Assembly: GCF_000400465.1 (NCBI RefSeq)
Contig: NW_008806280.1
Span: 210,001-242,000 of the forward strand
DNA from: Wallemia ichthyophaga EXF-994
Lineage: Eukaryota; Fungi; Basidiomycota
DNA length: 32,000 bases
Direction: 5' to 3'
Shown: positions 1 to 32,000 of the stretch, piece by piece
Numbering within the stretch: the first letter of the stretch is position 1
Layout of the letters: every line of letters starts with the position of its first letter
Program-made: the position numbers and the translations under genes
The notes under the pieces: generated by a model
The model's input: the letters and a program-made list of their open reading frames with translations, nothing else
Told to the model about the DNA's origin: nothing
Databases searched by the model: none

Positions 1-2
1 GT

Positions 3-1814
3 AATAAGAGACCTGGTGCTTTTGCCATCTACCTTGAGCCATGGCACCCTGACGTCTTTGAGTTCTTGGATTTGCGTAAAAACCACGGTAAGGAAGAAGT
101 CAGAGCCCGTGATTTATTCTATGCTTTATGGATACCAGACTTGTTCATGCAACGTGTTCAAGAGAACGGTGACTGGCCTTTGTTCTGCCCACACGAAGCA
201 CCTGGCTTACATGAGGTTTGGGGTAAAGAATTTGAGCAACTCTTCTTCAAGTACGAGAGAGAAGGTAGATCAAAGAAGGTGGTCAAAGCACAAAAGCTTT
301 GGTACTCTATTCTCGACTCACAAGTCGAGACTGGTGGTCCATTCATGTTATACAAAGATCACGCAAATGCCAAGTCTAACCAACAAAACCTTGGTACAAT
401 CAAGAACTCAAACTTGTGCACAGAGATTATTGAATACTCTGCGCCTGACGAAGTTGCCGTGTGTAACCTCGCTTCGATCGCTTTACCATCATACATCAAA
501 GATCGCAGGTTCGACTTTAAGGAATTGCATAAGGTTACAAAAGTACTTACTCGCAACCTCAACCGTATCATTGATGTGAATTACTATCCAGTAAAGGAGG
601 CTCGTAACTCTAACATGCGCCATCGTCCAATTGGTTTGGGTGTTCAAGGTCTTGCGGATGCATTCCAACTGTTAAGATTTCCTTTCAGCTCAGAAGAAGC
701 AAGGTTACTCAACAAGCAAATATTTGAAACCATCTACCACGCTGCCGTTGAATCATCCACAGAACTTGCTACCGAATTCGGTCCATATGAGACTTATCAA
801 GGCAGTCCAGCTAGCAAGGGACAGTTGCAATATGATTTATGGAATGTTCAACCCACTAATTTATGGGACTGGAATGATTTGAAGCAGAAGGTGGCTCGTT
901 GTGGTTTGAGAAATTCACTTTTAGTCGCACCAATGCCAACAGCTTCAACATCACAAATATTAGGATTCAATGAGTGCTTTGAACCTTATACATCAAATAT
1001 TTACACAAGAAGAGTTTTATCTGGAGAATTCCAGATAGTAAACCCATGGCTGTTGAAGGACTTGTGTGAGTTGGGATTATGGAATGATGGTATGAAGAAC
1101 AAGATTATTGCGCACGGTGGATCAATTCAGAATATCTCAGAAATTCCATATGAGATCAAGGAACTGTACAAGACGGTTTGGGAAATAAGTCAGAAGGTTG
1201 TCATAGATTTGGCTGCTGATAGAGGGGCGTTCATTGATCAAAGTCAGAGTTTGAATGTTCATTTGGCGTCACCAACCCATGCACAGCTAACATCTATGCA
1301 TTTCTATGCTCACAAGAGAGGATTGAAGACTGGTATGTACTACTTGCGCACACGTCCACAATCAGCAGCTATTCAATTCACTGTCGACAAGGAAGCATTA
1401 GATGAGGCGAAGAGTGCACAAAGTGGCAAGTCAACACCAACAAGTGCACCAACACCACCCAATATACTCAATGGAGTTGAAAGAATGAAGTTGGAGGATA
1501 AGAATAGTAGCACGCGCTCGAATGCAGCGAGAAATGTTTCAACGCCAGTAAGAGCAGCCACCATTTCAAGAGCAGTGAGTGGAATTGAGAATACGTCATC
1601 AATCAAGCGCACGCTGTCTTCTCACATTGACATTGAGAATGATGAGAACAACCAACCAAGAGGAGAAGAAATAGTGGCTGGTGAAGAAACGGAAGATGAA
1701 GATGAAATTGATTTTGAGACAGCCAAAGCGAGAATGGAAGCTAAGCAACTCGAGCAAGAGAAGCTTATTTGTAGCATTGAGAACAAGGAAGCGTGTGTGA
1801 TGTGTAGCGGATGA
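3..1814 (+). CDS. RNR1: Ribonucleoside-diphosphate reductase large subunit (class Ia), 5' truncated by the window edge
   Basis: Frame is open from base 3 ([32 protein letters not shown]). Contains NSNLCTEI (catalytic Asn/Cys/Glu), [27 protein letters not shown] (Tyr-Tyr radical relay) and C-terminal CVMCSG (CxxC). Confidence 0.98.
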
Positions 1815-1918
1815 AATTATATATTTTAACGAACTTGAATGTTAATATTTATATTTTACATTTTGTGTCTAGTATTTCCAATACGCCGGTTTAAACGTTG
1901 ATCTGTTTCAACCAAACA

Positions 1919-3064
1919 ATGCAATCGCCGCAATGGAAAATTCATGAGTGAGTTAAATTTACGGCTTTGGATGGTGATTTGATAGTACATTTGTATTTCC
2001 AGCGCCTTGGTTCAAGCCTCCTCGTCACAGCTAACGTAATACAGTTCAACATTGGCTGGCGGTGCAGCGGGCGTGGTGGCAAGCGTGCTTACATGTCCAT
2101 TAGACGTAATAAAAACTAGACTACAAGCTCAAAAGAAGTCCAAAGGACACACGCTGGATGGTGTAATTGGTTGGTTCACCAATTTTGTCGTCGGATTGCG
2201 GTATTTGGCGCTAACATTACGATTTATAGATACGGTAAAGAAAATATCTCATGAACAAGGATACAAAGGTTATTACAAAGGATTGGGTCCGACGATACTT
2301 GGCTATCTTCCAACTTGGGCCATTTACTTTACAGTTTATGACGAGGTCAAGGCTATTCTTTCAAGCAAGCGAGGTGTGTAGACTTTTATATGCTACAATG
2401 CTATTTCTTACTTAGGAATCAAGGTGACCCCGATGGAGTAGATTGGTCAACTCATATGATTGCATCTGCTAGTGCGGGCGCTACAGGCGCAACTCTCACC
2501 AACCCATTGTGGGTGGTAAAAACAAGATTCATGGTGAGATTCTTTGGTTATTTGCGGATTCATTGCTTATTCCTTGCCTAGACTCAGGAGAAGGGAACGA
2601 TACCATATAGACATACTTTACACGCTTTGGAATCCATTTATAAGAATGAAGGGATGAAAGGTTTCTATAAAGGATTGATACCGTCACTGGTCGGAGTGAC
2701 GCACGTAGTAATTCAATTCCCGGTGTACGAAAGACTCAAGTTGAAAATGAAGAAGGCTGATAATGGTGAATTATCTACTATTTCACTTCTCGCCTGCTCT
2801 TCAATATCCAAAATGATGGCATCAGTTTCGACTTATCCACACGAAGTAGTCAGGACGCGACTCCAGGTGGAGAGGAGGTATCACCACGGACTTAATAATA
2901 GAAAGATACTTACAGTCATTAATGACATTTTATCGGAATCAGGATTTAAAGGTTTGTACAAAGGACTATCGGTGACGTTACTTCGAACGGTCCCAAATAG
3001 TGCGATGACATTGTTAGCGTACGAAATGATTATGTCAGAGTTAAGCAAATCAAGGCGAAAGTAA
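1919..3064 (+). CDS. YIA6: Mitochondrial carrier family (SLC25) protein, NAD+ transporter-like, spliced
   Basis: ATG 1919 (MQSPQWKIH). Introns 1948-2044, 2170-2229, ~2374-2423 (boundaries uncertain) and 2536-2582 join the ORF-track pieces. Three carrier signatures: PLDVIKTRLQ, PLWVVKTRFM, PHEVVRTRLQ. LGYLPTWAIYFTVYD resembles Ndt1/Yia6. Family is secure, substrate less so. Confidence 0.85.
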
Positions 3065-3165
3065 TTTATACCACTTGTATTCTAATCTGTTAAATTTTAT
3101 CTGGCACATGACATAGCCCTGTGCCTAAGGATGCGGTGCACCAAACATTTTATTAACCGACAGCG

Positions 3166-3682
3166 ATGAACTTACTCAAAACACTTAGTGTAATTGGATT
3201 GATCGTAGCAGCTAGCGCTGCTCCAGCCGGCTCAGTGAGTATTGCTCGATAAAATGCGGATTGGCCACTGACATGATACAACCCAGTCAGCACAGAATGA
3301 ACATGCAGCTACCGTAGATAAGGTTAGTGGGCACCTATCAAGTGAGGTAGAGCTAAGGCTTATAAAACAATCCTCGCAGAGAGACTTTGGAGACTTTATT
3401 CAAGGCGCTGAAGATACTGGCGAAGATATAAAGGATTTCTTCACCGGAGAAAAGCGTGATTGGATGGATAAAACTTCAGACTTTTTCGACAATATTGGAG
3501 ACGCCTTCACCGGCGATGACGATAAGCAAAAGCGCGATTGGGTTGAGGACGCTTCAAATTTCTTCGATAACATTGGAGACGCCTTCACCGGCGATGACGA
3601 CAAGCAAAAGCGCGATTGGATCGACGATATCGGACAATTCAGTGAGAACGTCAAGGATATGTTCGATGGTGATGATAAGTAG
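3166..3682 (+). CDS. Secreted Kex2-processed repeat protein (KEP-like peptide precursor), 135 aa, 3 exons
   Basis: Exons 3166-3234 (MNLLKTLSVIGLIVAASAAPAGS, signal-peptide-like), 3287-3322 and 3380-3682. Introns GTGAGT..CAG (3235-3286) and GTTAGT..CAG (3323-3379) keep the frame. Four KR sites each precede DF/DW-starting acidic units. Confidence 0.85.
3452..3619 (+). repeat. Coding tandem repeat, 78-bp (26-codon) period, inside the KEP-like gene
   Basis: AAGCG(T/C)GATTGG recurs at 3452, 3530 and 3608. The 48-nt block ATTGGAGACGCCTTCACCGGCGATGACGA(T/C)AAGCAAAAGCGCGATTGG at 3494-3541 and 3572-3619 differs at one base. Confidence 0.95.
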
Positions 3683-3798
3683 AACACAACGGCGGCTTAG
3701 CGGCTTGTAAATAAATTGCACTGTAAAATCATGGGATATGACAATGCTTGGATTTGTATAATTCTTCTGGTTGAACCATCTACACGGTGCTGAGATAG

Positions 3799-5736
3799 AT
3801 GGAAAATACTGTGACAAGCCATTTCAATGTCGATAAGGAGGAATATATTAGACTTGTACTACAATCACTCAAAGACCTTGATTTATCGTGAGCACAGAAT
3901 TCCTCCTATTCTGCTATCACTGACGACCTCATTAGCAGCAGCTTCAATTGCCTATCACAAGAATCCGGCGTGGAGTTGGAATCTGATACCGTCACTCAAT
4001 TACGCTCTTCTATTTTACAAGGCAATTGGTCCACTGCCGTTCATTTAATCGATAAACTCAATGTGGACCACTATGAAGCACTGAATTCAAAGATTATTCT
4101 TAATAAGCAGCATTATCTTGAATCTTTGGAATGCGGCGATGATAAATCCGCTATTAATATCCTCCGACATTCTTTGGTTCCACTAATTCAGTCTGATCCA
4201 TGTCAAGTTCAGTTATTGTCGAGGTTGGTTTGGCTGTTTGATTTGAGCGCCATTTAACTTAGATTCTCAGTTGGCTCATGTGTAGCTCACCCGCAGAATT
4301 ACGTCAAAGAGCCCATTGGGATGGTTCAAATATGACATCACGATCAAAGCTACTCGATAGCTTACAATCTTACATAAAACCTTCAATTATGCTACCACAA
4401 AGCAGACTTTTCAATCTACTCAACCAAGCAAAGCTTTATCAATCACGTAATAACCGTTATAGCAGCATACATGACGAAAATCTAAACTTCTCTCTCTTAA
4501 ATGATTACCATCAGGACAACTCAACGTTCCCAAATTTCAACTCTCTCACTGTCAAAGCACACTTTGATGAAATCTGGCATTGTTGCTTTAGTCACAACGG
4601 TAATTATCTTGCAACGTCATCTCGTGATAAATCTGTTGTCATTTGGGAGGTTGATGTTGTTCGGCAGATCTTCAGAAAGTCTTTGACTATCTTAAATCAT
4701 GACGAAGATATAAGTGCTATCTCTTGGTCTAATGATGATACTATACTCCTCACTGCTGCGGAGGAGACTATATACATTCATCATACTGTAACTGGCAATA
4801 GTATCAACAGCTATCAAGGCGCTCATGAGCATGATGAGACTATCTCAAGCCTATTGTGGGTAAACGATGACTCTAAATTCTACTCAACCGGGCTTGATCA
4901 GAAGGTTATTGAATGGAGTCACAACGGCGCAGTGCTGCACAAGTGGAATGACCTACCCATACGCATAATGGACGCTGCTCTTACACCAGATCAGACAAAG
5001 CTTGTAGTCGCTGGTCCTGACGGTCCTCAGCCGACTGTTGGACAAGATGGCACGTTAAGTTACAATGAGGAGATGCGTCATCTAATGGTGTATGACACTG
5101 AATCAAGAACTTGTTTGTGGTAAGAATGTCTTGGTCTTTTGCTTCATGTCTTGCTTACTTTGATATATTAGGCAAGTCGAGATGAAGAATGAAATATCGT
5201 CTCTCAAAGTATCTTCTGACTCCACCAAAGTAATTGTCAACTACGCGCCTGATGAGATACAAATATGGAGTCTGACAGACCAATGTCTGCTCAAGAAGCT
5301 CTTCGGCCACAAGCAATCTAAACATGTAATTAAGTCGTCTTTTGGAGGGTTGGACGAGGGCTTTGTTTTGAGCGGTAGCGAGGGTTAGAAAGCTGCATTT
5401 GAACTGTCTTTTACTGACTCTATTTCAGATGCTGCCATCTATGTATGGCATCTTCAATCAGGAGAACTCATGGAGATACTCAAAGGACACGAGAAAGGTT
5501 GCGTAAACTCAGTAGCGTGGTCACCGACAATGCCGTTGATATGTTCTGTCGGCGATGATCGCACAATACGTATGTGGTCAACAAGGACATCTTCCAGCAA
5601 GCATACAGAGCTCAACCTGCTAGAAAACGAAGGCGATGAGGGCTCCATGCATGGTATCGAAGGTGGCGTGGAAGTTGACGATGAGGAGGTAGACGAAGCT
5701 ATCGATGAGGTCGATTATCACATAGCTGATCAGTAG
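3799..5736 (+). CDS. GID7: LisH-CTLH-WD40 protein, WDR26/Gid7 subunit of the GID/CTLH E3 ligase, spliced
   Basis: ATG 3799 (MENTVTSHFNVDKEEYIRLVLQSLKDLDL, LisH-like). The intron ending at 3935 rejoins SSFNCLSQESGVELES. Then CTLH (LRSSILQGNW), LPQSRLFNLLNQA, and WD repeats (HFDEIWHCCFSHNGNYLATSSRDKSVVIW; GHEKGCVNSVAWSP). Confidence 0.9.
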
Positions 5737-5939
5737 CAACTATCATCAGTTTGATTATATCCATAAATTACTTATATGCATTTGGTTTGTTGATAAATTA
5801 GATGGCCTTGTGTTCGTTACTCGTAACTTTGAGAATAAAGTCTGCTTTCAATAGTTACCCTTACTCAGTCATAAAAGTACCAAAAATTCAAAGCGATGAT
5901 AAAACTCTGTCAAAGCATTGTTAAATTTCTGAGAGCTTG

Positions 5940-8390
5940 AATATTACTTAACAGCTGTATCCCTTGGATCCTTAAATACTGGATCTGAGACTCATCTCTG
6001 TATATGATAGGGTGATTTGAATGTTAATTTAATACTATCTAAAGCGTTTTGAAGAAATCTATTGAGCTAAATACGCTCAAGGCACCTTGCAAATGACCAA
6101 GTAAGTGAGAAGTCGAATGCAAATAGGATTACTATGAACGATGTCACGCGCTTCATATATAAATAAACAAATATGTCTAGCTGATGAAGACAAGTAGCAC
6201 CCAATCAGCTCAGAATTTCGGCTGTATAAACGTGATTTACGTTCTCCGACAATTAGCGTCCACAGGATTTCATGCTGGCTCCAAGGAGACTTTATTTTTA
6301 TGACCAGTAGTGCATTTCGAAATTTCAAACAATAGGGTTTGACAGGTATTATAGACTGGATTGGAATCTTAGATGTTATGATTTTAGGAACAAATATTTT
6401 TAGATCTTAAATCACACTCACTGCATTATGTCAAATTTAGCTGGACGAGTGTAGAGCAAATTACTTAAGTTATTCATGATAAGGGCATTTGAATTCTTCT
6501 CACACAGGTACTCTGCACATAATGATATCTAAATCTCCCCACTTTGTACTACCGATGATGCTGTAAAAAATACGTCATTGAGCATGGTATTTTCGACTGT
6601 GAGAGGGGAAGCATGGTAAAAAATAATCCTGAGTGTATTAGAGCTACATTTAAGCTATCTAAGAATCTAATAGCACTCTTCAGCCTTCAAACGACGGTAT
6701 GTCCACGAAAGGAAGACGTGATATTGACGCGCTTAACTATAAGTTCAGCGTTGTAATTTGAAGGCGTACTTTTCTTTCGCTTATCAGTCACCAAAAATGC
6801 TGTCAATAATTCCAAACTCCACCTGTTCTTCCCTCCCTAACTGCCTCAATACCCGTATCTGCTGGTACCACTCCTCAGTAGTCATCGCAACTCAATAAGC
6901 TGAAACAATAATTCCTCAATAATACACTAGGAAAGCTCGCTGTCTTGTTGTATGCAAGATACGCTAGGAATTCAAGTTGCGTGATCCTCTTGTTTAGGCA
7001 GCGCAAGAATATACGTCGTCCAAATTTCAGAGACTAATGATGTCAACTCATCAAACGATACCAAGAGAACATACGATATATATCTTATTCTCTTTCCTTC
7101 TGTCAAAGTGTCATATCGCTGACTTTTCTCGTCAACGCTTTCGGTTGTGTGGTCGGATAGTCACTGGTCGCCGGACATTCATTCTGAATCGATAGTGAGT
7201 CATCGTCGGAAAACTTCATGTTCACTTTATTCCATCTGCTCATTCGCTGTACAAACCGTTCCTCAACCCAGCAGTCGAAAACTTAAAAGAATTGCAGTCT
7301 TGTTAATTACGAGATGCCACGAGCCACGCTAATTTTTAACTGTATCTTAACATCATAACTAATATAATTATAATATCTGACATTGCTTAAGTCACTAGTC
7401 TGAATCTGTTAGGTGACAAACCCAATATTAATCCCAAGCCCTTTTTATCGTCACGCTCTCTCTTCGCCGTCTCGTAAACGTCTTTTACCTTCTCCTCGTA
7501 GCCTTATCGGATAAACCTCCAGGACAGATTTCAAGCAGAACACTTTAAAGGTCACGCTATTTTTATATTACATTCTAATTAATTATTATAATGGATGTTA
7601 AATTTACTGTACAAGTCATTTCTCAAGTACAACTCTGAACCTTAACAGTGCCTTAACAAACTTTGTGATGGAATTAAATTGCTAAGATGAGTTATCGATG
7701 TGAAACAAAAACTTTTATAGAAAAGGGGTAATGGTTGCAATGGCCGGAGTCGTCAAAATCCACGTCATGGCTGTATCTTAATTAACAGAATTACCGAACC
7801 CTGCACGCTTCGAAAAAGAAGAATAAAATTGCTTAAAACGATATGCATTATCAAAATACAAAGATAATTATGCAAATATCAGAATGTAATTGGATCCGCT
7901 AGTCCAAATAATTGCGTAAGGTTAAGACAAATTGAACACAGTCCCAAAAAGGTATCCATTTGTCATTGAGTTTTCTAAGATATCTCTGATTAATACGCAC
8001 TCACTATTTATAATAGCAATTTGGTCACGATTCATAAAAACACTGGCACTGAGGAAAGGATAAGATTGAGGAGAAAAGAAAAGTGAACCAAACAGACAGC
8101 CGTTCAGCCATTTGTATGTTAAAAGTCCAGAAATCATGACATAATATTCTAAATCGCAATATCCTTGAAAAACGATAATGTACATGCTCTAGCTACGATG
8201 AAGAGTAAATAGACGTAAAAAGTAAGCCTGATAATTATTTCTGGGCATTTCCATTGCTGGAAAGCAGGTAACGTCTATGTGTTTATCGAAATCGCATTTA
8301 ACCTCCATTTGACATATGAAATGTTCACATTGATTTGATTCAAAATCATAGAGATCCGTGGGTCTGACAATTTATTCGGTTCACTTGAAT
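5940..8390. repeat. Left arm of long inverted repeat (~2.45 kb)
   Basis: Line-by-line comparison shows position x pairs with 18479-x over the whole arm with no indels. Mismatches seen at 5946, 5955, 7277, 7298, 7317 and 8388. The ORF-track pairs 6077/12402, 7147/11332 and 7922/10557 all sum to 18479. Confidence 0.98.
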
Positions 8391-10088
8391 GCTCAATTTT
8401 TATGTTTAAAGCTTCCATTATAATTCAACTTGTGCACTTCAAAAATTGCTTAAATATTCAGTCGAATTGTGGAACAAGCCATGAATGAATAAATTTTACA
8501 CATTAATTCCCAAAAAGGTTGTGAAATTCGATGAGTGACAGATAATTCTGGACATCTGTTTATCGAGAAAAACTGGATCAATCAATTTAAAAATTAAATC
8601 ACCACCCAGTTGAATTAACCGTTACAATATAGAGACATGGCGATCAGTCTTGAGTGATATACAAAGCCTAAATTAGCTTTGAAGAAGTCATATATTTAGA
8701 CAATTTTTGAAGTCAATTTCCAAGACTGCAAAGTTGAAGATTTGTTGATCTAGTACAAAATAGATGTTCTGCAAGAAGCTTCTTTTTCTTGTCAAAGATC
8801 ATTCTAACTGTATGAGCGTGATTAATAATTATGCTTATTGTCAATCTTAGTTAGTACTTTAAACCCGGAAAATTGTCAGTTTGAAGTGACCGTATCTTGA
8901 TTAGATCCGTGTCAGAAGCTCGATTTCGACAAAATAACTTCGAAATCTAACTTGCGCCAAATCATGATAAAAAAAACACATCAATCAATGGCAGATAAAT
9001 TTTTTTAGTCCATATAGATTTCCCTACACATTATATATCACTATAAAACAAAATAGCGCTAGCTTTATTAACCTAAAGTTTTCGATGGCTTATTATATAT
9101 ATTATACAACGATTTACTCTTACAAGTGTCAGTTTTGTGAAGTTTTTTTAAAGTTAGATCAATACTCGTTAGAATAATATTTTAATCGAACATGTTTTAG
9201 TTAGCTTAAGCGTAAGGAGAAGTAACTTCAAGAATAGACACATCAGTAAATGATGACAGCCGATAAAATGAACGAAGCTTGAAAAACTTCAACGTGATAC
9301 TGTTTCATAAGATGGAGAGAATGTGCCGATTAATACCCTATTGGTTTTTCTAACATTTTTTATTGTTACGTTTTTGATCTAATTAATAATATATATCTTT
9401 TAATGGTCGGGTGCAAAATAATCTCTTAAATGAAAGGTCTCCACCTCTATCAATTCATGGCTTCGTCTCAAATTCCATGTTTTATTATCTATGAATATTT
9501 TTCGGAATAAATGCAGTCATTGTTACCTGCATTCTTTAATCTAAATCAATTATTCAGGAAGTTGGAACATCTGTAGTTCTAACATCCGTAAATAAACCCA
9601 TAGTCGTGGCTAGTTTGTGGATGGCATAAAATCTTCGACTAATCCGAAGTACTTAAAAAGCGAAATTGGAAAAAATTTAACATTCACACACAATTTGCTA
9701 AAATGCTAATCATTTTGTCAAATATACTCATTTTGTCCATCCGTTTTATGCAATTATTTGAAGCATGTCCATGTTAAAAATAGTGAGCTGTTGATCGTAA
9801 GTCGATGTTTGGTTATAATCTAGGATGACCTTTTTATAAAACGATGAATGGGCTACAACAAAATAGTATTCTTTTTTAGTTCACAAGTACTACATTGACT
9901 TTCGTAAACATTAGCCTTTGACTTTTTATAACAATTTTTAGCTTCATGATCTTCATAGTGCGCTTTTATTTTCAAATAACATTGTGTTGACATGAACTTG
10001 AGTTAATAATTTCCCCGTGACTCAATCCCTCAGATCTCTTGTTGTGAGATTACACTGTTTCGCTGAGTTTAAAACACATAACATTTTA
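8391..10088. other. Unique AT-rich non-coding spacer (central core) between the inverted arms, 1698 bp
   Basis: No ORF in the track in any frame. Hand count over 8401-10080 gives 523 G+C in 1680 nt (~31% GC). Many short A/T runs. Not self-complementary. Confidence 0.92.
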
Positions 10089-12539
10089 ATCCAAGTGAAC
10101 CGAATAAATTGTCAGACCCACGGATCTCTATGATTTTGAATCAAATCAATGTGAACATTTCATATGTCAAATGGAGGTTAAATGCGATTTCGATAAACAC
10201 ATAGACGTTACCTGCTTTCCAGCAATGGAAATGCCCAGAAATAATTATCAGGCTTACTTTTTACGTCTATTTACTCTTCATCGTAGCTAGAGCATGTACA
10301 TTATCGTTTTTCAAGGATATTGCGATTTAGAATATTATGTCATGATTTCTGGACTTTTAACATACAAATGGCTGAACGGCTGTCTGTTTGGTTCACTTTT
10401 CTTTTCTCCTCAATCTTATCCTTTCCTCAGTGCCAGTGTTTTTATGAATCGTGACCAAATTGCTATTATAAATAGTGAGTGCGTATTAATCAGAGATATC
10501 TTAGAAAACTCAATGACAAATGGATACCTTTTTGGGACTGTGTTCAATTTGTCTTAACCTTACGCAATTATTTGGACTAGCGGATCCAATTACATTCTGA
10601 TATTTGCATAATTATCTTTGTATTTTGATAATGCATATCGTTTTAAGCAATTTTATTCTTCTTTTTCGAAGCGTGCAGGGTTCGGTAATTCTGTTAATTA
10701 AGATACAGCCATGACGTGGATTTTGACGACTCCGGCCATTGCAACCATTACCCCTTTTCTATAAAAGTTTTTGTTTCACATCGATAACTCATCTTAGCAA
10801 TTTAATTCCATCACAAAGTTTGTTAAGGCACTGTTAAGGTTCAGAGTTGTACTTGAGAAATGACTTGTACAGTAAATTTAACATCCATTATAATAATTAA
10901 TTAGAATGTAATATAAAAATAGCGTGACCTTTAAAGTGTTCTGCTTGAAATCTGTCCTGGAGGTTTATCCGATAAGGCTACGAGGAGAAGGTAAAAGACG
11001 TTTACGAGACGGCGAAGAGAGAGCGTGACGATAAAAAGGGCTTGGGATTAATATTGGGTTTGTCACCTAACAGATTCAGACTAGTGACTTAAGCAATGTC
11101 AGATATTATAATTATATTAGTTATGATGTTAAGATACAGTTAAAAATTAGCGTGGCTCGTGACATCTCGTAATTAACAAGTCTGCAATTCTTTTAAGTTT
11201 TAGACTGCTGGGTTGAGGAACGGTTTGTACAGCGAATGAGCAGATGGAATAAAGTGAACATGAAGTTTTCCGACGATGACTCACTATCGATTCAGAATGA
11301 ATGTCCGGCGACCAGTGACTATCCGACCACACAACCGAAAGCGTTGACGAGAAAAGTCAGCGATATGACACTTTGACAGAAGGAAAGAGAATAAGATATA
11401 TATCGTATGTTCTCTTGGTATCGTTTGATGAGTTGACATCATTAGTCTCTGAAATTTGGACGACGTATATTCTTGCGCTGCCTAAACAAGAGGATCACGC
11501 AACTTGAATTCCTAGCGTATCTTGCATACAACAAGACAGCGAGCTTTCCTAGTGTATTATTGAGGAATTATTGTTTCAGCTTATTGAGTTGCGATGACTA
11601 CTGAGGAGTGGTACCAGCAGATACGGGTATTGAGGCAGTTAGGGAGGGAAGAACAGGTGGAGTTTGGAATTATTGACAGCATTTTTGGTGACTGATAAGC
11701 GAAAGAAAAGTACGCCTTCAAATTACAACGCTGAACTTATAGTTAAGCGCGTCAATATCACGTCTTCCTTTCGTGGACATACCGTCGTTTGAAGGCTGAA
11801 GAGTGCTATTAGATTCTTAGATAGCTTAAATGTAGCTCTAATACACTCAGGATTATTTTTTACCATGCTTCCCCTCTCACAGTCGAAAATACCATGCTCA
11901 ATGACGTATTTTTTACAGCATCATCGGTAGTACAAAGTGGGGAGATTTAGATATCATTATGTGCAGAGTACCTGTGTGAGAAGAATTCAAATGCCCTTAT
12001 CATGAATAACTTAAGTAATTTGCTCTACACTCGTCCAGCTAAATTTGACATAATGCAGTGAGTGTGATTTAAGATCTAAAAATATTTGTTCCTAAAATCA
12101 TAACATCTAAGATTCCAATCCAGTCTATAATACCTGTCAAACCCTATTGTTTGAAATTTCGAAATGCACTACTGGTCATAAAAATAAAGTCTCCTTGGAG
12201 CCAGCATGAAATCCTGTGGACGCTAATTGTCGGAGAACGTAAATCACGTTTATACAGCCGAAATTCTGAGCTGATTGGGTGCTACTTGTCTTCATCAGCT
12301 AGACATATTTGTTTATTTATATATGAAGCGCGTGACATCGTTCATAGTAATCCTATTTGCATTCGACTTCTCACTTACTTGGTCATTTGCAAGGTGCCTT
12401 GAGCGTATTTAGCTCAATAGATTTCTTCAAAACGCTTTAGATAGTATTAAATTAACATTCAAATCACCCTATCATATACAGAGATGAGTCTCAGATCCAG
12501 TATTTAAGGATCCAAGGGATACAACTGTTAAGCAATATT
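10089..12539. repeat. Right arm of long inverted repeat (~2.45 kb)
   Basis: Reverse complement of 5940-8390, with mismatches at 12533, 12524, 11202, 11181, 11162 and 10091. Confidence 0.98.
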
Positions 12540-12713
12540 GAAACCCTTAGAAGTAATCAATTCGTGCATTTTTCTTCTGTATGCATTACTTGCATTAGTG
12601 AATGTGTGACTCAACCAGGAACGAGAAAGCGAAGGAATGATATATATTACATCAATCCGGTATATACCATTAAGAGACTACATCTATTATAATGTGCAAA
12701 GTATAAAATACAG

Positions 12714-15537
12714 TTAACTTTCAATCAGACCGAGTCTCTCCTTCGATCTCTTGCTAGCGCGATATAGCTCATGAAGAGCTTTCCTAACTCCATTAAAGTC
12801 ACAAGCCTCTATACAGCTGTTGTAAACATTTAGTAAACGCTAGTAGCCTATAAAAATCTAACTCACGACGTATACTTGTCAATGAAAAAGCTCTGATCCG
12901 CCATACCCACATTGACCAGCTTGGATTGCTGAATAATAGCAGGTATGACGTTTTTCATCAGCGCAGCATCGAACTCTGAAAGCTGTCTTAGGAGAGTGAT
13001 AACCGTACTGGTGCAGTCTTCCGGGAAGGTGTTGAGTAAACCTTGTAATAGTACTTTTGTTAAATTGGCGATATTAGTATGATTCGAGAGGGTGTTCTTG
13101 ATTGTATTTTTGTCCACTTCAACGTTGTCACCACTAGTTAAGTATCCAACTAATGATCTTATGAAATCCAATGAGATCAAGATTGTGTCAACACTAAACA
13201 ACGTTAATGCAGTGAGGGATAATTCGAAAATAGGCTGAATCACGCTTCCATTGATAACGAGTGCAGGTCTGAGATCAATGATCTGTAGTAATAAATGCAA
13301 ATAATCTTCAACTAAGTCAGGTATTTTGGTTGCATCAGTTGATTGTAAAATTGAGAATAATTTATTAGATATTTTGTTGAACGATTGACTTATAAGCTGT
13401 TTATCGTTAGCAGCATAGTTAAAAGCCTTGGTCAGCAACCAAATATACACTGATAGAGGATTTAAGTCGAATGAATTGGTCAGTAATTCAATTAACTTTG
13501 GTATAACTGTAACGACAGCCTGCTCATCGAAGAATCTTAATCCCTTTCTAAACAATCCACAGACTCTTTCGATCAAAGTCGCTGATGACCTATTATGATG
13601 GACAATAATACTTGCGAATACGTCATACAACTCATAAAAAGTCACCTGGCATTGGATTGGTAAGGGTGCGATTGGACCTGTGAAGGCAATGTAGCATTCA
13701 ATTTGCTCTATATTGATAATCAAGATCTTGATATCATCATGAGATAAAGTGCTCTTCGTGATAACCCCCTTGACATTATTCAAGTATGGTTGAGTGAACT
13801 TCTGTATGAGAGCCAACTGATCGTTCTTATCGCTGATGGACTCAATGACCAAAGAGATGGATTCGGAGATAGATCTGTGATCATCTTCTTGTAAACCAGA
13901 CTGAATTAGTTGATTGTTGAACTCCAATAGTTGAGGTAAATAAGGTATCAATTGCTTGTTGCAGTCTTCGCATAAGAACTTTAAAGCTTGCGAAGAAGCA
14001 GCAGGGATGTCAACATCCTTACAACTGAGATCGAAACCTGTTGTGATAAACGACATATAGAATGGAATGTGGTCAGGCTTTAAATTGATCCACTCAGTAA
14101 ACCTAGAAGCAACCAATATACCTGCATACTTGATTCTAGGATGTTGAGGAAGGTTTGGCAGCAAATTGAAGATGTTCTCTAAAATTTCATTGTCGCTCTG
14201 GTAATCGACTTTGGAGCCCATAGACCTAATTGAAAAGAGAGGCGCTTCAACTGATTGCCATTCATTTGAATTAATTGCAGTAAGAATCAAGGAATACGAC
14301 CTAGACAAGCAGTAGCTTGATCCTATCACAGTGCAACAATCTTTTAAGGTGTCACCAATGTAATGCCTAAATGATCTGAAGTCATCATACTCTTGAGCAG
14401 TGATAGTGGATTCATCGAGAGGAAATTTTAAATGATTGATGAAAATGTCAAGCAAAGACGAGTAGATTGGTACGAAATGCGGCTTTAAATCACTCTTTAT
14501 GTCCAGAGAATGAGCCAGCTTGTACCAGAAGTTGAAGGTGATCTGGGCTATGTCTAAATCGTGATAGGATGATGATGAAATAATGGCTTGAATGACATGG
14601 CTGAATGACGAAGGTGATGATAACATGAGCGGCAAGTAAGTTTCACCGACTTGGCAGTACAGTCTGGTGAAAAGTCTAACAGCGTCGTTATCTTCTTGGT
14701 CAATGTTGAGTGGCTTTGATAACTCTAATAAGATGACAGTGATTAGCTCGTTATTATCTTGTAGCTCTTGAGACTCATTGATAAGGACTATAAGAGTTTC
14801 AATACCAGACTCGACCAAACTTTCGTCTTGAAGTGAGTTTAAAAGGGAGGACAAAATGTTGGAATTAAGCAAAGAAGATGGAAAAATTTCGCCAGAGACT
14901 AGCCAAGATTTCAAGCAATTAAAGACTAAAGCATTGTCTGTGTTGCTATTGGCAATATACGAGTCCAAAAGCTGTAAGACTTTATTGGAGTTGTTGGTAA
15001 GGAGAGTGGATGAACGGTGAGAGAGCTGGTCGTAAGAAAGCTGAATTCTTTGATTATTGACTTCTTCAGGTAAAATGGTCAAAAAGTCAAGTAGAATGTC
15101 ATTATTTGCCGAGTAGAAGGACTCAACGTAATCAGTCACGGGATCTGACCAATCAAAGTACTGAATGGCCAAATCAGCTAACGATAAATTCAAATAAGTC
15201 TTCAAAACGCGTGGATGATTAGATTTAACTAAAGAGGAAAGCAAAGTGTCTTTAAGTGAGGATAGTGATTGATATGGCAACTGGTCGAAATCGTAGATAA
15301 TTTTTGATCTAAACGTCTGCACTGCGAATAGTTTTAATTCCAAAGGTAAATTATCCTCGACTAAGAGGTCGTTGGATATTTGCCATGCATCTTGCTACGC
15401 GAGTGGTTAGAAACGCAGGCCAAGCACGTGTAACTCACAGTCTGTTGAAACGATTGCAGATATTCATTGGCTAGTGATTTTTTGCTGTTATCTGCATCAT
15501 AGTATAAAATATTCAACGCCTCTATAACTTGAGCCAT
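12714..15537 (-). CDS. MTR10: Transportin-SR / Mtr10 importin-beta family nuclear import receptor, spliced
   Basis: ATG 15537 (MAQVIEALNILYYDADNSKKSLANEYLQSFQQT), intron, then QDAWQISNDLL..ELKLFAVQTFRSKIIYD, DFLTILPEE, TFNFWYKL, FRSFRHYIGDTLKDCC, WQSVEAPLFSIRSMG. Final intron 12817-12866 leads to a last exon ending in TAA at 12714. Confidence 0.93.
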
Positions 15538-15558
15538 CACAAACGAGAAACAAGAATA
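15538..15558. promoter_or_regulatory. 21-bp gap between divergent MTR10 and COA1 start codons
   Basis: The CAT of MTR10 ends at 15537 and the ATG of COA1 begins at 15559. Promoter elements cannot fit here and must overlap the coding regions. Confidence 0.6.
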
Positions 15559-16059
15559 ATGTCAAATATCAAGTTAGACGATATTCAATTTAAAAGATTT
15601 AACAAGCCATTGCCACCGAGATCTTCTCCTTTTAAATCTTTATCCTTACTTCTTGGCCTTTCTCTTTCATCGTGGGCCGTCTTCCTCACTTATTCAAACA
15701 ACGCCGAGAGGCTTTCTTCTTCCGTGGTGAAAGAGCTCATTAGGCAGAGCAAATTTCATCCTCTCACCAGAGATGTACTCGGTGCACCGATAAGACCCGC
15801 TTCAGATAACTGGTTTCTGTTGGGTGGTCTCTTAGGATCAACTTGGGTTAACGGCTCAGTTTCAATGATGCAAGGCAAGGTAGATATTAGTTTGAGGCTT
15901 AAAGGGTCTTTAGATTCAGGTACCGTGTACTTTACTTCAATTAGGAACTCAAATAAAGACAAGTTCAACATTCTGAGATACAAGTTGATCGACGATAACG
16001 GTACTCATCATAATCTATTGAATCAATCATCGATACAAGACTTTGAAAGCATTGAATAG
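15559..16059 (+). CDS. COA1: Cytochrome c oxidase assembly factor Coa1-like mitochondrial inner-membrane protein
   Basis: First in-frame ATG is 15559 (the track starts at a TTG at 15529). One hydrophobic segment followed by NAERLSSSVV..LG..I..W..GSVSMMQGKVDISLRLKGSLDSGTVYFTSIR, the fungal Coa1 pattern. Confidence 0.75.
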   Translation: MSNIKLDDIQFKRFNKPLPPRSSPFKSLSLLLGLSLSSWAVFLTYSNNAERLSSSVVKELIRQSKFHPLTRDVLGAPIRPASDNWFLLGGLLGSTWVNGSVSMMQGKVDISLRLKGSLDSGTVYFTSIRNSNKDKFNILRYKLIDDNGTHHNLLNQSSIQDFESIE

Positions 16060-16063
16060 CTTT

Positions 16064-17378
16064 TTACTTGGCATTTACATACCCCAACTCATTCAATCCC
16101 TCTTTCACCACTTGTAACACTCTGTCCACATCTTGTCTCTTCTCATTCACTACACTTTCACCCATGTGTCCCACTCTCATGTATTGATCCTTGCAATCCT
16201 TATGCAATCCACCTGCAGCGACGACACCTCTCTTAACAATACACTTGAGTAAGTCTGCACCTTTTACACCGCTTGGATAGACAATAGTTGTCATTCCATT
16301 GGCTTGATATCCCTCATCACAGGCAAGCTGTTTCAATCCCCAGCTGTGGATAACTTTCTTGAAATTGTTTGAAACTTCCTTGTGCTTTCTGAAGCGATGT
16401 TCCAAGCTACAATGGCTATTCTCAACTATAGCCTTGAGTGTTGTGTTAAGTGCATATATCAGTTGTACTGGTGGTGTAGCAAAGTAGGCTGGTTGATTAC
16501 TCTCGTATGCTCTCATTACGGGCAGCCAGCGAGACCAGTTAGCATAGTAGCTTGATGCTGGTGATTTTCTAGATTGCTGTACTTTAATAGCTCTTTCAGA
16601 CGCCCAAACTAGCGATAAACCAGGTGGAGCACCGATTCCTTTCTGAGATGCGCTGACAATTACCTGTGCATTAACGTTAGAAGCAGGCCATATGTTAGCT
16701 TTCACCCACATCGATGCTCCAGTCATCGAATCTGATCAACTCCGATCCAACGCTACACACACCATCGAGTACAACTAAACAGTGAGGTTGCAATTGTTTG
16801 ACGACCTTTGCAACTGTTTCAATATCACTCAAAACACCAGTAGAAGTGTCTACGTGAGTTAAAGTGACTAACTTGTATTGCTTTTGCTTTAAAGTGTCTT
16901 GCAATTGATCAATCGAGACGGATCTACCGATTTGGCACTTTAGATGATCAACGTTGCCACCATAGACACTGAGGCAATTCCCAAACTCATCGCCAAAGTA
17001 GCCTGTGTTGATGACTAAGGCGTTATCGCCTGACTCTATAAGATTGCTGCCAACTTGATCCCAACCTAGTGTACCGCTGCCGGAGACGATAAATGGCTGG
17101 GCTGAGTCGCTGTAGACCAAGCTCCTGAGCATCTTGATACAGTGCCCAAACACAGGTATAAAGTTGGGTGACACGTGGGATACTGAGGGATGGGCATTTG
17201 CGTAAAGTACCTTAGATTATTAGGATTAGATTAATGTACTTGATGGGCTAGCAGAATAACAGCGCAACCCACTTCATCGGAAACTTCTATTGGTCCTCTA
17301 CATCAAGTCAGCCAACACAGGCAATGCACGTGTCACCTACGGTATAACCAGCAGCGAGTGGTCCTCTTGCTTAAACAT
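16064..17378 (-). CDS. AGX1: Alanine-glyoxylate / serine-pyruvate aminotransferase (class V PLP enzyme), spliced
   Basis: ATG 17378 (MFKQEDHSLLVIP|GPIEVSDEV). Motifs GSGTLGWD, THVDTSTGV, VLDGVCS, SASQKGIGAPPG (PLP lysine), YFATPPVQL, RVGHMG. Confidence 0.92.
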
Positions 17379-17576
17379 TGGTGTAATTATATGTTGACTG
17401 ATTTGGTTCAACCGCTCCACTGCGTGCCCCGTCATTCTATACTATCTCCGTTTTCCTGTCACACGCCGATAAACGGGACTCCTTCGCGACACCGTGCAAA
17501 TGTCATTAAAAATTAAATAATTTACTCAAATCTGTACAGATGCAGTTTGCTATCCAATTTTATTCAATCGATACCT

Positions 17577-20500
17577 TTATTCTTCCTCGCCGGCGTAAGA
17601 AACATTTGCCTCAGCTGACTCGGCAATTTCATTTGTCTCATTTGTCTCATTTGTCTCACTCTTCAGCTGCTCCTCCGCATCCACTCTAGCTTTCCCTCCG
17701 ATGCTCCTGTTCGTGCGCTTCCTATAAAACAACAAGTACGCTGCTCGTGTTTTCACACTGTCTTTGTCCACCTTGGACACGAACGAGTCGTCGAAATGGT
17801 AGAACTCTTTAGAATCATGGTTGCGTGCGTAAGAAGTGTAGTGTCCACCACCGAGCCCACCGCTGTTAGTCGTTAGATAGTCAATCGTATCATCAACCAC
17901 TCCACCCACTAATGATTGTCGATGGCATACAGATCATACACTGCATCCTCTTCACTGTTCTCAATTCCAACGTCTGCTGGGTTGCCGCCGTTCAATCTAA
18001 TCTCTTTAGCCACTTGCTTCTCCCCAATCCTGTCATCGATATTGAATTCTTCCACAGGGAAGTCAACAAGCTGATCTAATTTATCGCGATTGTATCTCGA
18101 ACTTGCGAATCTTTTGAGGTGAACAACCAACACATCAGGTACTTTCCAGAGATCGAACTTCTTTGTTGCCTGTTGATGCTTTTTACATTTGGAACAATAC
18201 CAAAGGTCTTCTTCACCCAGCTTCTCTTCCTTTGTGAATTCGTCCAAGCAATCCTCAATTGTTATGTTCTTGCTTGGGTTCTTCACCGTCTCTCTCGACT
18301 GCACCATCTCTGGATCTTGGATTATCTCAAATTCTTCCCACTTTTCTGAACTGAGATCATTACCGAACACCTTCTCAGCTACTTCTTGATTCCATTCCAC
18401 TACAATAGCTTCGCCGAATTTTATTAATGAGATACTTTTCTGACGATCACTATCCACTGTCGAATACATTTCTTCGACGCTCTGTGAAGGAGTTGATTGT
18501 ACATCACCACCTTCTTTCATCTTGGAATCACCCTCCTCATCAATTTCCTTCACATCTTCAATATGCTCAATGTGCTCGATGTTTTGAGCGGCTTGTGCTG
18601 ATAAAGATGTAGATTGTAATAACTTCTCAGCGATTCCAGCCCTGACCTTGAGATCTGACTTTTTGTTACGTTCATATTGTGAGTTTCTTCCAGTGTTAAC
18701 ATCTGATGATCTAGAGAGGTAGCTAGAGCTGGATGGGGCTTCTAAATGTCTAAGTGTAACACTATCTCTATTGTCTTTGATCTGATTAAAGGTCCCTTTA
18801 TCTACGACAAAGTGTGCATACCTCTCCATGATAGCTTGGTAAATCTTGTCGAAATTCTGTGCATCAACTATAGGCAAAGCAATCATCATAGGTTTACCAA
18901 AAACATCACCGCTTGAATAAGTCGAAGAGTTGTCTTGGAATGCTGATGAGTATACAGGACATATCACCCAATCAGTTTCAAACACTCTGTTAACTTTATC
19001 CTTTCTATCTTGTGGTATGTGTATTGGTAACTCATAAACGAAGCATATATCACCTGTTTGCATTTCACTGACCAATTCATCGTCTAAGAATGTTTTGAAA
19101 ATATTTCCTTTGTACTCTTCAGCGACCCATAAGTTGGTTGATTCAACACCAGTAAGTGACGACACCTTATTCTTCAAACCTTTGAAAGATGAATTTGTAG
19201 AAAGCTCCAAGTCAATTCTTAACCTCTTTTTGTTATAATCAAATGGAATAAAGTAAACACTTCCATACCATTTTGACTTAATTGGCAGCGGTAACGTCAA
19301 ATACATGAATGGATCAAAAGTTATTGAAACCCTGTCACATTCAGGACAATTGACGGTAGATTTGAATTGACCTTGGAACAAATCAACAATAATACTATCG
19401 TTCCTTTGCTTATATAAGTCCCAGCAAACTTTGCCCAATTTTGCTACATCAACGGCACTACCGCCCTCCCAGTCAGGTATCTCAGTGTATGGCTTTTTCT
19501 TAATTCTGTTGAGATCTTCATGCAAGCCATCTAGAAGAAAAGCCAGAAACTCTTGCGTATCTTGCTGACCATAGCCTGCAAATGATGGTGCAAACTTAGA
19601 CAAGGTGTACTTGAATTCACGGGGTGCAACCGAGGATGAGACGCCGTACCAAAGTTTGTTAATCAATTGACCGAAGGATTCAGCTACTTGGCCTGACATA
19701 CCCAGTGGATTATCTGGGTTTAACTCTTTCTCGAAAAGTCCACTCAAGAAGTAAATACTCAGCTCTGACGTGTTACTCAAGCATTGTAAGGCTGAGTTCA
19801 TAAAGCAAGTGTTGCCCAAATTCTGCAATCCTACCAAACCTTTGGTTTTGACCTTTTGTTGAGATGTTTGTGAACGTGTCATCACTTTAGAGTCTTGAGA
19901 AGGATACTGCTGTTGTTGCTGCGATTCAAGTCTATCAATGAGGCCAGGTTTTCCGAATGGTTGACTCAGCATCTTTTGTTCGTAGTCGTCGTAAACCCAA
20001 TTGCCTAGTTTATCACAGACTTCTAAACAGAATGTCCCACCATCTTCGAGCATTGCTTCATTTATTTTCATGTTACCGTTTGACGTTTCAATGGCCTCTC
20101 TTTCCGAGTTGGGGAGGTAGTATAATGTATCAATCTTGATTGGCGATGAGATGTTGTACGGTACGCGCCAAAGACGTGCTCTATAGGAGATATCTGATGA
20201 GTCGTTGACCATGTCAGGATAGAGCGTTGCGATTGACATGTTGAGTAGCGTTGACAGTGGTGATTCGATTGAAAGGTTAAACTTTATCTCCTGCTCGGAT
20301 ACAACCAACGTAGATGACGATTGCGATTGTGATTCAATAGCTATAATTCTGAATGTAGGCGGGTAAAGTTCAACTCTCTCTGAATTTGCCATTTCCGATG
20401 TCTTAACGACTACACGCTGGATGAGAGGACCATTGTAGCCAAAGCTGATAATTTTATTAACTTGTTGAATCGATATTGATATTCAAAAGCACGTACCATT

Positions 20501-20927
20501 CGTCCAACTTCTTGTTAACGTGTTCCGGAACCATTTCAATATGCTCACCGAGTTGTAGATTTGGTAATAAATAGCAATCATCGGTAATAATTTCAGTTGG
20601 AATTGGACCAATTTCATCAGATATCTCGCCTTTTACGCGTTTTTCTAATAGATCGAGCCAATTTTTAGGGATAACATACCAAATGTCACCTTGCTCTAGA
20701 GGATAGGACAAAGCAGTGTAAATGAGATTCCAAATTTGAGATAAATCTTGAGAAATAGAGAGATCCTGAACGTTGTCTTGGATTGAAGGAGTTGTTGGCT
20801 GCTCAATTTCAATTTGAGCGTCGTCAGCGATTTCACCTTCGCGCTCTTCTGAGTTGTTGCGCTTCGAAGGGCTCTCAGAGTGATGTACACCTTCTAAATC
20901 TCTAAAGCTGCGCTTATTCGATACCAT
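17577..20927 (-). CDS. UBP12: Ubiquitin C-terminal hydrolase with DUSP domain (Ubp12 / USP4-11-15 family), spliced
   Basis: ATG 20927. DUSP-like [12 protein letters not shown]. Cys box [38 protein letters not shown], zinc-finger CPEC and WYCSKC. His box DNHY|GGLGGGHYT restored by intron 17862-17909. Confidence 0.93.
17630..17658. repeat. 9-bp coding microrepeat (CATTTGTCT x3) encoding [10 protein letters not shown] in the UBP12 tail
   Basis: Three exact units are visible at 17630-17656. Confidence 0.9.
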
Positions 20928-21001
20928 CTCTGCGCGCGCGGATGATGATCGTTACGAAGAATTGAGCGGAGTACTCGCGTTTCTCCTAACAGTCATTTAA
21001 T
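20928..21001. promoter_or_regulatory. 74-bp divergent intergenic region shared by UBP12 and SEC28
   Basis: Head-to-head ATGs at 20927 (-) and 21002 (+). Contains a GCGCGCGCG run and a CGCG site. No specific factor assigned. Confidence 0.55.
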
Positions 21002-21916
21002 ATGGAAGATATAAAGCAATTTTATTTTGAGGGTGAGAATTGCTGTATTCTGATTGGCCGAAGTAAATTTACATGCATTCCAGGCTCACATGAGCAAGTT
21101 ATCGACTCAGTTGATAGTTCAGCACTGGACACGCTCCAAGATCGCATTAATCTCATTTACTCTGTGAGATCTCATATCGCTCTTCAGAAAACTTTGCCAT
21201 ATATCCACCCTGAAGCCATTGAATCACACATAGAATTGCGGGTTTTGGACGCATATACCAACTACATCACCGCTAAAGAACAGACAGAATCTTTGGATAT
21301 CCTCAGGGACTGCTTGATAGAGCTTGAGTCTGAGGAGCATCCGTTTAAAGGTCTTCTCAGTGTTTTGGCTGCCTCAGTCTTCTGGCAGGGTGGTGAAATC
21401 GAAGAGGCGCTCTCAACTTTAGGCGCAGGCCAAGGTGTAAAAGATGTAGAATGCGTAGCTCTTCTTATACAGATCTATATCACCATGAACAGACTCGATT
21501 TGGCGAAGAACGAGTACCAGCACGCTCGTACATGGGCTGATGATAATTACCTCATTCAGCTGTCTGAAGCTTGGTTGGGCCTTGCTGGTGCATCCACATC
21601 CGCGAATATTGGTTATGAACATGCTTACTACATTCTCGAAGAACTCCCAGATAGAGAGAAGCCATACAATAAATTACTCAGAGCGATAGCTCACGCAGCA
21701 CTCAGTCACTTTGATGAGGCGCAGGTTGAGCTTGACGCTCTCAGTCTAGATGACGAAAACACGCTGACTAACACCATTGTCATTTCCACACACTTGAACA
21801 AAGATACCAAGACGCTGATTGATAAACTGCGCTCTATTAACTCAAACAACCCTCTTATAAAAGGATTAGATGCAAAGAGCAACGAATTTGACAGTCTATC
21901 AAAGCAATTTATGTAA
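21002..21916 (+). CDS. SEC28: Coatomer epsilon subunit (epsilon-COP)
   Basis: TPR-like helices with CVALLIQIYITMNRLDLAK..WADDNYLIQLSEAWLGLA and C-terminal KSNEFDSLSKQF. The track ORF reads through a probable in-frame intron (GTGAGA..TTCCAG) after MEDIKQFYFE. Confidence 0.85.
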   Translation: MEDIKQFYFEGENCCILIGRSKFTCIPGSHEQVIDSVDSSALDTLQDRINLIYSVRSHIALQKTLPYIHPEAIESHIELRVLDAYTNYITAKEQTESLDILRDCLIELESEEHPFKGLLSVLAASVFWQGGEIEEALSTLGAGQGVKDVECVALLIQIYITMNRLDLAKNEYQHARTWADDNYLIQLSEAWLGLAGASTSANIGYEHAYYILEELPDREKPYNKLLRAIAHAALSHFDEAQVELDALSLDDENTLTNTIVISTHLNKDTKTLIDKLRSINSNNPLIKGLDAKSNEFDSLSKQFM

Positions 21917-21974
21917 AAGCATCACCAATGACTCAAAAATTTTCATGAATTCAGTTTCTAAAGATTAAAATAGT

Positions 21975-23005
21975 TTACGCGATACCAGCGGCCTTAGCTG
22001 ATTTGAGAATAGCAGCACCAATTTCACCTGGGGACTCAACAACAACTGCACCTGCGTTTCTGAGAGCGTTAATCTTAGTCTCAGCCTTACCGACACCACC
22101 ACCAGAGATGACAGCACCAGCGTGACCCATTCTACGGCCAGGTGGAGCTGAAACACCAGCGATGAAACCGACAATTGGCTTGTTGTGAATATTGTTTTGC
22201 TTGATGTATTCTGCAGCTTCTTCTTCAGATGAACCACCAATCTCACCAATCAAAACGACAGCCTCAGTCTTTGGATCGTGAAGCAAGAGTTTAAGGGCAT
22301 CGACGTGGGTGGTACCTGGGAAAGGATCACCACCAATACCCAAACAGATAGATTGACCCAAACCGACTTCAGAGGTTTGTTGGACAGCTTCATAAGTGAG
22401 AGTACCAGATCTAGACACGATACCGACCTTTCCTGGTGAGTGGATGTACCCAGGCATGATACCAATCTTGCAGCCGTCAGGATTTATGACACCAGGGCAG
22501 TTTGGACCAAGAAGACGAGATTTAGTTTGTTGGCGGAGTACGTGAGCAACCTTGATTTCATCAGCTTGAGGGATACCTTCAGTAATAGCGACGATCAAGC
22601 CGATTTCATTCTCGATGGCTTCGATTATAGCATTGGCAGCGAAAGGAGGAGGAACGTAGAGGACGGTAGCATCAGGTTTAGCTTCACGGGCAGCTTCCTT
22701 GACAGATCCGAAGACAGGTAAACCCAAGTGCTCAGTGCCTGCCTTTGAAGGACTGACACCGCCAACCATGTTGGTACCGTACGAAATGGCTTCTCTGCAG
22801 TGGAAGGTAGCAGTTTTACCTGTGAATCCTTGACAGAGAACTCTAGTGTCCTTATTTACAGCGAGGTTTGGGATGGATTGGTCGTAGAGGTTGTTCGTGC
22901 GTCTAGCAGAGGTGCTAAGAGAGCGGCGACCTTTAAGAATGTCAGCGTATGCTTAAAAAGCCTGTTAATCCACTCACCGACGCTGTTTACAAGATTTTTA
23001 AACAT
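21975..23005 (-). CDS. LSC1: Succinyl-CoA ligase alpha subunit, mitochondrial
   Basis: ATG 23005 (MFKNLVNSV|[11 protein letters not shown] presequence, one intron). Motifs [54 protein letters not shown] (phospho-His). Confidence 0.97.
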
Positions 23006-23312
23006 GATCGTTTTGGTGTAAGCGTCTATAGGAGCGGATGGGTTCACTTGCCGTGATTAACCGCAAATTTAACGAGCAGCGTGAGAGTGGATGTACAATA
23101 ATTTGCACCAAGCCAAATAGCGCTATTTGTACTTGAATATACAGCGCTGTGCCTTGTGTACTGTGTGCCCATCAACAATTCGTATAAACCGTATAAATGG
23201 GTTTGAGTATGAGCAAATACTACGCCAATCAAATATCGCTTGCAACTGTATCCCCCACATTCCCCTCGTACCTTCTCACGAATACCATCGCTTTTGAACA
23301 TTTACACCCAGG

Positions 23313-23694
23313 ATGGCCGAAAACGAGACGAACGCCAACGACGGCAAAGTAAATCTCAAAGTCGCTTACAGCCAGGGTATGTCTATAAGATATTCAAATA
23401 CGCGCATATTCTTATTCCACTCTTCTTCTCCCAGGCGGTAGTGAAGATGAAATACAATTCTCGGTAAAGCCAACAACAAAGCTTGGTAAAATATTTGCTG
23501 CTTTCTGCCAAAGAACTGGTCAAGATCAATGTGCGTTTCCTTTGCCCTTTTGCACCTCCTCTCACTCCACCACAGCCACTGTTAGATTCACATTCAACGG
23601 CGACAGATTGGATCCAGACGATACCGTCAAGCAATATGAAATGGAAGACGACGACCAATTACAGGCCCACGTCTCCCAAATTGGCGGCCTTTAA
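23313..23694 (+). CDS. SMT3: SUMO precursor, 3 exons
   Basis: Spliced product MAENETNANDGKVNLKVAYSQGGSEDEIQFSVKPTTKLGKIFAAFCQRTGQDQSTVRFTFNGDRLDPDDTVKQYEMEDDDQLQAHVSQIGGL*, with QIGG di-glycine. Missed by the ORF track because of introns. Confidence 0.9.
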
Positions 23695-24013
23695 ATTCCT
23701 CACACCATCGATGTCCTCACGCCTAGTGAAAAGTTTCACCGAACGATTGAAGCATTGTGTATAATTAATAAATCTACCATTCCAGCACTCGCCGCTGTAC
23801 ATAAATTGTCCTATTTATCATTTTCCTTGTATGTCTGCTAGCAGCGCAACATAAACTTAAAGTTGTGCACATAAATTCATTCAAGTCGTGCGGTGGTGCT
23901 TAATTAGCACAATCATAAATACGCCTCTACATCGCGACGCGTCATCAGATATTTCAACCGTGATTGTGTTGTAAAGTAATAAGTTATGACAAAAAAATAC
24001 AAAATCAATCCTT

Positions 24014-26420
24014 CTACGCCTGTAAACTAGTCCAGTATGCATCTTGACTTGGGATCGACGATAGCCCAGTCGTATAAGCCAACTCAATCCCCCTATCGTG
24101 TATATAGTGATCGCTGATTCTGGTCCATGGTCCAGGTATACTGCCCTTGGTTGCATGGTGCGCCTCATAGAAGAGCTTTATCCCAGGCGCAATCGATGAC
24201 TTGCTCTCGTTGGACGTATCCATAATCATCACAGCTTGAACTACATCGAGTATCACCTGGCGCACTCGTCAGAGGTTTAAAGCTGTTAGAGGAAAACTCA
24301 CCTCCGTTAGTCCGATATTATGATTGTTGGTCTCCCAAAGTAATCTTGGTAGGTTGTTGAACCAACCTGTCAACATCTTATCCTGCTCTGAGTTGTTGAT
24401 CAATTTGAATTGCCCCTTATAATCCATTTCATATTGAGTCAGATAGACCCTGGCGATAAATTCCACAGACAACAACTTAGTCTCGGATTTAATACCCGCT
24501 TGAGTGCAGTGGGTGAGTAATGCTTCTAGAATTAATTTCGAAGCGTCGACTGAGTTTGGAAGATTCAATAAAGCCCAGAATGATGATACAAGACACCTGT
24601 ATGTGTCCGCAGTCACTGTTAATCCCATTGGTTGAGCAGCTGTTGTCATCTAGAGGATCATCAGCAAGAGATGATAGATAAGAGAAAAACTGACGTTTCC
24701 ACTTAACATACTGCTAAGCCACTCGCAAACATTATTCATCTGTACTTGAATGTTTTTGTCTAATTTTTGCTCACGCTTGCTAGCACCACTCGAAACTCCC
24801 TCTCTGGATGACTGCGACAACAACAAAGACGAGACTAATTCGCAGTATAGAACATTCAGCTGGAGCATGTACTGATCGACTTCCATTGCTTGCTTTTGAA
24901 GGAAGTCACCGCCAAATGGGAAGTACTTTGACATGTGAGTGAGAATTATACTCAACTCCTTCTCTATTATGTGTCTTTCTGAACAATTACGTAGCAAGTA
25001 GCCGTAAGTTTCCCTACATATTTCCACTACAGCCGTTATTGACTCCAGGTGGATCGAATCCGGGGGTGTATTGGACATGGTAAAGACCGAGGGTGCCGAT
25101 TCAAGAAATACCGAGACGATGACACTAAATAATGACTGAGTCAATGACTATATTATCGTCAGCTACCTATATGTCACTATATGAGACTTACCAAGACGTC
25201 AGCTTCAGCTGGTGTGAAATTCGAAGCTGATTGGGTGGATTCGAGCAACCCAATAGCATTGTTGAGCTCATCGGACGTCAAGCTACCACCAGCTTCCATA
25301 ATTTCAGACTTGTAACCGCTCATACATCCTTTCCAGGCATCATGACTACTATGCCATTGTACAGTTTCTTTACCAGTATCACAGTAAGCAGATCTCCGTA
25401 TACGTTTAACAAAAACGTCGAAAGCCGGCTGAGAAGCAAAAGCGGATGCAAATGGCCAAAGAGGTAGTTTGTCTGAGGCGTCGTTGGAAGAGAGGGCGGT
25501 CTTGAGGAACTTTGAGAGTGACTTGAGAACAACCAATCTAGACTGATGGTGTGTTAGAGTTGTATGTATCGAATGAAATAGCTCACCTTGACACTAAGCG
25601 TGAACATAGCATTGGCGGTAGTGGTGACGGTTGAGCCAGCAGCAGGACCCTTATCGTCGCCCTTTGCGCTAAGCAAAGCCAAGTAGCATTCAATAATCTG
25701 CCTGCCGCCTATAGACGTAGGATTGGTGGAAGAAGAAGCAACTGCCCAGCCATTTATGACGAATTGGGGAATGAAATCGATGAGAATGTCAAGGAACTTA
25801 ATGCTGTCCAATCTAACCTCTGGGAAAATGTGAGAGAGACCAGAAGCAGTGAATAAAAGAAGGATAGAGGAGTAAGGGGTCCAACTTGGCTTAGGGATTC
25901 TAGGAAACAAATCTGAAGCCAGGGAATGGAGAGCTCTACGAACGGCAGCATCTTCATCAACGATAAGCTTAGTGATACCATCGAATATAGATGTTAGATT
26001 TGGGTTTATTGTGCTTGGGTAGCTTGTTATCAATTCGCGAAGACCCAAAACGCCGTCTGGTGGGAGTTGGTAAATGGATTATTGGCTAAAGGATAGAAAG
26101 CCCACCTCTTCTCATATTTGGAGAATAATGCTTCAAATGAACCAACAAGTCTTTCAACGTTAAATTACGCTTTGTGTGTGGTTCATTCTCATCAACGTCC
26201 TTGAGAATACTCTGTCCAGGCAAAGCAACGGCTAATGTGGGTTAGATACACACACTATCAGTACACCCAACTGACATCTTGCTTTAAATGAAGTATTCGT
26301 CGAATTCGTTGCCGCCTGCTTCCCTTTACCAAGCTTTGTTTTCTGCTTCTATTTTACTTGTTAAATTATTCAAAATCTCAGGCAATCACAAACTCTGAAA
26401 TCTGGCGCCTGCTTTGGCAT
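24014..26420 (-). CDS. IPI1: Rix1-complex pre-rRNA processing protein Ipi1 (TEX10-like), multi-exon
   Basis: ATG 26420 (MPKQAPDFR|KQKTKLGKGKQAATNSTNTSFKAR|..VALPGQSI, ..LLVHLKHYSPNMRR). Ipi1_N-like LSHIFPEVRLDSIKFLDILI. 3' end placed at the TAG at 24014, less certain. Confidence 0.82.
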
Positions 26421-26482
26421 CTTGGTGGTTAACACTCAACCATCATCTCCCACGCGTATACCCAATTCTCATTTATCAAAAT
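26421..26482. promoter_or_regulatory. 62-bp divergent intergenic region between IPI1 and the dynein C-terminal gene
   Basis: Head-to-head ATGs at 26420 (-) and 26483 (+). Confidence 0.55.
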
Positions 26483-29400
26483 ATGAATTCGACTCAGCCA
26501 CAGAGGTTAGCTTTTTATTCATTCTGGCCAATCAAATCTCATTTTCCCCTAGAGATGCTCTATCTGGTACTGCCCATGTAGAGCTGCTCGGCAAGTCACT
26601 CAATATAAATCAGCGCATGGGCGTTTTTGGTGGGTTTTATCGGTTCATATGGCAATTCTAATTTCAATTTCAGTTACCAGCAATCCCGGTGAGCCACTCT
26701 CCATTGCATTCCTCTCCTCTCTAACCGCGTACAGGTTACGCCGGTCGCAGTAATTTACCAGACAATCTCAAGAAATTATTCAGATCTCAGGCTATGACTC
26801 ACCCTGATAGAGAATCTATCGCCCAAGTCATGCTTTTCTCGCAAGGTTTCAGATCCGCCGAAAAGCTCGCCTCTAAGATTGTCCCCTTTTTCGTTCTCTG
26901 CGCCGAGCAGCTCTCTCCTCAGCCTCACTATGATTTTGGCCTTCGTGCTCTCAAGGCTGTCCTCATTTCCGCCGGTAATCTCAAGCGTGATCGTATCTTA
27001 TCCTCTGTTGACACCCCCAACCAAGGCGAGAACAGCCTTATCGAACAAGAAATACTTATTCAAAGCGTTACTGAAACTATCGTCCCAAAACTCGTCGCTG
27101 AGGATGTCCCCTTACTCACTAACCTCTTATCAGACGTTTTTCCAGGTGTTGAATACGTACCCGTCGATTTGTCTGCTTTGAAAGAAAAAATTGCTCTTGT
27201 TTGCTCCGAGAGGAAGCTCGTTAAAGGTGACTTATGGCTCACCAAGGTTTTGCAACTTTACCAGATTCAACGCATTCAGCACGGTTTGATGATGGTTGGT
27301 CCCGCTGGTACTGGTAAAACTCAAGCTTGGCAGGTATTATCTCAAGCTTTAGAAAGACTTGACGGCGTTGAAAGCGTTTCTTACGTCATTGATCCCAAAG
27401 CAATGTCCAAAGAAGCGCTTTACGGTACCCTTGATCAAACCACACGTGAATGGAACGACGGCCTTTTCACCCATATCTTGCGCAAAATCGTCGATAATGT
27501 TCGCGGTGAAAGCTCAAAAAGACATTGGATCATCTTTGATGGTGATGTTGATCCTGAATGGGTTGAGAACCTCAACAGTGTTCTCGATGACAACAAGCTT
27601 CTCACTCTCCCCAACGGTGAGCGTCTCAATCTGCCATCCAACGTTAAGATTATGTTTGAAGTCGAGCATCTAAAGTATGCAACTCCTGCAACTGTCAGTA
27701 GATGTGGTATGATTTGGTTTAGCGGTGATGCTGTCACACAGGAAATGTACTGTACAAACTATCTTGATACCCTTGCAAACATGCCTCTCGATGGTGATGA
27801 AGAGACTGGCATCGATATGACAGTGCGGCGTGGCGAGGTTATTTCAAACAAAAACCACCAGACTTCTCCTTCACTTCAACTTCAAAGAAATGTGGTGGAC
27901 ATTCTCAAGCCTTCTTTTCAGCCAGGCATGATAGTAGACAGTGCACTAAAACATGCTGCTACTTACGAGCACATAATGGACTTCACCTTCATGCGCGCAC
28001 TCACTACGCTCTTCTCACTTATCAATAAATCTATAAGAAATGTTATTGATCACAATCTCCAACATTCAGATTTCCCCCTTTCAATTCAACACGTTGAGCA
28101 ATACATCAACAAGCGCCTTTTAGTAGCTATTGTTTGGGCTTTTACAGGCGACACAAAATTAGACCTCCGTCTTGAAATGGGTGACTATTTACGGGGTCTC
28201 ACGACAATTGAGTTACCAATAATTGGTGATGGTATGTCCTTAATAGACTTCGATGTAAACGTGGCTACTTCAGACTGGTTCAATTGGACAGAGAAAGTTC
28301 CTACAATCGAACTAGAGACTCATGCTGTTACTGTTGCTGATGTGGTCGTTCCTACCGTTGATACGATCAGACATGAGGAGGTTCTCTATTCTTGGCTGTC
28401 TGAACACAAACCTCTGATGCTCTGTGGGCCACCAGGATCTGGTAAAGTAAGTATTTTCACCTATGTCAAGATTTATACTAATGTTCAATTTAGACAATGA
28501 CACTCTTCTCTGCATTACGTAAATTACCAGATATGGAAATTGTTGGACTTAACTTCTCATCTGCTACCACGCCAGAGCTCATTTTGAAAACATTCGAACA
28601 ATACTGTGAACTTCGTAAAACACCAAATGGAAATGTATTGGCTCCATCTCAAATCGGTCGTTGGTTGGTGGTTTTCTGTGATGAGATCAATTTGCCGGCC
28701 TTAGACAAGTATGGTACACAAAAGGTTATCTCTTTCCTGCGTCAATTAGTGGAATCGAACGGTTACTGGCGCACATCTGATATGACATGGGTGCAGCTGG
28801 AACGAATTCAATTTGTTGGTGCATGTAACCCACCTACTGATCCTGGACGTGTTCCACTGACCCAAAGATTCCTTAGACACGCACCACTTGTCATGGTCGA
28901 CTATCCCGGTGAAATATCTCTCAACCAAATTTACGGCACATTTAATCGCGCTTTACTCAAGTCGGTCCCTCAATTGCGCGGCTATGCTGAGGCTTTGACT
29001 GGTGCAATGGTTGAACTTTATCTTGAGTCACAGAGAAGGTTTACGGCTGATATTCAAGCTCACTATATCTATTCACCACGTGAATTGACTCGTTGGGCTA
29101 GAGGCATCTTTGATGCGATAAAACCATTAGATACGCTTACAGTTGAAGGTCTTGTCAGAATATGGGCACATGAGGCTCTTCGTCTCTTCCAAGACAGGCT
29201 TGTTGGCGCAGATGAGAGAAAGTGGACAGATGAACGCGTTGATTCTATTGCTTTAAAGCACTTCCAGAATATCGAGAGCGAAAGTGCGCTTTCCAGGCCA
29301 ATTCTTTTCTCCAATTGGTTGTCTAAGAATTACGTCTCTGTTGATCGTGAGGAATTGAGAGAATTCGTTAAGTCCCGTTTACACATATTCGAAGAGGAAG

Positions 29401-32000
29401 AGCTTGATGTTCAGCTTGTTTTGTTCGACGATGTTCTTGACAATGTCTTACGTATTGATAAAGTTCTCCGACAAGTACAAGGTCATGCTTTATTGATTGG
29501 TGTCAGTGGTAGTGGCAAAACAACGCTTTCACGCTTTGTCGCTTGGATGAATGGTCTCAGTATTTTCCAAATCAAAGTTTCGAATAGCTATACAGGTGAA
29601 GATTTCGACGAAGACCTCAAAACAGTACTGCGCAGAGCAGGCACGAAAGATGAGAAAATTTGCTTCATTATGGACGAATCAAATGTTCTTGACTCAGGCT
29701 TTTTGGAGCGTATGAATACCTTGCTCGCCAATGCCGAGGTTCCAGGATTGTTTGAAGGAGATGAGCATTCTTCACTTATGACAGCTTGTAAAGAAGGGGC
29801 AGCCAGAAACGGCATGATGTTAGACTCGCACGACGAATTATACAGGTGGTTCACTAGTCAAGTCTCAAGAAACTTACATGTTGTTTTCACCATGAATCCA
29901 CCAGAAAATGGCTTGGCTTCAAGAGCTGCTACGTCCCCTGCACTTTTCAACCGCTGTGTTGTTACATGGATGGGTGATTGGGCACCTGCCTCCCTTGCAA
30001 CCGTAGCTTCCGAGCTTACTGATCCTCTTGATGTGAGTACTTCCTAATTGGTTTGCGTTTCTAACCCTTGCATAGATCGATACGCGTGTTTACAACCCGC
30101 CTGCTCCATTTCCCACTGCTCATCATACTCTTCAAGCAGATCTTACTTACAGAGGTGCCGTTGTAAACGCCTTCGTTTACGTGCACCTATCTTTACATGA
30201 GATCAGCAAGCGCTTGAGTAAACGACAAGGTCGTTATAAGTGAGTGTCTTTCACGTTTTGAGATTATTGCTCATGTGATTCAGCTATGTCACTCCTCGAC
30301 ACTACTTGGATTTTATTGACCAATACGTTAAGTTGTTCAATGAAAAGCGTAATGAACTGGAAGAGCAACAGCGTCATTTGAATGTTGGTTTAGATAAACT
30401 ACGCGATACGGTAGTTCAAGTTGATGAACTTCAAAAAAGCTTAGCCGTAAAAGACACTCAATTGAAAGCCAAAGTTGCCGAGGGAGATGAAAAATTAGCC
30501 AAAATGCTTGAAGAGCAGAAACAGGCCGAGAGCAACAAAGCTACCTCAATCCAAATTCAAAGTCAGCTTCAAGAACAGAACAAAAACATAGCGCAGAGGA
30601 AAGAGGTTGTTATGACTGATCTTGCTGATGCTGAACCAGCTGTTAAAAGTGCACAGGAGTCCGTTAGTAATATCAAGAAGCAACATCTCACAGAAGTCAG
30701 ATCTATGGGTAACCCTCCAGAAGGTGTCAAGCTCGCTATGGAATCCGTTTGCACCGTACTGGGACATAAACTTGATGGTTGGAAGACCGTTCAGGGTATC
30801 ATCAGAAGAGATGATTTTATCCATTCAATCGTTAACTTCGACACTACCAAGCAAATGTCTAAGAGCCTCAGCGATCGTATTAAAAATGAGTTCATGTCGA
30901 GACCTAAGTACAACTTCGAAGACATTAATCGTGCATCGAAAGCATGTGGACCTTTAGTTAAATGGGTTATTGCTCAAGTACACTTTGCGGAGATACTCGA
31001 CAGGGTCGGTCCACTTAGGAACGAGGTGCACTATCTCGAAGAAAAGAGTTTGCACACACAGAAGCAAGCCAGCACTATAATTGACATGATCAAAGAGCTC
31101 GAAGACAGCATAGGAAAGTACAAGGACGAGTATGCAGGCCTAATTTCGGAACAGCAAGCTATTAAGAGTGAGACTGAGCGCGTACAGAAAAAAGTCGAAA
31201 GAAGTAAAACATTGTTGAGTTCACTTTCAGCCGAGCAAGATCGTTGGGAGACAAGCTCAAAGACATTCGAGTCTCAAATGAGTACGATTGTTGGAGACGT
31301 ACTTCTATCAGCTGCTTTCCTCGCATATGCTGGCTTCTTTGACCAACAGTACAGAGAAGCAATGTGGAATGGCTGGGTTACATATATGAATGATGCTGGT
31401 ATTAAATTCAAACAGGAGCTCTCGTTCGCCGACTATCTCTCGACTGCCGATGACAGACTTAGCTGGCAATCTAAATCTCTTCCAGCAGATACTCTCTGTA
31501 CAGAGAATGCCATCATGATGAGTCGTTTTAACAGGTTCCCACTCATCATTGATCCATCTGGTCAAGCATCTAATTTCCTTATCAACGAGTATAAAGGTTC
31601 GAACAGAAAATTGAGTGTGACCAGCTTTTCGGACAACTCATTCCTAAAGCAGCTGGAATCAGCAATGAGATTCGGTAATCCAATACTCGTTCAGGATGTA
31701 GAGTTTTTGGATCCGATCATTAACCCAATATTAAACAAGGAGATTCGAAGAAGTGGTGGTCGTGTACTTATTCGTGTTGGTAATCAAGACATCGACTACT
31801 CGCCTGCCTTCAACATGTTCCTAATGACACGTGATCCAAGTGTCGAATTCAGTCCAGATGTTTGCAGTAGAGTAACGTTCGTAAACTTTACCATGACGAG
31901 AAGCTCTCTCCAATCTCAATCTCTAGACCAAGTGCTCAAATCAGAAAGACCAGACGTAGATGCAAAGAGAACAAATCTTCTCAAACTACAGGGCGAGTTC
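26483..32000 (+). CDS. DYN1: Cytoplasmic dynein heavy chain, C-terminal part only (second half of AAA1 through AAA5), 3' truncated by the window edge
   Basis: Exons 26483-26505, 26553-26629, 26674-26688 and 26735 onward give [64 protein letters not shown]. Then AAA2 ([47 protein letters not shown]), AAA3 (GPPGSGK|[10 protein letters not shown]), AAA4 ([13 protein letters not shown]), TPRHYLDFI, stalk/MTBD ([29 protein letters not shown]) and AAA5 ([22 protein letters not shown]). Confidence 0.95.

Follow-up and report, generated by a model that had tools for sequence, protein, structure and literature searches.

We find that a 32,000-nt stretch of the Wallemia ichthyophaga EXF-994 genome, here called the window, carries a three-exon gene whose predicted product begins with a signal-like stretch and a short pro-region, followed by four homologous units with Lys-Arg (KR) pairs at their borders. 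We are highly confident that the gene is real, codes for protein and is confined to Wallemia. By its layout the precursor would be a Kex2-processed repeat protein (KEP), one that is an orphan in sequence, restricted to its lineage, and matches no known KEP type. The best explanation of the locus as a whole is a Wallemia-restricted KEP-type pre-pro-protein that would yield acidic helical peptides with a role at the cell surface, and we give this complete reading somewhat better than an even chance.

The three exons (3166-3234, 3287-3322 and 3380-3682, all on the + strand, as are the other features of the gene) join in frame to a 408-nt coding sequence specifying 135 aa, and a TAA stands in frame 12 nt 5' of the ATG at 3166. 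Exon 1 (3166-3234) comprises 23 codons, MNLLKTLSVIGLIVAASAAPAGS, and encodes the signal-peptide-like N-terminus. Intron 1 (3235-3286) is 52 nt long, in phase 0, with a GTGAGT donor, a branch-like CACTGAC and a CAG acceptor. Exon 2 (3287-3322; 36 nt, SAQNEHAATVDK) encodes the pro-region and supplies with its final codon the lysine of the first KR, and intron 2 (3323-3379; 57 nt, phase 0) has a GTTAGT donor, a branch-like GCTAAG and a CAG acceptor. Exon 3 (3380-3682) opens with the arginine and runs through the four repeat units to a TAG. A candidate polyadenylation signal, AATAAA, is predicted from sequence alone at 3710-3715 (+), 28 nt 3' of the stop. The two-intron splicing of the precursor mRNA is inferred from these consensus signals and from their conservation. 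Genes of W. ichthyophaga have a mean of 2.41 introns with a mean length of 61 bp (PMC3849046), and two annotated introns of the ubiquitin-hydrolase (UBP) gene in the window measure about 50 nt, use the donors GTACGT and GTGGGT and have branch sites of the CTAAC type; as their sizes and signals agree with both the species mean and these UBP introns, the two modelled introns are typical of the species. The initial annotation had proposed a spliced precursor of signal, pro-region and KR-separated repeats, with its first KR divided by intron 2, and joining the exons reproduces that 135-aa protein exactly, with the first KR interrupted as AAG|gttagt...cag|AGA. It had also held that the precursor would not be visible in the ORF track, and the list of ORFs at the locus indeed contains nothing but a 28-aa fragment of exon 1 and a 72-aa fragment that lacks the signal and begins inside unit 2, so that the gene is hidden at the level of ORFs.

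The evidence for translation comes from a comparison with a second species. A word-indexed search of 5.8 billion protein clusters returned P0001 as the sole similar protein, a prokaryote-style gene call from the Logan assembly SRR25399871 that runs from exon 1 directly into intron 1. The contig that carries this call led to a syntenic orthologue (L001) in another Wallemia species, flanked by the same mitochondrial-carrier (Mito_carr) and WD40 genes, with neighbouring proteins 82-90% identical to those in the window. The conservation evidence is therefore one pairwise comparison between the window and the single relative found. In exon 1, 20 of 23 residues are identical, and the nucleotide changes by codon position are 2/3/14 (14 of 19 at third positions). 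Exon 3 has a nucleotide identity of 80.6%, with changes distributed as 11/5/27 (27 of 43 at third positions). For the two exons together pS is 0.61 and pN 0.12, which indicates purifying selection, and among the six frames of exon 3 the modelled one alone combines a low pN/pS (0.24) with the absence of stops. Because this purifying selection is frame-specific on both exons, it argues that the gene is real and that the signal exon is tied to the repeat exon; at the level of codon substitutions, the comparison shows that exons 1 and 3 are translated in the modelled frames in both species.

Between these two exons the conservation is of a different kind. The donor of intron 1, the branch block GCCACTGA and the acceptor are kept at the same positions in L001. 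Exon 2 is weakly conserved (NARTANIDT in L001) and is followed by the same GTTAGT donor; the pro-region it encodes is fast-evolving. The counterpart of intron 2 in L001 lies in the same place and is 52 nt long, with a GTTAGT donor and a CTAAC branch. The pro-region of L001 (L001 1106-1342) differs in build: it has either a single, unusually long intron of 158 nt or an additional exon of 57 nt, SSDKLLASIRRTSKEFENV, which contains RR and after which a further intron of 50 nt with the donor GTGGGT would come. Directly 3' of the conserved first acceptor L001 reads SSDK, which resembles the ...VDK of the window. Every plausible splice variant in both species holds exons 1 and 3 in one frame, and the frame is also kept if exon 2 is skipped. 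Outside the gene, two short blocks are perfect or near-perfect matches to L001 within intergenic DNA that has otherwise diverged. One of them, AAATCATGGGATATGA, lies at about 3726-3741, between the stop of the KEP gene and the start of the WD40 gene, and the other, TTATACCAC(A)TTGTATTCTAATCTGTTA, at 3068-3098, after the Mito_carr stop and 5' of the KEP ATG. They may represent regulatory or 3'-end signals.

The number of repeat units is four in the window and three in L001, and peptide 2 of the window is the unit without a counterpart. The three internal KR sites of the window are conserved, in the context K-Q-K-R|D-W, as are the hydrophobic positions of the units, and the L001 protein has two KR sites, plus the RR if the extra exon is used. 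At the first site the residue preceding the arginine of peptide 1 is K in the window and T in L001 (T|R), so the lysine is specific to W. ichthyophaga and the release of peptide 1 is less secure than that of peptides 2-4. The charges of the corresponding peptides are -7, -7 and -6 in the window (3383-3679) against -6, -5 and -5 in L001 (1346-1564), and five positions are acidic in the window and neutral or basic in L001, with one position showing the reverse. As a single comparison, this is only suggestive of peptides that are more acidic in W. ichthyophaga than in its relative.

The N-terminus of the protein has a lysine at position 5, a 13-residue hydrophobic core (L7-A19) and small residues at A16-S17-A18/A19 (-3/-1 = ASA|A), with an 11-residue Kyte-Doolittle maximum of 2.47 at residues 9-19. 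This is the classical n/h/c arrangement of a predicted secretion signal. No transmembrane segment is found beyond it, the 19-residue Kyte-Doolittle maximum after residue 25 being -0.37. The four units that follow can be aligned with peptide 1 shifted by three residues and share a core of D-W/F...[DN]-[IV]-x-D-x-F-x-G-[DE]. Peptide 1 (3383-3451, DFGDFIQGAEDTGEDIKDFFTGE, 23 aa, charge -7) is followed by KR at 3452-3457, peptide 2 (3458-3529, DWMDKTSDFFDNIGDAFTGDDDKQ, 24 aa, charge -6) by KR at 3530-3535, and peptide 3 (3536-3607, DWVEDASNFFDNIGDAFTGDDDKQ, 24 aa, charge -7) by KR at 3608-3613; peptide 4 (3614-3679, DWIDDIGQFSENVKDMFDGDDK, 22 aa, charge -6) is the C-terminal unit. Units 2 and 3 form a 78-bp tandem duplication (3474-3619, +; 1.9 copies with 91% matches in Tandem Repeats Finder), and their coding stretches are 84.6% identical in nucleotides with a pS of 0.41, so the duplication is not recent.

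The mature region contains neither Cys, Pro, Tyr nor an N-glycosylation sequon, and consists of 32% Asp plus Glu and 15% Phe plus Trp. All seven peptides of the two species have a net charge between -5 and -7, and the estimates made at the outset for peptides 2 and 3 agree with the computed -6 and -7. In all seven the 18-residue Eisenberg hydrophobic moment is 0.53-0.57 with its peak at 100-105 degrees, compared with 0.26+-0.09 for shuffled controls, of which 0.02-0.4% reach the observed value; the amphipathic-helix register described in the initial annotation, with peptide 1 offset by three, is thereby borne out. The predicted periodicity is helical and not beta, and one to three glycines per peptide count against a helix. 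AlphaFold2, run without an alignment, places one helix in each unit and gives no confident tertiary fold (pLDDT 45), a model weakly consistent with a string of independent helices. A reading of the Asp-rich tails as EF-hand-like was ruled out by inspection and by Pfam.

To place the protein among known classes, we compared it with the operational definition of KEPs, which asks for a SignalP-positive secretion signal and no further segment that spans the membrane; cleavage at KR/RR should leave four fragments or more, and three or more similar repeats between dibasic sites should make up a minimum of 15% of the length (Le Marquer et al. 2019, PMC6339444). Cleavage of the window protein in silico at its four KR sites gives five fragments, and its four alignable units account for about 70% of its 135 aa, in agreement with the fragment and repeat numbers of this definition. 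KEPs number thousands of diverse members, mostly lineage-specific. Their route runs through signal peptidase, Kex2 cleavage after a dibasic pair in the late Golgi, and trimming by Kex1 (PMC9769878). The taxa reported to lack KEX2 are the Microsporidia and a few others, and Wallemia is not one of them (PMC6339444). The same survey counts six KEPs in the annotated W. ichthyophaga (Walic1) proteome; relative to the size of the secretome, the two Wallemia species are among its top producers of KEPs, as are other osmo- and xerotolerant fungi (PMC6339444). The likeness to known KR-repeat precursors that had been recognized in the initial annotation thus amounts to agreement with the sequence criteria of a class already described; the Kex2-processed layout is not new, and Wallemia had been noted earlier as KEP-rich. 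The KEP surveys were based on annotated proteins (PMC6339444; Umemura 2020, PMC7329392), and the repeat motif of the window gene is absent from the accessible portions of the supplements of both. For these reasons, and because no similar database protein exists, the gene was most likely missed by the surveys.

Searches for homologues beyond the orthologue support the view that the family is an unrecognised one. The spliced protein has no fungal match besides the P0001 call among the 5.8 billion clusters, and the spliced product is absent from that collection, which includes assemblies of public sequencing runs. In an exhaustive phmmer search of 1.84 billion representatives the sole match is a bacterial Sel1-like-repeat protein (E 3.5e-6, 10 stretches), which we judged spurious: every repeat has to be gapped by 5 residues in the alignment, the identity is 24-30%, and the score comes from repetition alone. 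Pfam gives sub-threshold noise alone (for example Tape_meas_lam_C, whose 18.5 bits fall short of the cut-off of 23) and no Sel1 or TPR match to the spliced protein, for Sel1 even at E 10; PDB gives nothing beyond eIF4A at E 0.3-1, and Rfam no match anywhere in the window. The MF_alpha domain is not found in the spliced protein at E up to 10, and the peptides begin with DW or DF. No homology to the Rep1 or Hum3 repeats was seen among the 5.8 billion clusters and 1.84 billion representatives. A scan of JGI metagenomes found no alignment to exon 3, and nothing nearer than 39% to the neighbouring Mito_carr exon. What had been set down as a family not recognised accordingly has no characterised match in clusters, representatives, Pfam, PDB or metagenomes, and the earlier interpretation as a whole is partly supported.

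The genomic neighbourhood is one of housekeeping genes. It was surveyed by a Pfam scan of ten window ORFs of at least 120 aa, covering 3 kb upstream and 28 kb downstream; the remaining ORFs of that size are the UBP hydrolase, dynein and an aminotransferase fragment. The other ORFs of the window encode ribonucleotide reductase, a mitochondrial carrier, a WD40 protein, an importin, Coa1, an aminotransferase, UBP, coatomer epsilon, succinyl-CoA ligase, Ipi1 and dynein. None of the window ORFs is a DUF3328/UstYa, tyrosinase, methyltransferase or other tailoring gene, as had been stated of the region before. Between 5.7 and 12.9 kb there is no ORF of at least 120 aa, and this gap is a non-coding AT-rich palindrome. 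It contains an inverted repeat (5927-8413 and 10066-12552; 2,487 nt, 99% complementary, with a 1,652-nt spacer) that is AT-rich (GC 32-37%) and holds no ORF of at least 120 aa, and that is probably a repeated or foldback element. At the corresponding position L001 has a GH31 alpha-glucosidase and an MFS transporter, of which there is no trace in the window. The W. ichthyophaga short-read contig SPOD01000004.1 is 99.75% identical to the window over 18.5 kb and ends 139 nt inside the right arm, an indication that the inverted repeat breaks assemblies.

The state of the public annotation bears on how the gene could have escaped notice. The 827-aa UBP ORF of the window matches an NCBI W. ichthyophaga protein at 100% identity, and that of W. 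mellicola at 73%. In the public W. ichthyophaga annotation (L084 13550-18226, corresponding to about 12.7-17.4 kb of the window) a 1301-aa model merges Aminotran_5 with the importin (IBN_N/Xpo1), which in W. mellicola are two separate genes, and Coa1 (window 15529-16059, opposite strand, Pfam E 2.6e-22) lies uncalled inside the fused model. The annotation is imperfect here, since this fused model swallows Coa1. Neither the 72-aa ORF nor the 281-aa WD40 ORF has a database record. A search with the WD40 exon (281 aa, window 4278-5123) at an over-strict cut-off of E<=1e-40 returned the L001 protein alone, and the annotated W. ichthyophaga and W. mellicola proteins were absent, though the collection does contain other window proteins; annotated proteins for the WD40 part of the genome may be missing from it. 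That the KEP gene is unannotated in the public genome is probable and short of proven, because W. ichthyophaga's own WD40 protein is also missing from the search. In W. mellicola, the locus reached through UBP (L002 18139-23279) has no KEP, WD40 or Mito_carr gene within 10 kb; synteny stops after the importin, and a 3-kb gap is followed by a 302-aa gene without a Pfam match.

If the protein follows the KEP route, its signal peptide would direct it into the ER, Kex2 in the late Golgi would cut after each KR in the K-Q-K-R|D-W context, Kex1 would remove the C-terminal K and R, and three or four unmodified linear peptides of 22-24 residues would be exported. We regard it as quite probable that the product is a secreted pre-pro-protein. 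Its cleavage at the KR sites into free peptides, suggested by the placement of the sites, their conservation and the precedent of the class, appears reasonably likely. The least secure step is the last, in which the peptides would work extracellularly at the wall or at interfaces in a repellent-like or hydrophobin-like manner, and taken on its own we put forward this physical action tentatively. The assignment of surface activity is an analogy, since knocking out KEPs in Coprinopsis produced no phenotype and most KEP peptides are without a known function. W. ichthyophaga is described as an obligate halophile (about 1.7-5.1 M NaCl), and its hydrophobins are unusually acidic, which their authors see as an adaptation of brine-exposed wall proteins (PMC3849046). 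The acidity of the peptides might likewise be a halo-adaptation, keeping them soluble at 1.7-5 M NaCl, where salt would screen the charge repulsion and the hydrophobic faces would drive helix formation or assembly. A more specific form of this idea, in which the peptides are halophile-specific, salt-gated anionic amphipathic peptides, unfolded and inert at low ionic strength, that fold, assemble or insert at molar NaCl or through Mg2+/Ca2+ bridging, we consider unlikely. If it were true, it would describe a surface-active, wall-organising or antimicrobial system that operates where cationic peptides fail, and the extra unit and the acidic excess (5 vs 1) of W. ichthyophaga would be adaptive.

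Several other explanations have to be weighed against processing into surface peptides. The protein could be secreted and remain uncleaved, as an acidic helical-repeat protein of about 12 kDa in which KR is a mere part of the repeat, for example a cation-binding, wall-associated or degenerate Sel1/TPR-like protein. The bacterial Sel1-like match, the recurring RDW-E-A...N-G...D pattern and the string of helices given by AlphaFold2 would fit such a protein, as would the T-R ahead of unit 1 in L001. On the other hand, that match is the gapped, repetition-driven one described above, with Pfam Sel1 unmatched even at E 10, a helix-turn-helix repeat (34-44 residues) would need more than the 26 residues of a unit, and the model contains no confident fold. 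The dibasic sites fall exactly at the unit boundaries in a conserved K-x-K-R|D context, and the variation in unit number, 4 vs 3, is like that of a peptide precursor; taken together, we find an uncleaved protein rather improbable. The gene model itself could be wrong or the locus non-functional, with exon 1 unjoined to exon 3 or the gene unexpressed, and the absence of the gene from the protein collections searched is what one would then expect. Against this stand the frame-specific purifying selection on exons 1 and 3 across species, the retention of the intron signals, the fact that all plausible splice variants are in frame, and a public annotation that is demonstrably faulty at the locus (the fused model over Coa1), so that we hold a wrong or dead model to be very unlikely.

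Kex2 processing could also serve a different end, with the products acting as diffusible receptor-binding signals (autocrine, quorum or developmental) and not as surface material. Pheromone-like KEP peptides are typically 9-24 aa long, a class into which these products fall by size; D1, W/F2, D15, F17 and G19 are tightly conserved, and several near-identical copies per transcript follow the logic of alpha-factor. Yet the units diverge considerably, with 32-36% identity to unit 1, and the charge of -6 to -7, combined with a marked hydrophobic face, looks more physical than ligand-like; the precursor lacks STE13 XA/XP dipeptides and does not match MF_alpha, and basidiomycetes use lipopeptide a-type pheromones (PMC9769878). 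We accordingly think a signalling role unlikely as well. The layout of signal and KR repeats is further shared with the precursors of ustiloxin and phomopsin, and the gene might encode a dikaritin-type RiPP precursor whose tailoring enzymes lie elsewhere in the genome. This we consider extremely improbable, given that the window ORFs include no DUF3328/UstYa, tyrosinase or methyltransferase gene, that the gap at 5.7-12.9 kb is a non-coding palindrome, and that the cores are 22-24 aa long without Tyr or Cys and not short and Tyr-rich.

The gene has consequences of several kinds. For surveys, the lesson is that proteome-based KEP searches miss small multi-intron precursors even in a compact, repeatedly sequenced genome. 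For the fungus, a sequence-orphan peptide family is added to a species noted for many KEPs and acidic wall proteins, and the family is appealing because its acidity is extreme and its host the most halophilic of known fungi. Should the peptides be made, they would provide cysteine-free, synthesisable 22-24-mers for studying amphipathic adaptation to saturated brine, and possible salt-tolerant surfactants.

Among known systems, the window precursor shares with KEPs in general the signal, the short pro-region, the tandem KR-bounded units over most of the protein and the lack of any other domain, and differs in that its peptides are unusually acidic (-6 to -7). Ascomycete alpha-factor precursors have the same signal, pro-region, KR-separated copies, acidic P1' residue and Kex2/Kex1 route. 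The units of the window precursor are divergent and not identical, and because it lacks both the STE13 XA/XP spacers and the MF_alpha domain, it is not an alpha-factor-type precursor. The precursors of dikaritin RiPPs (ustiloxin, phomopsin, asperipin, victorin) have the same KEP-type layout, but with short Tyr-rich cores in place of the 22-24-aa cores without Tyr and Cys seen here; the long cores, the lack of Tyr and Cys and the absence of a DUF3328 neighbour argue that the gene is not a dikaritin-type precursor.

Closer in the kind of peptide is Ece1 of Candida albicans, likewise a KR-delimited polyprotein that releases a linear amphipathic helical peptide, candidalysin, which acts on membranes. 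Its sequence is dissimilar, the window peptides are strongly negative, and the Wallemia host is a non-pathogenic brine fungus. Dermcidin, a mammalian host-defence peptide unrelated in sequence and origin, is also anionic and amphipathic and works in high salt. The acidic hydrophobins of Wallemia are likewise secreted, amphipathic and acidic proteins of a high-salt environment, but they are eight-cysteine folds of about 100 aa (PMC3849046); for both dermcidin and the hydrophobins the relation to the window peptides is one of resemblance only. Rep1 of Ustilago maydis, also from a basidiomycete, is a KEP that is cleaved during secretion into many amphipathic peptides (PMC3133707), which form amphipathic (amyloid) fibrils and act physically at the hyphal surface (PMC3133707). 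It gives rise to 11 peptides of about 37 aa, compared with three or four of 22-24 aa from the window gene, and the sequences are dissimilar; where the Rep1 peptides form amyloid fibrils, those of the window have a helical and not a beta periodicity and carry far more negative charge. With these differences, Rep1 is the favoured functional analogy for the putative window peptides.

What the first reader, a model, noticed from the sequence alone, without database searches (positions are those of the whole stretch)
5940..12539. Near-perfect 2.45-kb inverted repeat around an AT-rich 1.7-kb core: candidate inverted-repeat centromere in a basidiomycete-like genome
Seen: two arms (5940-8390, 10089-12539) that are reverse complements with about 6 mismatches and no indels, enclosing a unique ORF-free core of ~31% GC. 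The block occupies a 7-kb gene desert (5737-12713), whereas other gaps in the window are 4-320 bp, and both neighbours (GID7, MTR10) end about 200 bp from the arms. Established: this arm-core-arm layout and scale is that of Komagataella phaffii and Candida tropicalis centromeres, and in miniature the S. pombe imr-cnt-imr domain. The basidiomycete centromeres I know are retroelement-rich regions (Cryptococcus, Ustilago) or short AT-rich troughs (Malassezia). Inference: this is a centromere of a type I do not recall being described in basidiomycetes, which would imply convergent evolution. It could not be confirmed from sequence alone.
Basis: partly seen in the sequence, partly recalled or inferred. 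Interest (0 to 1): 0.92.

Follow-up and report, generated by a model that had tools for sequence, protein, structure and literature searches.

The report
Candidate inverted-repeat centromere in Wallemia ichthyophaga
A real, nearly perfect 2.45-kb inverted repeat around an AT-rich, gene-free 1.65-kb core in the compact genome of the halophilic basidiomycete Wallemia ichthyophaga has the size and layout of a Komagataella phaffii centromere and lies where chromosomes were rearranged, but nothing available here shows that it is a centromere.

Summary
Arms 5940-8390 and 10089-12539 differ at 6 positions with no indels. The core has 31% GC, and the gene-free gap is 6,977 nt against a median of 214 nt.

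The window is W. ichthyophaga EXF-994, scaffold KE007230.1:210001-242000, a short-read assembly. The repeat is nevertheless real:
- Contigs from two other strains stop exactly k-1 = 119 nt inside the right arm.
- An independent contig joins the arm to the core.

The block holds no ORF over 87 aa, no tRNA, no Rfam or Pfam relic, no tandem repeat and no target-site duplication. Strain-specific SNPs appear to be shared by both arms, which indicates ongoing gene conversion.

Comparison with W. hederae and a closer unnamed relative shows that GID7-IR-MTR10 is a derived arrangement at a reused rearrangement breakpoint:
- MTR10|ARPC2 was ancestral.
- A roughly 49-kb inversion ends at the left arm.
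- A diverged copy (62-68% identity) of the outer 600 nt of the arm sits at the reciprocal FDH|ARPC2 junction.

The dimensions fall in or near the range of the four K. phaffii centromeres. Whether there is one such element per chromosome, and whether CENP-A binds it, could not be tested.

Verdict: a credible centromere candidate (about 0.5). The main rival is a functionless inverted duplication left by break repair. I found no paper describing Wallemia centromeres. Interest 0.6.

The parts
5940..8390 (.). Left arm of the inverted repeat (detectable pairing extends to 5927-8413, with frayed edges)
   Evidence: 6 mismatches and 0 indels against the right arm; GC 36.9%. No ORF over 87 aa and no Pfam hit in six frames. 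An independent Logan contig, L007, covers 6059-8562 at 99.88%.
8414..10065 (.). Unique AT-rich core (the 'mid' region), 1,652 nt
   Evidence: GC 31.3%, the lowest in the window. Its two halves are not palindromic: alignment score 26 against a shuffle mean of 24.7. No ORF over 46 aa, no tRNA, no Rfam hit and no tandem repeat. No homolog in any locus fetched.
10089..12539 (.). Right arm of the inverted repeat (detectable pairing 10066-12552)
   Evidence: Contigs of strains GCA_004917865.1 and GCA_004918895.1 end inside it at 12414 and 12421. That is exactly 119 nt (k-1 for IDBA-Hybrid with maximum k = 120) past the last arm-specific base.
6004..6602 (+). Outer arm segment (mirror copy at 11877-12475 on the minus strand) homologous to the FDH-ARPC2 spacer on another scaffold
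   Evidence: nhmmer E = 6e-15 and 8e-7; 62-68% identity; colinear with L011 8632-9609.
5737..5926 (.). Left flank between the GID7 stop and the arm. Synteny with the closest relative ends at 5708
   Evidence: No similarity to the right flank and no target-site duplication.
12553..12713 (.). Right flank between the arm and the MTR10 stop. Synteny with the closest relative resumes at 12666
3799..5736 (+). GID7/WDR26 ortholog; its 3' end faces the repeat
   Evidence: Gene model in L010 with LisH_WDR26 and WD40 families; WD40 Pfam hits.
12714..15600 (-). MTR10 (transportin-3 family); its 3' end faces the repeat. The upper coordinate is approximate, because the NCBI model is fused to the neighbouring aminotransferase
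   Evidence: Pfam Xpo1 and TPR_TNPO3_IPO13; 100% identity to E3P92_00427; gene table.

Best explanation
The block 5927-12552 is the best candidate in this region for a small regional centromere of the inverted-repeat type, as in Komagataella phaffii and Candida parapsilosis. Proposed mechanism: CENP-A nucleosomes occupy the unique AT-rich core and spread with falling density into the two arms. The arms are kept identical by frequent intrachromosomal gene conversion or crossover, and their potential to form a stem-loop or cruciform, or their transcription, helps mark the site. The convergent 3' ends of GID7 and MTR10 bound it. SHOWN: the IR-core-IR anatomy; the absence of coding, tRNA, known ncRNA, satellite or transposon content; the outlier gene desert and GC trough; presence of the repeat in at least three further datasets; a position on a lineage-specific, reused rearrangement breakpoint. 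SHOWN BY INFERENCE FROM CONTIG ENDS: concerted evolution of the arms. INFERRED ONLY: kinetochore assembly, CENP-A distribution, and one such element per chromosome. Likely history (inferred): a translocation separated MTR10 from ARPC2 and joined MTR10 to about 3.5 kb of AT-rich non-coding DNA. That DNA may descend from the AT-rich region that lies next to FDH in W. hederae. A 2.45-kb segment spanning that junction was then duplicated in inverted orientation around the core.
For: 1. Dimensions fall in or near the range of the four ChIP-proven K. phaffii centromeres and the 5.8-7.1-kb gene-free IR centromeres of C. parapsilosis.
2. The gap is 6,977 nt against a median of 214 nt (n = 29), and the core is the deepest GC trough in 74 kb examined.
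3. W. ichthyophaga is reported with 1.67% repeats, listed as tandem repeats and DNA transposons only. The block has no RT, integrase or transposase relic. A retroelement-type centromere is therefore unlikely in this genome, and some compact type must exist.
4. The repeat is not a recent accident of one strain. Contigs of two other strains stop k-1 = 119 nt inside the arm. The shared 119 nt carry strain-specific SNPs (12428, 12471, 12485, 12486) at sites where the two reference arms are identical, which indicates concerted evolution. SNP density between strains is 1.4-4.5% in the arm against 0.17-0.28% in the neighbouring genes, so the sequence evolves fast while the structure is kept.
5. The orphan copy of the outer arm at FDH|ARPC2 has drifted to 62-68% identity, while the two arms remain 99.8% identical.
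6. The interval is a breakpoint for at least two rearrangements. Centromeres are rearrangement hotspots in the C. parapsilosis clade and in Malassezia.
7. In W. hederae the former partner gene FDH abuts a gene-free region of 31% GC that ends its contig.
8. The block lies at 216-223 kb of a 540-kb scaffold, so it is not subtelomeric.
Against: - There is no direct evidence of centromere function and no genome-wide count. Only about 74 kb of the 9.6-Mb genome could be inspected.
- In the closest relative, contigs run straight through both MTR10|ARPC2 and GID7|GH31 with spacers of 1.6-1.8 kb and no repeat. The element is therefore not at a conserved position.
- Part of each arm is ordinary ex-spacer DNA, which an accidental duplication would also give.
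- The GC trough (31% against a genome mean of 45%) is shallower than in Malassezia, whose cores are 78% AT.
- A nearby dynein-Ipi1 inversion shows that the whole neighbourhood is rearranged, not only this point.
- The reference is a short-read assembly.
Confidence: 0.5

Rival explanations
1. A functionless inverted duplication left by double-strand-break repair (fold-back priming or template switching) at a rearrangement junction. Gene conversion then kept it homogeneous simply because the copies are long, close and identical.
For: The outer edge of the left arm coincides with the end of synteny on the GID7 side and with one end of the inferred 49-kb inversion. The outer part of the right arm may be continuous ancestral DNA next to MTR10 (one of two readings), and it has a third, diverged copy at the reciprocal FDH|ARPC2 junction. 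This fits a scenario in which the right arm is the original and the left arm the copy. The predicted ancestral MTR10-ARPC2 spacer is about 1.6 kb, matching the relative's 1.64-1.77 kb. The neighbourhood carries other lineage-specific rearrangements.
Against: It does not explain where the roughly 3.5 kb of unique AT-rich non-coding DNA (inner arms plus core) came from, in a genome whose median spacer is 214 nt. Long near-perfect IRs with short spacers are generally unstable in eukaryotes (my own knowledge), yet this one is present in every dataset examined and is kept by concerted evolution.
Confidence: 0.28
2. A foldback-type or other non-autonomous DNA transposon, or a member of a dispersed repeat family, with 2.45-kb terminal inverted repeats.
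For: The genome is reported to hold about 85 kb of DNA transposons. A third, diverged partial copy of the arm exists on another scaffold.
Against: There is no target-site duplication, and the arm ends fade rather than stopping sharply. No transposase or any other Pfam relic is present in six frames. The only other copy found lies exactly at the reciprocal rearrangement junction, not at a random site. There are no further copies in the other roughly 60 kb of W. ichthyophaga DNA fetched.
Confidence: 0.07
3. A different cis-acting element: an invertible (flip-flop) switch, a replication origin, or an unannotated non-coding RNA locus.
For: IR recombination would invert the core. Contig L007 joins left-type inner-edge alleles to right-type alleles at 7277/7298/7317, which fits an inversion or a conversion event. 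K. phaffii centromeres are early-replicating and their mid regions invert, so these roles need not exclude a centromere.
Against: The core has no ORF over 46 aa and no Rfam match, so a switch would have nothing obvious to switch. The W. ichthyophaga MAT locus is reported elsewhere, as a gene-containing inversion. L007 is a collapsed short-read contig, so its allele pattern is ambiguous.
Confidence: 0.06
4. An assembly artefact of the short-read reference (repeat misplacement or gap-filling by SOAPdenovo).
For: The libraries had 500-bp and 2-kb inserts and K was 21, so a 2.45-kb arm was never spanned. The GID7-to-arm and core-right-to-arm junctions were seen only in the reference.
Against: Two other strain assemblies, which were guided by the EXF-994 reference, branch exactly k-1 nt inside the right arm. 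An unrelated Logan assembly joins the arm to the left end of the core. The window contains no N. With a single-copy core whose two ends both lead into the same sequence, IR-core-IR is the only linear solution.
Confidence: 0.04

Closest known systems
Komagataella phaffii centromeres CEN1-4 (Coughlan et al. 2016, PMC5010909)
   Same: Two near-identical IRs (2.0-2.7 kb, 0-1 differences) flank a unique mid region of 0.9-1.3 kb, for a total of 5.4-6.7 kb. They are gene-free, lie in a compact genome, have no transposon or satellite content, and show IR recombination in nature. Here the values are 2.45 kb (6 differences), 1.65 kb and 6.6 kb, with evidence of gene conversion between the arms.
   Different: The host is a basidiomycete (Wallemiomycetes), not a member of the Saccharomycotina. 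The mid region is slightly longer. CENP-A binding, the transcription coldspot, early replication and the one-per-chromosome rule are proven in K. phaffii and untested here.
Candida parapsilosis / C. tropicalis IR centromeres (PMC7263194; Chatterjee et al. 2016 as cited there)
   Same: Gene-free regions of 5.8-7.1 kb with IRs around a unique mid region. Centromeres there are hotspots of genome rearrangement between species.
   Different: C. parapsilosis IRs are shorter or fragmented, 85-97% identical, and conserved between chromosomes. Here the arms are 99.8% identical, and the only related sequence found elsewhere is a decayed partial copy.
Schizosaccharomyces pombe cnt flanked by imr repeats
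   Same: A unique central core between inverted repeats.
   Different: The window has no tRNA genes and no outer otr/dg-dh repeats, and the element is roughly 5-15 times smaller (sizes from my own knowledge).
Malassezia short regional centromeres (PMC7025860)
   Same: A basidiomycete with a genome under 10 Mb; a 3-5-kb kinetochore region on a GC trough; no transposons; centromeres coincide with synteny breakpoints.
   Different: Malassezia centromeres were shown to lack direct or inverted repeats. Their core is under 1 kb, 78% AT, and enriched in a 12-bp motif. Here the trough is milder (69% AT) and the defining feature is the IR.
Cryptococcus / Ustilago large regional, retroelement-rich centromeres
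   Same: Basidiomycete hosts; gene-poor regions.
   Different: No retroelement relic is present, and the block is 6.6 kb rather than tens of kb.

Membership tests
IR-type small regional centromere (K. phaffii / Candida type) | Near-identical inverted repeats of about 0.4-4 kb flanking a unique mid region of about 1-3 kb | tested here: met
   2,451-nt arms with 6 mismatches and a 1,652-nt core. The core is not itself palindromic.
IR-type small regional centromere (K. phaffii / Candida type) | Lies in an exceptionally large gene-free interval of a compact genome | tested here: met
   6,977 nt against a median of 214 nt (n = 29 gaps in 74 kb). No ORF over 87 aa. No gene model in three annotations.
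IR-type small regional centromere (K. phaffii / Candida type) | Exactly one such element per chromosome | not testable with these tools
   No fungal genome collection can be scanned, and only four W. ichthyophaga loci could be fetched.
IR-type small regional centromere (K. phaffii / Candida type) | CENP-A/Cse4 enrichment centred on the mid region | not testable with these tools
   Needs an experiment. CENP-A is conserved across basidiomycetes (PMC7794384).
IR-type small regional centromere (K. phaffii / Candida type) | Transcription coldspot | not testable with these tools
   RNA-seq data exist (PMC3849046), but reads cannot be mapped here.
IR-type small regional centromere (K. phaffii / Candida type) | Recombination between the IRs (mid-orientation polymorphism or arm homogenisation) | tested here: inconclusive
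   Homogenisation is supported: strain-specific SNPs fall within the shared k-1 overlap, and the arm-edge alleles vary among strains. Inversion of the core cannot be read from short-read contigs.
IR-type small regional centromere (K. phaffii / Candida type) | Coincides with breakpoints of synteny between related species | tested here: met
   MTR10|ARPC2 is ancestral. GID7|GH31 is the arrangement in the relative. The reciprocal junctions were located.
Malassezia-type AT-rich short regional centromere | GC minimum of the region, with no repeat structure | tested here: not met
   A GC minimum is present, but the element is defined by a long IR, which Malassezia centromeres lack.
Retroelement-rich regional centromere (Cryptococcus / Ustilago) | Clusters of LTR or non-LTR retrotransposon relics | tested here: not met
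   The six-frame Pfam scan of arm plus core finds nothing. The genome paper reports no retrotransposon category.
S. pombe-type centromere | tRNA gene clusters and outer heterochromatic repeats flanking imr-cnt-imr | tested here: not met
   No tRNA in the 32 kb. There is no other repeat in the window apart from a 78-nt tandem duplication.
Foldback / long-TIR DNA transposon | Sharp termini, a target-site duplication, and multiple dispersed copies | tested here: not met
   The ends are frayed and there is no TSD. Copy number across the whole genome could not be measured; the only other copy found is partial and lies at the reciprocal junction.

The most novel reading that the evidence does not exclude
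Wallemia ichthyophaga, an early-diverging lineage of the Agaricomycotina, uses K. phaffii-like inverted-repeat centromeres. This would be the first IR centromere reported in the Basidiomycota. It would have arisen convergently and recently, assembled after a translocation from an ordinary intergenic spacer plus AT-rich DNA. Its congener W. hederae carries an 8-bp satellite at the possibly corresponding position, which would mean rapid turnover of centromere architecture within one genus.
Probability: 0.4. Interest if true: 0.8.

Novelty: new member of a known kind. Interest (0 to 1): 0.6.

Why it matters
IR centromeres are so far documented only in ascomycete yeasts (Komagataella, the Candida clade, Schizosaccharomyces). 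They underlie the argument that centromeres can be specified structurally, by IRs or cruciforms, rather than purely epigenetically (PMC7263194). An independent origin in a basidiomycete would be a strong case of convergence. Wallemiales is also inferred to have diverged before most CCAN kinetochore proteins were lost in the Agaricomycotina (PMC7794384). This example would additionally show how an IR centromere is built, because here the arms can be traced partly to a former gene spacer and the event can be placed on a species tree. If the block is not a centromere, it is still a rare, stably maintained long palindrome-like structure at a reused breakpoint, of interest for genome-stability work. 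Either way the test is cheap: one long-read or Hi-C assembly of a 9.6-Mb genome.

Tried and rejected
Nothing was found.
- Mitochondrial insert or RNA genes: no tRNA, no Rfam family, no Pfam hit.
- Satellite content: none.
- Transposon ends: no target-site duplication, frayed edges.
- A larger degenerate palindrome: the outer flanks and the two core halves show no similarity above shuffles.
- An orthologous repeat in relatives: the closest relative (L003, L008), W. hederae (L009) and W. mellicola (L004-6) have no long IR at the MTR10 or GID7 flanks, and their spacers do not align to the block.
- Exact look-ups of window ORFs to reach more strain contigs: two failed and one succeeded.
- Metagenome scans for the conserved arm block and for FDH loci of other Wallemia species: no match and no close relative, respectively.
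- Literature: no paper on Wallemia centromeres or on Wallemia inverted repeats of this kind. One broad search was uninformative.
- The third protein search used too strict an E-value cut-off and returned only the relative's GID7.
- MAT-type flip-flop locus: rejected, because the core has no genes and the MAT inversion is described elsewhere.


Full report
OBSERVATION. The window contains a single long inverted repeat. Its arms are 5927-8413 and 10066-12552 (2,487 nt, 99% complementary), separated by 1,652 nt. The remaining 14 mismatches lie in the frayed outer (5927-5939) and inner (8391-8413) edges. GC is 31.3% in the core, 36.9% in the arms and 42.2% in the rest of the window. The outer flanks are unrelated to each other, and the two halves of the core are not palindromic.

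WHAT THE BLOCK DOES NOT CONTAIN. The longest ORF between the GID7 stop (5736) and the MTR10 stop (12714) is 87 aa. No tRNA gene is present, no Rfam family matches at gathering score, and there is no tandem repeat. No Pfam domain appears in any of the six frames of arm plus core; the only line is a noise hit at E = 0.17. tblastx against every fetched locus finds nothing. There is no target-site duplication, and the arm ends fade rather than stop sharply. The block is therefore not a gene pair, a retroelement cluster, a mitochondrial insert, a satellite or a typical TIR transposon.

ORGANISM AND ASSEMBLY. The flanking genes carry introns and are closest to Wallemia ichthyophaga. Coatomer epsilon is 94% identical to E3P92_00429, and the large MTR10 exon is 100% identical to E3P92_00427. 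Through the cluster members I reached the reference protein of strain EXF-994. Its locus, L010, is identical to window 2714-27378, so the window is GCA_000400465.1 scaffold KE007230.1:210001-242000. The IR block lies at 215,927-222,552 of 539,633 bp. That assembly was built from Illumina libraries with 500-bp and 2-kb inserts, using SOAPdenovo at K=21 (PMC3849046). Three things follow: no read pair spanned a 2.45-kb arm, the orientation of the core is arbitrary, and the assignment of the six variants to the left or right arm is uncertain.

IS THE REPEAT REAL? Yes. Contigs of two other strains (GCA_004917865.1 and GCA_004918895.1) end at window 12414 and 12421, inside the right arm. In each strain that is exactly 119 nt beyond the last base that distinguishes the right arm from the left: 12533 in the first strain and 12540 in the second. 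Those genomes were assembled with IDBA-Hybrid at a maximum k of 120 (PMC6738226), so 119 = k-1, which is the signature of a graph branch into a repeat. An unrelated Logan contig (ERR15373361, L007, 2,504 nt) matches window 6059-8562 at 99.88%, which is arm plus 149 nt of core. With a single-copy core whose two ends both lead into the same sequence, IR-core-IR is the only linear solution. I put the artefact reading at about 4%.

THE ARMS EVOLVE IN CONCERT. The shared terminal 119 nt of the strain contigs carry strain-specific substitutions: 12471 in one strain, and 12428, 12471, 12485 and 12486 in the other. At these positions the two reference arms are identical. The position where the arms start to differ also shifts between strains, involving 12524 and 12533. 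L007 combines left-type inner-edge alleles with right-type alleles at 7277/7298/7317. That fits either conversion or an inversion of the core, but it is ambiguous in a collapsed contig. SNP density between strains in the outer arm is 1.4-4.5%, against 0.17-0.28% in the 14.7 kb of genes next to it. The sequence is therefore free to change while the two copies are kept alike.

SETTING. Across 29 annotated intergenic gaps in the W. ichthyophaga loci fetched, the median is 214 nt. This gap is 6,977 nt, and the next largest are 2,016 and 680 nt. The core holds the lowest 1-kb GC windows in 74 kb (30.2%); outside the block the minimum is 34.6%. The genome paper reports 9.6 Mb, 73.6% coding, 45.35% GC and 1.67% repeats, listed as tandem repeats and DNA transposons only. 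GID7 (LisH_WDR26 + WD40) and MTR10 both point their 3' ends at the block.

COMPARATIVE GENOMICS. Four results bear on the history of the locus.
- In an unnamed close relative (Logan SRR25399871, about 80% DNA identity), synteny with the window runs from 23806 down to 12666 and then stops. MTR10 is followed after about 1.7 kb by ARPC2 (L003).
- W. hederae also has MTR10 followed by ARPC2, 631 nt apart (L009). MTR10|ARPC2 is therefore ancestral, and GID7-IR-MTR10 is derived in W. ichthyophaga.
- In the relative, GID7 is followed after 1.6 kb by a convergent GH31 gene, and synteny with the window ends at 5708 (L008). In W. ichthyophaga, GH31-MFS lie on the same scaffold at about 161.7-166.4 kb, and GH31 now faces a kinase (L014). 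Un-inverting KE007230.1 from about 166.4 to 215.8 kb restores the relative's GID7>|<GH31 arrangement. A 49-kb inversion therefore has one end at the outer edge of the left arm. Its polarity, meaning the lineage in which it occurred, is not resolved.
- ARPC2 in W. ichthyophaga sits on another scaffold, preceded by formate dehydrogenase (FDH) with a 2,016-nt spacer (L011).

The interval that now holds the IR has thus been used by at least two rearrangements.

A THIRD, DECAYED COPY OF THE ARM. The outer part of each arm (window 6004-6602, mirrored at 12475-11877) is homologous to the FDH-ARPC2 spacer (L011 8632-9609). The match is colinear, 62-68% identical, with nhmmer E = 6e-15 and 8e-7. Nothing else in the arms or the core has a homolog in any fetched locus. 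Because of the IR symmetry, two readings fit.
(a) The segment is the ancestral MTR10-ARPC2 spacer, duplicated at the translocation. The lengths add up to about 1.6 kb, matching the relative's spacer. The right arm would then be the original sequence, and the left arm a later inverted copy of a 2.45-kb stretch spanning the translocation junction.
(b) FDH once flanked an existing IR where GID7 does now, and a break inside that arm left a stump next to FDH.

On either reading the orphan copy has drifted by about 35% while the two arms differ by 0.24%. In W. hederae, FDH is the last gene on its contig. Starting 117 nt after the FDH stop, an 8-bp satellite (TGCATAAA)n of at least 1,834 nt (GC 31% against 49% for the rest of the locus) runs to the contig end. 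The motif is absent from the window. FDH therefore borders a special AT-rich non-coding region in the sister species. This is compatible with the W. ichthyophaga block descending from that region, but it does not prove it.

INTERPRETATION. The anatomy matches ChIP-proven IR centromeres closely:
- K. phaffii has IRs of 2,012-2,699 bp with 0-1 differences, mid regions of 883-1,330 bp and totals of 5,354-6,655 bp. The centromeres are unrelated in sequence between chromosomes, and the mid orientation is polymorphic.
- C. parapsilosis has gene-free IR regions of 5.8-7.1 kb, and its centromeres are rearrangement hotspots.

In K. phaffii only seven sequences longer than 1 kb occur in multiple identical copies, and four of them are the centromeric IRs. 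Long perfect IRs are thus rare in at least one compact yeast genome. In W. ichthyophaga a retroelement-type centromere is unlikely. The Malassezia type has no IR. I therefore rate 'IR-type small regional centromere' as the single most likely explanation, at about 0.5.

What is shown is structure, population persistence, concerted evolution and breakpoint position. What is inferred is kinetochore assembly and one element per chromosome.

The main rival, at about 0.28, is an inverted duplication produced by break repair during the rearrangements and then passively homogenised. It explains the coincidence of the arm edge with a breakpoint and the ex-spacer content of the arms. It does not explain the origin or retention of about 3.5 kb of unique AT-rich non-coding DNA in this very compact genome. 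The remaining rivals are a foldback-type transposon (0.07), another cis-element (0.06) and an artefact (0.04).

NOVELTY. Searches found no description of Wallemia centromeres or of IR centromeres in basidiomycetes. A 2026 atlas that includes 32 basidiomycetes reports mainly transposon-cluster centromeres in fungi. The Malassezia study calls its IR-free centromeres the first short regional centromeres in basidiomycetes. CENP-A is conserved across basidiomycetes, and Wallemiales is inferred to have diverged before the CCAN loss in the Agaricomycotina, so a ChIP test is feasible in principle. If confirmed, this would be a new member of the IR-centromere kind in a new phylum, with a traceable origin.

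LIMITS. Only four W. ichthyophaga loci (about 74 kb) could be fetched. The protein-search and contig look-up caps are exhausted. No fungal genome collection, read data, RNA-seq mapping or Hi-C was available. The two metagenome scans gave nothing useful.

Noticed in passing
L016 11859-13692 (W. hederae GCA_004918325.1, contig SPNW01000014.1, last 1.8 kb): An 8-bp satellite (TGCATAAA)n of at least 1,834 nt, with 86% matches and GC 31% against 49% for the rest of the locus. It begins 117 nt after the formate dehydrogenase stop and runs to the contig end. It does not resemble the TTAGGG-type telomere repeats I know from basidiomycetes, and it may be a centromeric or pericentromeric array.
   Followed up: partly
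L011 7985-10000 (W. ichthyophaga FDH-ARPC2 spacer, GCA_004918315.1 SPNX01000032.1): The second-largest gene-free gap seen (2,016 nt). It carries a copy of the outer arm segment at 62-68% identity and marks the reciprocal junction of the MTR10|ARPC2 break.
   Followed up: yes
window ~23,700-32,000; L003 1-1624; L004 1-2320: The dynein heavy chain plus Ipi1 segment is inverted in W. ichthyophaga compared with the close relative and W. mellicola, where the dynein 3' end abuts the ubiquitin-like gene. The relative has a small IR (about 340-nt arms, 84-89% complementary, roughly 590-nt centre) at that junction, and window 23708-23802 also matches it in the inverted orientation.
   Followed up: partly
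window 3450-3605: A tandem duplication of a 78-nt unit (two copies, 83% identical) in the 3' part of the gene model upstream of GID7.
   Followed up: no
window 12714-17378 and 16-3682 (gene models in L001 and L010): The public gene models here are chimeric. The 1,301-aa 'alanine-glyoxylate transaminase' fuses an Aminotran_5 gene with MTR10, although in the relative L003 an opposite-strand Coa1 ORF is called between them. A 1,242-aa model fuses RNR1 with a mitochondrial carrier.
   Followed up: no
window 12414-12552 compared with L001 and L002: SNP density between strains in the outer right arm is 1.4-4.5%, about ten times that of the adjacent 14.7 kb of genes (0.17-0.28%).
   Followed up: yes
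L004 12857-15941 (W. mellicola, downstream of MTR10): A 3.1-kb stretch with no gene model and no ORF over 88 aa follows MTR10 in three W. mellicola strains. It is followed by two gene models with no Pfam hit (one has a Cys-rich ORF). It has no IR and no marked GC trough.
   Followed up: partly

Follow-up and report, generated by a model that had tools for sequence, protein, structure and literature searches.

The locus described here raises the question of whether a dynein heavy-chain gene that begins in the middle of the AAA1 module is a gene in its own right and, if so, where the remainder of the ATPase site would come from. AAA1 is the only dynein ATP site that is strictly required for motility.

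Gene structure and domain content of the dynein C-half gene

The sequence of the window (the whole stretch of DNA analysed, 32 kb) was read directly, and the gene encoding the C-terminal part of the dynein heavy chain, referred to here as the dynein C-half gene, was found to open with an ATG at 26483 on the + strand. Its exons and introns were as follows.

26483-26505, + strand: exon 1, start codon and leader MNSTQPQ(R), that is, MNSTQPQ plus 2 nt
26506-26552, + strand: intron 1, 47 nt, GTTAGC...TAG, of the GT..AG type
26553-26629, + strand: exon 2, end of the variable loop, the AAA1 PS-I (H3-beta4) beta-hairpin and the start of strand beta4
26630-26673, + strand: intron 2, 44 nt, GTGGGT...CAG
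26674-26688, + strand: exon 3, a 15-nt microexon encoding VTSNP, with the AAA1 sensor-I asparagine, Asn37
26689-26734, + strand: intron 3, 46 nt, GTGAGC...CAG
26735-28446, + strand: exon 4, remainder of the AAA1 large subdomain, AAA1 small subdomain and AAA2 (P-loop GPAGTGKT), up to the AAA3 P-loop; Pfam AAA_6 at residues 12-234, AAA_5 at 223-361 and Dynein_AAA_lid at 434-558
28447-28493, + strand: intron 4
28494-30032, + strand: exon 5, AAA3 (GPPGSGKT) and AAA4 (GVSGSGKT); Pfam AAA_7 at 569-744, DYN_lid, and AAA_8 at 916-1194
30033-30075, + strand: intron 5
30076-30239, + strand: exon 6
30240-30283, + strand: intron 6
30284-32000, + strand: exon 7, stalk/microtubule-binding domain and AAA5; Pfam MT at 1209-1544 and AAA_9 at 1570-1791

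The gene runs past the end of the window (32000) to a total of 2640 aa, and Pfam analysis of the full protein placed Dynein_heavy, AAA_lid_11 and Dynein_C in the part encoded beyond it. Extended to 32000, the seven-exon model reproduced the first 1749 residues of the public 2640-aa protein P0284 with 0 mismatches, and the gene annotation was identical in at least 10 W. ichthyophaga assemblies. The 7-codon leader MNSTQPQ on an exon of its own, proposed in the first-pass annotation together with canonical introns, was borne out by the GT..AG boundaries and by 10 annotated 2640-aa W. ichthyophaga proteins, all of which share this start, a Met followed by a short leader. An exact match to the open reading frame at 26794-28497 was absent from the contig index.

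The best structural-sequence match of the C-half was the human cytoplasmic dynein-1 heavy chain (E=9e-94); because the other classes scored more weakly (axonemal dyneins 1e-53 or weaker, dynein-2 5e-48), the protein is assigned to the cytoplasmic rather than the axonemal or IFT dyneins. Its Pfam matches, AAA_6 (part), AAA_5, lid, AAA_7, DYN_lid, AAA_8, MT, AAA_9, Dynein_heavy, AAA_lid_11 and Dynein_C, follow the canonical DHC1 module order from AAA1 to AAA6, with the stalk and microtubule-binding domain between AAA4 and AAA5 and a C-terminal domain at the end. All catalytic blocks 3′ of the break are intact. DHC_N1 and DHC_N2 gave no Pfam matches in the C-half, which is not a single polypeptide with tail, linker and a complete AAA1 bearing GPAGTGKT as Walker A and CFDEFNR as Walker B. 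In a homology search with the N-terminus of the C-half, the matches listed were all fragments of at most 681 aa, none of them from Wallemia. The Wallemia C-half proteins cluster at 90% under a 2640-aa representative.

The break lies in a length-variable loop of the AAA1 large subdomain

The Pfam AAA_6 match (E=7e-68) began at protein residue 12 and covered only profile positions 117-327 of 327. Residue 4 of the C-half aligned to residue 1986 of human DYNC1H1, about 75 residues past the human P-loop, and the start of the chain corresponds to human residue ~1983-1986. [quoted passage not shown] Two details of that proposal needed correction. Dynein homology had been said to begin at R8; residues 1-12 form a non-conserved leader, disordered in the AF2 model (pLDDT below 50), and recognisable homology begins only at residue ~12-14, with the hairpin. 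The sensor-I asparagine was indeed found in this segment and, as N37, is nearly invariant in the alignment, while the motif around it reads TSNPGY and not TMNPGY as had been stated.

The hairpin itself, which corresponds to the H3-beta4 insert given for S. cerevisiae DYN1 as residues 1874-1892 (Gleave et al. 2014), could be recognised by the PS-I motif phi-x-phi-x-G-x-x-phi-x-phi (Gleave et al. 2014), which is present at residues 17-26, and the AF2 model placed its strands at residues 14-19 and 22-27 (E14-19/E22-27). Model pLDDT was 33-73 over the first 60 residues versus 86-98 afterwards, low values of the kind that would be expected from an incomplete folding unit. Intact fragments that cross the position of the break read CFDEFNRLEERxLSAVSQQIQxIQxxL-loop-ELxGK...IFITxNPGY. 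Across ~225 intact dyneins the spacer from Walker B to beta4 ranged from 41 to 71 aa, and comparison of the shortest and longest intact examples showed that the difference in length sits in the loop where the Wallemia chain is broken. The break is therefore at a length-variable surface loop that connects helix H3 to the PS-I hairpin in the AAA1 large subdomain. In dynein, AAA1L contains Walker A, Walker B and sensor I, AAA1S contains sensor II, and the arginine finger belongs to AAA2L (Schmidt & Carter 2016). A break at this loop should leave Walker A and B on one chain and place sensor I, sensor II and the arginine finger of AAA2 on a second.

The upstream region carries IPI1 and no dynein exons

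Immediately 5′ of the dynein start codon, the following features were placed.

24014-26420, - strand: IPI1 (Rix1-complex subunit), divergent from the dynein gene, start codon at 26418-26420
26421-26482, no strand: intergenic region, 62 bp between the divergent IPI1 and dynein start codons

IPI1 had been described as divergent and 62 bp from the dynein ATG, and both the exact gap count and a Pfam Ipi1_N match on the open reading frame at 25554-26048 confirmed this. The spliced N-terminus of the predicted protein, MPKQAPDFRKQKTKLGKGK, is typical of Ipi1, and three strain assemblies (L002-L004) carry an annotated Ipi1_N gene of 696 aa at the corresponding place. From its position, the intergenic region would be a promoter region shared by IPI1 and the dynein C-half gene; 62 bp is very short for two promoters, a point that counts against the explanation preferred below. 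It also contains an ACGCGT (MCB-like) element, to which we gave no weight as the motif is not enriched in the window (6 observed vs 3.2 expected).

An in-frame TGA is located at 26396, 87 nt 5′ of the dynein ATG. The 87 nt from this TGA to the ATG contain neither an in-frame ATG nor an AG dinucleotide, and thus no canonical splice acceptor. For the search of the wider region we used a locus whose dynein is intact across the Wallemia break (L001) as the source of tblastn queries. The open reading frames for its tail, linker and AAA1 N-part gave no match in the whole 32-kb window, and its C-part matched the window only from 26737 on. This agrees with the view in the first-pass annotation that the tail, the linker and the Walker A and B of AAA1 are missing from the locus; none of these elements was found anywhere in the 32 kb, and no dynein exon was found on either strand in the 26 kb upstream.

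Searches for the N-terminal partner

In a representative library queried with residues 1-306 of P0025, a fragment ending at the break, no Wallemia-like end appeared among the best 150 of thousands of matches; the listed proteins that ended near the break were intron read-throughs or truncated fragments. Similarly, when 404 residues preceding the break, reconstructed from L001, were used in a word-index search, no partner appeared among the best 120 of thousands of matches, none of the listed proteins being longer than ~680 aa. In both lists the entries either continued intact over the break or were fragments of unrelated origin. The 119 listed matches that carried the Walker B motif all read through the break or stopped only at or beyond the hairpin. 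The existence of the N-terminal partner, its end-point and the absence of an intact copy are taken from the literature on W. sebi/mellicola (PMC4540427, PMC5100056).

Conservation across strains and in W. mellicola

The source organism, Wallemia ichthyophaga, a salt-loving fungus, belongs to the Wallemiomycetes, and the best named matches of the neighbouring coatomer-epsilon gene were from W. ichthyophaga, W. hederae and W. mellicola. Compared with W. ichthyophaga SPOE01000014.1, the window showed 99.78% nucleotide identity over 19.6 kb and identical synteny. The orthologue in W. mellicola (CBS 633.66, locus L006, which ends ~190 nt short of the W. mellicola dynein start codon) is also 2640 aa long and shares 90% amino acid identity; the 15-nt microexon and its intron positions are common to both species, and the IPI1-dynein block lies in the opposite orientation. 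Between the two species dN was 0.07, synonymous sites were saturated and third-position identity was 49%. Amino acid identity of 90% and a dN of 0.07 against saturated synonymous sites indicate strong purifying selection.

We infer that the window gene is probably the orthologue of W. sebi v1.0 JGI 67017, because length is identical, amino acid identity is 90%, and the neighbours and the microexon are shared. Synteny and the numbering of the identifiers lead to the same equation, since 67017 is three numbers away from the coatomer gene WALSEDRAFT_67014 and the W. mellicola 2640-aa orthologue lies three genes from WALSEDRAFT_67014 in L006. Four further related loci from Logan (L007-L010) end inside or before the dynein gene, and their open reading frames were singletons in the cluster look-up.

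A split heavy chain assembled in trans and its alternatives

These observations are very probably explained if the gene whose 5′ end lies in the window encodes the C-terminal chain, of 2640 residues, of a Wallemiomycetes-type split DHC1, which is broken inside AAA1, has its partner at an unlinked locus and is assembled in trans. An ancestral gene for a chain of ~4600 aa would have been broken inside the AAA1 large subdomain, in the loop between H3 (after Walker B) and the beta-hairpin that precedes sensor I, and the C-half would now use a start codon of its own, with a very small divergent promoter region in common with IPI1. The C-half would supply the PS-I hairpin, beta4 with the sensor-I Asn, H4 and beta5, as well as the small subdomain of AAA1 with sensor II, AAA2 with its arginine finger, and the remainder of the chain through the C-terminal domain. 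Tail, linker and the AAA1 strands beta1-beta3, together with Walker A and Walker B, would come from a second, unlinked gene, whose product is reported as 1979 aa in W. sebi/mellicola. Each chain would be translated separately, and the two would associate non-covalently, as the literature also suggests, by fragment complementation of the AAA1 alpha/beta core, with beta4 and beta5 of the C-half intercalating with beta1-beta3 of the N-half. Assembly of the AAA1 site in trans would be the natural consequence, in agreement with the literature, and the principal ATPase site would be built from two polypeptides.

It seems very improbable that the halves are instead joined at the RNA level, by cis-splicing from distant exons or by trans-splicing, which would yield a full-length chain and leave the ATG at 26483 unused. 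Giardia is a case in which dynein heavy chains are trans-spliced (cited in PMC5100056), but here an in-frame TGA stands 87 nt upstream with no AG acceptor before the ATG, the IPI1 coding sequence lies directly upstream on the other strand, dynein exons are absent from both strands of the 26 kb upstream, and the Met start with a short leader recurs in every W. ichthyophaga annotation. Just as improbable is a 5′-truncated duplicate or relic, with an intact DHC1 elsewhere in the genome doing the work. Such a copy would hardly retain an open frame of 2640 aa both in at least 10 strains and in W. mellicola, nor show 90% amino acid identity, a dN of 0.07 and strong purifying selection, with every catalytic block 3′ of the break intact; moreover, two surveys saw only two partial Wallemia genes (PMC4540427, PMC5100056).

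We give still less credence to a loss of the N-half in Wallemia, by which the 2640-aa protein would act alone or with a non-dynein partner and form no canonical AAA1 site. The lack of a partner among the best 120-150 of thousands of dynein matches would fit such a loss, but a search that showed the best 120-150 of thousands only is uninformative on this point. Against it, a partner, JGI 59093 of 1979 aa, is given by Brunsch (PMC4540427), the retained sensor-I Asn, PS-I hairpin and AAA1 small subdomain would be senseless without Walker A and B, and the first 60 residues model poorly alone. An assembly misjoin at ~26420-26483 that cut off the 5′ part of a normal dynein gene has the smallest likelihood, a nearly negligible one. 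The window does contain assembly-unfriendly sequence in the form of a large inverted repeat (5927-12552), but collinearity across the junction holds in three other strain assemblies (identity 99.7-99.8%), which differ from the window by 0-1 mismatch over the 380 nt around the IPI1/dynein junction. Assemblies with different contig sizes give the same N-terminus, W. mellicola encodes a product of the same length in a different genomic arrangement, and the junction is flanked by a proper start codon, a leader and the IPI1 start.

Relation to published split dyneins

The split of DHC1 seen here is already known in Wallemia from papers of 2015 and 2016, and annotation of the gene is routine; the suspicion of the first-pass annotation that the split might be noted in outline was thus well founded, as this is the published Wallemiomycetes pattern (PMC4540427, PMC5100056). 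Kollmar described the Wallemia DHC1 as split "within AAA1", with ESTs that cover the termini and no bridging reads (Kollmar 2016, PMC5100056). Brunsch et al. placed the Wallemiomycetes split "after 1979 aa" (JGI IDs 59093 and 67017) and worded it as lying 'between the first and second AAA module' (Brunsch et al. 2015, PMC4540427). Both surveys, which are independent, found only two partial Wallemia genes and concatenated them into one DHC (PMC4540427, PMC5100056). Compared with the sequence seen here, the module-boundary wording of Brunsch et al. lacks precision. The two products add up to 4619 aa (1979 + 2640), which is a normal length for a DHC1. The window gene is the W. ichthyophaga member of this pair of genes and shows no essential difference from the W. 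sebi/mellicola JGI 59093 and 67017, of the same genus and with the same break within AAA1.

The Wallemia pattern is the third published split in basidiomycetes; in Cryptococcus and Puccinia the heavy chain is unsplit. In Ustilago maydis (Straube et al. 2001, EMBO J 20:5091), two genes reportedly give the separately translated chains Dyn1 and Dyn2, which combine into a single motor. This is likewise a basidiomycete two-gene cytoplasmic dynein broken inside an AAA module, but its break falls in AAA4, ahead of the stalk, whereas that of Wallemia is in AAA1, the essential hydrolytic site. In Schizophyllum commune Dhc1/Dhc2, the Agaricomycetes/Dacrymycetes type, the break in the two-gene heavy chain separates the tail/dimerisation region from the motor at ~aa 1180 (Brunsch et al. 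2015, PMC4540427). The agaricomycete type keeps the linker and the AAA ring on one chain, whereas in Wallemia the linker and the first half of AAA1L would be on the other chain. The break had been said to match neither pattern, and this is upheld. Unlike the Ustilaginomycotina type, the C-half is uninterrupted through AAA4 and the stalk, with Pfam AAA_8 (916-1194), MT (1209-1544) and AAA_9 (1570-1791) continuous in one protein; unlike the Agaricomycetes/Dacrymycetes type, it is devoid of the DHC_N2 linker and of the N-terminal part of AAA1 with Walker A/B, as seen by Pfam and tblastn. Intact DHC1 (human DYNC1H1 PDB 5NUG/7Z8F, yeast Dyn1, Dictyostelium 3VKG) has its motifs in the same order, from the PS-I hairpin through to the C-terminal domain, but the Wallemia C-half has a 12-residue leader in place of the first ~1980 residues (tail, linker, AAA1 Walker A/B).

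What is added here is the structural placement of the break, which reconciles the wording of the two papers, and the conservation of the break and of the 5′ gene structure between W. ichthyophaga and W. mellicola. The published accounts are coarse, and there is a slim chance that a break bisecting the AAA1 alpha/beta core at one length-variable loop, with a beta-sheet then interdigitated from two chains, has gone unrecognised. An AAA1 large subdomain made from two gene products would show how well the motor tolerates chain breaks, and the break would mark a permissive loop usable to engineer split dyneins. If true and functional, the arrangement would be natural proof that the main catalytic domain of dynein tolerates fragment complementation; the stoichiometry of the halves, or the order in which they fold, could perhaps regulate assembly, and a design for split or conditionally assembled dynein motors would be ready-made. 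As a separate observation, the L001 dynein, intact across the Wallemia break, appears to show a Ustilago-type end after AAA_8.

A single chain carries dynein from mid-AAA1 to the C-terminus

The sequence and its spliced translation bore out the gene structure proposed by the first-pass annotation, with a start codon at 26483, a MNSTQPQ leader on its own exon and canonical introns. The dynein gene and its opposite-strand neighbour have the following features:

From 26483 (ATG), plus strand: dynein exon 1, 23 nt, MNSTQPQ plus two bases (spliced translation)
Between exons 1-4, plus strand: dynein introns 1-3, GT..AG, of 47, 44 and 46 nt
26553-26629, plus strand: dynein exon 2 (spliced translation)
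26674-26688, plus strand: dynein exon 3, a 15-nt microexon encoding VTSNP
Starting at 26735, plus strand: dynein exon 4 (spliced translation)
Start at 26420, minus strand: IPI1, Pfam Ipi1_N, spliced N-terminus MPKQAPDFRKQKTKLGKGK, a 696-aa annotated gene in the same place in other assemblies

Carried on to the window end, the dynein model comprised seven exons and 1749 residues. It includes the P-loops GPAGTGKT (AAA2), GPPGSGKT (AAA3) and GVSGSGKT (AAA4) and, after them, the stalk and AAA5. The publicly annotated 2640-aa W. ichthyophaga dynein (P0284) was identical to the model over all 1749 residues, and a cluster look-up returned ten annotated 2640-aa proteins, P0284 among them, sharing a common N-terminal start. 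The Pfam order in the full 2640-aa protein was AAA_6 (partial), AAA_5, lid, AAA_7, DYN_lid, AAA_8, MT, AAA_9, Dynein_heavy, AAA_lid_11 and Dynein_C; one chain carries all of dynein from mid-AAA1 to the C-terminus.

Judged by sequence comparison, the dynein homology of this gene is overwhelming. At E=9e-94, its product matched human cytoplasmic dynein-1 heavy chain, query residue 4 lying opposite human residue 1986. AAA_6, the 'hydrolytic ATP binding site of dynein motor region', was matched (E=7e-68) from protein residue 12 but only in part, at positions 117-327 of a 327-position profile. A homology search with the dynein returned short ORF fragments only, with no close relative among the matches listed. 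The AAA2 P-loop (about 27305-27328, residues 227-234) reads GPAGTGKT in both W. ichthyophaga and W. mellicola, the same octet as in the canonical AAA1 P-loop, and is GPSGSGKS/T-like in all other dyneins collected for comparison.

Dynein exons are absent upstream of the start codon in the window

The two start codons are separated by exactly 62 bp, as originally described. All long ORFs of a fungal reference locus (L001, GCA_036704275.1), whose dynein gene is continuous across the break point, were used as tblastn queries against the window. ORFs for the tail, linker and N-terminal part of AAA1 gave no match on either strand, the sole matches being those of C-terminal ORFs, from 26737 onward. 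The nearest in-frame stop is 87 nt 5' of the dynein ATG, and the intervening 87 nt contain neither an in-frame ATG nor an AG dinucleotide, so that a canonical acceptor for an upstream exon is lacking. The proposed lack of an upstream tail, linker and AAA1 Walker A/B therefore holds within the window.

In the high-GC L001, dynein ORFs run from DHC_N1 to AAA_8 (3511-14771), followed by a 153-aa ORF without Pfam match and an opposite-strand polyubiquitin gene; this dynein looks like a Ustilago-type dyn1 ending in AAA4. The 62-bp gap also contains an MluI-box-like ACGCGT hexamer (26452-26457), which may be there by chance; the hexamer is not enriched across the window (6 observed, 3.2 expected).

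The split gene is conserved between W. ichthyophaga and W. mellicola

The best named matches of the coatomer-epsilon ORF (21002-21913) were W. ichthyophaga (94%), W. hederae (71%) and W. mellicola CBS 633.66 (64%). Over 19.6 kb, other W. ichthyophaga contigs showed 99.7-99.8% identity with the window, and their genes lay in the same order: importin, UCH, coatomer, succinyl-CoA ligase alpha, SUMO-like, IPI1 (minus) and dynein (plus), the dynein being an annotated 2640-aa product starting 62 bp from IPI1. The W. mellicola orthologue likewise has 2640 aa, with 90% protein identity to the window gene, and the VTSNP microexon and intron positions are the same (L006, the W. mellicola locus, 20895-20920, minus strand). 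Since L006 stops about 190 nt short of the start codon, the cross-species comparison covers the gene downstream of the leader. Over exon 4, dN was 0.07, third-position identity only 49% and synonymous sites were saturated.

With this conservation, a decaying relic is ruled out. An assembly misjoin, which the first-pass annotation had raised, is likewise excluded when the collinear strain assemblies are considered as well, with their 0-1 mismatch over the 380 nt that surround the junction.

In W. mellicola the dynein lies on the opposite strand and directly adjoins the SUMO-like gene, and the IPI1-dynein block is apparently inverted. The orientation of the pair relative to the SUMO-like gene differs by lineage (L006 12331-20924; L007, a Logan relative, SRR25399871, 12353-18565; window 23313-32000): in W. 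mellicola and the Logan relative the dynein points its 3' end towards the SUMO-like gene, IPI1 lies between the two in W. ichthyophaga, and the pair is absent from the corresponding W. hederae locus (L005). These differences suggest that a small inversion or translocation took place around the split dynein gene.

The break falls in an insertion-tolerant loop of AAA1

Intact dyneins read CFDEFNRLEERxLSAVSQQIQxIQxxL, a loop, phi-E-phi-phi-GK...phi-x-phi and IFITxNPGYAGR. The AAA1 pre-sensor-I (PS-I, H3-beta4) insert forms a beta-hairpin and carries the motif phi-x-phi-x-G-x-x-phi-x-phi; its order in crystal structures is described as weak and its surface residues as non-conserved (Gleave et al. 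2014). This motif occupies residues 17-26 of the window protein, after a leader that is not conserved. In a set of about 225 intact dyneins, Walker B was joined to beta4 by a spacer of 41 to 71 residues; of the examples printed, the shortest and the longest differ in length within the H3-hairpin loop. On these alignments, the break thus coincides with the sole insertion-tolerant loop of an otherwise extremely conserved segment. The sensor-I motif, on the conserved microexon, is TSNPGY instead of the usual TMNPGY/TTNPxY, and its Asn37 is nearly invariant in the alignment.

AAA1 would be assembled from two chains

An AlphaFold2 model of residues 1-368 had a mean pLDDT of 86. Residues 1-12 were disordered, a hairpin formed at 14-19/22-27 and the expected beta4 strand did not form; pLDDT was only 33-73 over the first 60 residues, whereas the AAA1 small subdomain and AAA2L reached 86-98. 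The model is consistent with the N-terminus being a fragment whose folding depends on the absent beta1-beta3. Both Walker motifs and sensor I belong to the AAA1 large subdomain (AAA1L), sensor II to the small subdomain (AAA1S) and the arginine finger to AAA2L (Schmidt & Carter 2016). Given this standard assignment and the break position, Walker A/B should reside on the Wallemia N-terminal half, while sensor I (Asn37), sensor II and the arginine finger are on the C-terminal half. The AAA1L sheet would then form by co-folding or fragment complementation of the two halves.

The Wallemia split is a published pattern

The first-pass annotation rightly suspected that the split might already be noted in outline. 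Brunsch et al. 2015 (PMC4540427, Table A) list Wallemia sebi v1.0 proteins 59093 and 67017 as split dynein and place the break 'between the first and second AAA module', whereas Kollmar 2016 (PMC5100056) places it 'within AAA1'; the latter is accurate and the former is not. This makes the window gene the W. ichthyophaga representative of the third basidiomycete split pattern to have been published. Near the W. mellicola dynein, WALSEDRAFT_67014 is the coatomer gene and the dynein lies three genes further on; gene order and ID numbering fit its being JGI ID 67017. Residue 1 of the window protein corresponds to about human residue 1983, and, with the N-terminal half reported as 1979 aa, the two halves sum to a normal DHC1 length (1979 + 2640 = 4619 aa).

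The N-terminal partner was sought among 1.84 billion representatives, scanned without a profile for matches to 306 pre-break residues, and by a word index with 404 pre-break residues, which returned no protein above 681 aa. No protein ending at the break was among the best 120-150 of thousands of dynein matches, a result of little weight. The N-terminal gene and the absence of an intact copy rest on Brunsch et al. (PMC4540427) and Kollmar (PMC5100056).

Altogether, the observation is confirmed and its proposed interpretation, a separate gene for the C-terminal part of dynein broken inside AAA1, is supported; an ATPase site assembled in trans would follow from it. The split is biologically striking, but it had been published before, and annotations routinely include the gene. 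It is unlikely that the precise cut through the AAA1L core at the H3/PS-I loop, with its consequences for assembly or regulation, has escaped earlier analysis.

Other observations

Aminotransferase and importin-13-like are annotated as a fused 1301-aa product in W. ichthyophaga (L002, a strain assembly, 406-5082), and UCH, aminotransferase and importin as a 2401-aa product in W. hederae (L005 1758-9958). All three are separate genes in W. mellicola; the fused products are probably annotation merges.

An inverted repeat with 2487-nt arms (5927-8413 and 10066-12552), 99% complementary and with a 1652-nt spacer, lies where the window is richest in AT (GC 0.30-0.37) and contains only short ORFs. 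It may represent transposon ends, a palindrome, a centromere-like region or an assembly artefact. In three further strain assemblies of W. ichthyophaga, contigs begin within its right arm (window 12309-12414), indicating that the repeat breaks short-read assemblies.
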